Positions 1-64,000 of a DNA stretch of 64,000 nucleotides are shown here, in pieces. Position 1 is the first letter of the stretch, and every line of letters begins with the position of its first letter. Both the position numbers and the translations under genes were made by a program. This DNA comes from an uncultured Fibrobacteraceae bacterium. GTDB lineage: Bacteria; Krumholzibacteriota; Krumholzibacteriia; LZORAL124-64-63. Under the pieces are notes generated by a model. That model was not told the origin of the DNA, ran no database searches, and saw only the letters and a list, made by a program, of their open reading frames with translations. The DNA lies in the NCBI GenBank assembly GCA_964343835.1, contig CAYFKR010000008.1:64318-128317 (forward strand), in the 5' to 3' direction.

Positions 1-375
1 CTTGTGCATCATGGCGTCCTCGTGGCTCTCCAGAACGCCGTCGCTCCACACGACCTTCCAGAGGGACTCCACCACCGCCAGCTTGCGGTCCCGGGGAAAG
101 CGGTCCTTCACCAGACGGGTGAACTGGTACAGGTCGTTGCTGTCCTCGCGCTCGCGGCGGGCGAGTTCCACCAGCGCGTCCACCTGGTCCCGGTCCATGG
201 GGAAATGGCTGCGGATGGCGGCGGCGACGGCTTCGCGCTCCTCATCGGCGAACTCGTCGTCCGCCAGGGCCACTTCCAGCAGCAGGGCGCAGGTGGCCAG
301 GCGCAGGCCGTTGTCGTCGTCGCCCGGGGCGGCGTCGATCTCCTCGTCGAAGAAGCGCTTGATGGCCGACAGCAC
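1..375 (-). CDS. TerB-like (tellurite-resistance TerB / DjlA-N family) protein, N-terminal part; runs off window start
   Basis: Minus-strand translation from GTG at 375: VLSAIKRFFDEEIDAAPGDDDNGLRLATCALLLEVALADDEFADEEREAVAAAIRSHFPMDRDQVDALVELARRERE... Acidic amphipathic helical pattern typical of the TerB domain. The plus-frame ORF 4..471 is its mirror artefact. Confidence 0.45.
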   Translation of the reverse strand, partial: MLSAIKRFFDEEIDAAPGDDDNGLRLATCALLLEVALADDEFADEEREAVAAAIRSHFPMDRDQVDALVELARREREDSNDLYQFTRLVKDRFPRDRKLAVVESLWKVVWSDGVLESHEDAMMHK

Positions 376-376
376 G

Positions 377-1524
377 CTAGTCCTCCTCTACGCGGGTCCA
401 GGACGGACCGGGGAGCACCAGCACCTCGTAGGGGATGGTGTCGAGCCAGCCGGCCATCTGTTCCGCGGTGATGATCTCGTCGCCCTGGCGACCGAGGAGC
501 ACGGCCTCGTCGCCGCTCTCCACGCCGGGGATGTTGGTCACGTCGACCATGGTCAGGTTCATGCAGACGCGGCCCACCACCGGGGCCCGTCGCCCCTGGA
601 GCAGCACGTGGGCGCGCCCGGACAGGGCCCGGGGATAGCCGTCGGCGTAGCCCACCGGCAGCACCGCGATGCGGCTGTCGGTGCCCGCCTTCCAGCTCCG
701 TCCGTAGCCGACGGTCCTGCCTGCCTCCACCGTCCGCACCTGGGACACCCCGCAGCGCCAGCTCAGGGCGGGCTGCAGGTCCAGGTCGCCGTGGCCGGCG
801 GCCCGGGCCGAGACGAGGGTCTCCTTCGAGGGCCAGATGCCGTAGGCCGACACGCCCACGCGCACCATGTCCGCGCCGTTGTCGGGCCAGAGGATCGCCG
901 CCGCGCTGCACGACATGTGCCGCTGCAGGTCGTCGCGCCCCCGGTCGGCCAGCAGGCCGAGCCAGGCGTCGAAACGGTCCGACTGTTCCCGGGCGAAGCC
1001 GTGGTCGGTGGTGTCCTCGATGTCGGCGAAGTGACTGGAGACGCCCACGAGCCGTACGCCCGGCGACGAATCCAGGGCCGCGAGCACCTCGTCCAGTTCG
1101 GTCTCGACGATGCCCTGGCGGTTCACCCCGGTCTCCACCTTGAGGTGGACGCGCAGGGGCCGGTCGGCGCCCGTTGCGGCGGCCGCCGCGTCCCACGCCC
1201 CGGCCAGCGAGGCCACGGTGATCTCCACGCCCGAGCGGGCCATGAGCACCGCGTCGTCCCGCACCAGGGGCCCCAGGACCAGCACGGGAGCGGCCACGCC
1301 TGCCGTGCGCAACGCGCAGGCCTCAGCCGCCGAATGCACGCCCAGCACGTCGGCGCCGCCCTCGAGGAAGGCGCCGGCCGCCGTCACCAGGCCGTGGCCG
1401 TAGGCGTCGGCCTTGACCACGGCGAGCAGGCGCGCGTCGTCGGGCAGATGACGCCGGAAGCACTGCACGTTGTGACGCAGGGCTCCGCGATGGACCACGA
1501 TCCTCAGCCAGCCTGTGGGATTCA
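377..1524 (-). CDS. alr: alanine racemase
   Basis: AVVKADAYGHG PLP-lysine motif and RIVVHRGALRHN N-terminus. Probable TTG start at 1524, 5 nt after GGGGAGG. The ORF-track start at 1588 is probably upstream of the true start. Confidence 0.85.
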
Positions 1525-1628
1525 ACGATTCCTCCCCTGGAACGGAAAACGGCCGCGCCGGTCGGGGCGCGGCCGCCCCGCGAAACAATGCGGCAACGGG
1601 CCGTCGGAGGCCAGGGCTAATGCAGGGG

Positions 1629-2120
1629 TCAGACGATGCCCTTCTTCTCCGCCTTGCGCTTGGCGCAACCCGCCTCGTCGGCGCACTTGCCGTACAGCTC
1701 CAGGCGGTGACGGTGGATGACGAAGTCGTGCTCCTCCGCCAGCTTTTCCTGCAGGGCCTCGAGCTCGGGGGTGAAGAACTCGAAGATCTTGCCGCACTCC
1801 TGGCAGATCATGTGGTCGTGGTGCTCGACCTGGCTGTGCCCCTCGTAGCGGGCGAGTCCGTCGCCGAACCGGCGCTCCTCCACCAGTCCGCTCTCCACCA
1901 GCAGGTGCAGGGTCCGGTAGACGGTGGCATAGCCGATCTTGGGGTTGACCGCCTTGACCTGGCGCAGGAGTTCCTCCACGGAAATGTGGCCCCGCATGGC
2001 GAAGAACACGCTCACGATGGTGCTGCGCTGCTTGGTCGACTTCAGGCCGCGGGTCTGGATGAACTTCTGGAACTCGCGTTCCTTCTCGGTCACGACATCG
2101 GCGGGAACAGTCTTCTCCAT
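1629..2120 (-). CDS. fur: Fur-family transcriptional regulator
   Basis: HHDHMICQECGKIFEF... and HRLELYGKCADEAGCAKRK metal-site motifs. DNA-binding N-terminus starting at MEKTVPADV (ATG at 2120). Confidence 0.8.
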   Translation of the reverse strand: MEKTVPADVVTEKEREFQKFIQTRGLKSTKQRSTIVSVFFAMRGHISVEELLRQVKAVNPKIGYATVYRTLHLLVESGLVEERRFGDGLARYEGHSQVEHHDHMICQECGKIFEFFTPELEALQEKLAEEHDFVIHRHRLELYGKCADEAGCAKRKAEKKGIV

Positions 2121-2124
2121 GGCC

Positions 2125-2191
2125 ACGGACGCCACCTTCCTCGAACAAATGAGAGTGAACCTGATATCCAAATTCAGATGATATGGATAAC
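2125..2191 (-). promoter_or_regulatory. AT-richer promoter region upstream of fur with a Fur-box-like segment (GATGATATGGATAACTCAAT)
   Basis: GC drops locally. The sequence has partial matches to the GATAATGATAATCATTATC Fur-box consensus. Position fits fur autoregulation. Confidence 0.3.
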
Positions 2192-2992
2192 TCAATCCCT
2201 ACGGGGTGTCAAGGCGTTGGGTTCGATCCCGGTGCGGATGGCGTATCCGGCCCCCTCGGGCACGACCCACAGGTAGCCGAGCCCCCAATGGAGGGTCACC
2301 GCCTCGCCGCGACGGAAGTAGGACCCGGCGTCCACTGTCCCGTTCCAGCGGCTGCCGCCCCGGGTGAGGCGATCCATGCGGCCGGTGGCGTAATCGGTGA
2401 TCCAGAGGTGGTTGCCGTCGTGGGCCACGCCGCAGGGCGAGAAGCCGGGGGCGGGTCGGGAGCGGGTGACGTCCTCGGCCTCGGGGTCGAACCGGTCCAG
2501 TCGACCCCGGTCGCGGTCCACGAGCCAGAGCGAGGTCCCGTCCCAGCTCATGTCCAGGACGCGGTGGCCGGGCAGCTCGTATTCCGCCTCCACGTAGAGG
2601 GTGTCGGCCTCGAGCTGGACCAGGGAGGAGCGGAAGCCGTCGTGGGCGTCGTTGATGCACCAGAGCCACTTGCCGTCGTAGGCCACGCCCCGGGTCGCCG
2701 TGCCGGTGAGGTCGTGCTCCCGCAGCACCTCCCCTTCCCGGTCCGTCCACACGAGGGTCACGCTGAGCGGAGGGGCGTCGACGACCGTGTCGGGCTCCGC
2801 CACCAGGGCGATGGTCGTGTCGTCGCTGATCCAGGCCAGGCCGCGGAGCTCGAAGTCGGTGAAGACGACGGTGTCCGGAGCCGCCAGGCGCATGCCGGGC
2901 GTCTGGGCCACGGCCGCACAGGCGGTCGCCAGCAGGACGGTCGCAAGGAATGCTGCGCGCGTCGCGGTGCGCATGTCACTTCCGGTCTTCAT
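2192..2992 (-). CDS. secreted beta-propeller-repeat protein (glutaminyl-cyclase / SMP-30-like repeats)
   Basis: Signal peptide MRTATRAAFLATVLLATACAAVAQ. Recurring blade-like motifs DGKWLWCIND, DGTSLWLVDRD, DGNHLWITD. Confidence 0.45.
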   Translation of the reverse strand: MKTGSDMRTATRAAFLATVLLATACAAVAQTPGMRLAAPDTVVFTDFELRGLAWISDDTTIALVAEPDTVVDAPPLSVTLVWTDREGEVLREHDLTGTATRGVAYDGKWLWCINDAHDGFRSSLVQLEADTLYVEAEYELPGHRVLDMSWDGTSLWLVDRDRGRLDRFDPEAEDVTRSRPAPGFSPCGVAHDGNHLWITDYATGRMDRLTRGGSRWNGTVDAGSYFRRGEAVTLHWGLGYLWVVPEGAGYAIRTGIEPNALTPRRD

Positions 2993-3872
2993 CGGCGGTC
3001 TCCTGTTCGGGCGTCGCCGGCGGCGACCAGGTCAGCAGGACGCGGGCGTCCCAGGGGCGGTCCCCATCGTCGCCCACGTGGCGCTCGGCGCGCAAGCTCC
3101 AACACGCGCCGTCGCTCCGGCGGTGCGAGGCCTGCAGGGCCGCCACGCGGCGGGAATCGTCGTCGGACTCCTCGACACGGAAGGCGGCGGTCACGATCCA
3201 GCCCCCGCCCGGCCGCACGACGGCTTCGGCCGAGAACGCATCGCGCCCGCCGACGGCGCCGACGCCGAGCATGTCGCCGGCCGCCCCGGTATCCACGGTG
3301 CGGGATGCACCAAGGACCAGCGCGGCCCGGGAGCCGAGCCCCACCACGCGACGCAGGGCCGCCCGTGCGGACACGCCGCGCACGGCGTAGGGATAGAGCT
3401 CATTGGAGGCGAAGGGCATCCACACGCTCAGGGCGTGCCTGGCGTCGCCGATCAGCGGCCAGCGGGAGCGGCCCACCAGCCCGACCTCGGGGCGGTCCCA
3501 CCCCGCATGCCTGTCGTTGGCGCGCCACAGGCCGAGGGCCACGGTGTCCGGCTCGTCGACGGCGACGACCGACGGCCAGCGGTCCGCGGCATGGAGTCCG
3601 GCATCGTCGAAGGACACGTGCCCCCAACGCACGTAGAGCCGCGACGACCCCGTCCGGCCGGCGGGCAGGGTCAGGCCCACCCGTGTGGCGGACCACTGCG
3701 TGGCGTCGTCTTCGGCCAGGGATGCCTGGACGGACCAGCCGGCGCCGTCGTCCAGCAGGAACCAGGGAGGGGCTTCGGTCTCGGGGGAACGGGCCGACGC
3801 CGCGGCCGCGATCGCCAGCACGCAAAGGACGACGGCCGCAGCGGTGCGGGCGCTACCCGGGCCGGGAACCAT
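2976..3872 (-). CDS. hypothetical secreted protein
   Basis: Protein-like sequence with signal peptide MVPGPGSARTAAAVVLCVLAIAAAASA when started at 3872. Overlaps its neighbours in operon fashion. Confidence 0.4.
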   Translation of the reverse strand: MVPGPGSARTAAAVVLCVLAIAAAASARSPETEAPPWFLLDDGAGWSVQASLAEDDATQWSATRVGLTLPAGRTGSSRLYVRWGHVSFDDAGLHAADRWPSVVAVDEPDTVALGLWRANDRHAGWDRPEVGLVGRSRWPLIGDARHALSVWMPFASNELYPYAVRGVSARAALRRVVGLGSRAALVLGASRTVDTGAAGDMLGVGAVGGRDAFSAEAVVRPGGGWIVTAAFRVEESDDDSRRVAALQASHRRSDGACWSLRAERHVGDDGDRPWDARVLLTWSPPATPEQETADEDRK

Positions 3873-4455
3873 CGTCCTCGATGAGCCGGACCAGGCCGGC
3901 CCCCTCGAAGCGGACCTTGACCACCCGGCGGGCGCCGGGCAGCTGCTCTTTGGCGAGTACGATTCCATGGTCGTCCCAGGCCAGATGGTGGATCACCGCG
4001 CCCACGTCGTAGGTCTTCCACGGGCGATAGGGCTCGGCCCGTGAGACGTCCATGGTCTCCAGGAGTTCCAGGCCCTCGTCGGGGTCCTCGGCCGGCTCCT
4101 CGTCGGCATCACCCTCCGCCGGCTCCGCGGCCGGTTCACCGATCACCGTGTCCGCGGCTGCGGGGGCGGGCTCGTCAGCCTCGTCGGCCGTCGGCTCCTC
4201 CTCCACGGGCGCGGTCTCGGGCTCCGGCTCGATGTTCGCGACGGCGGTCTCCTCGGCGGCCGCCTCCTGGCCGGACTCATCGGCCGGGCCAGCGGTGGAG
4301 TCCAGCAGCTCCGGAGGCAGACTGGCGCGCACCTTGGGCAGGTACCCCTTGCACATGGGGCACTGCAGCCAGATGACGCCGTCGTCGTCGTCGGTGGGGA
4401 CGACGTGCATCTCGTACTCGGCCTTGCAGACGGAGCAGTACTGGGAAATCTTCAT
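3853..4455 (-). CDS. zinc-ribbon protein with long acidic Pro/Ala/Glu-rich linker and small C-terminal domain
   Basis: N-terminus CSVCK...CPMCKG (C4 ribbon). About 90 aa of linker with E/D/P/A low complexity. C-terminal WKTYDVGAVIHHLAWDDHGIVL... domain. Confidence 0.5.
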   Translation of the reverse strand: MKISQYCSVCKAEYEMHVVPTDDDDGVIWLQCPMCKGYLPKVRASLPPELLDSTAGPADESGQEAAAEETAVANIEPEPETAPVEEEPTADEADEPAPAAADTVIGEPAAEPAEGDADEEPAEDPDEGLELLETMDVSRAEPYRPWKTYDVGAVIHHLAWDDHGIVLAKEQLPGARRVVKVRFEGAGLVRLIEDDGSRPG

Positions 4456-4507
4456 GACGACCTGATCCGGGAGGGATGACGTGTCGGCGTGAAGCGGCGC
4501 GGTCCCC

Positions 4508-4690
4508 TCACGGGAGGATCTTGCAACAGATCTCCGCCTCGTCCTTGGCGGAGTAGCGCATGCCGCAGGTCAGACACTTGTAGTTGCCGTCGAGGCGTCC
4601 CTCGGACTCGGCCTTGGCGAGCAGTCGCTCGAACTTGACGTAGGACTTGTCCTTGACCAGAAGCTCTTTCTCATCACGAATCCGCTGCAT
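4508..4690 (-). CDS. small (60 aa) Cys-rich zinc-binding protein
   Basis: Start MQRIRDEKELL... preceded by a GGAGG RBS. C-terminal CLTCG...EICC cysteine cluster. Confidence 0.45.
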   Translation of the reverse strand: MQRIRDEKELLVKDKSYVKFERLLAKAESEGRLDGNYKCLTCGMRYSAKDEAEICCKILP

Positions 4691-4862
4691 CCCGGTTCCT
4701 CCTTGAAACACTCCCCGGCCGCGGGGCGGACGTGGAGTCGGATCGCAATTCGTTCGGACGTGTCGGCCCATTCGGATGTCGCGCGGTATCCTAACGCACG
4801 GCGCACGGAGAGTCAACCGGGCCGGGCCGGATTCGCGTTCGATGGTGGATGCGTAGAGGGGA

Positions 4863-5720
4863 TCAGCCGGCGCGAGCGGACATCTCGTCGTCGCCTTCGT
4901 CCACGTCCTCGAGGAGCGAGGTGAGACGATAGAGGTCGCTGAAAGCCTCGGCGCCGTGATCGACGGCCTGGTTCACGGCGTGCGACAGCACGTGGGCGGT
5001 GGCCAGGGCATCCTCGCCGGCGCGGTGCGGCCGGTCGTGGGTCACGGCGAAACTGTCGGCCAGGTCCTGCAGACGCCAGCCTCCGAGGTCGGGCCACAGC
5101 TGCTGGGACAGGCGGAGGGTGCAGAGTCCCGGCATCTCGGGCATGGCGTAGCCGTGACGCTGGAGTTCCCAGCCGAGGAAGTTCAGGTCGAAGCGCACGT
5201 CGTGGGCCACGAACGCGGAGCCTCCGCGCAACAGGTCCATGACGATGGGCGCGACGTCGGCGAACGACGGAGCGTCCTGCAGGTCACTGGGACGGATGCC
5301 GGTGAGGCGGCGGATGCGGCCGGAGATGGGGCGCTCGGTCTTGACGAGGCTGCTGAACGTCTGGGTCACGCGACCGCCCTCGAGGACGGCGATGCCCACC
5401 TCGATGATGCGGTCCACGCCGATCAGGCTGCCCGTGGTCTCCAGGTCCACAACCACGTAGCGCAGGTCGTCGATGTCGCGGTCCAGGAAACCGGCGTCCA
5501 GGGCGACCCAGCGGGCGTCGTGGGCACGGATCGCCGAGGGCTCGTCCTCCAGGATGTTGCGCACCACGAGCTGCGCCACCGGATCCTCGTGCCGGCCGGG
5601 ACCGAAGAGGTGGCGGGCGATCTCCTGGGACGTACAGCTACGGTCGGAACTCAGGAGGAAGCCGTGGGCGTCCGCCCTGAGCTGAGTCAGTTCGTTCGAA
5701 AGCATACCCAATGATAACAT
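4863..5720 (-). CDS. DnaQ-like 3'-5' exonuclease (DEDDh, epsilon-subunit family) with an N-terminal extension
   Basis: Exo I motif VVVDLETTG, Exo II FVAHDVRFD, Exo III HRAGEDALATAHV. Confidence 0.75.
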   Translation of the reverse strand: MLSLGMLSNELTQLRADAHGFLLSSDRSCTSQEIARHLFGPGRHEDPVAQLVVRNILEDEPSAIRAHDARWVALDAGFLDRDIDDLRYVVVDLETTGSLIGVDRIIEVGIAVLEGGRVTQTFSSLVKTERPISGRIRRLTGIRPSDLQDAPSFADVAPIVMDLLRGGSAFVAHDVRFDLNFLGWELQRHGYAMPEMPGLCTLRLSQQLWPDLGGWRLQDLADSFAVTHDRPHRAGEDALATAHVLSHAVNQAVDHGAEAFSDLYRLTSLLEDVDEGDDEMSARAG

Positions 5721-5736
5721 GCGGTTCAGGGCGCCA

Positions 5737-6561
5737 TCAACCCCCCGACCCGATGGGGGTTCGGCCGAAGGAGATCAGCTCCATGGTCTCGGCCTTCACC
5801 TGGGGCGGCGGCTGGCGGCGGCGACCCGGCGGATCCACCTCCGAACGGGTCTCGGCGCGCTCCACGGCATGGACCACGCCCAGGAACGGCACGGTGTCGT
5901 GGAGGGCGACGGTGACGGTCCGCACGTGGATCTGCAGGAGTCGTCCCCTCGGCAGATCGAGGGTCGTGGTGTCCCGGGACGACAGCGCCAGTCCGTCGCA
6001 CATCAGGGTCACGCCGTCCACCCAGCGGGTCGTGGGATCCAGGGGTTCGCGGTCGTCGGGCGTGAAGCCGCCGGACAGGGCCAGGGACAGCAGGGGATCC
6101 TCGCGCCATTCGCGATCGGGGATCGGGCGGTCGCGGCCGCCGTCGCGCCGGACCACGTCGGAGACCCGGTCCCGCAGGTCGGCGTCGCCGTCGCGGGCGA
6201 GGGTGAAGGTCCACACGCCGTCGTCCAGGACATGGAGACCGTCGCGGTCCTCGGCCACCGGGGCCACCTCGAGGCGCCAGGCGTCGCCGCCGGCGTCGAG
6301 GCAACGGATGCGCAGGACGTCGTCGGTGCGGCGTCCCGCCTCGAAGGCGGACATGCGGTAGATGGCCCAGTCGCCGTCCGCGACGACGGGCCCCCGCGCC
6401 GAGGCGTCCCAGAGGGTGAAGAGGTCGAGGGCCTGGGAAGGGGCCGGCCAGGCCAGGACGGCCAGGGACAATGCGAGCACGGCCGGTCCCCGGAGGGACC
6501 GGCCGGCGTTCGCGGGCCGTCGGGCCCGGTCAGTGTGCGATCTTCTGCCAGTATTCGTCAT
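5737..6561 (-). CDS. hypothetical secreted protein
   Basis: Signal-like LRGPAVLALSLAVLAWPAPSQA, then a D/R-rich soluble domain. Start uncertain (ATG at 6561 or internal GTG). Confidence 0.4.
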   Translation of the reverse strand: MTNTGRRSHTDRARRPANAGRSLRGPAVLALSLAVLAWPAPSQALDLFTLWDASARGPVVADGDWAIYRMSAFEAGRRTDDVLRIRCLDAGGDAWRLEVAPVAEDRDGLHVLDDGVWTFTLARDGDADLRDRVSDVVRRDGGRDRPIPDREWREDPLLSLALSGGFTPDDREPLDPTTRWVDGVTLMCDGLALSSRDTTTLDLPRGRLLQIHVRTVTVALHDTVPFLGVVHAVERAETRSEVDPPGRRRQPPPQVKAETMELISFGRTPIGSGG

Positions 6562-7870
6562 AGTCGAAGTCCGGGCTGTTCTCCTCGTCGTGGCACTGCG
6601 TGCAGCTCTCGCGGGCGGCGGCCAGCCAGTCGCCGCTGCGGTCGTGCTCGGTACCGTAGCCGTGGCAGGCCTCGCACTGCACGTTGGAGAGGCGGTTGCG
6701 CGGCGGGCGGTCGTCGTAGCCGCCCTTGTAGAGGTATCCGGTGGTGTGGCAGACCAGGCACTCGGGGCTCTGGGCCTGGCCCTTGCGCGCCAGGGTCGTG
6801 AACGCGGCCTGGTGGCCGGTGTCGCGCAGGGTCTCCCACACGTCCATGTGGCACTTGCGGCATTCGCGCTCGGTCAGGAACGACTCGTCGTCGGAACCCT
6901 TGGTGGGCTGGTAGGGCCCGCGGGAGGCCAGGCGGAAGTCCTCCAGGTGCACCTTGAAGTCGTTCACGCGCTGGAGCATGACCGGGTCGTCGGCCATGGT
7001 CTCACCCAGTTCGGTGACGGTCACGTCGAAGGCCTTCAGGTGGCCGTCGGTGGCCAGGTCCACGTCCATGCGACCCACGTTGCGGCCCTCGAAGGAGGAG
7101 CCGATCAGGCAGGTACGGTCCACCACGCGCTCGGTGCGGTAGGGGCGGCGGCTGTGACCCACCAGGCAGACGTCGATGCCCTTCACGTCGCGCAGCAGCT
7201 GCTCCACCTTGGTGTCGCCCACGTGAGCCAGCACGATGACGTTCTGGGCTCCCTCGGCACGCATGCGCGGGATGAGCTCGCGGAGGGTCTCCACGGGATC
7301 GCCGATGGTGTAGATCTCGTCCTTGGCGCTCATGGTGGTGATGCGCTGCTGGGGATCCATCACCGAGCAGATGCCGAAGGTGAAGCCGGCCCGGTCGACC
7401 ATCAGGTACTCGGGCAGGATCAACTCGCCCGCCTCGTTGCGCACGTTGGCGCTGGTGAAGGGCAGCGAGTAGGTGTCGATCATCTCGCGGAGATAATCGA
7501 TGCCGTAGTTCAGGTCCTTCTCGCCGAGGGCGATGGCGTCGTAGCCGAACTCGCTGTGGACCTCGCAGAGGAAACGGGTCTGCTCGCGCTCCATGCGCGT
7601 GCGGGGGCCGAACATGTCGCCGCCGTCGAGCATGAGCACGGGCTTGCCGGTGTTCCAGATCTCGTCGAGGATCAAGGCACGTCGGGGCAGACCGCCCCGC
7701 TTGTTGCTCTTTCAGCCACAGGGCTCGATCTTGCCCCCCACGTCGCCGGTGTAGACCATGATCATCTGGGTCCAGGGGCCGTCGTCGGCCTGGTCGGCGA
7801 GGGCCGTCGCGGCGGCCAGGAGAGTCGCCAGGGCCAGCAGGACCGCGACCGGCAGTACGGATCGTCGCAT
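6530..7870 (-). CDS. signal peptide / degenerate 5'-nucleotidase-type metallophosphatase domain / tetraheme cytochrome c fusion, with an in-frame TGA (candidate selenocysteine) at about 7711-7713
   Basis: One continuous minus-strand frame: MRRSVLPVAVLLALATLLAAATALA (signal) ...YTGDVGGKIEPCG-TGA-KSNKRGGLPRRALILDEIWNTGKPVLMLDGGDMFG...AIALGEKDLNYG...VIVLAHVGD...CLVGHSRRP... Then four heme motifs: CRKCH, CLVCH, CEACH, CTQCH. A cytochrome c requires export, so the signal peptide upstream of the TGA must belong to the same polypeptide. Coordinates may be off by about 1 nt relative to the ORF track. Confidence 0.6.
7682..7698 (-). other. SECIS-like hairpin 12 nt downstream of the in-frame UGA (CGGGGC-GGUCU-GCCCCG)
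   Basis: Perfect 6-bp GC stem with apical loop GGUCU. It mimics the GCA-GGUCU-GCA apical element of the E. coli fdhF SECIS, at the canonical spacing from the UGA. Confidence 0.5.
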
Positions 7871-7995
7871 ATCGTAGACTCCGTCGGAATCGGTTCGGAA
7901 GATGTGTCAGGGCCGCCGTTCTACGGCGTGGAGGCGGGTGGAGTTCCCGCCTCGCCTTTCATTATACCGCCGCGGCGGAACCCGGGCAAGACGCG

Positions 7996-8030
7996 AGGAG
8001 GGGCGGCCCGAAGGCCGCCCCTCTCCTTTT
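7996..8030. terminator. GC-rich hairpin followed by TTTT (GGAGGGGCGGCC-cgaa-GGCCGCCCCTCC-TTTT)
   Basis: Perfect 12-bp stem seen directly. The T-run follows it on the plus strand, so its orientation relative to the flanking minus-strand genes is odd. Confidence 0.3.
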
Positions 8031-8046
8031 CGTCGAAACCTCGACC

Positions 8047-8343
8047 CTACTTCTTGCCGACGCGGTCCTTGAGGGACTTGCCGGCCGAGAAGGCGGGGTA
8101 CTTGGTCGCCGGGATCATGATCTCGGCGCCGGTCTGGGGGTTGCGTGCCTTGCGCTTCTTGCGGTTGCGGCGCTCGAAGGTGCCGAAGCCCGTCAGCTGG
8201 ACCTTCTTCCCCTTCGCCACCTCGGTAGCGATGATGCCCTCGCGGGGCACGGTGGAGAAGATGGCGTTCACTGCGGACGAAGCATCCTTCTTCGTCATTC
8301 CGGTCTTCTTGACCAAGGCTTCGATGAGTTCGGTCTTGTTCAT
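8047..8343 (-). CDS. hup: HU-family DNA-binding protein
   Basis: [29 protein letters not shown]...[24 protein letters not shown]...; HU/IHF fold signature. Confidence 0.8.
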
Positions 8344-8490
8344 TACAGATCACCTCCTGAAGCCGATGGAACCCGCCCCCATGGGAAGTGTCAACACAAA
8401 AATCGCGAAAACCCGCCCCCAGAGCGGGCTCCCGGAATCGCACACGGCGCATGTCCAGTCGGATCAAGGCGTTTCAGCCCGAGCTTAAAG

Positions 8491-11400
8491 CTAGAAAAAG
8501 CCTCCGCCGGTGGATCCCATGCCCCCGCCGACGAGATCCTCACGTCCCTTGGTGACCTTGATGTCCGGGATCGCCTTCAACCGCACGACGAAACCGAACT
8601 GGGAATCCACCGAACTCACGGTGCGCTGGAAGCGCAGGGACCAGCAGTGCAGGTCCTTCTCCAGGCTCCACGACTGCTGCGACACGAGCCCCGTGTTCAG
8701 GTCGTAGCCGGACCGCCACGTGGCCTTCCAGGTGCGGGTCAGCGTAGCGCTGGCGCTGAGGGTCAGGCGCGCCGTGGTGTCGTCGGTGAGGTGGTTCCTG
8801 GAGAAACGGAGGCCGCCGCTGGCCCGCCAGGGGATGTAGCGGCCGCCCTCGGTCTCGTCGCGGCCGCCCTCGTCGGAGTCCTGGGTGAACTGGAGGGCGG
8901 GATCGTAGAGATCCCGTTCGCTGTCCTCGAACCCGTCGTCGAGCCACTCCTCATCCTCGTCCTCCCATTCGCCGTCGCCGAAGGGATCAGCGTCCGGGTC
9001 GGTTTCCTGGTCCAGGGAGTCGAGTTCGGCCAGGGCCGCGATGGCCTCATTGGTCTCGGGCTCGGGAACGACGATCTCGCCGCCCGTATCGATGCGACCC
9101 GAGACGCCGAGGTTGTAGTTGAAGCGCGTCGACGTGACGCGCATCTCGTACGGGTCGATGCTGCTGTTCACCGTGATCTGGGCGTTGCGGCTGCTGCCGG
9201 GCTTGAAGCGGAAGGTGCTCTGGATCGTGGACCAGCGGTCGTCCCGGTCCAGGTCCGGGTCGTAGCTCGTGCTCAGGTTCCAGTCGACGACGCCGTCCAG
9301 CTTCCGGAACGATTCGGTCGAGTCGGCGGACGCCTCGCCGTCGTCGGCGAATTTCAGGTCGATGCGGTTGCCCAGGGTGAAGCCGAAGCGCTGGTCCGCG
9401 GTCTGGGTGCCGCCGATCTCCGGTCGCCAGGAATGGCTCATGCTGAACTTCATGGTGTGGCGCATGCCGCGCAGCGACCCGATCCGCGGGTAGAAGAGGC
9501 CGTAGAGGGTGGTCGAGGCGCTGGAGTTCATGCCCAGACTCTTGGCGCTCTCCTCGACGAACTGGGTCGCGTCCGACAGGACGGTGTCGCCCTCGACGAC
9601 CTGGAAGAAGTCGCCGCTCCCCTCGTCGCGCTGCCAGTTGAAGCCCGCGCTCACGCCCGTCGACACGTTGAAGATCCACAGCCGCGGCGGCTTGATGCTC
9701 AGGGACAGGTTCCCGGACGCGTTGTCCTTGCGCAGGCTCGTGGTCTCCTTCTCGGTGCGGGTCGACGACGCCCTGTAGTTGTGGGACAGGTAGGTGTTGC
9801 GGAGCACGTTGCCCAGGAACGAGCCCTTCCTGCCGCCGCGCAGGGGCGGCATCAGCGCCCGGCTCTTGAACGACACGGAGAGTTGGGGGAAGTGCTGGGT
9901 CGAGACCAGGTTGTTGGTCAGGATGTTCTCGTCGCCGGCGTTGACGATCTCCTCGCGCTTGAAGGCCAGCGACCCGCTGAGGTTCTCCCAGTTTCGCCCG
10001 ATGCTCACGTTGGAGATCCGGCGCGGGTTCACGACCTGGGTGTAGTCGCCGAGCAGGTCCTCGCGCTCCACCGTGCTGCTGGACATCTTGAGGTCCGCGC
10101 TGAAGCGGTAGTCGTCCAGGAGCTGGGGCTGGTCGTGGCGCCACTGGAGCTGCCATTCCTTCGTCTGGGGACCGTTGCCCAGGGTCGTACGTCGCGAGTA
10201 GCGGACGCTGCCGTTGAAGGCGTCGCGGAGCACGTAGCGGTTGTTGATCTGCCAGGTGAGCTGGCGCCGCTCGTTGTAGTCGCCGAGGAACGAGAAATCG
10301 GTGTAGTCGTTGGTGGCCCAGTAGTAGCCCCAGTTGCGGATGTAACGGCCCGTGCGGCTGCCCCAGCCGGAGTCGAAGGTCGGAAAGTGGATTCCCGAAC
10401 GCCGGCCGGTCTCCAGGTTCTTGAAGTAGAAGGGCAGGGCCACCAGGGGCACCTCGCCGATCTTCATGACGATGGGCGCGGCCACCACCTTGTCGTCGAG
10501 CTGGATCTTCATCCTGTCGGCCCAGAAGTGGTAGTGGGGCTTGGACAGGTTGCAGGACGTCATGCGGCCGCCGCGGATCTTCAGGTCGCCGTCGCCGAAG
10601 CGCTTGATGTGCCGCCCCACGTAGAAGTACTCGTCCATGGTGGTGGCGCCGTCACGGACCGCGCCGGTGCGGTTGCCGAAGTCGTAGGCCATGTCCACGC
10701 CGGCGATCTTCTGGGCGCCGTCCACCAGCAGGGGCTGCTCCTCGGCATAGAGTTCTCGGGACTCGGTGTCCATGCGGATGTCGCCGGCCTTGAGGTCCAG
10801 GGTGCCGTACACGAGCTGCCCGTCGCCGCGGATGGCGATCTGACGCTTGCCGAGCTGAAAGATCCCCATGTCGCCGCTGTACTCCACGGTCTCGCGCAGG
10901 GAGGAGAAGTCGAGGCCGTCGCCGCCGGTGGTGTCGGCGGCGCCGAGGGCCAGGATCCGGCCGGCGGCCTCGGCCACGGCGCTGTCGCCCGCCGCGAACC
11001 CGCCCTCCGCCAGGGCGCCCAGCAGGACGAGGCCCATGGCCGGGTCCATCTCCGCGAGGCCGGAGCGGACGAGTTCCGGGTCGAGCGAAAGGGAGTCGGG
11101 AATCATGGCCGCCATGAGGGAGTCGGGACGGGCCGCCAGCAGGCTGTCCAGGGCCGCCACGGCCTCCTCGGCGGCCTCCTCCACCTCGTCCAGCCGCACG
11201 AAGGAATAGGTGCCCTTCATGGTCCCGCGCACGTCCACCTGGCGGATGCGGCGATCCTTGAAGCCGAGCACGATGGTGTCGCCCGAGACGTCGTTGTACG
11301 CCACCTCCTTGGCGGCTTCGGCGGGCACGTAGACGCTCCTCGCCCCGCCCACGACGAGGGAGCGCACGGGCTCGCCGTCGTCCATGTCCACGGTGATGGT

Positions 11401-12354
11401 GTCGCCGGTCAGGGTGTCGGTGTCGGGCAGGCCGCGGTACTGCGCGGCCAGTTCGGCGGGCTCCGTGTCCACCACGCTGGCGTCGCCCTCCAGTCGCACG
11501 CGCTTCATCTTCCCGTCCTCGTACCAGTACTCCACGGCCGAGGCGGAGAAGGTGCCGCCCTCCCCGTCGTCCATGACCGGGGGGCCGCCCGTGAGCCTCA
11601 TGCGCTCGCGGCCGAAGATGCGGGCGGTATCGGCCACCGCCACCGACTTGCCCTGGCGGATGCGGACGCTGTCCACCATCACCACGCGGTCGAGGTCGCG
11701 CAGGAAATCCATGACCCGCGCCTCGGCCAGCAGGGGGTCGGCGCCCTGGTCGCGGCTCTCCAGCAGGGGCTCGCGGTCCACGGTCATGCGGCCGCCGCCG
11801 CGGTCGAAGGTGGCGTGACCGCCCTTCACGACGCTGGCGGCCCCCGGCTCCACGAGGATCACGTTGCCCCATGCTTCGCCGGTGTCCGACTCCTCGTAGC
11901 TGGCGATGGAGTCGGCGTGGACCACGTAGTCGGGAGAGACCACCCGGGCATCGCGGATCAGCAGGAACATGTCGCCCTCGCGGCGCATCTCGGCGCGGCG
12001 GCTGGTGGCGATGCGGTCGGCGTCGACCAGGCGCACGTCGCCCTCGAAATCGGCGTCGCGGGTGCGGTCGTTGTAGAAGGCGGCGGCGCAGGTGAGGACG
12101 GCCTCGCCGCGGGTGGCGCGGACGTGGCCGAAGAAGTCGTACTCCTCGGTGTCCTCGTAGAAGAGGGCGGAGTCGGCGGCCACGGTCAGCGAATCGCGGA
12201 CGATCAGCACGTCGCCGTAGAGATGGGTCACGGGCTCGCCGTCGATGACGCGATGGACCATGCGCTCGGCCCGCGTGTCCACGACGGCGGGTTGCGCCGC
12301 CGCCAGGGAGGCGGCGAGCGTCATCGCGACGGCGATGCCGAAGAGGCCCCTCAT
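8491..12354 (-). CDS. very large outer-membrane protein, putative LptD/OstA-family (LPS-assembly) with internal acidic insertion
   Basis: Signal peptide MRGLFGIAVAMTLAASLAAAQ. N-terminal OstA-like beta-jellyroll repeats. Long C-terminal region rich in barrel-like alternating strands (W/Y/F, N/S/T). Acidic insertion DPDADPFGDGEWEDEDEEWLDDGFEDSERD. Confidence 0.4.
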   Translation of the reverse strand: MRGLFGIAVAMTLAASLAAAQPAVVDTRAERMVHRVIDGEPVTHLYGDVLIVRDSLTVAADSALFYEDTEEYDFFGHVRATRGEAVLTCAAAFYNDRTRDADFEGDVRLVDADRIATSRRAEMRREGDMFLLIRDARVVSPDYVVHADSIASYEESDTGEAWGNVILVEPGAASVVKGGHATFDRGGGRMTVDREPLLESRDQGADPLLAEARVMDFLRDLDRVVMVDSVRIRQGKSVAVADTARIFGRERMRLTGGPPVMDDGEGGTFSASAVEYWYEDGKMKRVRLEGDASVVDTEPAELAAQYRGLPDTDTLTGDTITVDMDDGEPVRSLVVGGARSVYVPAEAAKEVAYNDVSGDTIVLGFKDRRIRQVDVRGTMKGTYSFVRLDEVEEAAEEAVAALDSLLAARPDSLMAAMIPDSLSLDPELVRSGLAEMDPAMGLVLLGALAEGGFAAGDSAVAEAAGRILALGAADTTGGDGLDFSSLRETVEYSGDMGIFQLGKRQIAIRGDGQLVYGTLDLKAGDIRMDTESRELYAEEQPLLVDGAQKIAGVDMAYDFGNRTGAVRDGATTMDEYFYVGRHIKRFGDGDLKIRGGRMTSCNLSKPHYHFWADRMKIQLDDKVVAAPIVMKIGEVPLVALPFYFKNLETGRRSGIHFPTFDSGWGSRTGRYIRNWGYYWATNDYTDFSFLGDYNERRQLTWQINNRYVLRDAFNGSVRYSRRTTLGNGPQTKEWQLQWRHDQPQLLDDYRFSADLKMSSSTVEREDLLGDYTQVVNPRRISNVSIGRNWENLSGSLAFKREEIVNAGDENILTNNLVSTQHFPQLSVSFKSRALMPPLRGGRKGSFLGNVLRNTYLSHNYRASSTRTEKETTSLRKDNASGNLSLSIKPPRLWIFNVSTGVSAGFNWQRDEGSGDFFQVVEGDTVLSDATQFVEESAKSLGMNSSASTTLYGLFYPRIGSLRGMRHTMKFSMSHSWRPEIGGTQTADQRFGFTLGNRIDLKFADDGEASADSTESFRKLDGVVDWNLSTSYDPDLDRDDRWSTIQSTFRFKPGSSRNAQITVNSSIDPYEMRVTSTRFNYNLGVSGRIDTGGEIVVPEPETNEAIAALAELDSLDQETDPDADPFGDGEWEDEDEEWLDDGFEDSERDLYDPALQFTQDSDEGGRDETEGGRYIPWRASGGLRFSRNHLTDDTTARLTLSASATLTRTWKATWRSGYDLNTGLVSQQSWSLEKDLHCWSLRFQRTVSSVDSQFGFVVRLKAIPDIKVTKGREDLVGGGMGSTGGGFF

Positions 12355-13301
12355 CCCCCGTCGACCTTCTCCCGTGCCAGGGCCGCGGCGCCCATGGCCG
12401 CCGCCCGGTTGCCCAGGGCCGCGGCCACGATGGGCACCGCCCTGCTCCGCTCCCCGAGCACCACGCCCGGCGCCGTCTCGCGGCAGGGCCCGAGCAGCAG
12501 GTCGCCCGCACGGGCCACCCCGCCGCCGATGATCACCACGTCGGGGTCCAGGGCGTTGACCAGGTTGCCCACGGCGAGGCCGAGCATGCGCCCGGCGTCT
12601 CGGAACAGGCTCAGGGCGGCGGCGTTGCCGTCGGCGGCCAGGGCGGCCAGGGATTCCGGGGTCGGGTCGCCTGCGCAGAGGTCGGCCAGCGCCGGATCGG
12701 CGTCGGCGCGGCGCCGGGCCTCGGCCACCAGACCGCGGGCGCCGGCGTAGGCCTCCAGACAGCCGCGGTTGCCACAGCCGCAGGGCGGGCCGTCGGGGTC
12801 GAGGATCATGTGGCCCAGCTCTGCGGCGCCGCAGCGGTTGCCCACCACAAGCTGGCCGTGCACGACGATGCCGCCGCCCACGCCCGTGCCCAGGGCGAGC
12901 ATCACGAGGTCGTCAAGCCCGCGGCCGGCGCCGAAGCGCCACTCGCCGACGAGCGCGCCGTTGACGTCGTTGACCAGGGCGCAGGGTCGGCCGTCCCAGG
13001 TGTCGGCCACGGCGCCCGCCAGGTCCGAGTTCTCCCAGCCGAGCAGGTTGGGGGCCCGCCCCAGGGTGCCGGCGGCGGGGTCCACGATGCCGGCGCAGGC
13101 CAGGCCCACGGCGCGGACGCGGGGCCAGTCGTCGCCCAGACGCGTCGCGACCGCGTCGGCCAGGGCCGCGAGGGTCGCGTGGGCGCTGGCGGCGTCCGTG
13201 GGGATCTCCCCCTCGATGCGGACGGATCCGGCGTCGTCCACGGCCGCGTACTTGACCGCCGTGCCGCCGACGTCGGCGCCGATCACCAGGGTGTCGGTCA
13301 T
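12351..13301 (-). CDS. ROK-family sugar kinase (glucokinase / N-acetylglucosamine kinase-like)
   Basis: VIGADVGGTAVKYA ATP motif. ROK zinc motif GHMILDPDGPPCGCGNRGCLE. Start MTDTLVIG at 13301; 4-nt overlap with the downstream gene. Confidence 0.7.
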   Translation of the reverse strand: MTDTLVIGADVGGTAVKYAAVDDAGSVRIEGEIPTDAASAHATLAALADAVATRLGDDWPRVRAVGLACAGIVDPAAGTLGRAPNLLGWENSDLAGAVADTWDGRPCALVNDVNGALVGEWRFGAGRGLDDLVMLALGTGVGGGIVVHGQLVVGNRCGAAELGHMILDPDGPPCGCGNRGCLEAYAGARGLVAEARRRADADPALADLCAGDPTPESLAALAADGNAAALSLFRDAGRMLGLAVGNLVNALDPDVVIIGGGVARAGDLLLGPCRETAPGVVLGERSRAVPIVAAALGNRAAAMGAAALAREKVDGG

Positions 13302-14710
13302 GGATCCATCCTTCCGCTCAGGACGTCCGACGCAGGGCGGACCGTCCGGGTCTCCTCCAGGTCGCGCACCCCGAGACGCCAGAGGGCGTCTGCCACGAGG
13401 AAGCACGAGCCGGTGCACAGCACGGCGTCGCCGGGGCCGGCGCGCCGGGCCAGGTCGTCGAGGGCGTCGTCGAGGTCGCGATGGACGACCGCGTCATTGT
13501 CTCCCGCGAGTCCCCAGCGGTCCATCAACGATTCCAGCTCTTCCGGGTTCCGCGATCGCGGCAGGGCCACCGGGGCGCACACCACCGAATCGGCCTCGCG
13601 GAGCAGCCGGCCCGCGGCGTCGCCGGGGTCCTTGTCGTGCATGCCGCCGAACAACACATGGCGCCGGCCCTCGCACGGGCGCCCGAGGAACGTCCGCAGC
13701 ACGCCCTCGAGGGCCTCGGGGTTGTGGGCCGTGTCCACGAACCAGTCGGGCCCCGACAGCACCTGCTGGAAGCGGCCGGGCAGGAAGAGCCGACGCAGGG
13801 ATGCGGCGGCGTCCGTCACGTCCGGCACCACGCCGCGCCCGGCCAGCTCCTCCAGGGCCATCAGGGCCAACCCGGCGTTGCGGCGCATCACGGGCGAGCC
13901 GAGGTCCGGCAGGCCGTCGTGCACGCGGGTGCGGGTGGTCAGGCGCCAGCCGTCGCCGTCGTCGTCGATGCGGGTCAGCTCGTCCAGGAAGTGGGCCGGG
14001 GCGCCGGCGGCCACGGCGGCGGCGAAGGCTCGGGACTTCAGGTCGCCGGTCAGGGCAGTGAAGAAAGGCACGCCTTCCTTGAGCAGCCCCAGCTTCTCGT
14101 CGGCGATCTCCTCCACCGTCTCCCCCAGGATGTGCTGGTGGTCCAGGGAGACGCCGGTCAGCAGCACCGCCGCGGGGGGCAGGGCGTTGCTGGCGTCGAG
14201 CCGCCCGCCGAGGCCCGTCTCGCAGCATAGAACGTCCACGCCGGCGTCTCGGCTCAGGCCGACGGCGGCGGCGGTGAGGGTCTCGAACCAGCTGGACTCG
14301 TGGCGATCCACCGACGGGCGGAGGGATTCGACCATGGACCGGAAGGCGTCCGGATCCACGGGCCGGTCGTCGAACGTGAGCCGCTCGTGGACGCGCAGCA
14401 GATGGGGGCTGGTGTAGCAGGCCACCTTGAGGCCGGCGTCCTGGAGCAAGCGGGCCAGCATGCGCGTGGTGCTGCCCTTGCCGTTGGTGCCTGCGGTGAC
14501 GAGGGTCGTCAGCCCCTGCTCGGGATGACCCATGTCTTCGAGCAGGCCGCGGACCCGTCCCAGGCCGGGGCGGATGCCCTTGCGGTTCAGGGCGAAGAGC
14601 CAGCGCGTGACGGGGCAGTCGGCGGCGAAGGGAGGGCGCGCGTCGACGCGCACCCCGGGCTCGCCCGGGAAGACGGGGTCGGCGGGAGTCCCGCGGGAGG
14701 GATCGCTCAT
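13298..14710 (-). CDS. folC: folylpolyglutamate synthase / dihydrofolate synthase (Mur-ligase family)
   Basis: P-loop VTAGTNGKGST and the Mur ligase central/C-terminal pattern. Conserved accD-folC gene order. Confidence 0.8.
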   Translation of the reverse strand: MSDPSRGTPADPVFPGEPGVRVDARPPFAADCPVTRWLFALNRKGIRPGLGRVRGLLEDMGHPEQGLTTLVTAGTNGKGSTTRMLARLLQDAGLKVACYTSPHLLRVHERLTFDDRPVDPDAFRSMVESLRPSVDRHESSWFETLTAAAVGLSRDAGVDVLCCETGLGGRLDASNALPPAAVLLTGVSLDHQHILGETVEEIADEKLGLLKEGVPFFTALTGDLKSRAFAAAVAAGAPAHFLDELTRIDDDGDGWRLTTRTRVHDGLPDLGSPVMRRNAGLALMALEELAGRGVVPDVTDAAASLRRLFLPGRFQQVLSGPDWFVDTAHNPEALEGVLRTFLGRPCEGRRHVLFGGMHDKDPGDAAGRLLREADSVVCAPVALPRSRNPEELESLMDRWGLAGDNDAVVHRDLDDALDDLARRAGPGDAVLCTGSCFLVADALWRLGVRDLEETRTVRPASDVLSGRMDP

Positions 14711-14713
14711 GGG

Positions 14714-15595
14714 TCAGTGGCGGAACGGCTGGCGCATCGAGACGTCCCGGCCGTCGGTGAACCAGTGCAGCACCTCGGCCAGGCGGTCGTGCAGGTCACG
14801 GCGGTGGACGATCATGTCGATCATGCCGTGTTCCAGCAGGAACTCCGACGACTGGAAGCCCTCGGGCAGCTCGCTGTTGATGGTCTGCTCGATCACGCGG
14901 GGACCGGCGAAGCCGATCAGGGCGCCGGGCTCGGCCATGATCACGTCGCCCAGCTGGGCGTAGCTCGCGGTCACGCCGCCGGTGGTCGGGTTGGTCAGGA
15001 TGGAGATGAAGGGCAGGCCCTCCTCCCGCAGCCGGTTGAGCATGGCGCTGGTCTTGGCCATCTGCATCAGCGACAGCAGCGACTCCTGCATGCGGGCGCC
15101 GCCGGAGCGGGACAGGATGATCGCCGCGGTGCGGTCGGCCACGCAGTCCTTGAGCATCCGCGCCAGTTTCTCGCCCACCACCGAGCCCATGCTGCCGCCC
15201 ATGAACGTGAAGTCCATGATGCCGAGGCCCACGGGCATGTCGTCGATCTCGCCGCGGCCCACCACGACGGCGTCGTCGCGGCCGGTCTTCTTGAGGCTGG
15301 CCTTGATGCGGTCGTCGTAGGACTTGGAGTCCTTGAAGCCCAGGGGGTCCCGGGAGGTGATGCCGCGGTGGGTCTCGTTCCACGAGCCCTCGTCCAGCAG
15401 CAGCTCCAGGTACTGGTCGGTGGAGATCCGCAGGTGGTGCTGGCAGTTGCCGCAGACCCAGAGGCTCCGGGACAGCTCCCTGTGGTAGAGCACGTCGCCG
15501 CACGAGGGGCACTTGCTCCACAGGTTGTCCGGGATCTCCTTCTTCTGGGTGGTGAGGGCCTTGATGCCCTTCTTGGCCTGTGTCAACCAGGACAC
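14714..15595 (-). CDS. accD: acetyl-CoA carboxylase carboxyltransferase beta subunit
   Basis: N-terminal zinc ribbon CPSCGDVLYHREL...CGNCQHH and the carboxyltransferase domain FMGGSMGSVVGEK. Confidence 0.85.
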   Translation of the reverse strand: MSWLTQAKKGIKALTTQKKEIPDNLWSKCPSCGDVLYHRELSRSLWVCGNCQHHLRISTDQYLELLLDEGSWNETHRGITSRDPLGFKDSKSYDDRIKASLKKTGRDDAVVVGRGEIDDMPVGLGIMDFTFMGGSMGSVVGEKLARMLKDCVADRTAAIILSRSGGARMQESLLSLMQMAKTSAMLNRLREEGLPFISILTNPTTGGVTASYAQLGDVIMAEPGALIGFAGPRVIEQTINSELPEGFQSSEFLLEHGMIDMIVHRRDLHDRLAEVLHWFTDGRDVSMRQPFRH

Positions 15596-15716
15596 GTCGA
15601 CCTCCCCTGCGGTTGAACTCTGCTGTCGGATCGCATGATGGGCCGCTCCGTCGGCGGCGGTCCCCCACGATAGCCATTCCCTCCGGGCGAAACAACCGAA
15701 AACGGGAGGAACACGG

Positions 15717-16199
15717 TCAGGACAGGTGACCTTCGGCTTCGAGGTCGAGGGTCAGGATCAGGGCATCCTCGCCGTTGTCCGCATAATAATGCGGACGCCT
15801 GCCCCGCTCCCTGAATCCATGGCGCCAATAGAACGATCTCGCCGGCGCGTTGGATACCCTGACTTCGAGGGTGGCGGAGGTGCATCCCGAACCGACGGCT
15901 TCGGCCAATCCGGCCTCCAGCAGCAGCGTCCCGAATCCCCGACGCCGGCCGCCCGGCGCCACGCCCAGGTTCACGATGTGGTACTCGTCCGCCACGATCC
16001 AGGCCATCAGATAGCCTTCCACGACGCCCGCGACCTCCAGGGCGAGGGGACGACGCCGGTCGTCCGCGATCAGCTCGGGGATCAGGGCTCCAATGGGCCA
16101 GGGGTCCTCGAAGCAGAGCTGCTCGAGGGTGAGGATCCGGGGCAGGTCGTCGGGGCGCCCGCGGCGCACCGTCACCCCGTCGCCCGTCACGGGGACTCT
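15717..16199 (-). CDS. rimI: ribosomal-protein-alanine N-acetyltransferase (GNAT)
   Basis: GNAT acetyl-CoA motif LGVAPGGRRRGFGTLLL. Follows tsaE-tsaB as in the canonical cluster. Start approximate (GTG near 16199). Confidence 0.6.
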   Translation of the reverse strand, partial: RVPVTGDGVTVRRGRPDDLPRILTLEQLCFEDPWPIGALIPELIADDRRRPLALEVAGVVEGYLMAWIVADEYHIVNLGVAPGGRRRGFGTLLLEAGLAEAVGSGCTSATLEVRVSNAPARSFYWRHGFRERGRRPHYYADNGEDALILTLDLEAEGHLS

Positions 16200-16987
16200 T
16201 CTCCGGGCCGTCGGTCCTCCATGGCGGCGAGGCCTTCCTCGGCGTCGGCAGGCGTCAGGTCCAGCCCCCTCTTGACCTCGGCGTCGGACGCCCGCAGGTA
16301 CAGGGGCTGAAGCGCGAAGGCGTCGGTGTCGGCCAGGGGGCCGTCGGCGAGGCTCGCCGCCCAGGCCGTGGCCGGCGCCGTGGCCGGGTGCGACGTCGAC
16401 CAGCAGCGCAGCACGGGCTCGCCCTTTGCGGCCAGCTCCGGGCGCAGGGTCTCGCCCTCCCCCAGCAGCAGCGGAGCGCCGCTGCCGGCGAAGCAGGGGG
16501 CGTCCGGGTCGGGGACAGCGGCGAGCACCGCCTCCCACCAGGCGTCGTACGAGCGCGCCGCATCGGCGACGACGGGCGCCACCCAGTCGCCGTCGCGGCG
16601 GTAGACCCCGGCGAAGACCTCGCCCCTGCGGGCGTCCAGGGCCGGCACGGCCCACTCGCGGTCCGCATGCTCCAGGAGCATGGCCGCGGCCATGGCCTCC
16701 AGGGTCGACACGCCCTTCAGGGGCACGCCCAGGGCGTAGGCCAGGGCTTTCGCCGTGGCCACGCCGATGCGCACGCCCGTGAAGCTGCCGGGTCCCCGGG
16801 TCACCGCCAGGACGTCCACGTCCGCCAGGGCCGTGCCGTGCTCCTCCAGCATGGCCTCCATGACGGGCAGCAGGGCGTCGGCGTAGCTGCCCATGACGTT
16901 GTGGGGTCGGTAGACCAGCACCTCGCCGTCGCGGGCGAGGGCGAAGCGTCCCCAGGGGGTGGCGGTGTCGAAGGCAAGGGCGAGCAC
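16187..16987 (-). CDS. tsaB: tRNA t6A biosynthesis protein TsaB (YeaZ)
   Basis: MLALAFDTATPWGRFALARDGEVL... N-terminal Kae1/YeaZ pattern (LALDTST type). Sits beside tsaE and rimI. Confidence 0.75.
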   Translation of the reverse strand: MLALAFDTATPWGRFALARDGEVLVYRPHNVMGSYADALLPVMEAMLEEHGTALADVDVLAVTRGPGSFTGVRIGVATAKALAYALGVPLKGVSTLEAMAAAMLLEHADREWAVPALDARRGEVFAGVYRRDGDWVAPVVADAARSYDAWWEAVLAAVPDPDAPCFAGSGAPLLLGEGETLRPELAAKGEPVLRCWSTSHPATAPATAWAASLADGPLADTDAFALQPLYLRASDAEVKRGLDLTPADAEEGLAAMEDRRPGEESP

Positions 16988-16988
16988 G

Positions 16989-17495
16989 TCAGTCCTCCTC
17001 CATCAGGGCGCGCCAGGGAGCGGGCACGTCGGGACGGCCCAGCAGGCGCCACTCGCGGTCGTCGGGACCGTCGCCGGGGGTGACCAGGAGCTCCAGGCGG
17101 TCGCGGAGCCAGGGCACCAGGGGATCGGGCCATTCCACGAGCAGCACGGCGGAACCGGCGTCCACGTCGTCCAGCATGGCTTCCACGCCGATGTCGTGGA
17201 GATCGTCCTCCGCGGTCAGGCGGTAGAGATCCAGATGGTGCACCGTGAGGCGGCCGACGTAGGTGTTGACCAGGGTGAACGTGGGCGAGTTGACCTCGGG
17301 ATCGTCCACCTCGAGGCCCCGGCTCAGGCCCTGGACGAAGAGGGTCTTGCCCGCACCGAGAGGCCCCCACAGCAGGATGGTCTCGCCGCCGCGCAGCAGC
17401 GAGGCGGCTTCCATGCCGAAGGCGAAGGTCTCGTCCGGCGACGCGCTGCGGCGACGCAGGGGGAACGAGGAGGGGTCGGGCAGGGGGTGCTCCAC
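16989..17495 (-). CDS. tsaE: tRNA t6A biosynthesis ATPase TsaE (YjeE)
   Basis: Walker A LWGPLGAGKTLFVQG. Signature NSPTFTLVNTY...HHLDLYRL. Confidence 0.75.
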   Translation of the reverse strand: MEHPLPDPSSFPLRRRSASPDETFAFGMEAASLLRGGETILLWGPLGAGKTLFVQGLSRGLEVDDPEVNSPTFTLVNTYVGRLTVHHLDLYRLTAEDDLHDIGVEAMLDDVDAGSAVLLVEWPDPLVPWLRDRLELLVTPGDGPDDREWRLLGRPDVPAPWRALMEED

Positions 17496-17504
17496 GTCCG
17501 GCTC

Positions 17505-19058
17505 CTAGCGGGGCTTCATCACCACGAACGGCACGATCATCTCCTCCATGCTGATGCCCCCGTGCTGGAAGCTGTTGCGATAGAGACGCTCGTACTCGTG
17601 GAAGTTGGTGGGGTAGACGAGGTAGTCGTTCCCCGTGGTGATGGCGTAGTTCTCGATGGCCGACTGGCGCGGCAGCATGTAGTCCTCGGGATCCTTCATC
17701 AGGAACACGTGCTTTTCGTCCACGCCCAGGTTGTCGCCGTACTTGTAGCGCACGTTGGTGCTGGTCTCGCGGTTGGCCTTGACCGTCGTGGCGCGATCAC
17801 AGAACACGGAGCCGTGGTCCGTGGTGATGATCACCGTGCAGTCGCGGCGGGCGAGGGTCTTGAGCACGTCGAACAGGTTCGAATGCTCGAACCAGCTGCG
17901 CATCAGGGAGCGGAAGGCCGGCACGTCGGGCGCCAGTTCCTTGAGGATGGTGGACTGGGACCGACCGTGGGCCATGATGTCCAGGAAGTTGTAGACCGCA
18001 GCCACCAGGCGCACGTCGTCCAGGGAGCCCACGTTACGGCTCAGGTCGTCGGTGTCCCGGGCATCGAAGACCTTGTAGTACTTGTAACTGTCGGCGGCCG
18101 GCGATCCCAGGCGCTTGAGCTGTTCGCCCAGCAGTTCGGCCTCGTGGGCGTTCTTGGAGTGCTGCTGACGGCTCGAGCCTCGCCACCAGTCGGGATAGCG
18201 CGACGCGATCTCGCGGGGGTACAGCCCGCTGAACAGTGCGTTGCGGGCGAAGGGCGTGGCCGAGGGCAGGATGGACCAGTAGTGGCGGCGGTCCAGGTGG
18301 TAGAAGGGTTCCAGCAGGCTTTCCACGAAGCGCCACTGATCCAGCCTCATGCAGTCGATGACGATCCAGAAGAGCTGGCTCGAGCCCTCCACCTCGGGTG
18401 CGACCCAGGTGCGGAAGAGATCGGGGCTGAGCAGGGGCGCGCCGTCGGCTCCGTTGACCCAGCCGGCGTAGTTCTCACGGACGTGGCGCACGAAGGCACG
18501 ATTGGCCTCGGCGTGCATCTCGTCGTGGCTGGCCAGCAGGCCGTGGTCGCCGTCGGCGAAGAGATCCAGCTCCCACTGCACGAGGTCGTTGTACAGGGAC
18601 TCCCAGTCGGCCACGCCGGCGGCGGTGCCGATGCGGTCCTGGGTGGCCATGAAGTGGCTCGTGAAGTCGCGGCTGAGCTGCTCGCCGCGGATGCGGCGGC
18701 CCTCCAGCAGGCGCTTCAGGGCCGAGACGATCTGCAGGGGCGACACCGGCTTGACGAGGTAGTCGTCGATGCGCTTGCCGATGGCGCGGTTCATGAGGTC
18801 CTCTTCCTCGCTCTTGGTGATCATGATCACCGGCACCGACTCGCGGACCTTCTTGAGCTCGGCGAGGGTCTCGAGGCCCGTCATGCCGGGCATCATCTCG
18901 TCCAGGAGGATGGCGTCGTAGGGCGTGCCCCGGAGCTTCTCCACGGCGTCCTGCCCGTTGGTCACGCCGTCCACCTCGTAGCCCTTGTCGCCGAGGTACA
19001 CGAGGTGGGAGCGGAGCTCCTCGATCTGGTCGTCAACCCACAGGATCTTGAAGGCCAC
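17505..19058 (-). CDS. porX: PorX-like response regulator: CheY-like receiver + PglZ (alkaline-phosphatase-superfamily) domain
   Basis: Receiver KILWVDDQ...DAILLDEMMPGMTGLE...LVKP. C-terminal PglZ-type domain (...IITTDHGSVF...). Length 517 aa, matching PorX (about 518 aa). Confidence 0.65.
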   Translation of the reverse strand: MAFKILWVDDQIEELRSHLVYLGDKGYEVDGVTNGQDAVEKLRGTPYDAILLDEMMPGMTGLETLAELKKVRESVPVIMITKSEEEDLMNRAIGKRIDDYLVKPVSPLQIVSALKRLLEGRRIRGEQLSRDFTSHFMATQDRIGTAAGVADWESLYNDLVQWELDLFADGDHGLLASHDEMHAEANRAFVRHVRENYAGWVNGADGAPLLSPDLFRTWVAPEVEGSSQLFWIVIDCMRLDQWRFVESLLEPFYHLDRRHYWSILPSATPFARNALFSGLYPREIASRYPDWWRGSSRQQHSKNAHEAELLGEQLKRLGSPAADSYKYYKVFDARDTDDLSRNVGSLDDVRLVAAVYNFLDIMAHGRSQSTILKELAPDVPAFRSLMRSWFEHSNLFDVLKTLARRDCTVIITTDHGSVFCDRATTVKANRETSTNVRYKYGDNLGVDEKHVFLMKDPEDYMLPRQSAIENYAITTGNDYLVYPTNFHEYERLYRNSFQHGGISMEEMIVPFVVMKPR

Positions 19059-20301
19059 GCTGGGGCTCCTCTCCGGGAATCGTGATCAGGAAGGTGGTGC
19101 CGCCGGGACCGGTCTCCTCCACGGAGATCCGCCCGGCGTGATACTGCACGACGATGCGCCGCACGAGTGCGAGGCCCATGCCCCAGCCGCGCGACTTGGT
19201 GGTGAACCCGGGCTCGAAGATCCGGTTCCGCTTGCCGGGCGCGATGCCGCCGCCCGTGTCGCGGACGCGGATGCGGACCGAGCCGCCGGGGCCGTCGTCC
19301 AGGATCACGTCGATGCGGCCGCTGCGGTCCTTGAGGGCGTCGATGCCGTTCTTGATGAGGTTCTCCAGCACCCATTCCATCAGGTCGCGGTTATAGCGGC
19401 AACGGCGCGAGGTCCGACAGTCGCACACCAGCTCCACGCGCCCGCCCAGATGGGGCAGCCGACGCTCGAAATAGGCCACGCTGGAGCGCACGGCGTCGGC
19501 GATGTCCGTATCCTGGAGCTGGGGCTTCGATCCGATCTGGCTGAAGCGCTCGCTCACCTTGCCCAGGCGCTTCACGTCGCGGTCCAGCTCCGTGACGATC
19601 TCGTCGTCGCCGTGACGGTCGTTGAGCACGGCCACCCAGCCCAGGATCGCCGTGATGGGCGTGCCCAGCTGGTGGGCCGTCTCCTTGGCCATGCCCGCGA
19701 AGAGGCGCTGCTCCTCGCCGTCGCGTTTGACGCTCAGGGCCCAGGCGATGGCCAGGAAGAACACGCCCAGCAGGGCCAGCTCCGCCCAGGGCAGCCAGCG
19801 GATCTGGCGCCCCACCGCCGAGTGCCCGTAGTGGAGGGTCAGCATGCGCTGCCCCGTCGACGGGCTGGTGATGGCGAAGGGCTCGTTGATGGCGTCGAAC
19901 TCGTCGACCAGCTCCAGGATACGGTCGATCTCCGGGGAGTTGCCCCCCTCGGGGTTCACTCCCAGCAGCGTGAGCTGCTGGTCGGGCATGGGGATGCCCA
20001 CCACCGGGCCGTTCCACAGCAGCGGCCGCCCCTGGTTGTCGGTCACGATGAAGGGGACCTCGAGCCGCCGCGTCTTGTCCATGACGTCGCGCAGCACGTC
20101 GTTCTCGCCCTGGCCGAGGGACATGCTCGCGAAGTGGGAAAGCAGCCACGTGCTGAGCCGCGACTGCTCCTCCACGCGGTCGGCCACCCGGAAGGAGATG
20201 GCCCCCACCGAGAACACGATGACGGCGGTCCCACCCAGGACGAAGGCCGCGAAGAGCTGACGCTTGCGGACGAAGTTGAGCGTCCGGGGCCACCAGGTCA
20301 T
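19033..20301 (-). CDS. sensor histidine kinase (two TM segments, periplasmic loop; HisKA + HATPase), cognate partner of the PorX-like regulator
   Basis: H-box HQLGTPITAILGW, N-box ENLIKNGIDAL, G-boxes DTGGGI / GWGMGLALV. TM helices flank a periplasmic segment of about 140 aa. 26-nt overlap with the response-regulator gene. Confidence 0.75.
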   Translation of the reverse strand: MTWWPRTLNFVRKRQLFAAFVLGGTAVIVFSVGAISFRVADRVEEQSRLSTWLLSHFASMSLGQGENDVLRDVMDKTRRLEVPFIVTDNQGRPLLWNGPVVGIPMPDQQLTLLGVNPEGGNSPEIDRILELVDEFDAINEPFAITSPSTGQRMLTLHYGHSAVGRQIRWLPWAELALLGVFFLAIAWALSVKRDGEEQRLFAGMAKETAHQLGTPITAILGWVAVLNDRHGDDEIVTELDRDVKRLGKVSERFSQIGSKPQLQDTDIADAVRSSVAYFERRLPHLGGRVELVCDCRTSRRCRYNRDLMEWVLENLIKNGIDALKDRSGRIDVILDDGPGGSVRIRVRDTGGGIAPGKRNRIFEPGFTTKSRGWGMGLALVRRIVVQYHAGRISVEETGPGGTTFLITIPGEEPQRGLQDPVG

Positions 20302-20326
20302 GGGCCTCTCCTCGGGATGCGGGGAC

Positions 20327-21586
20327 TCAGCCGATGAATTCGTCGCCGCCCATGTACGGCCTCAGGGCCTCCGGCACCCGGATGCGGCCGTCGGCGGTCT
20401 GGAAGTTCTCCATGATCGCCACCAGGACGCGGGGCAGGGCCAGTCCCGAGCCGTTGAGGGTGTGGACGAATCCCTTGGCGTCGCCGCCCTTGAAGCGGAT
20501 GCCGGCGCGGCGGGCCTGGAAGTCGCCGAAGTTGCTGCACGACGACACCTCGAGCCACTGCTCCACGCCCGGCGACCAGACCTCCAGGTCGTAGCACTTG
20601 GCCGCGGCGAAGCTCAGGTCGCCCGTCGCCAGGGCCAGCACCCGGTACGGCAGTTCGAGGCGGCGCAGGATCTCCTCGGCGTCGTCGGTCAGGCTCTCGA
20701 GCGTGTCCCAGGACGCCTCGGGGGCGGTGAACTGCACCATCTCCACCTTGTGGAACTGGTGCACGCGGAGCAGGCCGCGGGTGTCCTTGCCCGCGGCGCC
20801 GGCCTCGCGGCGGAAGCAGGGCGAGAAGGCCACGTACTTCACGGGCAGGCGGTCGGCCTCGAGGGTGGACCGGCGATGGATGTTGGTGACCGAGACCTCG
20901 GCCGTGGGGATCAGGTAGAGGTCGTCGACGGCGCAGTGGTACATGTCGTCAGCCATCTTCGGGAGCTGCCCGGTGCCGGTCATGGCCTCGGGGTTCACGA
21001 GGTAGGGGACATTGACCTCCTCGTAGCCCTGCTCCAGGTGGACGTCGATCATGAAGTTGATCAGGGCGCGCTCCAGGCGGGCGCCGGCACCCTTGAGCAG
21101 GGTGAAGCCCGAGCCGCTCATGCCCACGGCGGCCTCGAGGTCCATGATGCCCAGGGCGGCGCCGATGTCCCAGTGGGGCTGCACGTCGAAGTCCGGGTCC
21201 AGGGGCTCGCCCCAGGACCGCACCTCCACGTTGTCCTCCTCCCCGCCCACCGGCACGCTCTCGTGCGGGATGTTGGGGATGCGCATGTAGAGGGCGTCGA
21301 CCTCGGCCTCGGCGCCGTCGGCGGCCGCCTTCAGGTCCTTGATGCGGGCCGAGACGGCTTTCATCTCGGCGATGGCGGCGTCGGCGTCTCCGCCGGACTT
21401 GCGGGCCTCGGCGATGGCCTTGTTGGCCTTGTTGGCCTCGGCCTGGAGGGCCTCGACCTCCTGGAGCGCGGCCCGGCGGGCTGCGTCCTTCTCGTAGTAG
21501 GCGTCGACGTCGACGCTCTCGCGCTTGGCGGCGACGGCGGCCGTGACCGCCTCCCTGTTGTCGCGCAGAAACTTGCGATCCAGCAC
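20327..21586 (-). CDS. serS: seryl-tRNA synthetase
   Basis: N-terminal coiled coil, then class II motifs (FRREAG, GLLRVHQF, GSGLALPR). Confidence 0.9.
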   Translation of the reverse strand: MLDRKFLRDNREAVTAAVAAKRESVDVDAYYEKDAARRAALQEVEALQAEANKANKAIAEARKSGGDADAAIAEMKAVSARIKDLKAAADGAEAEVDALYMRIPNIPHESVPVGGEEDNVEVRSWGEPLDPDFDVQPHWDIGAALGIMDLEAAVGMSGSGFTLLKGAGARLERALINFMIDVHLEQGYEEVNVPYLVNPEAMTGTGQLPKMADDMYHCAVDDLYLIPTAEVSVTNIHRRSTLEADRLPVKYVAFSPCFRREAGAAGKDTRGLLRVHQFHKVEMVQFTAPEASWDTLESLTDDAEEILRRLELPYRVLALATGDLSFAAAKCYDLEVWSPGVEQWLEVSSCSNFGDFQARRAGIRFKGGDAKGFVHTLNGSGLALPRVLVAIMENFQTADGRIRVPEALRPYMGGDEFIG

Positions 21587-21741
21587 GGGGTTGCCCTCCT
21601 GCGGGGTGCCGAGTCCGTCCTTGCATTCGATCGGGTCGATTGCTAGAAGGGTATAGACTATCGCCCCGGAGCGAACAAGGCAAATCGGGAGCGGACAAGG
21701 CCGAACGCCGCTTCCGGACCTTCACAGAACAGGACCCGACC

Positions 21742-22494
21742 ATGGATCGCGAGTCGAAGCTTGCATCCCTGAGGCAGACGCCCGCCGCAGGACGGATCAT
21801 CACGGCCCTGGACGTGCCGGACATCGCCGCCGCCGAGGTGCTCAACGGGCGCCTGGGTCCCCACGCCCACTGGGTGAAGGTGGGTATGGAGCTGTTCACG
21901 GCCACGGGGCCCCGGATCGTGGACGATCTGCGCGACGGCGGCCGCGACGTCTTCCTGGACCTCAAGTTCAAGGACATCCCCAACACCGTCGCCGGCGCCG
22001 TGCGCTCGGCCTGCGGCCTGGGCGTGGGCATGCTCACGCTCCACGCCTCGGGGGGCCGACGCATGCTGGAGGCCGCGGTGGCCGCCGCCCGCGAGACGGC
22101 GGGCGAGGACGGCCCGCGCCCCGCGCTGCTGGCCGTGACGGTCCTGACGAGCTTCACCCTCGAGGAGCTCGACGAGGTGGCTCCCGGCGGCGGCGCCATG
22201 CCCGACCGCATCGTGCGGCTGGCCCGGGTGGCCTGGGAGAGCGGATGCGACGGCATCGTGTGCTCCCCCGCCGACCTGCCCGCCGTCCGCGCCGAGCTGG
22301 GCGACGACATCCTCTGCGTGACCCCGGGCGTACGCCCCGCGGGTTCCGCCGGCGGCGACGACCAGCGTCGCGTCGCCACCCCCGCGAGCGCCGTGGCCGA
22401 CGGCGCCGACTTCCTCGTCGTGGGACGCCCCGTGACGAAGGCCGACGACCCGACCGCCGCCCTCGCGGCCATCGCCAAGGAGATCTCGCCGTGA
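21742..22494 (+). CDS. pyrF: orotidine-5'-phosphate decarboxylase
   Basis: ITALDVPD... and DLKFKDIPNT (catalytic Lys). Start MDRESK at 21742. Confidence 0.8.
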   Translation: MDRESKLASLRQTPAAGRIITALDVPDIAAAEVLNGRLGPHAHWVKVGMELFTATGPRIVDDLRDGGRDVFLDLKFKDIPNTVAGAVRSACGLGVGMLTLHASGGRRMLEAAVAAARETAGEDGPRPALLAVTVLTSFTLEELDEVAPGGGAMPDRIVRLARVAWESGCDGIVCSPADLPAVRAELGDDILCVTPGVRPAGSAGGDDQRRVATPASAVADGADFLVVGRPVTKADDPTAALAAIAKEISP

Positions 22495-23069
22495 CCGAAG
22501 ACATGGACATCCTGGAGCTCATGCGCGAGCTCGGCGCCCTCAAGTCCGGACACTTCCAGCTGAGCAGCGGCCGCCACAGCGACACCTACTTCCAGTGCGC
22601 CCAGATCCTCCAGTTCCCGGACCTGGCCCGGGAGGTGGGTCGCCGCATCGCCGCCCTGGCCGACGCCAACGAGATCGACGTGGTGGTCGCCCCCGCCCTC
22701 GGTGCCGTGCTCCTGGGTCACGAGGTGGCCCGCGCCCTCGGCCGGCGCTTCGTCTTCACGGAGCGCAAGGAGGGCGCCATGACCATGCGCCGCGGCTTCG
22801 CCCTGGAACCCGGCGAGAAGGTGATGATCGTGGAGGACGTGGTGACCCGCGGCACGTCGACGCGCGAGGTCGTGGACATCGTGACGGCCGAGGGCGGCGT
22901 GGTCACCGCCATGGCCTGCCTCGTGGACCGCACGGACGACTCGGTGGAACTCCCCGGCGAGCTGCGCTCCCTGGCCAAGGTGGCGGCGGTGAGCTGGGCG
23001 CCGGAGGAATGCCCCCTCTGCGCCGACGGCAAGGCCATCGAGAGCCCCGGCAGCCGCAGGAGCAACTGA
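22491..23069 (+). CDS. pyrE: orotate phosphoribosyltransferase
   Basis: PRPP-binding loop VMIVEDVVTRGTS. GTGA start/stop overlap with pyrF. Confidence 0.8.
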   Translation: MTEDMDILELMRELGALKSGHFQLSSGRHSDTYFQCAQILQFPDLAREVGRRIAALADANEIDVVVAPALGAVLLGHEVARALGRRFVFTERKEGAMTMRRGFALEPGEKVMIVEDVVTRGTSTREVVDIVTAEGGVVTAMACLVDRTDDSVELPGELRSLAKVAAVSWAPEECPLCADGKAIESPGSRRSN

Positions 23070-24533
23070 GTGGAAGGCCGCCGCCGGCAGGCCGCCGTCC
23101 TCCTGTTGACGGCCCTGGCGGTCGCGGCCTGGCTCGGGACCCATCCTCCCGTCCCCCAGCACCCCGACAGCGACCTCTATACCCACCTGGGCGTCGCCCG
23201 CCACCTGCTGGCGGGCGACGGCTTCCTCTGCGACGTCACCTACCCCCTGTCCCACGCCTTCCCCTTCGCCGCGAGCGTCCCCCAGCCCCTGGTCCACCGC
23301 CCGCCGGGCTACCCGCTGCTGCTGGCCGTGCCGGTGGCCTTCTCCGGCGGCGACCCGGACCTCGCCGTGAACCTGACGCGCCTGTTCACCGCGGCCCTGC
23401 TGGCCGGCGTGCTGATGCTGGGGGCCTTCGAACCGTCCCGACGCGGACGCCCCGAGGCACTGCTGCCCTGGCTGACGATCATGGTCGCCGCCCCGCTGGT
23501 CGACATGACGGTCCGGTGGTGCCAGGTGGAGGTGGCAACGTCGCTGGTGCTGCTCGGGGTCTGGCGCCTGGCGGGACGGGCCGGAGGAGGAGCGGCCCGC
23601 GGTGCCGCGGCCGGAGCGATGGCGGGTGCCGCGGCCCTGCTGCGAATCGAACTCTTCTGGGTGCCGTGGCTCTGGCTGGCCGGCCTGGAACCTCGCCGGG
23701 GCCGCCGCTGGTGGACGGCCGCCGTCCTGGCGTGGCTGGTGCTGGTCGGCCCGTGGCTCGTGCGCAACACGGTCGTGACGGGGAATCCCGCGTTCACCCT
23801 CCAGTCCCACGCCGAGCATCTGAAGGACACGCCCGATCGTCCCGGGATGTCGGCCTATCTGGGCATGGAACCCGAGACCCTGCCGGAGACCCTGCGGCGG
23901 AACCCGGGGCCGGTGCTGCGCAAGACTCTCGACGGACTCGTGTACCAGGCGGCGCGCCTGGACAACTGGTTGCCGTGGCCCCTGCTGCTGGCGGGCGCGG
24001 CGGCCCTGGTCGTGATCCGGGGTCGGGGTCGGAGCGGGCCGCGGGGCCGGCTGACCCTGCTCGCGACGACCTGGGCGGGCATGACCCTCCTCTACGCCCC
24101 CCTCTCCCACGACCTCCGCTACATGATGGCCCTGATGCCCACGGCCTCCCTGGAACTCTGCCTGGCGGCCGCGGCCCTGCTGCGGCGTGCCTCCTGGACC
24201 GACCGGTCACCGGGTTCGCGGTGGATCGTGCTCGGCGCGGCCACGGCGGCCGTGCTCCTGCTCTTCCCCCCGCGCATGCCCGGCTGGGACCGGGCCCGCG
24301 ATTCGGCGGACGGCCTATGGCTCGACGCCGGCGCCGCCCTGGCGCGCACGCGTGTGCTGCCGGACGGTCCCATCATTACGGACCACGCGGCGGTGTTCTG
24401 GCTGTCGGGAAGGGCGGGCGTGGTGAGGCCCGCAACCGAGGAGGTGTCGGAGCGGTTGCGGGCCGAAGTCGTCGGATTGTCGAAGGCCATCGACGTCCGC
24501 GGCGCGGGGAGCGCCGATCAGGGAATCAACTGA
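23070..24533 (+). CDS. polytopic membrane protein, GT-C (GT39/ArnT/PMT-like) glycosyltransferase candidate
   Basis: At least 10 predicted TM helices. N-terminal HPDSDLYTHLGVARHLLAGDGFL loop resembling the PMT/ArnT first loop. No definitive catalytic motif. Confidence 0.35.
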   Translation: MEGRRRQAAVLLLTALAVAAWLGTHPPVPQHPDSDLYTHLGVARHLLAGDGFLCDVTYPLSHAFPFAASVPQPLVHRPPGYPLLLAVPVAFSGGDPDLAVNLTRLFTAALLAGVLMLGAFEPSRRGRPEALLPWLTIMVAAPLVDMTVRWCQVEVATSLVLLGVWRLAGRAGGGAARGAAAGAMAGAAALLRIELFWVPWLWLAGLEPRRGRRWWTAAVLAWLVLVGPWLVRNTVVTGNPAFTLQSHAEHLKDTPDRPGMSAYLGMEPETLPETLRRNPGPVLRKTLDGLVYQAARLDNWLPWPLLLAGAAALVVIRGRGRSGPRGRLTLLATTWAGMTLLYAPLSHDLRYMMALMPTASLELCLAAAALLRRASWTDRSPGSRWIVLGAATAAVLLLFPPRMPGWDRARDSADGLWLDAGAALARTRVLPDGPIITDHAAVFWLSGRAGVVRPATEEVSERLRAEVVGLSKAIDVRGAGSADQGIN

Positions 24534-24792
24534 CGATCGCCACCACCAGGCCGCCCAGCAGACAGAGGGGCAGGATCGCCGCCACCAGCAGCAGGGGGAC
24601 CGCAGCGGTGAGCAGCGCACCGCCGACCAGCAATACGGGCACGAGCACCACGAGGGTCAGCAGGCCCTTGGTCAGGAACAGCAGCAGCTTCAGGGGAATC
24701 AGGGCCACCGAGAAGATCACTTTCAGCAGGAACAGTCCCACCGTCAGCACCACCATCAGGGTCGCCAGTCCGATCACGAGTTCGAAGAACAT
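24526..24792 (-). CDS. small hydrophobic membrane protein (two TM helices)
   Basis: MFFELVIGLATLMVVLTVGLFLLKVIFSVALIPLKLLLFL... Start chosen at MFFEL. Convergent 8-nt overlap with the upstream plus-strand gene. Confidence 0.35.
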   Translation of the reverse strand: MFFELVIGLATLMVVLTVGLFLLKVIFSVALIPLKLLLFLTKGLLTLVVLVPVLLVGGALLTAAVPLLLVAAILPLCLLGGLVVAIVS

Positions 24793-25079
24793 CCTCGGTC
24801 CTTCCATGCAGGGGTCCGGTCGTCGCGCACCGCCATGATACGGCAGGTCGTGCCGCAGGTTGCAGCCAGTCACCGGGATTTCCGCCCAGTACAGCACCAT
24901 TCAGCAAAGATTCTTGCCTCATGGTCATGTTATGTGATATCATCTTCTGTGATGAAGCTGCTCGCTATGGTGACGCCCCGGGGTCCGCAAGGAGTCGCGC
25001 TGCCTGGGTGAGCCCGGGTAGACCTTGCTGCGGCTTCTCTCCCTCCCCGACACGCCGTGGAGACGGTCGCGGGCGGGAT

Positions 25080-25118
25080 CCAAGAAAACGGGCCGTGGTC
25101 CTGGTGACCACGGCCCGT
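25080..25118 (-). terminator. rho-independent terminator after the M16 peptidase gene
   Basis: Minus-strand reading: AACGGGCCGTGGTC-acc-aGGACCACGGCCCGTT followed by TTTCTT. Confidence 0.45.
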
Positions 25119-25137
25119 TTCACATTCCGGAACGCTT

Positions 25138-27258
25138 CTACTGGAAGGTGTCGTCCCCGATGGTCGGGTTCAGGGTGAAGGACCCGACCGTGCCGTCGGC
25201 GAAGTGCTCGTCGTCGTGCAGGATCGTGAGCGCGCCGTAGTAGGTCACGCCGTCCATCTTCTTCCATTCCTTGTAGAACGTCTTCTGGACCACGGGGCCG
25301 CCGGACACGGGGTCCTGGCTCTTGCCCTGCTCCATGAAGGGCAGGCCGGTGGCCTGGTCCATGCAGAGCAGCGTGAAGTCGTCGCCCAGGCCGGTGATGT
25401 ACACGCGGTCGCACATCACGCCGTCCACCTCGGCGGCGTCCAGGGCCTGGCAGGTGAGCTCGGCGCTGTCGCGCAGCATCATCACCAGGTCCGACTTCAG
25501 CTCCTTCATCATCTCGTCCACCGGGGCCTCCTGGCGACCCATGGGCGTCATGGCCCAGGCTTCGTCGCCGTTCAGCACCTGCGACATCTCCCCGAAGGGC
25601 GTCTTCTGGACCATCTTCATGCGGCTGGGCAGGGCCACGGTCTTCTCGATGCCGAAGCTCAGGGCCATGCCCTGGATCTCCAGGTCGAGGGTGGCCTCGC
25701 TGGCGTAGCCGTTCATGCTCGCGAGCTTCGGGCTCATGGCCTGCAGGGCCCTGGCCATCAGCTCCTGGCCCTGGGCCAGGGTCTCGGGCGTGGCGGCGGG
25801 CACGTCGAGGGTCATCTTCGGCTCGGGGATCGTGATGTCGATCTCGTTCACCGGGCCGAACTTGCTCATGTCGCCGTCGAAGTCAACGGGGTTGCCCACC
25901 GCGAGGATGGACATGTCGTCGGTCTCCCACAGCTCGTCGGCGGCGGCGCGGACCTGCTCGGCCGTCATGTTCTGCACGGCGCTGCGGTAGCTGGACAGGA
26001 AGTCCTCCGGGTAGCCGTTCATCTCGAACAGCACCTGGCGGTCCAGCACCTCGCGCTTGGTGTCGTAGTTGAACACGTCGCCGTTGAGGATGCCGTCCAC
26101 GGCCACACGCAGCTCGTCGTCGGTGACCAGCTCGGTGGACATGCGCTCGATCTCGTCGAGCATCACGGTCACGGCCTGCTCCGCGGTCTGGTTCTTGGTG
26201 CCGGTGAAGGCCACGAACGTGCCGGGGAAGCGCCAGCCGGTGCCGGGCTGGCTGCCGGTGGAGTAGGCCAGACCGCGCTTGCTGCGCACCTCGTTGAACA
26301 GGCGCGAGGAGAAGCCGCCGCCCAGGATCTGGTTGGCGACCTGCAGGGCCGCGTACTGAGGGTGGTCGTTGCGGATGCCCTTGTAGCCGATGATGGTCAC
26401 GGCCTGGGTCAGGTCGTCCTTGGGCGCCACGTTCACGGTACGGGGCAGCGCGGGGACCTCGGGGTCCGCAGGCAGCGGAGTCGTCGACTTCTCCCAGCCG
26501 GCGAAGGCGGCCTCGATGGAGGCGATCATGTCGGCCTTCACGAAGTCGCCGATCACCACCAGCCACATACGGTCGGGATGGAAGAACTCCTGGTGGAAGG
26601 CCACCAGGTGGTCGCGGGTGATCGCGTTGACGCTGTCGTACTCCTCGATCCGTCCCAGCGGATGGTCGGGACCGAACATCACGCGACGGAACTCGCGGAT
26701 GGCGATCTGCATGGGCTCGTCGTTGCGGCGCGAGATGCCGGCCTTGTGCTGCGTCTTGCTCAGGTCGATCTTCTCGGGCGCGAACTGCGGGTTCATCAGG
26801 ATGTCGGCGAGGATCTCCAGGGCGAGGCCCGCGTCCTCCTTCAGGGCCGACAGGAACGCCCCGCTGGTGGCCTGGCCGCCGAAGGTCTCCACGGCGGCGC
26901 CCATGTTCTCCACCAGCTCGTCGATCTCGTCGCCCGTCCACTTGGACGTGCCGCCGGTGCGCAGCACCTCGCCGGTGATCTGGGCCAGGCCCGTCAGCTC
27001 GGCGGGCTCGTAGATGGAGCCGGCCTGGATGGTGGCCGAGAGCTGCACCATGGGCAGCTCATGGTCCTCGGCCAGGTACAGCACCATGCCGTTGTCCAGC
27101 ACCACGCGCTCGTAGTCGGGCAGCTGGATCTCGCCCAGGTCGTCGTACTTGAACTTCTCCCAGGGCTTCTTGCGGGCCGCCGCCTCGGGGGCGGTCAGCG
27201 AGACCACGAGCAGGGCGAGCAACAGCACCGCCGCGGTCTTCTGCATGAATCGGGTCAT
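25138..27258 (-). CDS. M16-family peptidase, catalytically inactive subunit (insulinase/pitrilysin fold, HxxEH replaced)
   Basis: Signal peptide present. M16 N-terminal and C-terminal domain pattern. The zinc-site position reads QITGE instead of HxxEH. Confidence 0.7.
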   Translation of the reverse strand: MTRFMQKTAAVLLLALLVVSLTAPEAAARKKPWEKFKYDDLGEIQLPDYERVVLDNGMVLYLAEDHELPMVQLSATIQAGSIYEPAELTGLAQITGEVLRTGGTSKWTGDEIDELVENMGAAVETFGGQATSGAFLSALKEDAGLALEILADILMNPQFAPEKIDLSKTQHKAGISRRNDEPMQIAIREFRRVMFGPDHPLGRIEEYDSVNAITRDHLVAFHQEFFHPDRMWLVVIGDFVKADMIASIEAAFAGWEKSTTPLPADPEVPALPRTVNVAPKDDLTQAVTIIGYKGIRNDHPQYAALQVANQILGGGFSSRLFNEVRSKRGLAYSTGSQPGTGWRFPGTFVAFTGTKNQTAEQAVTVMLDEIERMSTELVTDDELRVAVDGILNGDVFNYDTKREVLDRQVLFEMNGYPEDFLSSYRSAVQNMTAEQVRAAADELWETDDMSILAVGNPVDFDGDMSKFGPVNEIDITIPEPKMTLDVPAATPETLAQGQELMARALQAMSPKLASMNGYASEATLDLEIQGMALSFGIEKTVALPSRMKMVQKTPFGEMSQVLNGDEAWAMTPMGRQEAPVDEMMKELKSDLVMMLRDSAELTCQALDAAEVDGVMCDRVYITGLGDDFTLLCMDQATGLPFMEQGKSQDPVSGGPVVQKTFYKEWKKMDGVTYYGALTILHDDEHFADGTVGSFTLNPTIGDDTFQ

Positions 27259-27292
27259 GTCGGATCCTTTCTATGCGTCGGACGCGGGGTTC

Positions 27293-28954
27293 CTAGTCTT
27301 CCTCGACGGTCTCGATGTAGGCCACCGTACGGTTGTTGGGCACGAAGATCTCCGCCGCGACGCGCTGCACGTCCTCGACGGTGACGGCGTCGATGTCGCC
27401 CAGCTGGTCGAACATGTCGCGCCAGTCGCCGTTGCGGCCCTGGTAGAACGACAGCTGACGGGCGAGGCCCAGGTTGCCCTGCATGCCGCGGATGTAGTTG
27501 GCGCGGGCGCGGCGCTTGACGCCGGCCAGCTCCTCCTCCGTCACGCCCTCGGCCACCATGCGCTCGATCTCCTCGAACACCGCGGCCTCGATCTCCAGGG
27601 CGGTCACGTCCTTGGCGGGCACGCCGATGATGGCCATCAGCGTCGGGTACTTGTCCGACGGGAAGCCGGCGAACGACACGGCCTGAACGGCGATGTTGTC
27701 CTGCTTCACCAGGCGCTTGTACAGGCGGCTGGTGCGGCCCTGGCCGAGGATGTCGGCGATGGCCTGGTAGACGGCGGCGTCGGGGTGCTCGTAGTTGCCG
27801 ATGTGGAAGCCGCACATGTAGAAGGGCTGGGCGTCGTCCTGGACGACCATGCGCTTCTCGCCCTTCTGGCCGGGCTCGCGGGTGTCGAGCTTCGGTGCCG
27901 GGGAGTCGGAGATGTCGGAGAAGTACTTCTTCGCCAGCTTCCGCACCTCGTCGAACTCCACGTCGCCCACGACGGCCACGGTCATGTTCTCGCCCACGTA
28001 GTGGGTGTCGTAGAACTCCTGGCAGTCGTCACGGGTGATCGTGTTGATGTCCGACATCCAGCCGATGGTGCTGTGGTGGTACGGGTGGGCCTTGAACGCA
28101 AGGTTCTGGAACTCCTCCATGAGCATGCCGATGGGACTGTTGTCCGTGCGCATGCGGCGCTCCTCGGTCACCGGGCCGTCCTTCTCGGTGTAGAACTCGC
28201 GCAGCACGGGATCGGCCATGCGGGTGCCCTCGAGGTAGGCCCACAGCTCCAGGCGGTTGCTGGGCATGCTGTAGAAGTAGTTGGTGTCGTCGGTCCAGGT
28301 GCCGGCGTTCATGCCGCGGCCGCCGTTGTTCTCGACGATCTGGCCGAACTCGTTGCTCACGACGAAGGAGCGGGCGTGGTCCTTGGCCAGCTCGAACTCC
28401 TGGGCCAGCACCACGAGGTCGCGGTTGGTCCCGTCGAAGGTCGAGACGTACTGGGTCTCCTCCCAGTCCAGGGCCTTCGCGTCGGCGACGGTGGCCACCT
28501 TGCCGTTGACCACGATCTCACGCACGTCGTCGCCCAGGTCGGCCAGGTCGTCCTCGCCGAGGAAGGCCACGGCGATGTCCTGCCCCGCATCCAGCATGCG
28601 GTTGCGCTCGGTCTTGAGGGCGTCGAAGGCCGCGTCCTCGGCCGCCATGGCCTTGCGCTCCTTCTTGGCGTCCTCGGTGCCGATCTCGGACGTGCCCTTG
28701 AAGGCCATGTGCTCGAGGATGTGGGCGATGCCCGTGACGCCGGTCAGCTCCTGGGCGCTGCCCACGTCCATGTGGATGTTGAAGGAGAACACAGGAACGT
28801 CGTGACGCTCCAGGACGATGAAGTGCACCCCGTTGTCCAGGGTGAACTCCCTGACCTGGTCCTGCAGGTCCTCGTAGCTGCCGGCGGCCAGAGCGGCTCC
28901 GGCGAGCAGGAGGACGGCGGCGGTCAGGCCGAACATCTTGCGGAAGGCGGGCAT
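27293..28954 (-). CDS. M16-family zinc peptidase, active subunit
   Basis: Inverted zincin motif HILEHMAFKGT (HxxEH). Signal peptide MPAFRKMFGLTAAVLLLAGAALAAG. Confidence 0.8.
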   Translation of the reverse strand: MPAFRKMFGLTAAVLLLAGAALAAGSYEDLQDQVREFTLDNGVHFIVLERHDVPVFSFNIHMDVGSAQELTGVTGIAHILEHMAFKGTSEIGTEDAKKERKAMAAEDAAFDALKTERNRMLDAGQDIAVAFLGEDDLADLGDDVREIVVNGKVATVADAKALDWEETQYVSTFDGTNRDLVVLAQEFELAKDHARSFVVSNEFGQIVENNGGRGMNAGTWTDDTNYFYSMPSNRLELWAYLEGTRMADPVLREFYTEKDGPVTEERRMRTDNSPIGMLMEEFQNLAFKAHPYHHSTIGWMSDINTITRDDCQEFYDTHYVGENMTVAVVGDVEFDEVRKLAKKYFSDISDSPAPKLDTREPGQKGEKRMVVQDDAQPFYMCGFHIGNYEHPDAAVYQAIADILGQGRTSRLYKRLVKQDNIAVQAVSFAGFPSDKYPTLMAIIGVPAKDVTALEIEAAVFEEIERMVAEGVTEEELAGVKRRARANYIRGMQGNLGLARQLSFYQGRNGDWRDMFDQLGDIDAVTVEDVQRVAAEIFVPNNRTVAYIETVEED

Positions 28955-29131
28955 GGAAGCCTCCATCGTTCGTGTCCGGGCCGATGCGCGACGGGATCGC
29001 GTCGGGACGGACGTCCACGGATCGGCCCGCGGCGCGGGCCACTTGTACACTCAACGAATCGGTATGCGGGGGGTAGGGGTCCCGGCGGGACGCTACCACC
29101 CCGAACGGCCCCTGTCAAACCGGCCGCTCGA

Positions 29132-29974
29132 TCAGCGGAAGATCTCCTTCCGCCTCAGCAGGCGGGTGCCGAGGAACGTGGTGACGGCCATGACCCCCAG
29201 CAGCACCAGGAACGACTGCCACGACGGCGGCGGCGTCTCGTTCAACAGCATCTGCCGGAGTTCCTGGAGCAGGTTCGGCATGGCCTGGGTGGACTCGGCG
29301 GGGTTGTGGATCATGTTGCGCAGGTGGAAGACCACCGTCATCTCCTGGAGACGGAGCGGCACGTTGCCGCTGATGGACTCCCAGCCGAACGCGAAGAGGA
29401 TCGCCGGCAGCATGGGCTTCTTGAGCCAGGTGCCGAACATGGCGAACACCGCGGTGTAGACGAATCCGCCGTACAGGATGACCAGGCAGGTCGACGCGTA
29501 GAGCTTCAGGAAACCGAAGCTCAGCACGCCGGGGTTGGCCGTGGTCATCACCAGGAAGCAGGCGACGAGGGAGAGCGTGACCAGCACGCCCGAGACCGTC
29601 TGGGCCGCCCAGAGCCGCCCCAGGTAGATGGCCTCGCGGCTCAGGGGCCGCGTCCAGTAGTAGATGATCGTGCCCTCGTCCGCCGTCTCCCCGATGGCCG
29701 ACAGTCCGAACGCCAGGGACACGATGGCCACCATGGCGTGCACGTAGACCATGCCGCTGAGGTTGGCCAGCAGGAGCTGGGCGCTGATGGCGCCTTCGCT
29801 GTCCAGCATGCGCCAGGTCACCGTCAACACCACGGGCAGCAGCATGAGCAGACCCACCGAGACGATGCGCTTGCGGCGGATCATCTCCTTGAAGGAGAAC
29901 CAGCCGATCCAGAAGGCGGAGGTCAGCAGGCCCAGGGGCCGGTCGGCGCCGGCGGTCGCGGTCGTCGTGGTCAT
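29132..29974 (-). CDS. ABC-2 type transporter permease
   Basis: Six hydrophobic helices, no nucleotide-binding motifs. Directly abuts the ATPase gene (1-nt gap). Confidence 0.6.
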   Translation of the reverse strand: MTTTTATAGADRPLGLLTSAFWIGWFSFKEMIRRKRIVSVGLLMLLPVVLTVTWRMLDSEGAISAQLLLANLSGMVYVHAMVAIVSLAFGLSAIGETADEGTIIYYWTRPLSREAIYLGRLWAAQTVSGVLVTLSLVACFLVMTTANPGVLSFGFLKLYASTCLVILYGGFVYTAVFAMFGTWLKKPMLPAILFAFGWESISGNVPLRLQEMTVVFHLRNMIHNPAESTQAMPNLLQELRQMLLNETPPPSWQSFLVLLGVMAVTTFLGTRLLRRKEIFR

Positions 29975-29975
29975 C

Positions 29976-30908
29976 TCAGTCCCCCACCAGGTAGTCGAAG
30001 ACGGCCTGCAGGTTGTCGTCGAGGGTCTGGAATTCCGCCACGGGAATCCCCGCCTCGAGCAGCCGGCCCGGCAGCTCGCGGTAGAAGGTCACGGCGTGCT
30101 CGGTGCGGGCCACCACGCGCCCCATGTCGTCCATCTCCACGCCCATCACCAGCTCCTGGCCGGCCAGGAACGAGGCCAGCTTCCGTGCCTCGGGGCTGGT
30201 GAAGGCCACGATGGTGGGGTGGTCGTGGATGGCGTCGCGGATCTCGGTGATGTCGCCCTCGGCCATGAGCTTGCCGTGATGGATGAGCACGATGGAGCGG
30301 GTCATGGTCTCGATCTCGGGCAGGATGTGGCTGGAGACCACCACGCACTTGCCCTCGTCGCCCAGACGCTTGACCAGGGCGGCGATGTCGCGGCGCGACA
30401 CCGGATCCATGCCGTTGAGAGGCTCGTCCAGGAAGATGATCTCGGGATCGTGGGCCAGGGCCTGGGCCATCTTGATCTTCTGGCGCATGCCCTTGGAGTA
30501 GCCGCCGATGCGGGCGTCGCCGGCGTGGTCCAGGCGCACCAGCTCCAGGGCGCGATCGCAACGGGCGGCCGACTCGGCGCCGTCGAAGCCCATGAGCCGG
30601 ATCATCAGGGTCAGGAACTCGCGGCCGGTGAGCCAGTCGAAGAGCGCGTCGCTCTCGGGACAGAACCCGATGCTGCGGAACAGGCCCACCTGGCGGCGCA
30701 GGGCGCGGTCGCGCACCAGCACCTCGCCCTGGCTGGGCGTGATCAGGCCGGACAGCAGCTTGAAGAGGGTGGTCTTGCCGGCGCCGTTGAGCCCCAGCAG
30801 ACCCGTGACGCCGGGGCCGAGGGACAGGGAGCAGTCGTTGACGGCGATCACCTCGCCGAACCACTTGCTCACGCGGTCGGCCCGCAGCACGGGTGCGTTC
30901 GCGCTCAC
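29976..30908 (-). CDS. ABC transporter ATP-binding protein
   Basis: Walker A GLNGAGKTT, ABC signature YSKGMRQKI, Walker B IIFLDEP. GTG start overlapping the upstream stop (GTGA), preceded by GGAGG. Confidence 0.8.
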   Translation of the reverse strand: MSANAPVLRADRVSKWFGEVIAVNDCSLSLGPGVTGLLGLNGAGKTTLFKLLSGLITPSQGEVLVRDRALRRQVGLFRSIGFCPESDALFDWLTGREFLTLMIRLMGFDGAESAARCDRALELVRLDHAGDARIGGYSKGMRQKIKMAQALAHDPEIIFLDEPLNGMDPVSRRDIAALVKRLGDEGKCVVVSSHILPEIETMTRSIVLIHHGKLMAEGDITEIRDAIHDHPTIVAFTSPEARKLASFLAGQELVMGVEMDDMGRVVARTEHAVTFYRELPGRLLEAGIPVAEFQTLDDNLQAVFDYLVGD

Positions 30909-31753
30909 GAGACCACCTCCACGGGCCGGACACGGCGGGCCAGCACGGCGGCCCCTGCAGCAGTCCACAACAGGACCACGGCGAGGCTCGCGACCGGCGC
31001 CACGCCCTCGGCGGCGCGACCGCCCAGGAAGAGCACGCCCATGTTCAGGTGCATGCCGGGGAAGTCGACGATCTTCAAGGCGGGGGCGAACATGGCCATG
31101 ATCTCGGCCAGGCCGTCGGTGGCGAAGAGCAGCACCCACCACAGGGCCACGAACACGGTCCGCGTGCCCACCGACGACAGCGCCAGCAGCACCATCGAGA
31201 AGCACACGCCCGACAGGGTGCAGTAGGCCAGGCTCTTCAGCGGGATCATCAGCAGCATGTCCAGGCCCGTGGCCCCGTTGGTCACCAGCCATCCGAACAG
31301 GCAGAGCGCGAGCACCGGGAAGAGCGTCACGGCGAAGTAGTAGAAGAGGGTGATGGCTCCCTTGCCCATGACGTAGTCGCGCACGCCCAGGGGCCGCGCG
31401 AAGTAGAGGGCCAGGCCGTTCTCGGCCTTGTCCTTGGTGATCAGCCCCGAGCCCACGATGGCCAGCAGGATCAGCACGAAGGGCGTCTGCCAGTCCAGGA
31501 AGGACCGGAAACCCGGCGAGGAGATGTCGGTCCAGTCGCCGCCGATCAGGCGGCTCAGCTCGCCCATCTTGAAGGTGAAGTAGAGGATGCCCCCCTTGAC
31601 GATGGCCGGCACCCACGCCACCACCAGCAGCAGCAGGAAGCGACGGCTCTTCAGGGGCTCGGTGATGCCGCGGCGGGCGATGGCCCACCAGGCCGGTGCG
31701 GCCGGGCCGCCCGAGTGCTCCCACTTGCGGTATCCGCGTTCATAGACGGGCAT
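30905..31753 (-). CDS. ABC-2 type transporter permease (second copy)
   Basis: Polytopic hydrophobic profile. Translationally coupled to both flanking genes. Confidence 0.6.
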   Translation of the reverse strand: MPVYERGYRKWEHSGGPAAPAWWAIARRGITEPLKSRRFLLLLVVAWVPAIVKGGILYFTFKMGELSRLIGGDWTDISSPGFRSFLDWQTPFVLILLAIVGSGLITKDKAENGLALYFARPLGVRDYVMGKGAITLFYYFAVTLFPVLALCLFGWLVTNGATGLDMLLMIPLKSLAYCTLSGVCFSMVLLALSSVGTRTVFVALWWVLLFATDGLAEIMAMFAPALKIVDFPGMHLNMGVLFLGGRAAEGVAPVASLAVVLLWTAAGAAVLARRVRPVEVVS

Positions 31754-31754
31754 C

Positions 31755-32756
31755 TCAGCTCCCCTCCCCTTCTCCGCCGGTAAAGACGCCCAGCACGCCG
31801 GCGGCCTCGTCGCCGCTCTCGTCCACGAGCTGGAAGAAGAGGTCCTCGAGGGTCTCGGTGTGACGCTGCAGGCGACGCAGGGCGTAGCCCGAGGCCGCGG
31901 CGGCCTCCAGCACGGCCCTGGGGCCGGCGTCCACGTCCAGTTCCACGGTCAGGTGGCCGTCGGCCGGGGTCGGTTCGATGCCGCGTTCGCGCAGGGCGGA
32001 GGAAAAGGCGTCCGTGTCGCCGAAGCCCTCCACCAGGAAGACGGCGGTGGCGGTCTCGGCGTCGGCGTCCACGCGGCCGTGGTCCAGAAGGCGTCCTTGG
32101 CGCAGCACCACGATCTCCTCGCACACGGCCTTCACGTCGGCCAGCAGGTGGGTCGAGAGGATCACGCCGAAGCCCTTGTCCCGCGCGAGGTCCTTGACCA
32201 GGTCCAGCATGGAGAGGCGGCCGCGGGGGTCCAGGCCGGCGGTGGGTTCGTCCAGGAAGAGCCAGGCGGGGTCGTGGACCAAGGCCTGGGCCAGCTTCAG
32301 GCGCTGGCGCATGCCCTGGCTGTAGGTGTCGGCCTGGCGGTAGCGCTCGTCGGCCAGCCCCACGTAGTTCAGCACCTCGTGGGCCCGCTGCAGGGCGTCG
32401 GTGCGGGGCATGCCCCCCAGCTCGCCCATGTAGGCCACCATGGCCACGCCGCTCATGCCCGGCAGGATGCCGCCGCGCTCGGGCATCCAGCCGATGCGGC
32501 GCCGGGCGGCATAGGGATCTCGGGCCATGTCGTGGCCCAGGACCTCCACCGAGCCCGTCGGCACCTTCAAATGGCCGAGGAGAGCCCGCAGCAGGGTGGT
32601 CTTGCCGGAGCCGTTGGGCCCGAGCAGACCCACGGACCGCTGCTCCAGGCTGAAGGTCACGTTCTTCAGCACGGGCTCGACGGCGTAGGCGAAGCTCAGG
32701 TCGCTGACGCGGATCCCGGCGCCGGAAGGTTTGACTTCGTTGGGGCTGCTGGCCAT
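31755..32756 (-). CDS. ABC transporter ATP-binding protein (second copy)
   Basis: Walker A GPNGSGKTT, signature YSQGMRQRL, Walker B LFLDEPTAGLD. Confidence 0.8.
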   Translation of the reverse strand: MASSPNEVKPSGAGIRVSDLSFAYAVEPVLKNVTFSLEQRSVGLLGPNGSGKTTLLRALLGHLKVPTGSVEVLGHDMARDPYAARRRIGWMPERGGILPGMSGVAMVAYMGELGGMPRTDALQRAHEVLNYVGLADERYRQADTYSQGMRQRLKLAQALVHDPAWLFLDEPTAGLDPRGRLSMLDLVKDLARDKGFGVILSTHLLADVKAVCEEIVVLRQGRLLDHGRVDADAETATAVFLVEGFGDTDAFSSALRERGIEPTPADGHLTVELDVDAGPRAVLEAAAASGYALRRLQRHTETLEDLFFQLVDESGDEAAGVLGVFTGGEGEGS

Positions 32757-32880
32757 GATTCATCCTGTGATCGGGCGGTGTTTCCATCCGGTCGGCGCTC
32801 GTACGGGGCCGAAGGCCCATTGTTTCAGACGTGATCGGGATTGCAACCCCCAAGAGGGGACGCGACGGGAGGATCGGTCC

Positions 32881-34083
32881 ATGGCGAAGCTCGGATTCAA
32901 CACCAGGTGCGTCCACGGTTCCCATCGGAGCGACGAGCGCTGGCACAGGGCCATGCCCGTCTCCACGCCCATCTTCCAGACGTCGACCTTCGCCTTCGAG
33001 AACGCCGACCACGGCGCCGCCATCTTCGCCGGCGAGAACGACGGCTTCCTCTACACTCGCCTGGGCAACCCCACCCAGGAGACCCTCGAGGAGAAGATGG
33101 CGTCGGTCGAGGGCGGCGAGGCCGCCCTGGCCCTGGCCAGCGGCATGGCCGCCGCCACCACCGCCGTGCTCACCCTCTGCGAGAGCGGCGACCACATCGT
33201 GTCCGGTGACACCCTCTACGGCGGCACCCACCAGCTCTTCACCCACACCCTGCCCCGGCTGGGCATCGAGGTGACCGAGGTGAAGGCGGACGAGCCCGCC
33301 AACTTCGAGGCCGCCATCACCGATCGCACGAAACTGATCTACCTGGAGAGCCCGGCGAACCCGACCCTCGTGCTCACCGACATCGCCGCCGTGGCCGAGA
33401 TCGCCCATGCCCGGGGCATCCCCGTGCTGGTGGACAATACCTTCTGCACGCCCTACCTGCAGCGTCCCCTGGAGCTGGGCGCCGACATCGTGCTGCACAG
33501 CTGCACCAAGTACATCGGCGGCCACGGCGACGCCATCGCCGGCATGCTGGTGGGCAGCGAGGAGTTCATCACCCGCGCCCGATTCGAAACCCTGCGCGAC
33601 GTGGGCGGCTGCATCTCCCCCTTCAACGCCTGGCTGCTGATCCGCGGCCTGAAGACGCTCTCGGTGCGCATGGACCGCCACTGCATCAACTCCCTGAAGG
33701 TGGCGGAGTGGTTGGAGACCCACCCCAAGGTGACCCGCGTGATCCATCCCGGGCTGCCGTCCCATCCCCAGCATGAGCTCGCGAAGAAGCAGCAGTCGGG
33801 CTTCGGCGGGCTGGTGAGCTTCCACGTGGCCGGCACCGATGCCATGACGCCGCGGGAAGCCGGCAAGGTGGTCATGGACAACGTCCACCTCTGCACGCTG
33901 GCGGTGAGCCTGGGAGACGTGGACACCCTCATCGAGCATCCCGGCACCATGACCCACTCCACCTACTCGGAGGAGGAGCTGCTCAAGGTCGGGATCGATC
34001 CCGCCATGATCAGGCTGTCGGTGGGGCTGGAGGATCCGGAGGACGTGATCGCGGATCTGGAGCAGGCGCTGGCCCGCATCTGA
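32881..34083 (+). CDS. PLP-dependent Cys/Met-metabolism enzyme (methionine gamma-lyase / O-acetylhomoserine sulfhydrylase family)
   Basis: Family pattern ...RLGNPT...LESPANPT...DNTFCTPY...HSCTKYIGGHGD (PLP-binding lysine). Confidence 0.8.
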   Translation: MAKLGFNTRCVHGSHRSDERWHRAMPVSTPIFQTSTFAFENADHGAAIFAGENDGFLYTRLGNPTQETLEEKMASVEGGEAALALASGMAAATTAVLTLCESGDHIVSGDTLYGGTHQLFTHTLPRLGIEVTEVKADEPANFEAAITDRTKLIYLESPANPTLVLTDIAAVAEIAHARGIPVLVDNTFCTPYLQRPLELGADIVLHSCTKYIGGHGDAIAGMLVGSEEFITRARFETLRDVGGCISPFNAWLLIRGLKTLSVRMDRHCINSLKVAEWLETHPKVTRVIHPGLPSHPQHELAKKQQSGFGGLVSFHVAGTDAMTPREAGKVVMDNVHLCTLAVSLGDVDTLIEHPGTMTHSTYSEEELLKVGIDPAMIRLSVGLEDPEDVIADLEQALARI

Positions 34084-34108
34084 TCTTGCGTCCGCTCCGG
34101 CCCGGGGG

Positions 34109-35086
34109 TTGAATGGGGCCATGTCCGATCTGCTGCCACGCGTCGAATCCTGTCAGAACTGCGGCTCGCCCGCCGGGGCCAACTATTGCCCCGCCTGCGG
34201 CCAGGACAGCCGCGACCACGCCGTCTCGGTCCGCCTCCTGATGCGGGACTTCGCCGCGGACGTCTTCACCTACGACTCCCGCTTCTTCCGCAGCTTCGTC
34301 CCCCTGCTCTTCAGGCCCGGCGACCTCACCGTGGAGTACGTGCGCGGCCGGCGCGTCAGGTACATTCCTCCGCTGAGGCTGTACGTCTTCGTGAGCCTGC
34401 TCTTCTTCTTCGTGCTGTCGGTGCAAGTCAACACGGGCCTATCGGAGTCGGGATGGTTCGACCAGGACGGCGCCCTGCCGGATTCCTCGGAGGTGGCCCT
34501 CGTCCTGGATCTCGCCGATGCATATCCCGGCACGGAGGCGGCAGGAGCGTCGCTGCCAGTCTGGGTGGCAGCCAGGATCGCCGAGCAGGATTCCGTCGGG
34601 GAGACCGGGGAGCGGGGCGATGGGCCCTGGTTCCAGGTGTCGGGCGAGGAGGTGTCGGCGAACGAGTTTCGCGCGGTCATCGACGGTGTTCAGCGTCTGG
34701 TACCCAAGGCGATGATCCTGCTCCAGCCCCTCATGGCGGCGCTGCTGGCCCTGGTCTACAGACGGAGCCGTCGACGCTTCATCGAACACCTGGTCATGTC
34801 CCTGCACCTCCACGCCTACATGTTCCTCGTCTTCACCGTCGTCATGATGGTGCCCTGGGACCTGTTCGGGTTGATCGTGCTGCTGGCGATCCATGTCTAC
34901 ATCTTCCTGGCGCTCCGTCGCGTCTACGGCCAGGGGTGGATGAAGACCGGTGTGAAGTTCATGCTCCTCAGCGGTGCCTACAACACCCTCGTCTTCACCG
35001 CCGCCCTCGCGGTCCTCGCCTCCACGGCCGGTCTCGTGGGGCTGTCCGAATCGCATCCCACCCTCGTGAAGTGGCTGCTCCACTAG
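34109..35086 (+). CDS. DUF3667-type membrane protein with N-terminal zinc ribbon
   Basis: CQNCGSPAGANYCPACGQ N-terminal ribbon characteristic of DUF3667. Several C-terminal TM helices. Confidence 0.55.
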   Translation: MNGAMSDLLPRVESCQNCGSPAGANYCPACGQDSRDHAVSVRLLMRDFAADVFTYDSRFFRSFVPLLFRPGDLTVEYVRGRRVRYIPPLRLYVFVSLLFFFVLSVQVNTGLSESGWFDQDGALPDSSEVALVLDLADAYPGTEAAGASLPVWVAARIAEQDSVGETGERGDGPWFQVSGEEVSANEFRAVIDGVQRLVPKAMILLQPLMAALLALVYRRSRRRFIEHLVMSLHLHAYMFLVFTVVMMVPWDLFGLIVLLAIHVYIFLALRRVYGQGWMKTGVKFMLLSGAYNTLVFTAALAVLASTAGLVGLSESHPTLVKWLLH

Positions 35087-35152
35087 CTCCCCGATGAAAC
35101 GAAAACGACCCCCGGCAAGGCCGGGGGCCGTCGTTCTCGGAGATCGGCGTCG

Positions 35153-36847
35153 TCAGTGGACGGCTGCCGTATCGCTCTCGGCGTCCGTATCGGCCGCCAC
35201 GCGCTCCGCCTCCCACTCCCTGGCCAGGTCCAGGAGCTCGGCGGTGGTGCGTGCGCGGGAGAAGAACTCCAGGGCCTCCTGCAGCTGCACGTCGTCCTCG
35301 ATGGCCACCTTGTAGGCGGCCTCCTGACCGAACTCGAGGCGCATGAGTTCGCGGCGCAGGCCCTTGGCGATGTAGTCGTGCTCCTCGGCCAGCAGCCCGT
35401 CGTTGAGCTCGAGCTCGTAGACGTCCAGGTACTCCGGCAGGTTCTCGCGGGTCTCCAGGAATGCGTGGAACTCGTCGATCATGGCCTGGTCGGCCGTGAG
35501 GTCCGCGGTCACGTCGTGGCGGGCGGCCCACTTGGTGGCGAACTGGAAGAGGGAGTAGTCGCGCTCCAGGGCCACCTCGAAGTCGGTGAGGAAGGGCTGG
35601 TCGATCTCGATGTCCGGCGTGATGCCGCCGCCTCCGTAGACCGTCCGGCCACCGTCGGTCTGGAACCGCTCGCGCTCCTCGCGCGGGACCTCCACCTCGT
35701 GGGCCTCGTCCACGGGCGCCTCGGTCAGGTCGATGCTGTCGTCGCGATGGCGGTCCTTGTGGATGGAGCGGCCCGAGGGCGTGTAGTACTTGGCCGTGGT
35801 CAGTTTGAGGGCGCGCTCCTCGCTCAGGGGGAAGACCGTCTGCACGGAACCCTTGCCGAAGGAGGTCTTGCCCACCACCAGGCCGCGGTCGTGGTCCTGG
35901 ACGGCGGCCGAGACGATCTCGCTGGCCGACGCGCTCGAGCCGTTGATCATGACCACCAGGGGCAGGTCGCCCACGTCGATTCCCTTGTGCTCCTCGGCGA
36001 AGTAGCTGCGGTTCTGGTTCCGCAGGCGGCCCTTGGTGTAGACGATCAGGTCGTCGCGGTTCAGGAACATCTCGCTCACGGCACAGGCCGCGTCGAGCAG
36101 TCCGCCCGGATTCCAGCGCAGGTCCAGCAGCAGCCCGCGGGCGCCCTGGGCCTGCAGGGAGGCCACGGCCTCCTCCAGCTCCTCGGAGGTGGTCCGGGAG
36201 AAGTTGGAGATCCGCACGTAGCCGATGTCGTCGATCATGAAGGCGTAGGGAACGCTCTCGACCTTGATGATGTCGCGCACGATGGTCAAGGGGAACGGCT
36301 TCTCCACGCCCTCGCGCTCGATGGTGATCTCCACCGCCGTGCCCGGCTCGCCGCGCAGCAGCTTGACGGCCTCGTTGCTGGTGAAGTCGCGGGTCGTCTC
36401 GCCCTCGATCTCGATGATCCGGTCGCCGCCCTGGATGCCCATCAGGAACGCCGGCGTGCCCTCGATGGGCGAGACCACCGTGGGGTAGTGGTCGCGGATG
36501 TTGATGGTGATGCCCAGGCCTCCGAACTCGCCCTCGGTGGACATCATCAGGTCGTCGTAATGGACGGGGGGCAGGTACGCGGAGTGCTCGTCCAGGTAGT
36601 CCATCATGCCCGAGATGCCGCTCTCGAGGAGCTCGTAGGGGTCCACCTCGTCCACGTAGTTGTAGTACACGCGCTCGTAGACCGCGCCGAGGATCTTGAT
36701 CCCCTCCAGGAACTGCTGGCGGCTGGTTCCGCGCTCCGGCGTGGCCAGGGACTGGGCGGCGCCAAGGAGCAGCAGGGCCGTCAGCCCCAGGACGAGGGAA
36801 ACGCGGCGCAAACGGCCGCTGTTCTGCAACGTGTTGAACGGCATCAT
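35153..36847 (-). CDS. ctpA: carboxyl-terminal processing protease (S41, tail-specific protease family)
   Basis: PDZ domain. Serine-peptidase core GLLLDLRWNPGG...NGSSASASEIVSAAVQD...GKTSFGKG (S41 Ser/Lys dyad region). Signal peptide when started at MMPFNTL. Confidence 0.8.
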   Translation of the reverse strand: MMPFNTLQNSGRLRRVSLVLGLTALLLLGAAQSLATPERGTSRQQFLEGIKILGAVYERVYYNYVDEVDPYELLESGISGMMDYLDEHSAYLPPVHYDDLMMSTEGEFGGLGITINIRDHYPTVVSPIEGTPAFLMGIQGGDRIIEIEGETTRDFTSNEAVKLLRGEPGTAVEITIEREGVEKPFPLTIVRDIIKVESVPYAFMIDDIGYVRISNFSRTTSEELEEAVASLQAQGARGLLLDLRWNPGGLLDAACAVSEMFLNRDDLIVYTKGRLRNQNRSYFAEEHKGIDVGDLPLVVMINGSSASASEIVSAAVQDHDRGLVVGKTSFGKGSVQTVFPLSEERALKLTTAKYYTPSGRSIHKDRHRDDSIDLTEAPVDEAHEVEVPREERERFQTDGGRTVYGGGGITPDIEIDQPFLTDFEVALERDYSLFQFATKWAARHDVTADLTADQAMIDEFHAFLETRENLPEYLDVYELELNDGLLAEEHDYIAKGLRRELMRLEFGQEAAYKVAIEDDVQLQEALEFFSRARTTAELLDLAREWEAERVAADTDAESDTAAVH

Positions 36848-36905
36848 GTTGGCTCTTTCTGGTCGGTGTGGGGCCCCTGGGGGGCTCCTGGACACGAGTA
36901 ACCGA

Positions 36906-37589
36906 TTAAAGGCCGGACAGCAAATCGTGTTCCAGATTACGGAGATGAACGAGGGTCTGTTCCAGCACCGAGGCCGGATCGGCGGCCGCGTCCACGGTCC
37001 GGAAGCGGGGATCGCCGGAATCCGCCATGGCCCGGTAGGCGTCGTAGACGCGGTCGTGGAAGGCGACATCCTCCTGCTCGAGGCGATCACGGGCCCGGTC
37101 CCCGAGCCGGGCACGGCCCTCGGCCGGCGGCAGCAGGCAGAGCAGGGTCAGGTCCGGTACGGCGGGGCCTACGGCGAAGGCGTTGAGGCGGTCCACCGCC
37201 TCCTTCCCCATCTCGCGCCCTCCCCCCTGGTAGGCCACCGACGCATCGGCGTAGCGGTCGCAGATCACCATGCGGCCGTCGGCCAGGGCGGGCAGGATGG
37301 TCTCCCGCACCAGCTGGGCCCGGCTGGCCACCATCAGCAGCAGCTCGGTCTCGGCCGTCTGCTCGGTGAGGGCGGCGTCGAGCAGGACGTCGCGGATGCG
37401 CTCACCCACGCGGGTGCCGCCGGGCTCGCGCACCACCAGGGGTTCGCAGCCCACGGCGGCGAGACGCTCCGACAGCGAGCGGATGAGGGTCGACTTGCCA
37501 CTGCCCTCGGGACCTTCGAAGGTCACCAGCAGGCCCGGCAGGCCGTGGACGGAGGTGCGATCAGGCACCGCCGCCCTCCCCCAGGTCAC
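36906..37589 (-). CDS. tmk: thymidylate kinase
   Basis: P-loop FEGPEGSGKST. DRY motif CDRYADAS. The true start may be the internal GTG near 37550. Confidence 0.75.
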   Translation of the reverse strand: MTWGRAAVPDRTSVHGLPGLLVTFEGPEGSGKSTLIRSLSERLAAVGCEPLVVREPGGTRVGERIRDVLLDAALTEQTAETELLLMVASRAQLVRETILPALADGRMVICDRYADASVAYQGGGREMGKEAVDRLNAFAVGPAVPDLTLLCLLPPAEGRARLGDRARDRLEQEDVAFHDRVYDAYRAMADSGDPRFRTVDAAADPASVLEQTLVHLRNLEHDLLSGL

Positions 37590-38157
37590 GGTTCACGGTC
37601 CAGATGCGCTGGGCGGTCGTGGCCCAGGTGGCCACGGCCAGCACCGCGAGGATCAGCGACAGGATGTGCCGTCCCAGCAGCATGCCCGCGATGACCAGCA
37701 CCATGCGCTCGGGGCGCTGCAGCCAGCCGCCGTAGCAGGTGGTGCCCAGGCCCTCGGCCCGGGCCCGGGCGTAGCTCGTGGTGAGCGAGCCGGCCAGGGT
37801 CAGCAGGCAGAGCAGGGCCGAGCGGTCGTCGAAGTGCTGCATGTAGAACCAGGCCAGACCGGCGAAGAGGGCCGACTCGGCCAGGCGGTCGAAGTTGGAG
37901 TCCAGGAAGGCTCCCTGCTTCGACTCGCGGCCCTGGAGTCGGGCCAGGTCGCCGTCGAGCATGTCGAAGGCCGAGCCCACGAGCAACACGATCGCCCCCA
38001 GGAAGAGTCGCCCCTCCGCCGCGATCCACGCCGCGACGAAGGTGATCAGCAGGCCGATCACCGACACCGAGTTGGGGGTCAGGCCGAGGCGGTCCAGCCC
38101 CAGCACGATGGGGCGGACCCGCGCGCGGGCCTGTTGCTTGAGATCGTTACGGTCCAT
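37561..38157 (-). CDS. CDP-alcohol phosphatidyltransferase (PgsA-like)
   Basis: Signature D-G-x2-A-R...G...D (DMLDGDLARLQG...GAFLDSNFDRLAE). Multiple TM helices. Confidence 0.7.
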   Translation of the reverse strand: MDRNDLKQQARARVRPIVLGLDRLGLTPNSVSVIGLLITFVAAWIAAEGRLFLGAIVLLVGSAFDMLDGDLARLQGRESKQGAFLDSNFDRLAESALFAGLAWFYMQHFDDRSALLCLLTLAGSLTTSYARARAEGLGTTCYGGWLQRPERMVLVIAGMLLGRHILSLILAVLAVATWATTAQRIWTVNRDLGEGGGA

Positions 38158-38175
38158 CGTCGCTCCTTCCGGCGG

Positions 38176-38898
38176 TCAGGCCCCCTTGGCCCCCCGCAGC
38201 AGCAGGACCAGCTCGCCCTTCAGGCGGGGCCCCTCCATGACCTCGAGGAGTTCGGCGGCCGTGCCGCGCAGGACCTCCTCGTGCAGTTTCGTCAGTTCCC
38301 GGGCCACGGCCAGTTCGCGCTCGGGCGCGAGTTCGACCAGGGCGTCGAGGGTCTTGCGGATGCGGTGCACCGACTCCAGCAGCACCACCGTGCCGGGCTC
38401 CTCCAGCATCTCGCCCAGGAAGGTGCGGAGCCGGCCCGACTTCCGGGGCGTGTAGCCCCCGAAGAGGAAACGGTCGGTGGGCAGTCCCGACATCACCAGC
38501 GCCGCCAGCACGCTCGACGGCCCCGGCACCACGCTGTAGGGCAGGTCCGCTTCGCGCAGGGCCCGCACCAGCACGAACCCGGGGTCGGCCACCGCGGGCA
38601 TGCCCGCATCGCTGACCAGGGCCACCGTGCCGCCGGCCCGCAGCCGCTCGACCACCTTGGGCGTCTGGCGCTCCTTGTTGTGGTCGTGGAACGGCTCGAG
38701 GCGGCTCTTCAGGCCGTAGCGGGCGAAGAGCTGCCGCGTGCGGCGCGTGTCCTCGGCCAGCACCAGGTCCACGGCGCCCAGCACCGAGAGGGCGCGCAGG
38801 GACACGTCGTCCAGGTTGCCGATGGGCGTGGCCACCAGCCAGCAGGTGCCGGGTTCGAGCTTCGCCTCGGGCAGCGCGACGGTCCGTCCGTCCTCCAT
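38176..38898 (-). CDS. rsmI: 16S rRNA (cytidine1402-2'-O)-methyltransferase
   Basis: Tetrapyrrole-methylase-like fold, LVATPIGNLDD...LAEDTR. Confidence 0.8.
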   Translation of the reverse strand: MEDGRTVALPEAKLEPGTCWLVATPIGNLDDVSLRALSVLGAVDLVLAEDTRRTRQLFARYGLKSRLEPFHDHNKERQTPKVVERLRAGGTVALVSDAGMPAVADPGFVLVRALREADLPYSVVPGPSSVLAALVMSGLPTDRFLFGGYTPRKSGRLRTFLGEMLEEPGTVVLLESVHRIRKTLDALVELAPERELAVARELTKLHEEVLRGTAAELLEVMEGPRLKGELVLLLRGAKGA

Positions 38899-38899
38899 C

Positions 38900-39733
38900 T
38901 CAGCCCCGGCCCCTCAGCTCGGCCAGGTCGGGCATCGGGCGGTCGGCCACGCGGGCGTACGGCACCTCGAGCCACTTGAAGGCCTGGGCCAGCACGCGGC
39001 GCCGGACGTCGGCCACCAGCTCCGGGGCGAAACCCAGGGCCGCCAGCTGCCTGTCTTCCAGGCCCTCGTCGATCATGCGGTGGAGGATGTCGTCGGCCTC
39101 GGCGTAGGTGAAGCCCAGCTCGTCCTCGTCGGTCTGGTCGGCCCAGAGATCGGCGCTCGGGGCCTTGCTCAGCACGATCCCCGGCAACCCCAGATGACGG
39201 GCCAGAGCCCGGACCTCCGCCTTGTAGAGGTCGCCCAGGGGATTCAGGGCGAAGGCCGCGTCGCCATGGAGGGTGGCGTAGCCCAGCAGGGTCTCGGTGC
39301 GGTTGCCCGTGCCCAGCACCAGGGAGCCGTCCCGGGCGGACAGGTCGTAGAGCATGACCATGCGGCAACGGGCCATCACGTTCCCCCGTCGCAGCAGGGC
39401 GTCACCGGGGATGCCTTCGAGGAAGGCGTCGGCCATGGCGGAGATCTCGTGGTACTCGCTCTCGATGCCCAGGGTCTCGGCCACGTCCTTGGCGTCGGCC
39501 AGGGACGACGGGTGGCTCGTGCGGTAGGGCAGATACACGCCCAGCACGCGATCGCGGCCGAGGCCGCGGACGGCGAGGGCCGCCGCCACGGCGGAGTCGA
39601 TGCCGCCGCTCAGTCCGATGACCACGCCGGACGCGCCGGCGGCCTCCACCGTCTCGCGGATGAATTCGGCGCAGACGGGAGCCGCCTCGTCGGCGGGGAT
39701 GATCCAGTCGGGATCGGGGGTCGTCGCGTTCAT
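38900..39733 (-). CDS. nadE: NH3-dependent NAD+ synthetase
   Basis: PP-loop SGGIDSAV. Confidence 0.8.
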   Translation of the reverse strand: MNATTPDPDWIIPADEAAPVCAEFIRETVEAAGASGVVIGLSGGIDSAVAAALAVRGLGRDRVLGVYLPYRTSHPSSLADAKDVAETLGIESEYHEISAMADAFLEGIPGDALLRRGNVMARCRMVMLYDLSARDGSLVLGTGNRTETLLGYATLHGDAAFALNPLGDLYKAEVRALARHLGLPGIVLSKAPSADLWADQTDEDELGFTYAEADDILHRMIDEGLEDRQLAALGFAPELVADVRRRVLAQAFKWLEVPYARVADRPMPDLAELRGRG

Positions 39734-39759
39734 CTCGGTTCCTCCGGGCCCCGCGCCGC

Positions 39760-41226
39760 TCAGATGCGACGCCAGGTGGCGGGCATGAGCAGCACGAGCA
39801 CGGTGTACAGTTCCAGTCGCCCGATGAGCATCAGCAGCACGAGCAGCCACTTCTCGGCGCCGATCATGAAGGCGAAGTTGCAGGTCGGGCCCACGTCGCC
39901 GAGGCCGGGACCGATGTTGCCCAGGGTGGCGGCCACGGCCCCCACCGCCGTCACGATATCCCGACCCGAGAGCGTGAGCAAGACCGTCCCCGCGATGAAG
40001 ACCGTCATGAACAGCAGGAAAAAGCCCAGCACGTTGGTGGCCAGGGCCGGCGGCACGGCCCGTTCGTTGAACCAGATGGTCTGGATGGCCCGGGGGTGCA
40101 ACAGCTTCTTGAGCTCCACGTGGGCGTGCTTCATCAGGATCAGCACGCGCATCATCTTCACGCCGCCGCCGGTGGAACCGGCACAGCCGCCCATGGTCAT
40201 CAGCAGCAGCAGGATCGTATGGGCCAGGGGCGGCCACAGCACGTAGTCGGCGGATCCGTAGCCCGTGGTGGTGCAGATGGAGACCACCTGGAAGACCGCG
40301 GTTCGGATGTTCGCCTCGGCGCCGTCGATCAGCCCGGCCGGCACCAGCACCAGCAGGATCAGCAGCGTGGCGGCAGCCAGGACGGTGCCGTAGAACCGGA
40401 ATTCGTCGTCGCGCCAATACGCGCCGAGCCGGCCCCGCAGGGCCAGGTAGTGGAGGGAGAAGTTCACGCCCGCCAGGAACATGAAGACGATGATGATCCA
40501 CTCCACGGCCGCCGACCCGAAGCCGCCCACGCTGGAATCGAGGGTGGAGAAACCGCCGGTGGCCATGGTGGTCAGGGCGTGGTTCGCGGCGTCGAAGGGC
40601 GACATGCCCCCCACGCCCCACAGCAGCGCCGCCTCCACGCCGGTGATCAGCACGTACACGCCCCACAGCAGCCGCGCCGTCTCGCTGATGCGGCTGGTGA
40701 TGCGGTCCGGCGCCGGCCCGGGAGCTTCGGCGCGGAAGAGCTGCATGCCGCCCACGCCCAGCAGGGGCAGGATGGCCAGGGCCAGCACCACGATCCCCAT
40801 GCCGCCCAGCCACTGGATCATCGACCGCCAGAAGATCACGGCGTGGTGGTCGGCGCACACGCCCTCGATGTCGGTCATGATGGTCGAACCGGTGGTCGTG
40901 AACCCGGACACCGATTCGAAGACGGCGTCGGTGAACGACGGGATGGCGCCCGTCCCCATGAACGGGACCGCGCCCAGGAGTCCGACCGCGATCCAGCCCA
41001 GGGTCACGATGGCGAAGCCCTCGCGGTGCCGCAGTTCCGGCTTCGAGCGCCCCAGCCACATGAGGCCGGCGCCGGCGGCGGCTCCGCCCAGGGCCGTGAG
41101 CACGAACACGTCCCAGTCGCCCTCGCCGTAGGCCAGGTCCAGGGCGGCGGGCACGAGCAGGGCCCCCGCCGTGACCAGCAGGAGGAAACCCAGGACTCGT
41201 CCGACGCCGCGCAGGTTCATGGTCAC
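39760..41226 (-). CDS. trkH: Trk-type K+ uptake membrane subunit
   Basis: Polytopic TrkH/KtrB family protein with repeated selectivity-filter-like glycine motifs (SGFTTTG, TTTGYGS). Confidence 0.8.
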   Translation of the reverse strand: MTMNLRGVGRVLGFLLLVTAGALLVPAALDLAYGEGDWDVFVLTALGGAAAGAGLMWLGRSKPELRHREGFAIVTLGWIAVGLLGAVPFMGTGAIPSFTDAVFESVSGFTTTGSTIMTDIEGVCADHHAVIFWRSMIQWLGGMGIVVLALAILPLLGVGGMQLFRAEAPGPAPDRITSRISETARLLWGVYVLITGVEAALLWGVGGMSPFDAANHALTTMATGGFSTLDSSVGGFGSAAVEWIIIVFMFLAGVNFSLHYLALRGRLGAYWRDDEFRFYGTVLAAATLLILLVLVPAGLIDGAEANIRTAVFQVVSICTTTGYGSADYVLWPPLAHTILLLLMTMGGCAGSTGGGVKMMRVLILMKHAHVELKKLLHPRAIQTIWFNERAVPPALATNVLGFFLLFMTVFIAGTVLLTLSGRDIVTAVGAVAATLGNIGPGLGDVGPTCNFAFMIGAEKWLLVLLMLIGRLELYTVLVLLMPATWRRI

Positions 41227-42566
41227 CTACCGGAAGAGAAGAACGATTCGACCGCCGCCACTCCTGACGGCAGGGCGAAGACCACGACCTCGTCGCCGGC
41301 CTGCAGCACCGTGTCGCCCCGGGGGGTGACCACGTGGCCGCGCTTGAGCACGGCGCCGATGACGGCGTCGCGGGGGAAGTCGAGCTTGGCCAGGGGCTTG
41401 TCGAGGGCCCTGCAGCCGGCCTCCAGGTGGAACTGGAGGATCTCGGAGCCGCTGAAGCCCAGGCTGTGGGTGCTGACCACGCCGCCGCGCTTCACGAAGC
41501 GGGCGATGGCGTCGGCCGTGGACAGACGGGGCGAGACGGCGGCGTCCACCCCGAGCTGAGGCAGCAGCGGCACGTAGTCGGGCCGGTCCACCTGGCAGAC
41601 CGTCTTGCGGACGCCCTGGTTGTGGGCCATGAGGCACGACATGACGTTGGTCTCCTCGTCGCCGGCCACGGCCACGAACCCGTCCATGGACTCGATGCCC
41701 TCGCTGCGCAGCAGCTCCACGTCGGTGCCGTCGCCGTGGAGCACCAGCACGTGGTGCAGCTTCTCGGCGGCCTTGCGGCACTGCTCCTCGTTGCTGTCGA
41801 TGAGCTTCACATGGACGCCCAGGGACGTGAGGTCCCGGGCCAGCTCGAGGCCGGTGGTGCCCGCCCCCACGATCATCACGTTCTGCAGGCGGTCCGCCGG
41901 GGCGTGGACGTAGGCCAGGGCCCGGTCCACGGCGCCGCGGGCGCCGGCCACGTAGACCTGGTCGCCGGGGCGGATCACGGTGTCGCCGCGGGGGATCACG
42001 GTCTCGCCGTCGCGGACCACGGAGATCACCAGGGCCCATCGGGAGCCCAGGGCCTTCTCGGTCTGCTGGAGGGACTTGCCCGCCACGAACGCCGACTCCT
42101 CCACCCTGGCCCCCACCACGCGCACGCGGCCGCCGGCGAACTCGTGGACGTCGGTGGCGCCGCTCTCCCAGAGGATCTGGCGCATGGCGCGGACGGCCTC
42201 GAGGTCGGGGTTGATGGCCAGGTCGATGCCGTCGAGCACGAGCTGGTCGCCCCGGTAGTACTCGGGCGAACGCACGCGGGCCGCCTTGACCCGCGCCCCC
42301 ATGCGGTGGGCGGTGAGGCAGGAGATGATGTTGGTCTCGTCGGAATCGGTGACGGCGGCGAAGAGGTCCGTGTCGTCCATGCCGACCTGCTCGAGGAAGG
42401 CTGGGTTGACCCCGTTGCCCTGCAGCACGCGGCAGTCCAGGTGCTCCTGGGCCTGGACCACCCGGGCCGGGTCCAGCTCCACGACCACGACGTCGCGCTC
42501 ACGGCGGCTCACGTGGCGGGCGAGGTCGTCGCCCACCGCGCCGGCGCCGACGATCACGATCTTCAT
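41223..42566 (-). CDS. trkA: Trk system NAD-binding subunit (two RCK/TrkA-N + TrkA-C repeats)
   Basis: Two Rossmann motifs: [12 protein letters not shown] and [11 protein letters not shown]. Confidence 0.8.
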
Positions 42567-43585
42567 GCGGGCTCCTCCACGTAGTCGTTCAGGGCGGCCA
42601 GGGCCGTCTCGACCTGGGCGTCGTCCACCATCAGGTGGGTCACCAGGCGGACCCTGCCGCGGCCGAACGCCACGCCCAGCACACCGCGCTCCTGCAGGTG
42701 GGCGAGGAGCCGGTCCTCCCGGGCGGTGCGGTAGATGACGATGTTGGTCTCGACCGCATGATCCAGGGTGACGTGCGGGTTGTCCAGACCTTCCGCCAGG
42801 CGCCGGGCTCGGCGGTGGTCGTCGGCCAGGCGCGGGAGGTGGTGATCGAGGGCATGGAGGCAGGCGGCTGCCAGCACGCCGGCCTGGCGCATGCCGCCGC
42901 CGAAGAGCTTGCGGGCGCGCTTCGCCTCGGCGACGGCGTCGACGTCGCCGGCCACGCACGACCCGACCGGAGCGCCCATCCCCTTGGAGAAGCAGACGCT
43001 GACGGTGTGGAACGGCGCCGCCAGGTCGGAAAGGGACGTGCCCGTGGCCACGTGGGCGTTCCAGAGCCGCGCCCCGTCCAGGTGCATGCGCAGGCCCCGG
43101 GCGCGGGCCTCGCGGCCGATGCGTTCCACCTCGTCCTGGGGCAGGACGGCACCGCCGGCCCGGTTGTGGGTGTTCTCCAGGCAGATCAGGGACGGGCGGG
43201 CGGCGTGGAGGTCGTCGGGATTCAGGGCGGCGTCGATGTCCTCCCACGCCAGGGCGCCCCGCTCCCCCTCCAGGCACGAGAGGCTCAGGCCCGAGAGGGC
43301 GGCAGGTCCACCCTGCTCGTAGCGGTAGATGTGGCATCCCGCCTCACAGACCACCTGGTCGCCGGGGCGGGTCTGGGCCCGCAGGGCCACCTGGTTGGCC
43401 ATGGTGCCGCTGGGGACGTAGAGGGCGGCCTCCTTGCCCAGCAGGTCGGCCACACGTTCCTGGAGGCGCAGGACGGTGGGGTCGTCGCCGAAGACGTCGT
43501 CGCCCACCTCGGCGGCGGCGATGGCGCGGCGCATGGCCTCGTCGGGACGGGTGACGGTGTCGCTGCGCAGATCGATGGGATTCAC
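42563..43585 (-). CDS. ltaE: low-specificity L-threonine aldolase
   Basis: [11 protein letters not shown]-terminus, GTMANQ motif, PLP-lysine region [12 protein letters not shown]. Confidence 0.75.
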
Positions 43586-43693
43586 GGTCGGATCCTCCGG
43601 AGCGGGCGGGAAGGGTCTGACGGACGCACGGCCCCTCCGGCGTTCACCGCCGGAGAGGCCGTTGTGGTGGGGTCGGGTCCTCGGACGCGGGCG

Positions 43694-43981
43694 TCACGGA
43701 GTGTTCGACGTCGCCACGCGGTCCTTCAGCATCTTGGAGACCTTGAAGATGGGGACCTTGCGGGCCGGAACGGGCACGGCCTCCCCGGTGCGGGGATTGC
43801 GCGCCATCCGTTCCTTGCGCTCCTTCACCTTGAAGGTGCCGAAACCGCGGATCTCCAGATGATGACCGTCTTCGAGGAGCTTGCTGATCTCCTCCAGGAA
43901 GAGGTCGACGGTCTCGCCCACTTCCTTCTTCGTCAGCCCGGTCTTCTGGGCGATATCCTCTACGATATCAGCCTTGGTCAT
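43694..43981 (-). CDS. HU/IHF-family DNA-binding protein (second copy)
   Basis: MTKADIVEDIAQKTGLTKKEVGETVDLF...GFGTFKVKERKERMARNPRTGE. Confidence 0.7.
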   Translation of the reverse strand: MTKADIVEDIAQKTGLTKKEVGETVDLFLEEISKLLEDGHHLEIRGFGTFKVKERKERMARNPRTGEAVPVPARKVPIFKVSKMLKDRVATSNTP

Positions 43982-44396
43982 GACACACCCCTTTCTTGGA
44001 CCGGCCGTCCAATTTGTCACGATCCCTAGGGCTTCCAATCCCGATCGTCCCGTATAACTCCTGCTCTGTCAAGGACATTCTCGCCCGGCGGCCGTTCAGA
44101 GGCAGAATGCACGGCCGGACTGCCGGCATTTCGCAAGATCGGGGCAGCGCGAGGCCCCACGAGGCATCACCGGGAACGGCGGGGCATCACCCGGCCGATG
44201 GCGTTGCGCCCTAACCCCATGATCATGAACACCTTGCAGTACCGGCCCCTATCCACAGCACACCGTGGCACCCCCCTTGCAGTCCCCCGGTCGTACGAGC
44301 CGCTGACCATGCACAGTTCGACGTGCGACAACCCTTGGCATGGCTTTCGACTTCGGCTCCGACATCTTCGTCAAGGAGGAAGACTGGTGACTGGCA

Positions 44397-44803
44397 AGAC
44401 TTTCAAGACCCTGGGCGCCCTCGCCCTGATCGTCCTGGCCCTGACGGGCTGCAGCTCCGACAGCAACAACCCGTCCCCCACGGCCGTGGACACCGCTCCC
44501 CCCGCCGTGCCCGCCGACGTGAACGGCCAGCCGTATGACGGCGCCGTCGCGCTGAGCTGGGCCGCCAACACGGTCGACGCCGACCTGGCCGGCTACAACG
44601 TCTACCGCGTGAACGGTGATCGGGTCGCCGCCCTGACCGCCGCTCCCCAGGTGCAGACCAGCTACACGGACGTCAACCCCGTGCCCGGCACGAACACCTA
44701 CCGCGTGACGTCGGTCGACATGACCGGCAACGAGAGCGCCTACCAGACGGTCGAGGTCGAGGTGGAGGCCAGCTACGGTCCCTACCACCCGGACCAGCCG
44801 TAG
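44397..44803 (+). CDS. lipoprotein with fibronectin-type-III-like domain
   Basis: GTG start 8 nt after AGGAGG. Lipobox LALTGC. FN3-like segment ...GAVALSWAANTVDADLAGYNVYRVNG...YRVTSVDMTGNES. Confidence 0.45.
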
Positions 44804-44854
44804 GCGTACGGTTCCCTACCCGGAACCTGCCGCACGGACCTCCGTCGGCGAAGA

Positions 44855-44885
44855 CGAGGCCGGCCCCACCCGGGGCCGGCCTTCG
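44855..44885. terminator. bidirectional GC-rich hairpin between convergent genes (GGCCGGCCCC-accc-GGGGCCGGCC)
   Basis: Perfect 10-bp stem, followed by TTCGCTCGTT. Confidence 0.4.
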
Positions 44886-44903
44886 CTCGTTCATGGGCCG
44901 GGA

Positions 44904-45584
44904 TCAGGCGAAGAGGCTGCCGATCTCGTGGACGATGCGGAAGTAGACGAGGCTGACGTCGTAGCGCACCGCGTTGAGCACCTTCCAGAGCCCCAGATTC
45001 AGCAGCACGATGATCAGGATGAACCCAAAGGGTCGGATGCGCAGGTAGAGCTCGGCGGCTTCGCCCCGCAGGAAGGTCAGCAGGATCCAGCTGCCGTCCA
45101 GGGGCGGGATGGGGATCAGGTTGAAGATCGCCAGCAGCACGTTGAGGATGATGCCCATCTCCAGCAGCCTGGACAGGAACACGAGGCTGCCGCCCGGTCC
45201 GGTCTGCCCCGGGTTGAGGTGGGCCACTCCCATCACGATCCCCAGCAGGATCGCCGACACCAGGGCCAGGGCCAGGTTGCTCAGGGGGCCGGCCGCGGCC
45301 ACCAGGGCGTGGTCGCGCAGGGGGTTGCCGAGCCGCAGGGGGTTGACCGGCACGGGCTTGGCCCAGCCGAAGAGGTATCCGCCCAGCATGAGGCCCAGCA
45401 CCGGGAAGACGAGGGACCCGATGGGGTCGAGGTGGGCCACGGGATTGAGGGTCAGGCGCCCCATGCGCAGGGCCGTGTCGTCGCCGAGGCGCAGGGCGGC
45501 CCAGGCGTGGGCGCATTCGTGCACCACCAGCGACAGCAGCAGCACGAAGACGGCGATGATCATCTGTTGGACGTCCATGGTCAT
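44904..45584 (-). CDS. site-2 protease family (M50) membrane zinc metalloprotease
   Basis: HExxH within TM helix (VVHECAHAWAA). Second zinc-ligand region NLIPIPPLDGS. Confidence 0.7.
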   Translation of the reverse strand: MTMDVQQMIIAVFVLLLSLVVHECAHAWAALRLGDDTALRMGRLTLNPVAHLDPIGSLVFPVLGLMLGGYLFGWAKPVPVNPLRLGNPLRDHALVAAAGPLSNLALALVSAILLGIVMGVAHLNPGQTGPGGSLVFLSRLLEMGIILNVLLAIFNLIPIPPLDGSWILLTFLRGEAAELYLRIRPFGFILIIVLLNLGLWKVLNAVRYDVSLVYFRIVHEIGSLFA

Positions 45585-46711
45585 CCTTGTCCGGGGTCTC
45601 GTCCGGGGTGCTCCCGGAAGGCGGCCTCGACGTGTTCCGTCGACAGGGCCATCAGGTCGCCGCTCCCGTCGCGGAGCGGTCGGAGCGCCGGATGGCGCGG
45701 GGCCCAGACGCCGGGGTCGGTGGGACCGAAGAGGGCCACCGTCGGCGCCCCCACGGCCCCGGCCACGTGCATCAGGCCGGTGTCGTTACAAAGAAAGCGA
45801 TCCGCGCGTTCCAGCAAGGCCGCACAGACGCCGACGGTGACCGGAGGCAACTCCAGCCAGCCGTCGTGGCACTCGGGGGACAGCAGGCCGGCCATCTCGC
45901 GACGGAAGGCCTCGAGCACGGCGCCATCAGCCGGGCCCTGGAGCACGAGCATGCGACGCCCTTCCCTCACAGCCGAGGCGGCCACCGCGGCGAATCGTTC
46001 CACGGGCCACAGGTTCTGGGTCTTTCCCGCCCCGGGGTGCATGACCCACAGGGGCCCCTCCCCCGGCACGTCCGCCTCGATCTCCTCCGCCCGCCTGCGT
46101 TCCTCGTCCGCCGGCACGACCACCGTGGCCCGGTCCGACGGTGCGATGCCCACGGCCTCCAGGGGCGCCAGGTTGTGGTCCACGGCGTGGCCGTCGAACT
46201 CGGGGAACGAGGGCATGACCAGGCTGTAGGCGTGGCGGCTGACGTCGTAGCCGTAAGGGGTGCTGTCGCTGCCTACCAGGATGCGGGCGCCGGAGGCGGC
46301 GGCCAGGGCGGCGCTGGTCACCGACCACGATACGGAGTTGAGGACCAGGGCAAGGTCGGGCCGGAATCGGCGCAGGCCGCCCACGAAATCCAGGAGCGGG
46401 CCGGGGCGGGTGCAGGCCCGCTTGTCGAAGAGAAAGACCCGGTCCAGGTGGGGACTGTGGAGCACGACGTCGCGGTTGACCGGGGCGCAGACCAGGGCGA
46501 TCTCCGCGTCGGGCCAGGTCTCGCGCACGGCCCGGAAGCAGGGGGTGGCGCAGACCATGTCCCCCATCTGGTTGTGCTGCCGCACGATGAGGATGCGCTC
46601 CGGGGCGGCGGCGCACACCTGCTCCGGCGTCAGTCGGGGACGGCCCCACAGCCGGGCGACGGCCCCCGAGAGGGTCCGTTTGATCTGCCTGCGGAACGAC
46701 GTGTCGGCCAT
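45581..46711 (-). CDS. glycosyltransferase family 9 (LPS heptosyltransferase-like)
   Basis: ILIVRQHNQMGDMVCATP N-terminal pattern and C-terminal GNDTGLMHVAGAVGAPTVALFGPTDP motif of GT9. Confidence 0.7.
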   Translation of the reverse strand: MADTSFRRQIKRTLSGAVARLWGRPRLTPEQVCAAAPERILIVRQHNQMGDMVCATPCFRAVRETWPDAEIALVCAPVNRDVVLHSPHLDRVFLFDKRACTRPGPLLDFVGGLRRFRPDLALVLNSVSWSVTSAALAAASGARILVGSDSTPYGYDVSRHAYSLVMPSFPEFDGHAVDHNLAPLEAVGIAPSDRATVVVPADEERRRAEEIEADVPGEGPLWVMHPGAGKTQNLWPVERFAAVAASAVREGRRMLVLQGPADGAVLEAFRREMAGLLSPECHDGWLELPPVTVGVCAALLERADRFLCNDTGLMHVAGAVGAPTVALFGPTDPGVWAPRHPALRPLRDGSGDLMALSTEHVEAAFREHPGRDPGQG

Positions 46712-46761
46712 GGGTCGAGTGGCACTCCCGTTGCATGGAGGCTCCCCCAGGGGAGGAACCG

Positions 46762-47005
46762 TCCGATGGATGTCATCCGGAAAACCGTCCGAATCGTACT
46801 CTGGAGCCTGTTCGTGGCCATCGCGCACTACGAGCTGGTGGCCAAGTCGAACCTGCTGCTGGACCAGCCCCTGCCGGGCTGGCTGGAAGCCGACCGGGCC
46901 GAGCGGAGCGTCGCCTACCGTCCGGTGACGGGGATCGTCCCCATGGACCGATTGCTCCACGAGGGCCGCGAGGCCCGCGTCTTCTACGAACGCCTCCTGC
47001 GCTGA
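46762..47005 (+). CDS. small hypothetical protein (81 aa, one TM helix)
   Basis: Open frame with protein-like composition (MDVIRKTVRIVLWSLFVAIAHYELVAK...). Weak support only. Confidence 0.25.
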
Positions 47006-47949
47006 GGCCCCCTCTGCGCGATCCTCTCCTCCAGATCCTTCAGCATGCCCAGGTAGGCCTCGAAGCGCCAGGCGGGTAACCGTCCGTCGTCCACGGCCGC
47101 CTTCACGCCGCAGTCGGGCTCGTCGCGGTGGACGCAGGTGGTGAAGCGGCACTCGGCCCCCGGGTCGGCCATCTCGGGAAAATAGTCGCGCAGGTCCTGG
47201 GGCTCCAGGTCCCAGGCGTCGAAGCCGCGGATGCCCGGGGAGTCGGCGATGAACCCGCCGTCGTCCAGGGGGAAGAGCTCGGTGAGGGTGGTCGTGTGGC
47301 GGCCGAGGCCCGTCTTGTCGGTGACGTCGCCCACGCGCAGGTCCATGCCGGTGGCCCGGGCCAGCAGGGAACTCTTGCCGGTGCCCGAGGCGCCCAGCAG
47401 CAGGGACGTGCGGTCGTGGAGGAGGTCGTGGAAAGCGTCGACGCCCTCTCCCGTTTCCGCCGACGTGCGCAGCACGCGGCAGCCGATGGACGCGTACCAG
47501 TCCCAGCGGGGGTCGGCGGCCTCGTCGAGATCCAGGTCGACCTTGTTGAGGCAGAGCACACCGTCCACGTCGTAGCGCTCGGCCGAGACGAGCAGGCGGT
47601 CCACGAACCCCGCCACGGGGTCGGGACGGCTCACCGACTGCACGACGATGACCTGGTCGAGGTTGGCCATGAGCACCTGCTCGACCCGTCCCTTGTCGCG
47701 GCGCGAGGACATGCGGGAGATCTTGTTGCGCCGGGGCAGGACCTCGTCGATGACGCCGGCGACGCCGTCGTCCTGCATCTCCAGGCGCACGCGATCGCCG
47801 GCCACGGCCACGGTGCGGGCCTCGCGACGGCCCTGCTTGAGCCGGCCGCGGAGACGGCAGTCCACCTCGCCGTCGTCGCAGAGCACGCGACAGTGGCCGC
47901 TGTGGGAGCGGAGCACCACGCCTTCGATTCGGGGGGTCGGGTCGGTCAA
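46984..47949 (-). CDS. rsgA: ribosome small-subunit-dependent GTPase A
   Basis: Circularly permuted GTPase: LNKVDL before GASGTGKSSL. C-terminal zinc knuckle CRFTTCVHRDEPDC. Confidence 0.8.
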   Translation of the reverse strand: MTDPTPRIEGVVLRSHSGHCRVLCDDGEVDCRLRGRLKQGRREARTVAVAGDRVRLEMQDDGVAGVIDEVLPRRNKISRMSSRRDKGRVEQVLMANLDQVIVVQSVSRPDPVAGFVDRLLVSAERYDVDGVLCLNKVDLDLDEAADPRWDWYASIGCRVLRTSAETGEGVDAFHDLLHDRTSLLLGASGTGKSSLLARATGMDLRVGDVTDKTGLGRHTTTLTELFPLDDGGFIADSPGIRGFDAWDLEPQDLRDYFPEMADPGAECRFTTCVHRDEPDCGVKAAVDDGRLPAWRFEAYLGMLKDLEERIAQRGPQRRRRS

Positions 47950-48075
47950 CGTATTCCCATCCGTGGCTCCTGCGAATCAGGAGTCAAATGCGCCTTGAGT
48001 CGGGGTGATCGATTGCTTAGTTTAGGCCGAACCAGGAATGTCGTAAAACAAAACCGGTTGCTCAAGGTGGTCCCG

Positions 48076-48537
48076 ATGGACATCCAGGACGTCCTGAAGC
48101 TCACGTCGCCCGACCTCTTCATCCCCGCCCTGTCCGCCAAGGACAAGAACGGCGTGCTGGAGGAGATGGTCGAGACCCTGCTCGCCGACCGCAGGCTCAC
48201 CAAGAAGGAGACCGTGCTGACCATGCTCGCGCACCGCGAGGAGATGGGCAGCACCGCCGTGGGTCCGGGCGTGGCCTTCCCCCACGGCCGCACGCTGGCG
48301 ACGGACGACCTGATCATCGTGGTCGCCCGCTCCGCCGACGGGGTCGACTTCGACTCCGTGGACGGCAATCCCACCCACCTGTTCTTCATGCTGATCGCGC
48401 CGCCCCAGGACTCCGGGAACCAGTACATCCGGTCCCTGGCCGTGCTGACCGAGAAGCTGGGCGACGAGGCCGTGCGCTCGGCCCTTCTCGAGGCCGCCGA
48501 CTACGACGCCTTCTGCGCCGCCCTGACGGAGGAGTGA
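48076..48537 (+). CDS. PTS EIIA (fructose/nitrogen family, PtsN-like) protein
   Basis: EIIA-Ntr fold with phospho-histidine region TAVGPGVAFPHGRT. Confidence 0.7.
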   Translation: MDIQDVLKLTSPDLFIPALSAKDKNGVLEEMVETLLADRRLTKKETVLTMLAHREEMGSTAVGPGVAFPHGRTLATDDLIIVVARSADGVDFDSVDGNPTHLFFMLIAPPQDSGNQYIRSLAVLTEKLGDEAVRSALLEAADYDAFCAALTEE

Positions 48538-48881
48538 CGATGAACCGCCAGCTGAACATCCTCGTCGACATCCAGAACAAGGAACTGACCCTGCGCGACG
48601 CCGAGGACGCCGAGAAGGCCAAGGAATTCGAGGCCCTGGGCTTCGCCATGGACCCGGACAAGATCCGCGGCGAGATCGAGAATCTGCTGCAGGAGGTCGA
48701 TCCGAAGCACCGCGGCTACTACCTGCGCCTCAAGACCAAGTACTCGGACCCCGTGGTGCCGGTGCGCGACGGGCACTGCACCGGGTGCTACGCGAACGTG
48801 CCCACCTCGTTCACCTCGGTGATGAACGAGAACAAGGTCCAGAACTGCGAAAGCTGCGGACGGATCATCTTCCAGATCTGA
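48534..48881 (+). CDS. small zinc-ribbon protein
   Basis: C-terminal CTGC...x18...CESCGRIIF four-Cys ribbon. 4-nt overlap with the upstream EIIA gene. Confidence 0.5.
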   Translation: MTMNRQLNILVDIQNKELTLRDAEDAEKAKEFEALGFAMDPDKIRGEIENLLQEVDPKHRGYYLRLKTKYSDPVVPVRDGHCTGCYANVPTSFTSVMNENKVQNCESCGRIIFQI

Positions 48882-48908
48882 TCCGGTTGCGGAGGGCAAA
48901 GAGAAAGG

Positions 48909-48940
48909 GGCGACCCGGTCGGGTCGCCCCTTCTTCGTCC
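48909..48940. terminator. hairpin GGGGCGACCCGG-tc-GGGTCGCCCC followed by TTCTTCG between convergent genes
   Basis: Perfect 11-12 bp stem seen directly. Confidence 0.4.
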
Positions 48941-48988
48941 GCGGCACATCCGGCGTGGGCGGGAGGTCCCTCGCCGTCGGTCGCGGCC

Positions 48989-50245
48989 TCAGTCGTGCCA
49001 GGCGCCGGTGAGGGTCTGGCTCATGGTCAGACCGCTCCCCTCCTCCTCCTCGAACTTCTTCTTCTCGCCGCCGTCGTCGCGCACGCCCAGGTCGGTGCGG
49101 GCCCACTTGGTGGAACCGGCGGGCAGGACGGTGGTCTCGGCCTCCCAGTCGATGCCGGGCTCCTTGCGGAAGACGAAGTCGGTGCCGTCGTGGTCGATCA
49201 TCACGAGATCGCCGCGGCGGATCTGCTCGCTGCAGATGTAGTGGGAGATGGGGGTCACCAGACGCTTCTCCACCACGCGCTTCAGGGGACGGGCGCCGAA
49301 CTCGGGGTCGGTGCCCTCGTCCACGAGACGGGCCTTGGCGTCCGCCGAAACCTCCAGCAGGAAGGGCTCGGAGCACAGCAGGGCGCGGTGGTGGATCTGG
49401 GCGATCTGGTTGTCGAGGATGCTGTAGAGGTGCTCCTCCTTCAGCGTCCCGTAGGTGATCAGGTCGTCGAAGCGGTTCAGGAACTCGGCCGGGAAGACCT
49501 TCTTGGCCTCGCGGTTCACGGCCTCGACGATGTCCCGGTCCATCTGCTCGCCGGTCTGGCCGGAGCTGAAGCCGATGTTGTTCTGGGACAGGTGCCGGTT
49601 CATGACCTTGCTGCCGACGTTCGAGGTGAGCACGATGATCGACCGGGTGAAGTCGACTTCCTCGTTGTTGGCGAGGATCAGGTGACCGTCCTCCAGGATG
49701 CCGAGCAGCGTATTCCACATCTTCGGGTGAGCCTTCTCGACCTCGTCGAAGAGAACGATGTTCAGGTACTGCTCGGCTTCCGGAGGGAACATCTCGCCCA
49801 GGCGGCTGCCCGCCTCGCTGATGAGTCCCGTGCGCTTCTCGATGGCCTTCAGGTGGTGCCGGTCCAGGTTCTCCTGGGCCAGCAGGGGACGGATCTCGCC
49901 GCCCACGTAACCCGGGGGCGAACCGAGGAGCTTGGAGATGTTGTAGTGCGCGGAGAATTCCTGGCAGTTGATCCGGGTGAAGGCCCGGCGGTCGCCGAAG
50001 ATCGTCTCGGCGAGGCAGCGCACGGTCTCGGTCTTGCCCACGCCGGTGGGGCCGAGGAACATCATCGTCAGCAGGGGCCGGTCGGGATCGTGGATCCCGG
50101 CGATCAGCCGGCTGAAGCTGTCGGTGATGCGCGAGCTGGCGTCGGGCTGCCCGATGACCATCTCGTCCATGCGATGCTGAAACCTGCGGAGCTGTCCACC
50201 CACCATGCCCGGCTTAAGTTCGATCACGTTCGGCACCTCGTCCAT
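48989..50245 (-). CDS. stand-alone AAA+ ATPase of the Clp (ClpA/ClpB D2-module) type with unknown C-terminal extension
   Basis: VIGQPDA...FLGPTGVGKTE (Walker A)...GSPPGYVGG...IVLFDEVEKAHP (Walker B)...LTSN (sensor 1)...GARPLKR (Clp D2 signature). No D1 module, N-domain or ClpX zinc finger. Confidence 0.7.
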   Translation of the reverse strand: MDEVPNVIELKPGMVGGQLRRFQHRMDEMVIGQPDASSRITDSFSRLIAGIHDPDRPLLTMMFLGPTGVGKTETVRCLAETIFGDRRAFTRINCQEFSAHYNISKLLGSPPGYVGGEIRPLLAQENLDRHHLKAIEKRTGLISEAGSRLGEMFPPEAEQYLNIVLFDEVEKAHPKMWNTLLGILEDGHLILANNEEVDFTRSIIVLTSNVGSKVMNRHLSQNNIGFSSGQTGEQMDRDIVEAVNREAKKVFPAEFLNRFDDLITYGTLKEEHLYSILDNQIAQIHHRALLCSEPFLLEVSADAKARLVDEGTDPEFGARPLKRVVEKRLVTPISHYICSEQIRRGDLVMIDHDGTDFVFRKEPGIDWEAETTVLPAGSTKWARTDLGVRDDGGEKKKFEEEEGSGLTMSQTLTGAWHD

Positions 50246-50385
50246 TCTCGCTATGGTAACCGGTTGTCGTCCCGGTCATTCGTTCCAGATGTTTCCCTTG
50301 GTCTGGAAAGCGGAAGCCCGCCTCTGCCCCATCATCGGACGGGCGGAGGCGGGCTTGAGCTTTTCCCTGCAAGAAATTCCGTATT

Positions 50386-52113
50386 CTACGGAGTCTCCAC
50401 GTCGAGGTACGGGATGCAGAGGTACGGCGCCTGCTCCTGGCCGGGCCTCTCCACCCAGCGGTCGTCGATGGACGCCCGCACCGGGGAGTGGGCCTTGATG
50501 TAGGCCTCGAAGGCCTCAGCCGTGGTGATCTGGGTCAGTTCGATGCGGTCGGCCGGGATCGTGGTCAGGAAGTCCAGGCCGCTGTTGCCCTCCATGAGGA
50601 AGGAGGTGCAGACCACCCGGTATTCCTTCTCGAGATCCAGGGGCTCGCCGTTGACGAGCAGGGCGCAGCAGCGGTCCCAGTCGGGGCGGCTGCGGTCGAA
50701 GACCACCTGCAGGCCCGAGGTGCACAGGCCGCCCGAGTTGCCCCGGACCTTCCGCTCCACGATGCGGCGGATCATGGAGCCCTTCATGGTCACGAGCACC
50801 AGCTCGTTGCCGAAGGGCAGCACGCTGAAGACGTCGCGGGCGGTGATGTCGCCGGCCGGGACGTCGGCGCGCAGGCCGCCGGTGTTCTGGAACGAGAAGT
50901 CGGCGTCGAAGTGGGCGCGCATGGCGTCGGTCACGAGGTTCCCCATGACGCTGTTGGCCCCGCCGCGGGTCAGGTTGACCGACGCGGAACCGATGACGCG
51001 GCCCATCTCGGCCTCGGTCATCTCGATGTACGGGCGCAGGGCCTCGGTCATCTCCTCGTGGGGCCAGAGCTCGTCCTCGAAGAGGGTGACCAGGGTGCCG
51101 CGGTCGTGGGGACCGGCCCAGTCGATGATCGTGCCGCTGTCGCGGTGGATCGTGAGGATGGCGTGGCCCACGCTCGAACCGTTGCCGTAGCTCTCGAAGC
51201 ACATGGTGTGGTTCACGGGGTCGATCCAGGGCTCCGGATAGCCGCGATGGGTGTGGCCGCCCACGGCGAAGTCGATGCCCGACACCGCGTTGACCAGCTC
51301 CATGAGGTTCATGACGCCGGACTGGACGTAGCCGTAGCCGCCGCCCGCGTCGCCCTGGGTGTCCTCGGCCTCGGCCTGGCTGCCCACGATGCGGGCCCAG
51401 CCGGCATCGGGGTCGTAGGGCAGGCCCTCGTGGATCAGCAGGCCCACGATGTCCACGCCGTCGGCCCGGAGCTCGTCGCGCCAGTGCTCGATGGTCGGGG
51501 CCATGGGCTCGAACGACAGGCCCCGGATGTTGTCCGGGAACGCCATGTGCTCGGTGGCCGGCGTGCAGATGCCGATCAGGCCGAGGCGCAGGCCGCCCAC
51601 GTCGAACTCGATGGTTGGCTCGCACCAGTCCACCACCTCGCCCGTGGACTCCTCCACGATGTTGGCGCAGATCCACGGCGCGTCGGTGGAGCGGGCCAGC
51701 TTCTCGCAGTTGTCACGGCCCATGTCGAAGTCGTGGTTGCCGGGCACGATGGCGTCGTAGCCGATGGTGTTGAAGAACTCCACCACCGCCTCGCCCTTGG
51801 TCTTGGTGCCCACCGGCGTGCCCTGGAAGGTGTCGCCGGCGTCCAGGAGCATCACGTACTCCCCGGCCGCGGCGGCCCTCTCGCGCACCTCCTCCACGTA
51901 GGTCATCATGGATGCGCCGCCGCCCAGGGGGGGCGGGAAGGCGGGGTTCATGAAGCGCGCCATCTCGGGCGCGATGTGGCCGTGGACGTCGTTGGTCCAC
52001 ATCAGGTGCAGGGTCACCATGCCGTCGTCGTCGGCTGCCGCGGCTCCCGTCGCCCCGAGGACGACGAGGGCCAGGGCCAGCAGGACGGCGCGTGTTCCGT
52101 TCATGGTTCTCAT
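50386..52113 (-). CDS. secreted bifunctional-type 5'-nucleotidase / metallophosphatase (UshA-like)
   Basis: Signal peptide MRTMNGTRAVLLALALVVLGATGAAAA. Intact motifs NDVHGH, DAGDTFQG, GNHDFD, GGHTHRGY, plus the C-terminal nucleotide-binding domain. ATG at 52113 after GGAGGAGAC. Confidence 0.8.
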   Translation of the reverse strand: MRTMNGTRAVLLALALVVLGATGAAAADDDGMVTLHLMWTNDVHGHIAPEMARFMNPAFPPPLGGGASMMTYVEEVRERAAAAGEYVMLLDAGDTFQGTPVGTKTKGEAVVEFFNTIGYDAIVPGNHDFDMGRDNCEKLARSTDAPWICANIVEESTGEVVDWCEPTIEFDVGGLRLGLIGICTPATEHMAFPDNIRGLSFEPMAPTIEHWRDELRADGVDIVGLLIHEGLPYDPDAGWARIVGSQAEAEDTQGDAGGGYGYVQSGVMNLMELVNAVSGIDFAVGGHTHRGYPEPWIDPVNHTMCFESYGNGSSVGHAILTIHRDSGTIIDWAGPHDRGTLVTLFEDELWPHEEMTEALRPYIEMTEAEMGRVIGSASVNLTRGGANSVMGNLVTDAMRAHFDADFSFQNTGGLRADVPAGDITARDVFSVLPFGNELVLVTMKGSMIRRIVERKVRGNSGGLCTSGLQVVFDRSRPDWDRCCALLVNGEPLDLEKEYRVVCTSFLMEGNSGLDFLTTIPADRIELTQITTAEAFEAYIKAHSPVRASIDDRWVERPGQEQAPYLCIPYLDVETP

Positions 52114-52147
52114 GGTCTCCTCCCGGATCGTCGGTCCGACGACCAAT

Positions 52148-53431
52148 CTAGAACCGATAGATGAAGGTCGCACCCAGGCGGAAGCGGTTGTCCTCCACGC
52201 GGGCCGTGGGCACGGTCTCGAAGTCCTCGGGGTACGGGAACCAGTGCTCCTGCACCGAGGAGACCTTGCCCAGCTGGGCCGAGACGTCGAACATGCCGCC
52301 GCCGTAGGGCATGCCGATGCCGGCGGAGAACAGGCTCGCCGAGGCCTCGGTGTCCGCATACAGGTCGAAGTGGCGGAAGCCGAAGCGCACGGGCATGCCA
52401 TTGTAGAACACGTGCTCCACGCCCACACGGTAGTCGCGGGTGTTCTCGTCGAAGACCTTCGTGCCGTCGTCCTCGAACTGGGTCCACTCGGTCCAGACCA
52501 TCTCCAAGGTCACGACCGTGCGGGGCTCGGAACGGGGGTGATAGGCCAGGCCCATGCGGTACTGCTTGGGGTACGAGAACGTGCGGCCGACGGTCTCCCC
52601 CACCGGGTTCGCCAGGTCGGCGCCGGAGGCGGTGACGGTCTCCAGGTCGCCCTCGATGTCCACGGCCGTCTCGACCGAGGCGCCCAGGGTGAAGCGCTCG
52701 TCGGCCTCCACCAGGATGCCCGCCGTCCAGCCGAAGCCGTCGGCGTCGAGGGTCGAGTCCATGCTGTAGGTGTCGCCGGGGTTCTCGAAGACGCGCCTGT
52801 TGACGGCCCCCTCGAGGTCGGTGAACAGGTAGTGGGCCGTCAGACCCAGGCTCACCCGCTCGTTCAGGGCGTAGCCCGCGCCCAGGGCCAGGTCGCGCAG
52901 GGCGCCCGACGAGGACAGGGAACGCTCCTCCAGAATGCGGTCGCGGGGGTCGGAGAAGGAATCCGGGTCCCGCACCTGCTCCTCGAAGTCGTAGGCGAAG
53001 TCGTAGCGCTCGGTGAGCGACAGGCCGAGGCCGAAGCCCTCGCCGAAACTCCTCGCCACGGCGAAGCCGGCGTCGAGGTAGTGATGGCGGTTGCTGGCGA
53101 TGGCCGTGTCGGTGACGTAGCTGCCGAAGCTGTCGAAGAGGGGCTGGAAGCGGTCCTCGTGGTCCTGGGCCAGGGCCGCGCCGGCGTCCAGGCGCCAGGC
53201 GCCCGCCGCCGACAGGGTGGCCGGGTTGAGGACCGTGCCGAAGCCGCCGCGGTCGGCGGCCACGCCGGTGCCGCCCAGCGCGGCGATCTCTCCGCTGAGC
53301 CAGACGTCCGCCGAGCCGTAGCCGGGAGCGTCCACCGCCGAGCCCGCCCACGCGGCCGACGCCGCCGTCAGCAGGAGCGCGGCGAGGGCCGCGGTCCCGA
53401 TCCGGCTCGTGTATCGCTTGTTCTGCGTCAT
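52148..53431 (-). CDS. FadL/PorV-like outer-membrane beta-barrel protein
   Basis: Signal peptide. N-terminal NPA motif (GTVLNPATL). Amphipathic beta-strand pattern. C-terminal aromatic ending ...FIYRF. Confidence 0.5.
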   Translation of the reverse strand: MTQNKRYTSRIGTAALAALLLTAASAAWAGSAVDAPGYGSADVWLSGEIAALGGTGVAADRGGFGTVLNPATLSAAGAWRLDAGAALAQDHEDRFQPLFDSFGSYVTDTAIASNRHHYLDAGFAVARSFGEGFGLGLSLTERYDFAYDFEEQVRDPDSFSDPRDRILEERSLSSSGALRDLALGAGYALNERVSLGLTAHYLFTDLEGAVNRRVFENPGDTYSMDSTLDADGFGWTAGILVEADERFTLGASVETAVDIEGDLETVTASGADLANPVGETVGRTFSYPKQYRMGLAYHPRSEPRTVVTLEMVWTEWTQFEDDGTKVFDENTRDYRVGVEHVFYNGMPVRFGFRHFDLYADTEASASLFSAGIGMPYGGGMFDVSAQLGKVSSVQEHWFPYPEDFETVPTARVEDNRFRLGATFIYRF

Positions 53432-53447
53432 TCTATCCTTCTCCCTA

Positions 53448-55973
53448 TCAGAAGGTGTAGTCCATCTGCAGGCGGAACGAGGTCCAGTCCCGCGGGGCGT
53501 AGCTGCTTTCGATGTCCGCTCCGTACTGCTCGCCGTACTGGCGCACGTCCAGGTAGGTGCGCGGCAGGTTGTGGTCGCGCGTCACCTTGAGCTGGAAGAG
53601 CATCTGGTCGGAGACGCGGCTCTCGACCTTGAACCAGTTGCGGAAGCCCCGGCCGTCCACCACCACGAACTCGTTCCCCTCGAAGTTCCAGAGGAAGCCG
53701 TTGTAGATCTCGGAGCTCAGGAGCAGCCGGATCGTCGGCGACAGGTGGTGTTCGTACATGGCCTGGAACGCGTTGGCCGGGATGCCGGCCGTGCCCACGC
53801 CGGGCACGCCGGCGTAACTGCGGGGTTCGGCCGCCTCGGGCACGCCGCTCAGGCGCTGACGGGCGGGGAACCACACGTTGGAGGTCATGTACATGAAGCG
53901 CAGCCGGTTGTAGTTGGACAGCAGCGTGATGAGCTCGAAGCGCGACTCCCAGGAGCGGAACCAGCGCACGTCGTTCAGGTTGTCCTCTGAACGGCTGCTG
54001 TACCGGTGCCGCATCCTCAGGCGGAAGTTGAACTTGGGCTGGTACTCCACGCGCATGGTGTAGCGCGTCATGTCCGTGCCGTCGGACTTCCTCTCCCACT
54101 GGTCGAACTCGAGCCCGTTGAGGATCAGGCTGCGGCTGATCCGGTAGCGGGTCTGCAGGAACATGCCCCGCTCGGGCTTGGGCTGGGGCGTGTTCAGCGA
54201 CAGCCAGCTGTAGTAGTCGTCGTTGAGGCGGTACCCCGAGTCGAGCAGGGTCTGCTCGTAGCGGCTGTCGTTGCTGAAGCCGCGGTTGTAGGGGTTGTCG
54301 TAGCCCACGTCGTAGTCGCGCCACAGGGCCAGCAGGTGCAGGTTCTCCCACTGGGCGAAGGCGTTGAGGACCAGGGCGTCGTTGCGCTCGCCCTTGAACC
54401 AGTCGGCCTTCGGGTCCTGGAGCACGCCGTACTCCCCCTGGAACGACACGTTGTCCACCACGTGCTGGAACTCGGCGCCGTACACGCGGCGGAACTTGTG
54501 CTCCGTCACCGTGCCGTCCTTGTCCTCGCTGCGCTCGACGCTGTTGTAGCCCTGCCAGACCTCGCTGTCGCGGGCGTCCAGGTAGCCCTGGTTCAGGCTG
54601 TACTGGCTGACCAGGGTGGTCGGGTCGGGGTCGAAGCCGCGGTTGTAGCGGGCCTCGTACGCCGTCACGCCCACGTAGGTCGCGTCGCCCAGCATGTAGC
54701 GCAGGTTGCCGCCCACCAGATCCTCCCGGAGGCCGTCGCGGCGCAGGAGGGTCGGGGTGTCCGGGGCGTCGCCGGCGCCGTAGAGACGGCCGGGCTCGTA
54801 GGCCAGGTGCTCGTCGTACCACGAGTCGTAGGGACGCGGGAACGTGGAGACCTGACGGTTGATGGTGCCGTCCGGGTTGACGATGACGTCCCTCTTCTGC
54901 CAGCTCGCGAAGAACGTGGTGTAGAGGTTGCCGACGCGGCCCTCCATGGCGGCGCCCGTCAGGTCGTAGTCGTAGCTCCGGCTCAGATCGCCGCGCACGC
55001 CGATGGGGCGCTTGTTCCAGCCGAAGCCGGTCTTGCGGAACAGCACGTAGTCCGTGTTGTCCATGACCAGGCCCTGGCCGAAGGCCACGCGGAAGTTGCC
55101 GAAGTACAGGCCCTTGACGTGGAAGGGACCGAAGTCCTTGTCCTCCATGCCGTAGTAGGCCTTGGTGGTCTGGTTCCAGTGCTCCTCGTACATCTGACGG
55201 TCGGTGAGCACGCCCGCCTTGAACCCGTTGGTGAGGTTCAGGGTGAGCTTGTGGGTCAGGTGGAAGTCGCCGCCGTTGGGCAGGGTCGACGCGGCGATCT
55301 CCTCCTCGTCCATGGACAGCGGCGTGTTGTAGTACCGCGTCTGGTAGTTGCCGTGGACCTTGTCGCTGGCGCCGGCCTGCTCGTCCGAGTAGACCACGAA
55401 GTCGCGCAGGTTCCGGAACGACCAGTAGCGCAGCCCGTCGGCCCGGCGCAGCTGGCGCTGGGTCTCGAAACCGCCGAGGCGGTCGCGAGCCGCGATGATG
55501 TTCCGGGCGTCCACCGGCGAGACGTTCTGGAACGTCTGCAGGTCGAAGAGGTCCAGGTTGTTCACGTTGACCGGATCACGCATGAGGTCCAGGTACTCGT
55601 CCACGAGTCCCTCGCTGGCGCCCTCCTGGCCCAGGTAACGGCTCACCTGCCGGTACGAGGCCGCCAGGCGGGCGATGGACGCGTCCTGCGGGTCCGGGGG
55701 CATGGTCGAGACCAGGGGCTTGAGGGCCGCCAGGTGCTCGGCGGTCATGCCCTCGACCTCCATGAGGTCGTAGAGGCTGCCGAAGTACCGCACGTAGGTG
55801 CGATAGTCGATGATGCTCCGCGCCACCTCCTCGGGGATCGGCAGGTCCATCACCTCGGCCATGGAGGCCCGGTTCAGGTCCAGTCGATCCGCCGGGGCGG
55901 CCGCGGCCGCTCCGCACAGGATCGCGCCCAGCAGCAGGCACGCGATCCCGACGGTCGTTCTGCGCATCGTCAC
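53448..55973 (-). CDS. helix-hairpin-helix (ComEA-like) domain fused to a large outer-membrane beta-barrel
   Basis: Signal peptide, then LDLNRASMAEVMDLPIPEEVARSIIDYR (HhH) and a second HhH-like segment (VSPVDARNIIAARDRLGGFE). About 650 aa of barrel-like sequence ending ...QMDYTF. Confidence 0.5.
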   Translation of the reverse strand: MTMRRTTVGIACLLLGAILCGAAAAAPADRLDLNRASMAEVMDLPIPEEVARSIIDYRTYVRYFGSLYDLMEVEGMTAEHLAALKPLVSTMPPDPQDASIARLAASYRQVSRYLGQEGASEGLVDEYLDLMRDPVNVNNLDLFDLQTFQNVSPVDARNIIAARDRLGGFETQRQLRRADGLRYWSFRNLRDFVVYSDEQAGASDKVHGNYQTRYYNTPLSMDEEEIAASTLPNGGDFHLTHKLTLNLTNGFKAGVLTDRQMYEEHWNQTTKAYYGMEDKDFGPFHVKGLYFGNFRVAFGQGLVMDNTDYVLFRKTGFGWNKRPIGVRGDLSRSYDYDLTGAAMEGRVGNLYTTFFASWQKRDVIVNPDGTINRQVSTFPRPYDSWYDEHLAYEPGRLYGAGDAPDTPTLLRRDGLREDLVGGNLRYMLGDATYVGVTAYEARYNRGFDPDPTTLVSQYSLNQGYLDARDSEVWQGYNSVERSEDKDGTVTEHKFRRVYGAEFQHVVDNVSFQGEYGVLQDPKADWFKGERNDALVLNAFAQWENLHLLALWRDYDVGYDNPYNRGFSNDSRYEQTLLDSGYRLNDDYYSWLSLNTPQPKPERGMFLQTRYRISRSLILNGLEFDQWERKSDGTDMTRYTMRVEYQPKFNFRLRMRHRYSSRSEDNLNDVRWFRSWESRFELITLLSNYNRLRFMYMTSNVWFPARQRLSGVPEAAEPRSYAGVPGVGTAGIPANAFQAMYEHHLSPTIRLLLSSEIYNGFLWNFEGNEFVVVDGRGFRNWFKVESRVSDQMLFQLKVTRDHNLPRTYLDVRQYGEQYGADIESSYAPRDWTSFRLQMDYTF

Positions 55974-56857
55974 GGCGTCTCACCACCCCAGGCGAAGGTC
56001 ATGCCGAACTGGTGGCTGGGCTTGAGGATGCCGCCGCCGCTGGAGAAGGCGTAGTCCACGCCGAAGCCCTCGAAGACGTAGCCGAAGCCGGCGGTCATCT
56101 TGTTCGGGTTCGACAGGACGCCCGCCCGCAGGGCCAGCCGGTCCAGCACGGTGAACTCGACGCCGCCGTGGTACTGGGGGTCGTAGCCCAGCGCGGACTC
56201 GATCTCGAAGACCGTCGTCACGCCGTCGTAGGGCTCGTAGGCCAGGCCTGCGTGGAGGCGCTGGGTGAGCTCCTCGTTGTCCAGGCCGATGGTCGGGTTG
56301 TTCACGTTCTTCACCATCACGCCCAGGCGGGTGCGGCGGTGGAGGGTGACCAGCAGGCCCACGTCGCCGCCCACGGCGCCGGCGTCGCCGGGGTCGATCC
56401 CGGAGACCGTCTCGCCGAACTCGAGGCGGTAGAAGTTCAGGGCCGTACCCACGTCGACGGTGGTGTGCAGGTCCTCGTACAGGCGGATGCCGTGGGCGAG
56501 GGTGAACGTGGTCTCGTTGTGGAGATCCACGCCGTCGTACGTGGTGGCGAAGCGCCGCAGGCCGAAGCCCAGGCCGCCGTAGCGGCCCACGGGCATCACG
56601 CCGCCGAAGTAGAGCTGGTCCGTGAAGTCCAGCTGGTACGGCTTGACGTAACTGTTGCCCAGGGCGTAGCCGACCTGGTTGGCCATGCCGGCGGGGTTGA
56701 AGTAGGGGGCGAAGGCATCGTCAGCCGTCGCCACGCCCGAGTCGCCCATGCCGCGGGCGCGCGGGCTCGTATCGACGTTCTCGAAAGCCGCAAGCGCCGG
56801 CCCCGCTGCGAAGCACAGGGCCAGGGCGGCGAGCGTCAGGATCGTCAGTCGCTTCAT
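55970..56857 (-). CDS. small FadL-like / PorQ-PorP-like outer-membrane beta-barrel protein
   Basis: Signal peptide MKRLTILTLAALALCFAAGPALA. NPAG motif. C-terminal ...FAWGGETP. ATGA overlap with the downstream gene. Confidence 0.4.
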   Translation of the reverse strand: MKRLTILTLAALALCFAAGPALAAFENVDTSPRARGMGDSGVATADDAFAPYFNPAGMANQVGYALGNSYVKPYQLDFTDQLYFGGVMPVGRYGGLGFGLRRFATTYDGVDLHNETTFTLAHGIRLYEDLHTTVDVGTALNFYRLEFGETVSGIDPGDAGAVGGDVGLLVTLHRRTRLGVMVKNVNNPTIGLDNEELTQRLHAGLAYEPYDGVTTVFEIESALGYDPQYHGGVEFTVLDRLALRAGVLSNPNKMTAGFGYVFEGFGVDYAFSSGGGILKPSHQFGMTFAWGGETP

Positions 56858-56870
56858 GGCTCGCGTCCTC

Positions 56871-59800
56871 CTAGCGGCTCAGGGTGGTGGCCACGACCGC
56901 GGGGGCGACGACTTCGTCGCGCTGTCCCGTGATCTCGTCCACCACCAGAAGGTGGATGATGTAGGTGCCGGCCTTGACCAGCTCGAAGGTGTCGGTGCGT
57001 CCGTCCCACTCCATGTCCAGACGATTGATCTCGGCCTCGCCGAGGTCGAACCGGCTGTCGAAGAGGTTGCGGACGACCCGGCCCTCCAGATCGAAGATCC
57101 GCACCTGGGCCTCGGAGCCGCTCGGGTAGGTGACGGTGAAGGGGAACGCCTCGCCCAGATAGGCCAGGAAGGTCTTCGCCGGCACGTTCAGGGAGAAGGG
57201 CGCCAGGATGTCCATCAGCATGGGCGCGGCCTCCCAGGAGGCCGGGAAGTACAGCACGTCCTCGCCGGTGTGCACGCTCACCCACCAGCTCACCGTGACG
57301 CCCTCGTCGAAGGCGGGCACGGAGCAGGACCAGGCGCCGGTCTCGTCGGCGGTCATGTCCACCGTGCGCTCCGAGCCGCCGTCCACCGCGTAGTGGAAGA
57401 CGATGGAGTCGGGGGTCTCCAGACCGTCCACGTCCACCAGTTCCAGGGTGAAGGTCGACGGCGTGCCCGCGGGGGGCTGCGGAGGCGAGAAGGCGAAGCC
57501 GGCCACGATCTCGCTGAACACGCCCGGGGTGCCGGTGTTGACCACCCAGGTGTTGCTCAGGTCCTCGCCGGTCTCGTCGTGGCCCAGGGTGCCGTTGCCG
57601 CCGGTGGTGGGCTCGGCGCCCTCGGTGGCGTCCAGGCGCTGGAACGTCTGGCCGATCTCGTGGGTGTCCAGGAACTGGTCCTGGGAGCCCACCGGCGTGT
57701 CGTCCTCGTAGGGCGTGCCGTTGATGGAGTAGTTGTTGCGGTACACGCGGGCGCTGGTGGACTCGCCCCACATGAACATGTCGATGTCCTTCACCAGGTC
57801 GCTGACCTGGTCCCAGTAGTACAGGACCATGATCTCGGCGCCGTTGGTGAGGGTCGCGGCGTCGCCGGTGGGACTGCCCAGGCGGCTGCCCGGGAAGACG
57901 TCCAGCAGGTCGGGCACGTCGTCGGACGAGGAGCCGTCCTCGATGAGCTCGAAGTCAGGCGCCACGGCCCAGACGCCCTCGAAGGCGTCGCTGCCGGCGA
58001 TGGAGATGGTCAGGCTCTGGCCCGGCTGGATCACCGCGTCGGCGGGGAAGCGGGCGTGGAAGTCGTAGAAGTCGCCGCCGCCGATGGTGGACTGCTGGGG
58101 GTTGCCCTCGGGCAGTCGCCAGTAGGCCTGCGTGTTGTAGACGGCGTCGGTCAGGTAGTAGTTGTCCAGCTCCACGGCCTCGTTCGTCGGGTTGTAGATC
58201 TCGACGAACTCGTGGGTGGTCCCCATGACGCAGACCTCCGTCAGCAGCAGCTTCGGAGGGTTGGGTACGGGTTCGAGGGGCTCCTGGATCGTGAAGGTCT
58301 CCACGGTGCCGGGGGCGCCGGCGGGCCAGACGGCGGTGTCGCCGCCCGAGGCCGTGGCCGTGACGTACCAGGTGACCACGGCATCGAGGGCCTGGGTCGG
58401 GATGTCGCCCGACCACATGCCGCCGCCACCGTCGGTGCAGGTCACGTTCGCGTAGGCGCCGCCGTCGACGGCGTAGCTCAGGGTCACGCCTGTGACCGGC
58501 ACCAGGTTGACCACCGTGGCGGTGACCGTGGTGGGCTCGTCGGGGTTGGGCCGCGCAGGCGAAGTGGAGGCGGCGGTGATGGTCAGCGACTCGGAGCTGA
58601 ACTCGCCGGGGGTGCCGGCGGTGGCGACCACCCAGGTGGAGCTGACGTTCTCGCCGGTCTCGTCGTCGCCGCCGGGACCATTGCCCACCAGGTCGGGCTC
58701 GCTGCCCTCGGAGGGGTCGATGCGCTCGAAGGTGCCGCCGATCTCGTGGGCGGTCATGAACCGGTCCTGGGATGCGACCGGAGTGTCGGCCTGGTAGGTA
58801 GACGAACCGATGGTGTAGCCGGTGCGGTCCACCGCGGCGCTCGTGCTGGAGCCCCACATGAACATGTCCACGTCGGAGACCAGTTCCGTCACGCCGTCCC
58901 AGTAGTACAGCACCAGGATCTCGGCGCTGTTGGTCAGGGTGGCGGCGGCGGAGCCGTCCGGGGCGCCCAGCAGGCTGCCCGGGAAGATCTCGCGCATGTC
59001 CGCCACGTCGTCGGCGGAACCGCCGTCCTCGAGGAGCTCGAAGTCGGGGTCCATGCCCCAGACGGAGCTGAAGGCGTCGCTGCCGGCGATGGAGATGGTC
59101 AGGGTCTCCCCCGGGCCGATCTCGGCGTCGGCCGGGAAGCGGGCGTGGAAGTCGTTGAAGTCGCCGCCGCCGACGGTGTTCTGGGCCGGGCTGCCCTCGG
59201 GCAGGCGCCAGTAGCCCTGGTCGTTGTAGACGGCGTCGGTGAGGTAGTAGTCGTCCAGGGACACGGCCTCGTCGGTCGGGTTGTGGATCTCGACGAACTC
59301 GTGGTCGGTGCCCTGCACGCAGACCTCGGTCAGCAGCAGGTGCACGGGACCGTCGCCCGGATCCGGGGCCTCCTGGACCGTGTAGGTGGTGGCGTAGAAG
59401 GGGGCGTTGGCCGGGGCCTGGGCGGTGCCGCCGCCGGTGCCGACGGCCTCGAACCACCAGGCCACCTGGGCGCCGAGGGCCTGGGCCGGGATCTGGGCGC
59501 TCCAGTCGTCGCCGGCGGCCGAGGCCGCAACGTCGGTCCAGGCGCCGCCGTCCACGCTGTAGTGCAGCGTGGCCGAGGCGACCGCGTCGTTGGCCAGCAC
59601 CGTGGCCGTGACGTTCACCGGGAAGCCCACGTAGGCCGTGGCCGGCGAGGCCTCCAGGGCCGTCACGATGGGCGAGGGAGCCGGGCCCGTGCCGGTGGAG
59701 GCCGGGGTCTGGTCGCCCGTGTTGGTCCAGGTGGAGGTCAGGGGCTCGCTGGTCTCGTCGTCGCCGCCGGAGCCGTTGCCGCCGGTGGCGGTCTCGCCCG

Positions 59801-60587
59801 TCTCCTCGGCGTCGGTACGGACCAGGGCGTCGCCGTAGGTGTGGACGGCCAGGTCGTCCTGGGCGGCCACCGGGGTGTCCGCCTGGTAGGCGGTGGCCGT
59901 CTCGTCGGCGTCAGGGCCGTCCACGCTCACGCCGGTCTTGTCGACGCGGTAGACGTTGGAGGTGCCCCACAGCACGTAGTCCAGGTCGGTGACCAGGTCC
60001 GAGGCGCCGTCCCAGGTGTACAGCACCAGGCTCTCGCCGCTGTCGCCGAGCCAGCCTTCGCTGGGCAGGTCGTTGGTGCCGGTGCTGCCGAGGCCGAAGG
60101 CGATGGCGCCGGGGAAGGCCTCGCGCATGTCCGGCACGGCGTCGGGGGCGCTGCCGTCCTCGAAGAGCTCGAAGTCGGGGGCCTCGCCGGGGTAGGACAG
60201 GGCGAAGAGGTCGGAACCCCGCAGGGAGATCACGAAGGTCTCTCCTGCTCCCAGGGTGGTGCCGTCGGGGAAGCGGGCGTTGAAGTCGCCGCCGGTACCG
60301 CCGCCGCCCGCCTGGCCGCCCTCGACGAGCTGCCAGTAGCCGGAGCCGGTGTAGAGGGCGTCGGTCAGGTAGACGTCGGAAAGGTCCACGGCCGCCGCGG
60401 TGGGGTTGTGGATCTTCACGTACTCGCTGCCGAAGGACGGAATGCCCGGCCGCTCCCGCATCACCACTTCGGCGATCTGCAGGTGGTCGGCCGCGGCCGA
60501 GGCGATCGTCGGGACGAACGCCAGGACGGCGGCGAGGGCCAGCAGCGCCTTGGTGACGGCGTGCGTGCTCCTGTTCGGGTATGTCAT
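56871..60587 (-). CDS. 1238-aa secreted protein with three tandem lamin-tail-domain (LTD) repeats and a T9SS-type / FlgD-Ig-like C-terminal sorting domain
   Basis: Signal peptide. LTD core repeated three times: LQIAEVV...EYVKIHNPTAAAVDLSDVYLTD, LLLTEVCVQGTDHEFVEIHNPTDEAVSLDDYYLTD, LLLTEVCVMGTTHEFVEIYNPTNEAVELDNYYLTD. Each repeat continues ...YWRLPEG...GGGDF.DFHARFPADA.I.PG..LTISIAGSDAF. C-terminus AQVRIFDLEGRVVRNLFD...EWDGRTD.FELVKAGTYIIHL. Confidence 0.6.
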   Translation of the reverse strand: MTYPNRSTHAVTKALLALAAVLAFVPTIASAAADHLQIAEVVMRERPGIPSFGSEYVKIHNPTAAAVDLSDVYLTDALYTGSGYWQLVEGGQAGGGGTGGDFNARFPDGTTLGAGETFVISLRGSDLFALSYPGEAPDFELFEDGSAPDAVPDMREAFPGAIAFGLGSTGTNDLPSEGWLGDSGESLVLYTWDGASDLVTDLDYVLWGTSNVYRVDKTGVSVDGPDADETATAYQADTPVAAQDDLAVHTYGDALVRTDAEETGETATGGNGSGGDDETSEPLTSTWTNTGDQTPASTGTGPAPSPIVTALEASPATAYVGFPVNVTATVLANDAVASATLHYSVDGGAWTDVAASAAGDDWSAQIPAQALGAQVAWWFEAVGTGGGTAQAPANAPFYATTYTVQEAPDPGDGPVHLLLTEVCVQGTDHEFVEIHNPTDEAVSLDDYYLTDAVYNDQGYWRLPEGSPAQNTVGGGDFNDFHARFPADAEIGPGETLTISIAGSDAFSSVWGMDPDFELLEDGGSADDVADMREIFPGSLLGAPDGSAAATLTNSAEILVLYYWDGVTELVSDVDMFMWGSSTSAAVDRTGYTIGSSTYQADTPVASQDRFMTAHEIGGTFERIDPSEGSEPDLVGNGPGGDDETGENVSSTWVVATAGTPGEFSSESLTITAASTSPARPNPDEPTTVTATVVNLVPVTGVTLSYAVDGGAYANVTCTDGGGGMWSGDIPTQALDAVVTWYVTATASGGDTAVWPAGAPGTVETFTIQEPLEPVPNPPKLLLTEVCVMGTTHEFVEIYNPTNEAVELDNYYLTDAVYNTQAYWRLPEGNPQQSTIGGGDFYDFHARFPADAVIQPGQSLTISIAGSDAFEGVWAVAPDFELIEDGSSSDDVPDLLDVFPGSRLGSPTGDAATLTNGAEIMVLYYWDQVSDLVKDIDMFMWGESTSARVYRNNYSINGTPYEDDTPVGSQDQFLDTHEIGQTFQRLDATEGAEPTTGGNGTLGHDETGEDLSNTWVVNTGTPGVFSEIVAGFAFSPPQPPAGTPSTFTLELVDVDGLETPDSIVFHYAVDGGSERTVDMTADETGAWSCSVPAFDEGVTVSWWVSVHTGEDVLYFPASWEAAPMLMDILAPFSLNVPAKTFLAYLGEAFPFTVTYPSGSEAQVRIFDLEGRVVRNLFDSRFDLGEAEINRLDMEWDGRTDTFELVKAGTYIIHLLVVDEITGQRDEVVAPAVVATTLSR
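57800..60500 (-). repeat. three tandem intragenic repeats of about 0.95-1.0 kb encoding the LTD-containing units
   Basis: Repeated nucleotide stretches (for example GAAGTCGCCGCCGCCGA(T/C)GGTG..., CTCGAAGTCGGGG..., GTAGTACAGCACCAGGATCTCGGCGC...) at roughly 1-kb spacing. They parallel the protein repeats. Confidence 0.5.
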
Positions 60588-60699
60588 CGGATCCCGCTCC
60601 CTTTCTGAAGGGGTCGTACGGACTGGGGTTCACAGGTGGCTCGATGTTGGCCGGCAAACATAGGCCAACCGGAGCCTCGATTCAACAGGGTCGGGGGCG

Positions 60700-61161
60700 T
60701 CAGCCCTGGGGGGCCGGATCGCCGAAGCAGGCCAGCAGTTCCTCTGCCGTCGCCGCTCCTCGCAGGCAATCCAGGAAACCGTCTTCACGGACGGCGCGCA
60801 CGAGGCGTGCGAGCAGCCGCAGCATGGTCCGGGGATCCGTCTCCGGGCCGACGATCAGGAAGAGCACGTCCACCTCGGCGTCGGGGCCGTGCTCGTGGGG
60901 TACCGGGGCTTCCAGGGTCGCCACGGCGAGTCGTGGGGTGGTCACATGACGCGATCGTACGTGCGGAATGGCCACGCCGCGGCCCACGGCGGTGTCGCCG
61001 ACGAGCTCGCGGGCCAGGATGTCGCGCAACAGCGCCTCATCGTCCGCCACCACGCCGTCGCGGGCCAGGGCTTGGACGAGACGCGCGATGGCCTTATCCT
61101 TGGCATCGCAGTCCAGACGGGGCAACATGCAGGTGCCCGCGGTGAAATCCTGAAGCATCAT
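60700..61161 (-). CDS. PTS EIIA (PtsN-like) protein, second paralogue
   Basis: Phospho-histidine region TAVGRGVAIPHVRS. Same fold and length as the gene at 48076..48537. Confidence 0.65.
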   Translation of the reverse strand: MMLQDFTAGTCMLPRLDCDAKDKAIARLVQALARDGVVADDEALLRDILARELVGDTAVGRGVAIPHVRSRHVTTPRLAVATLEAPVPHEHGPDAEVDVLFLIVGPETDPRTMLRLLARLVRAVREDGFLDCLRGAATAEELLACFGDPAPQG

Positions 61162-61217
61162 GGCCCCCAACTGTAACGACAGCCCATGACCCTGTCCAGA
61201 GTCGGAAACGAGAAACC

Positions 61218-62714
61218 TTGGCTTACCGGGATCCCTTCGCTCCACTGACACGACGACGCCGGCTGGCGGCCCTCCGGGACCGTGCGGTGCGGGGCCTGCT
61301 GCGTCCGTTTCGGGGCACCCGCGTGGGTCACAGCGGCGACGGCCCGCCGAGCCTGCTGGTGGTAGCCGTGGACACGCTGCGCGACGATCACGTCGGGGAC
61401 AGGCGGACCGGCGAATCCCTGACCCCGGCCATGGATCGCCTCGCCGCCGAAGGCGTACGCTACTCATCCGTGTCCGCCCCCGCCCCCTGGACCCTCCCCT
61501 CGTTCACCAGCGCCCTGACCGGCGTGATGCCCACGGTCCACGGCGCCGGCATGACCGGCGGCATGCGCAACATGGCCCACGACGCCCCGCGCCCCCTGCC
61601 GGATCGGGCCGTGACCCTGGCCCGCCACCTCGGCGCCCAGGGCTACGCCACCGCGGCCTTCCACTCCAATCCCTTCGTGACCTTCGGCCTGGCCGAGAGC
61701 TTCGGCGAGCACCACTACCGCAACCACGCCTGCGCCGACGTGGCCGCCGGCGCCCTGGACTGGATCCGCCGCCACGGCGACCGTCCGTTCTTCTGCTTCG
61801 TGCTGTTCAACGACCCCCACGAGCCCACCCTGCCGACCCCGCGTCACTTCGGCCCCCTGCTCGAGGCCGCCGGGCAGGGCCCCGGCACATGGTCGCCGGA
61901 AGACCTGCGCTCCCTGGCCCGCTGGGGCGGCACCGACGCCGCGCCCCACCTGGGCCGCGAGCCCCTCCCCCTGTCCGACGCCGCCCGCCGGACCCTGGAC
62001 GCCAAGCTGGCCCTCTACGGCGGCGCGGTCGCGTCGGTGGACGCGGCCCTGGACGGCATGCTGCGCCAGCTCGAGCGCTGGGGCCTGGACGGCACCACCC
62101 TGGTGACGGTGCTGTCCGACCACGGCGAAGAATTCCTGGAGCACACCGAGGCCGCCCACGCCTGGAACCACGACCCCCGCGACCTGCGGGCCATCGGCCA
62201 CGGCCACACCCTGTTCGAGGAACTGCTCCACGTGCCGTGGATCGCCCGGGGACCGGGGTTGCCGAACGGAGCCCTGCGCAGCGGCGACGTCTCCCTGTGC
62301 GACGTGGGCCCGACGCTGAGCCGCTGGCTGGGCGCCCCCGACCTGCCGCTGCCCGCGGTGGACATGCCCGAGCTCCTGGGTGGCCCCCTGCCGGCGGACG
62401 GCGACGACGACGCCCCGCGGATCCTCCTGGCGGAGAACATCGCCTACGGACCGGATCTGGTGTCGGTGAGGAAGGGGACCTGGAAGCTGACGGCCCACCG
62501 CGACGGACGCGTGCTGGCCCTGCATGATCTGGGAGATGATCCCGGCGAGATGCGGGACCGGGCCGACGACCATCCGCAGATGCTGGCGGAACTCAGCGCC
62601 GTGCTCGACCGCTGGCGCGAAGCGGCGGCCCGGGGCGACGACGGCGGCGACGGCTGGGAGTCGACGGACGAGCGGATCCTCCGCCAGCTGCGGGAGCTGG
62701 GCTACGCGGAGTAG
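61218..62714 (+). CDS. sulfatase-like hydrolase (alkaline-phosphatase superfamily) lacking the canonical C/S-x-P-x-R formylglycine motif
   Basis: LLVVAVDTLRDD metal-binding start. The signature position reads APWTLPSFTSALTG instead of (C/S)xPxRxxxxTG. C-terminal TVLSDHGEEF. Confidence 0.6.
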   Translation: MAYRDPFAPLTRRRRLAALRDRAVRGLLRPFRGTRVGHSGDGPPSLLVVAVDTLRDDHVGDRRTGESLTPAMDRLAAEGVRYSSVSAPAPWTLPSFTSALTGVMPTVHGAGMTGGMRNMAHDAPRPLPDRAVTLARHLGAQGYATAAFHSNPFVTFGLAESFGEHHYRNHACADVAAGALDWIRRHGDRPFFCFVLFNDPHEPTLPTPRHFGPLLEAAGQGPGTWSPEDLRSLARWGGTDAAPHLGREPLPLSDAARRTLDAKLALYGGAVASVDAALDGMLRQLERWGLDGTTLVTVLSDHGEEFLEHTEAAHAWNHDPRDLRAIGHGHTLFEELLHVPWIARGPGLPNGALRSGDVSLCDVGPTLSRWLGAPDLPLPAVDMPELLGGPLPADGDDDAPRILLAENIAYGPDLVSVRKGTWKLTAHRDGRVLALHDLGDDPGEMRDRADDHPQMLAELSAVLDRWREAAARGDDGGDGWESTDERILRQLRELGYAE

Positions 62715-63909
62715 CCCCGGCGGCCGAGCCGAGGGCCAGGCCGAGGACCAGGAAGAAGACCAGGCTCATCTCGGCGTCGCCGAAGGACCAGTCCACCAGC
62801 CCCACCACGTTCAGCACCACCCACACGCCCAGTCCGGCCACGAGCCAGGTGTCGGCCCAGGACGGCCAGCGTCCCCGCTCGCGCAGGCGGTCCAGGCGCA
62901 GGCGCCACAGCCGCCGGCCCGCGGCCAGCAGGAACCACGTGCCCAGCCCCAGTCCGGGCAGTCCCCAGAGCACGGCCATCATCACCTGGTTCTGGTGGAA
63001 ATGACGCAGGCGCACGTCGATGCGCCGGCCGCCGCGCCATTTGTGGTAGGTGGGCGAGTAGTCCTCGAGGCTGCGGTCCCCCACGCCCGTGATCGGATGC
63101 TCGCGGACCAGGTCGGACCCGATCCCCCACATCTCGATGCGCTGGGCGTTGGTGCGGAACTCCGGGTCGAAGATTGTGGCCGCCCGTTCCCGGACCGATG
63201 CGGGACCGGCCAGCAGCACCACGGCTCCCGCCACCGCCAGGGCCGGCAGCCAGCGGGGGCGCAACAGGGCCAGCACGGCGGTCATCCCGCCGGCGGCGCC
63301 GATCCAGCCGCTGCGGGTCCACGTGAACAGCAGGATGGCCAGGATCACCGGCACCGCCGTCCACCCCGCCACCCGCGCCCGCCACGACGGCGCCGACAGG
63401 GCCATGGCGAAAGCCACCGTGGCCGCCACGGCCATGAGCCAGGCGCCGGTCATGGGGCTGTGCTGGAGCAGGCCGTTGCGGCCGGAGAAGTCGCCGGCGG
63501 CGATCACGTCCACCCCCAGGGACCAAGCCGCATTGACGAAGGCCGCGGTCACGAAGGCCCCCAGCATCCAGGCCCGGGCCCGCTCGTCGCGGGCGGCGGC
63601 GTAGCCCACCCACAGCGGGGCGTACAGGAAGAAGCGCTTGGTCATGGCCAGGCTGGCCGGGATGTCGGTGCTGAAGGGGATGGTCAGCAGGGCCCAGCCC
63701 GTGAAGAGTCCCAGGGGCAGCTCCAGGCCGGTACGCGGCCATGGCCACCAACCGAGGCGCACGCCTGCCAGAAGCAGGAGCAGGGAGCAACCCAGCAGGA
63801 TCTGCGAGACGGCGATGGACAGCACCGAGGCGGCGGCCAGGGCCGTCACCAGGCCCAGGAGCCAGGTGCGGGCCCGGTCGGCGCCCGGTGTTGCCGTCGT
63901 CGTCGTCAT
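62593..63909 (-). CDS. O-antigen ligase / polymerase-like (Wzy_C family) polytopic membrane protein
   Basis: At least 10 TM helices with a large periplasmic loop. The low-complexity C-terminal tail overlaps the convergent sulfatase gene, so the true 3' end is uncertain. Confidence 0.4.
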   Translation of the reverse strand: MTTTTATPGADRARTWLLGLVTALAAASVLSIAVSQILLGCSLLLLLAGVRLGWWPWPRTGLELPLGLFTGWALLTIPFSTDIPASLAMTKRFFLYAPLWVGYAAARDERARAWMLGAFVTAAFVNAAWSLGVDVIAAGDFSGRNGLLQHSPMTGAWLMAVAATVAFAMALSAPSWRARVAGWTAVPVILAILLFTWTRSGWIGAAGGMTAVLALLRPRWLPALAVAGAVVLLAGPASVRERAATIFDPEFRTNAQRIEMWGIGSDLVREHPITGVGDRSLEDYSPTYHKWRGGRRIDVRLRHFHQNQVMMAVLWGLPGLGLGTWFLLAAGRRLWRLRLDRLRERGRWPSWADTWLVAGLGVWVVLNVVGLVDWSFGDAEMSLVFFLVLGLALGSAAGATPRSPAPAAGGGSARPSTPSRRRRRRPGPPLRASGRARR

Positions 63910-63910
63910 C

Positions 63911-64000
63911 TCAGAGGGACACCTTCGCCGTGACCTGGTCGGCCAGGGAGAGGAAGGCGTCGCGGGCGGGGCCTTCGCCGGACTCCACCACGGGGCGGCC
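63911..64000 (-). CDS. C-terminal end of a probable Mrp/ApbC-family Fe-S cluster carrier ATPase (partial, continues beyond window)
   Basis: Minus-strand translation ...GRPVVESGEGPARDAFLSLADQVTAKVSL-stop. Resembles the conserved ApbC C-terminus. Very short fragment. Confidence 0.3.
   Translation of the reverse strand, partial: GRPVVESGEGPARDAFLSLADQVTAKVSL

What the first reader, a model, noticed from the sequence alone, without database searches (positions are those of the whole stretch)
53448..55973. Unusual fusion of a ComEA-like helix-hairpin-helix DNA-binding module to an outer-membrane beta-barrel
After the signal peptide, the N-terminus has one clear HhH motif (LDLNRASMAEVMDLPIPEEVARSIIDYR) and a second HhH-like motif. 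These motifs are normally periplasmic or soluble DNA-binding elements (ComEA, competence). Here they precede about 650 residues of amphipathic beta-strand sequence ending in an aromatic terminus (...DYTF), typical of an OM barrel. An HhH domain physically attached to a large barrel suggests DNA handover at or through the outer membrane. Sizes of 22 strands or more are usually transporters.
Basis: partly seen in the sequence, partly recalled or inferred. Interest (0 to 1): 0.65.

Follow-up and report, generated by a model that had tools for sequence, protein, structure and literature searches.

The report
Outer-membrane barrel with built-in ComEA-like domains
This gene encodes a predicted 24-stranded outer-membrane barrel carrying two ComEA-type helix-hairpin-helix modules on its periplasmic end, and because it always sits in a five-gene cluster with nucleotide- and DNA-degrading functions in several uncultured phyla, it is probably an undescribed route for taking up environmental DNA.

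Summary
Window 53448-55973 (-) is a real gene of 841 aa. It has a signal peptide and two HHH_3 modules (Pfam E=7.8e-18). AlphaFold2 (pLDDT 84, pTM 0.81) models the rest as a 24-strand beta-barrel ending in the OMP signal ...DYTF.

The barrel matches no Pfam or NCBIfam family. Among solved structures it matches outer-membrane barrels only generically.

The fusion is conserved, not a one-off. Every barrel homologue listed also carries HHH_3. A motif scan found relatives in 407 species genomes, all MAGs. Names seen include Krumholzibacteria, Eisenbacteria, Zixibacteria and Cloacimonadota.

In 80 species loci the gene order is invariant: LTD surface protein (58/58), PorV-like barrel (73/73), HhH-barrel, FadL-like barrel (70/70), secreted 5'-nucleotidase (53/53). 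Relatives at 26-32% identity add EEP nucleases, acid phosphatase, OB-fold surface proteins and adenosine deaminase.

Best reading (inferred): a pilus- and TonB-independent extracellular-DNA or oligonucleotide scavenging cassette. The barrel would be the outer-membrane conduit and the periplasmic HhH modules would retain substrate. It is analogous, not homologous, to the Bacteroidales ddb DNA-utilisation loci.

Caveats: the HhH hairpins are degenerate, module 1 is acidic, and no DNA binding or transport has been shown.

The parts
53448..55973 (-). Gene for the 841-aa HhH-barrel protein (the finding)
   Evidence: ORF; GC3 0.97; more than 120 full-length homologues at 53-73% identity
55896..55973 (-). 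Signal peptide (aa 1-26, MTMRRTTVGIACLLLGAILCGAAAAA), type I, with no canonical lipobox
   Evidence: Read from the translation; modelled as a helix at aa 3-21
55704..55886 (-). HhH module 1 (aa 30-90), an HHH_3/(HhH)2 fold. It is acidic, and its first hairpin is shortened to LP-IPEE
   Evidence: Pfam PF12836 best stretch aa 30-88; alignments to EEPD1 9yi2 and T. thermophilus ComEA-related 2duy; pI 4.1-5.7 across 22 members
55575..55703 (-). Acidic helical linker (aa 91-133) between the two HhH modules
   Evidence: Helices at aa 98-114 and 121-132; net charge -2 to -9 in 21 of 22 members (+2 in P0167, whose linker is longer)
55389..55574 (-). HhH module 2 (aa 134-195), mostly basic, carrying the nearly invariant motif QNVSPVDA
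   Evidence: TIGR00426 match at aa 135-191; alignment to B. subtilis ComEA 8dfk; D155 and A156 invariant, S152 and P153 in at least 90% of 72 sequences
53451..55355 (-). 24-strand outer-membrane beta-barrel (aa 207-841) with the C-terminal beta-signal ...RLQMDYTF
   Evidence: AF2 models; Foldseek hits only to OM barrels; no Pfam family
54963..55079 (-). Most conserved loop (aa 299-337, GQGLVMDNTD...KRPIGVRGDLSRS), following strand 5. Predicted to lie on the extracellular or lumenal side; a candidate constriction or substrate site
   Evidence: Invariant G299, G301, D308, R313, G316, R322 and D329 in 72 sequences; position follows from the strand order
54174..54311 (-). Second conserved loop (aa 555-600, with family motif [FY]DNPYxR[SGA]FS), following strand 13
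   Evidence: The motif retrieved 407 confirmed relatives from genome contigs; invariant N560, P561, R564 and F566; pLDDT 87-90
55970..56857 (-). PorV/PorQ-family small outer-membrane barrel (295 aa). Its stop overlaps the start of the HhH-barrel gene
   Evidence: NCBIfam PorV_fam E=9.4e-19, below cut-off; F. johnsoniae PorV 6h3i_F E=2e-4; immediately upstream in 73/73 loci
56871..60587 (-). Surface protein of 1238 aa with three lamin-tail domains, CBM56-like Ig modules and a FlgD-Ig/T9SS-like C-terminal domain
   Evidence: Pfam LTD E=2.5e-27 in 3 stretches, CBM_56; weak PorU and FlgD C-terminal matches; upstream in 58/58 loci; orthologues elsewhere carry OB-fold, FlgD_ig, CHU_C or Por_Secre_tail domains
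52148..53431 (-). FadL/PorV/BamG-like outer-membrane barrel (427 aa), 16 bp downstream of the HhH-barrel gene
   Evidence: Pfam Toluene_X E=3.8e-10; NCBIfam BamG E=6.7e-20, below cut-off; downstream in 70/70 loci
50386..52110 (-). Secreted 5'-nucleotidase (UshA-type: Metallophos plus 5_nucleotid_C) with a signal peptide
   Evidence: Pfam 5_nucleotid_C E=7.4e-35, Metallophos 3.2e-9; downstream in 53/53 loci
50378..50392 (-). Terminator-like hairpin with a T-run, at the stop codon of the 5'-nucleotidase gene; a possible operon end
   Evidence: It is the only such site in 13 kb, but shuffles give 3.3 on average, so the evidence is weak

Best explanation
The gene encodes the central outer-membrane component of a conserved five-gene envelope cassette for scavenging extracellular nucleic acid. 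Shown by computation: a signal peptide, two tandem ComEA-type (HhH)2 modules joined by an acidic helical linker, and a 24-strand beta-barrel of an undescribed family. Also shown: invariant co-linearity with an LTD surface protein, a PorV-like barrel, a FadL-like barrel and a secreted 5'-nucleotidase. Inferred mechanism, step by step. (1) The LTD (elsewhere LTD/OB-fold/EEP-nuclease) protein is exported by a type-IX-like route. It is held at the surface by the adjacent PorV-like barrel, where it captures DNA; in other lineages it also cuts DNA. (2) DNA fragments or oligonucleotides pass through the arginine-lined 24-strand barrel, past two strongly conserved lumenal or extracellular loops. (3) The barrel's N-terminus, and therefore the HhH modules, lie in the periplasm. 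There they bind the incoming strand and bias its movement inward, acting as a tethered ComEA-like ratchet and so removing the need for TonB or a pilus. (4) Periplasmic nucleases (elsewhere in the genome here, inside the cassette in other lineages) and the 5'-nucleotidase convert the substrate to nucleosides and phosphate for uptake.
For: Architecture: HHH_3 E=7.8e-18 in two stretches; ComEA and EEPD1 are the only PDB sequence relatives, and they match the N-terminal region only; a 24-strand barrel at pLDDT 84.3 and pTM 0.81; only OM barrels among Foldseek hits. Topology: short turns follow even-numbered strands and long loops follow odd-numbered strands. Under the standard OMP rule this puts both the N-terminus and the C-terminal beta-signal on the periplasmic side. 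Obligate fusion: every barrel homologue listed carries PF12836. Context: PorV-like 73/73, FadL-like 70/70, 5'-nucleotidase 53/53 and LTD 58/58 in species-level loci at 36-67% identity. At 26-32% identity the same four neighbours persist, and further genes join them: acid phosphatase, two EEP nucleases (one fused to LTD), OB-fold surface proteins with T9SS-type C-termini, and adenosine deaminase. Lumen: strand residues facing inward are 32 basic against 18 acidic, with many invariant Arg. Precedent: Bacteroidales ddb loci combine surface DNA binders, nucleases and an OM transporter (PMC12478041), and ComEA acts as a periplasmic DNA-retaining factor (PMC3879209).
Against: No assay of DNA binding or transport exists, and all hosts are uncultured MAGs. 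The first hairpin of each HhH module lacks the Gly-hydrophobic-Gly turn (LP-IPEE, NVSPVDA). Module 1 is acidic in all 22 members examined and the linker in 21 of 22. HHH_3-like folds also serve non-DNA roles; a GspK match appears, and PsbU is known from my own knowledge. This window's cassette contains no recognisable nuclease. The role of LTD is unknown, and LTD was dispensable for DNA degradation by ExeM (PMC6085458). 5'-nucleotidases also hydrolyse other nucleotides, so the substrate could be mononucleotides rather than DNA. The two long, highly conserved loops may plug the pore, and the tool returns no model coordinates, so pore openness and HhH placement were not inspected. One distant homologue, from Zixibacteria, lies outside any such cassette.
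Confidence: 0.5

Rival explanations
1. Scaffold or anchor, not a conduit. The barrel would be a structural member of a multi-barrel surface-attachment complex with the PorV-like and FadL-like barrels. That complex would hold the T9SS-delivered LTD protein at the surface. The degenerate, partly acidic HhH modules would be periplasmic protein-protein (or cell-wall) contacts, and no nucleic acid would cross through the barrel.
For: Both neighbours belong to the PorV/FadL superfamily, which in T9SS shuttles and anchors cargo. The first gene carries T9SS-type C-terminal domains in relatives. The HhH hairpins are degenerate and module 1 is acidic. The Zixibacteria homologue sits beside SPOR, LapA and LapB envelope genes instead of the cassette.
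Against: This reading does not explain why a nucleotidase, nuclease or phosphatase is kept in the same operon across phyla. A 24-strand barrel with an Arg-rich lumen and two deeply conserved loops is more than an anchor needs. The best relatives of the HhH region are DNA-binding modules of ComEA and the nuclease EEPD1.
Confidence: 0.2
2. Natural-transformation uptake channel. The cassette would be the outer-membrane DNA-entry device for competence in lineages that do not use a type IV pilus and PilQ secretin. It would hand dsDNA to a periplasmic or inner-membrane ComEC pathway rather than feeding catabolism.
For: The ComEA-type modules are fused to the barrel. [quoted passage not shown]
Against: The invariant partners are degradative: 5'-nucleotidase, and in relatives EEP nucleases, acid phosphatase and adenosine deaminase. 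No comEC, dprA or comF was seen in the parts of the window or of the loci that were inspected.
Confidence: 0.15
3. Nucleotide- or phosphate-ester-specific porin. The barrel would admit mononucleotides or other small anionic organophosphates produced outside the cell. The HhH modules would dock the periplasmic 5'-nucleotidase under the pore.
For: The lumen-facing residues are Arg-rich. The only enzyme always present is a mononucleotide phosphatase.
Against: A 24-strand barrel is much larger than known specific porins, and the Foldseek hits with similar strand numbers are ushers, MtrB and TBDTs. Large LTD/OB-fold surface proteins and endonucleases in the cassette point to a polymer substrate.
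Confidence: 0.1

Closest known systems
Bacteroidales DNA-utilisation locus ddbABCDEF (DdbC TonB-dependent transporter, DdbD DUF5689 surface DNA binder, nucleases), related to Riemerella anatipestifer natural-transformation genes (PMC12478041, PMC8459023)
   Same: Both are operon-encoded, PUL-like combinations within the FCB group. Each joins a surface nucleic-acid-binding or nuclease protein, a large outer-membrane barrel and periplasmic nucleic-acid hydrolases. Riemerella additionally needs a separate periplasmic HhH protein.
   Different: There is no homology. The barrel here has 24 strands and lacks a plug, a TonB box and CarboxypepD_reg or TonB_dep_Rec domains. The surface partner is an LTD protein with a T9SS-like C-terminus rather than a DUF5689 lipoprotein. 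The HhH modules are fused to the barrel. Two extra PorV/FadL-type barrels are obligatory.
ComEA (periplasmic competence DNA receptor; TIGR01259/TIGR00426, Pfam HHH_3)
   Same: The (HhH)2 fold is shared, in two copies, with a predicted periplasmic location. ComEA is thought to pull DNA inward by binding it (PMC3879209).
   Different: Scores fall far below the family cut-offs (37 vs 152 bits; 26.8 vs 53.1). The protein is 841 aa and membrane-integrated, with degenerate first hairpins and an acidic module 1.
Chaperone-usher pore PapC/FimD, MtrB and TonB-dependent transporters (large monomeric OM barrels)
   Same: All are monomeric barrels of 22-26 strands, large enough to pass a polymer. They are the Foldseek hits closest in strand number.
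   Different: TM-scores are at most 0.30 and identity is 6-11%. There are no usher, plug or MtrB Pfam matches. The periplasmic domains are of a different kind.
ExeM/NucH-type extracellular nucleases (LTD + OB-fold + EEP) with UshA-type nucleotidases in eDNA foraging (PMC6085458, PMC8289736)
   Same: The same domain repertoire (LTD, OB-fold, EEP, 5'-nucleotidase) is distributed over the cassette genes in this family's loci.
   Different: Those systems have no dedicated outer-membrane barrel set. Here the domains sit in T9SS-type surface proteins next to three OM barrels.

Membership tests
ComEA (TIGR01259 comE / TIGR00426 HhH repeat region) | Profile score at or above the curated cut-off | tested here: not met
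   37.0 bits against a cut-off of 152.35; 26.8 bits against 53.1
ComEA (TIGR01259 comE / TIGR00426 HhH repeat region) | (HhH)2 domain of Pfam HHH_3 type | tested here: met
   PF12836 E=7.8e-18, 64.8 bits against a cut-off of 27, two stretches
ComEA (TIGR01259 comE / TIGR00426 HhH repeat region) | Canonical Gly-hydrophobic-Gly hairpins in both HhH motifs of a module | tested here: not met
   First hairpins read LP-IPEE and NVSPVDA. Second hairpins keep one Gly, as in EGMT and DGLR
ComEA (TIGR01259 comE / TIGR00426 HhH repeat region) | Sequence-independent DNA binding | not testable with these tools
   Needs EMSA or similar with aa 28-200
TonB-dependent transporter (including DdbC/SusC type) | N-terminal plug domain, TonB box and a 22-strand TonB_dep_Rec barrel | tested here: not met
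   No Plug, TonB_dep_Rec or CarboxypepD_reg match at E<=0.1 or E<=10 on ten barrel-only members. 24 strands are modelled. Foldseek TMq to TBDTs is at most 0.30
Secretin (PilQ/GspD) | Secretin domain (PF00263) and N-domains forming a homo-oligomeric pore | tested here: not met
   No Pfam match. The protein models as a closed monomeric barrel
Chaperone-usher pore (PapC/FimD) | Usher Pfam domain with a plug and N/C periplasmic domains | tested here: not met
   No Pfam match. The strand number (24) is the same, but TMq is 0.26-0.30 at 7-10% identity
LptD | OstA/LptD_N and LptD barrel domains | tested here: not met
   No such match for this protein. A separate LptD gene lies at window 8491-12354
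Generic bacterial outer-membrane beta-barrel protein (BAM substrate) | Signal peptide, even number of antiparallel strands closing a barrel, C-terminal aromatic beta-signal | tested here: met
   Signal peptide; 24 strands...DYTF with conserved R834, Q836, D838 and Y839, F841 being the consensus residue; Foldseek probability 1.0 to OM barrels
Bacteroidales ddb-type DNA-utilisation locus | DdbC TBDT homologue plus DUF5689 partner plus secreted nucleases in one locus (PMC12478041) | tested here: not met
   No TBDT in the cassette, and no DUF5689 in the cassette genes or the other window genes scanned. Nucleases occur only in relatives' cassettes. The resemblance is functional, not homologous

The most novel reading that the evidence does not exclude
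The HhH-barrel would be a self-contained outer-membrane DNA translocon, independent of a pilus, a secretin and TonB. A 24-strand pore would carry its own tethered ComEA-like ratchet. Working with two PorV/FadL-type barrels and a T9SS-displayed LTD 'DNA catcher', it would constitute a third, previously unrecognised way for diderm bacteria to bring DNA across the outer membrane. It would be widespread in uncultured FCB-group phyla (Krumholzibacteriota, Eisenbacteria, Cloacimonadota, Zixibacteria).
Probability: 0.3. Interest if true: 0.85.

Novelty: new variant of a known kind. Interest (0 to 1): 0.62.

Why it matters
How DNA crosses the outer membrane is understood for two routes: type IV pilus with secretin, and, recently and only in outline, a TonB-dependent transporter in Bacteroidota. 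Extracellular DNA is a major phosphorus, nitrogen and carbon pool in sediments, soils and sludge, where Krumholzibacteria, Eisenbacteria and their relatives live. If this cassette is a DNA or oligonucleotide import device, three things follow. It would define a new outer-membrane protein family, because the barrel has no Pfam model and no close structural relative. It would show ratchet-type uptake built directly into the channel. It would also give a genomic marker for DNA-foraging capacity in uncultured phyla. Even if the rival scaffold reading is right, it would reveal a conserved three-barrel surface-display module downstream of T9SS outside Bacteroidota.

Tried and rejected
(1) Search for a known family for the barrel. 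Pfam and NCBIfam on the whole protein, Pfam at E<=10 on ten barrel-only members, and a PDB profile search all found nothing beyond the HhH region.
(3) TBDT, secretin, usher and LptD membership were rejected (see membership tests).
(4) Net charge as a test of DNA binding was inconclusive. Module 1 is acidic, but by my own count the B. subtilis ComEA HhH domain is also slightly acidic, so charge alone does not decide.
(5) Source organism of the window. The exact protein (P0001) is in the collection but not in the gene-position index. Cluster look-up gave no names for most representatives. Identity with named homologues points to Krumholzibacteria.
(6) Six full-text literature searches found no description of this family or cassette.
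(7) The downstream ClpB-like AAA gene was considered as a sixth cassette member. It was rejected because it is conserved only among the closer (Krumholzibacteria-like) loci.
(8) Model coordinates are not returned by the tool. Pore diameter, loop plugging and the position of the HhH modules relative to the barrel could therefore only be inferred from strand and loop order.
Full report
**1. Observation**

The reported coordinates match an 841-aa ORF on the minus strand (53448-55973). Its GTG start overlaps the stop codon of the upstream gene (GTGA), and an ATG lies two codons further in. Third-position GC is 0.97, typical of genuine genes in this ~69% GC window.

After a type-I signal peptide, Pfam HHH_3 (PF12836) matches at E=7.8e-18 (64.8 bits, cut-off 27) in two stretches. 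Module 1 is aa 30-88. Module 2 is aa 135-191, supported by TIGR00426 and by an alignment to B. subtilis ComEA.

A profile of 22 family members searched against all PDB sequences hits only through this N-terminal region. The hits are the HhH pairs of the nuclease EEPD1 (E=2.1e-15) and ComEA (5.6e-9, 3.4e-8).

**2. The barrel**

AlphaFold2 with a 34-sequence alignment gave pLDDT 70.6. A 72-sequence alignment reaching down to 32% identity gave pLDDT 84.3 and pTM 0.81. Both models show the same 24 long strands between aa 207 and 840.

Foldseek against the PDB returns several hundred hits at probability ~1.0. All listed hits are bacterial outer-membrane barrels: Deinococcus SlpA, Campylobacter MOMP, the PapC/FimD ushers, MtrB, many TonB-dependent transporters and Occ porins. 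None exceeds TM 0.30 or 11% identity. The fold class is therefore secure, but no solved family is a specific relative.

Pfam finds nothing in the barrel, even at E<=10 on ten diverse barrel-only sequences. NCBIfam likewise finds nothing there.

The C-terminus ...FRLQMDYTF is a classical BAM beta-signal with R834, Q836, D838 and Y839 conserved. Short turns follow even-numbered strands and long loops follow odd-numbered strands. By the standard OMP rule this places the N-terminus, and hence both HhH modules, in the periplasm.

The two most conserved segments of the whole protein are long loops after strands 5 and 13: aa 299-337, and aa 555-600 with the motif [FY]DNPYxR[SGA]FS. Inward-facing strand residues are 32 basic against 18 acidic and include many invariant arginines.

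**3. The fusion is a conserved family**

More than 120 proteins at 53-73% identity have the same length and architecture. [quoted passage not shown]

An exhaustive HMMER scan of 1.84 billion representatives found 100 clusters at E<1e-30, with full-length matches down to 26-28% identity. A barrel-only profile retrieved only proteins that also carry PF12836. The single exception was one shorter (739-aa) protein on a 2.8-kb contig.

The family motif picked out 407 species genomes of 185,579, all of them MAGs. Names seen for family members include Krumholzibacteria, Eisenbacteria, Zixibacteria and Cloacimonadota. Some MAGs carry other labels, such as Fibrobacteraceae, Gemmatimonadota, Latescibacterota and Saccharimonadales.

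**4. Gene neighbourhood (the key new evidence)**

In the window the gene is the third of five tightly packed minus-strand genes:

| Gene | Coordinates | Size |
|---|---|---|
| Surface protein with 3 LTD domains, CBM56-like modules and a FlgD-Ig-like C-terminus | 56871-60587 | 1238 aa |
| PorV/PorQ-family barrel | 55970-56857 | 295 aa |
| HhH-barrel | 53448-55973 | 841 aa |
| FadL/BamG-like barrel | 52148-53431 | 427 aa |
| Secreted UshA-type 5'-nucleotidase | 50386-52110 | 574 aa |

A terminator-like hairpin follows the last gene.

In the 80 best species-level loci (36-67% identity) this order is invariant wherever the contig reaches far enough:

| Neighbour | Loci with the neighbour / loci long enough to judge |
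|---|---|
| PorV-like, upstream | 73/73 |
| FadL-like, downstream | 70/70 |
| 5'-nucleotidase, downstream | 53/53 |
| LTD protein, upstream | 58/58 |

Contexts of much more distant homologues (26-32% identity) keep orthologues of the same neighbours (phmmer) and add more nucleic-acid functions:

- A marine lineage has acid phosphatase, an EEP nuclease that shares its other part with the 5'-nucleotidase, and an EEP+LTD nuclease.
- Others have 5'-nucleotidase with LTD, PKD and Por_Secre_tail proteins.
- In some, the first gene combines an OB-fold nucleic-acid-binding domain with FlgD_ig, CHU_C or Por_Secre_tail C-termini.
- One locus has an adjacent adenosine deaminase.
- Among the seven distant homologues examined, a Zixibacteria one lacks the cassette and one contig was too short to judge.

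**5. Mechanism**

The domain set spread over the cassette (LTD, OB-fold, EEP, 5'-nucleotidase) matches that of known extracellular-DNA foraging enzymes such as ExeM and UshA (PMC6085458, PMC8289736).

The operon logic mirrors polysaccharide-utilisation loci. It also mirrors the recently described Bacteroidales DNA-utilisation locus ddbABCDEF. That locus joins surface binders and nucleases with an outer-membrane transporter and periplasmic hydrolases, and part of it is homologous to Riemerella natural-transformation genes (PMC12478041, PMC8459023).

I therefore propose the following sequence. The LTD protein captures DNA at the surface, held there by the PorV-like barrel. Fragments pass through the 24-strand Arg-lined barrel. 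The periplasmic HhH modules retain the entering strand, as ComEA is thought to do (PMC3879209). The 5'-nucleotidase and nucleases then finish the breakdown.

What is shown: the architecture, the conservation and the synteny. What is inferred: the topology, DNA binding, passage through the barrel and the ratchet.

**6. Evidence against, and rivals**

- The first hairpin of each HhH module has lost the G-h-G turn. Module 1 (all 22 members) and the linker (21 of 22) are acidic, with pI about 4-5.7; module 2 is usually basic.
- The window's cassette contains no nuclease.
- The role of LTD is unknown.
- The conserved loops might plug the pore.

The rivals considered are a three-barrel surface-display scaffold with HhH as a protein-contact module (0.2), a competence uptake channel (0.15), and a nucleotide-specific porin with a docking domain (0.1).

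**7. Comparison and novelty**

The protein fails the membership tests for ComEA (scores far below cut-offs), TonB-dependent transporters, secretins, ushers and LptD. A separate LptD gene lies at 8491-12354. It is a generic BAM-type outer-membrane barrel of an unmodelled family.

Six full-text searches found no description of this family or cassette. I rate it a new variant of a known kind. The kind is an outer-membrane polymer or DNA-utilisation system; here it is built from non-homologous parts, with the DNA-binding module fused to the channel.

Interest is 0.62. The cassette is striking and well conserved and bears on how DNA crosses the outer membrane. All the evidence is computational, however, and the hosts are uncultured.

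Noticed in passing
window 48989-50245 (-): A single-ring ClpB-D2-like AAA+ protein (AAA_2 plus ClpB_D2-small, 418 aa) lies directly downstream of the cassette. It is conserved there at 60-75% identity in the closer, Krumholzibacteria-like loci and is not detected in most of the more distant (Eisenbacteria-like) ones. Its relation to the cassette is unknown.
   Followed up: partly
window 8491-12354 (-): An unusually long LptD homologue (1287 aa; LptD_N/OstA plus LptD_2). It confirms a diderm envelope and shows that the HhH-barrel is not the LPS insertase.
   Followed up: partly
L082:9080-10993 and L084:4439-6340: In distant relatives' cassettes, the gene in the 5'-nucleotidase position carries an EEP nuclease domain in its C-terminal part. 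It still shares strong similarity (E about 1e-48 to 1e-70) with the window's 5'-nucleotidase. This looks like a domain swap or fusion between nucleotidase and nuclease.
   Followed up: partly
window 60700-61467 (-), 61464-62573 (-) and 47128-48537 (+): Two PTS EIIA-2 (nitrogen-type) domain proteins flank the cassette region. The upstream one, together with an unannotated 369-aa protein, is syntenic with the cassette in many Krumholzibacteria loci, so a regulatory link is possible.
   Followed up: partly
window 17505-20301 (-): A response regulator fused to a PglZ (alkaline-phosphatase-fold) domain sits next to a histidine kinase. This is an uncommon output domain for a two-component system.
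   Followed up: no
L087:10001-13756: A 1251-aa family member carries about 430 residues of TPR repeats N-terminal to the HhH modules and barrel. It still sits in a cassette with a FadL-like gene, a 5'-nucleotidase and two LTD genes, so the periplasmic end can accept extra interaction domains.
   Followed up: partly
window 56871-60587 (-): The LTD protein is built from three repeats of an LTD plus Ig-like (CBM56-like) unit, followed by a FlgD-Ig-like C-terminal domain resembling T9SS sorting domains. It has no PDB sequence relative at E<=0.01.
   Followed up: partly
window 25138-29050 (-): A tandem pair of M16 (insulinase-type) peptidase genes of 706 and 585 aa, probably a secreted heterodimeric peptidase.
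   Followed up: no
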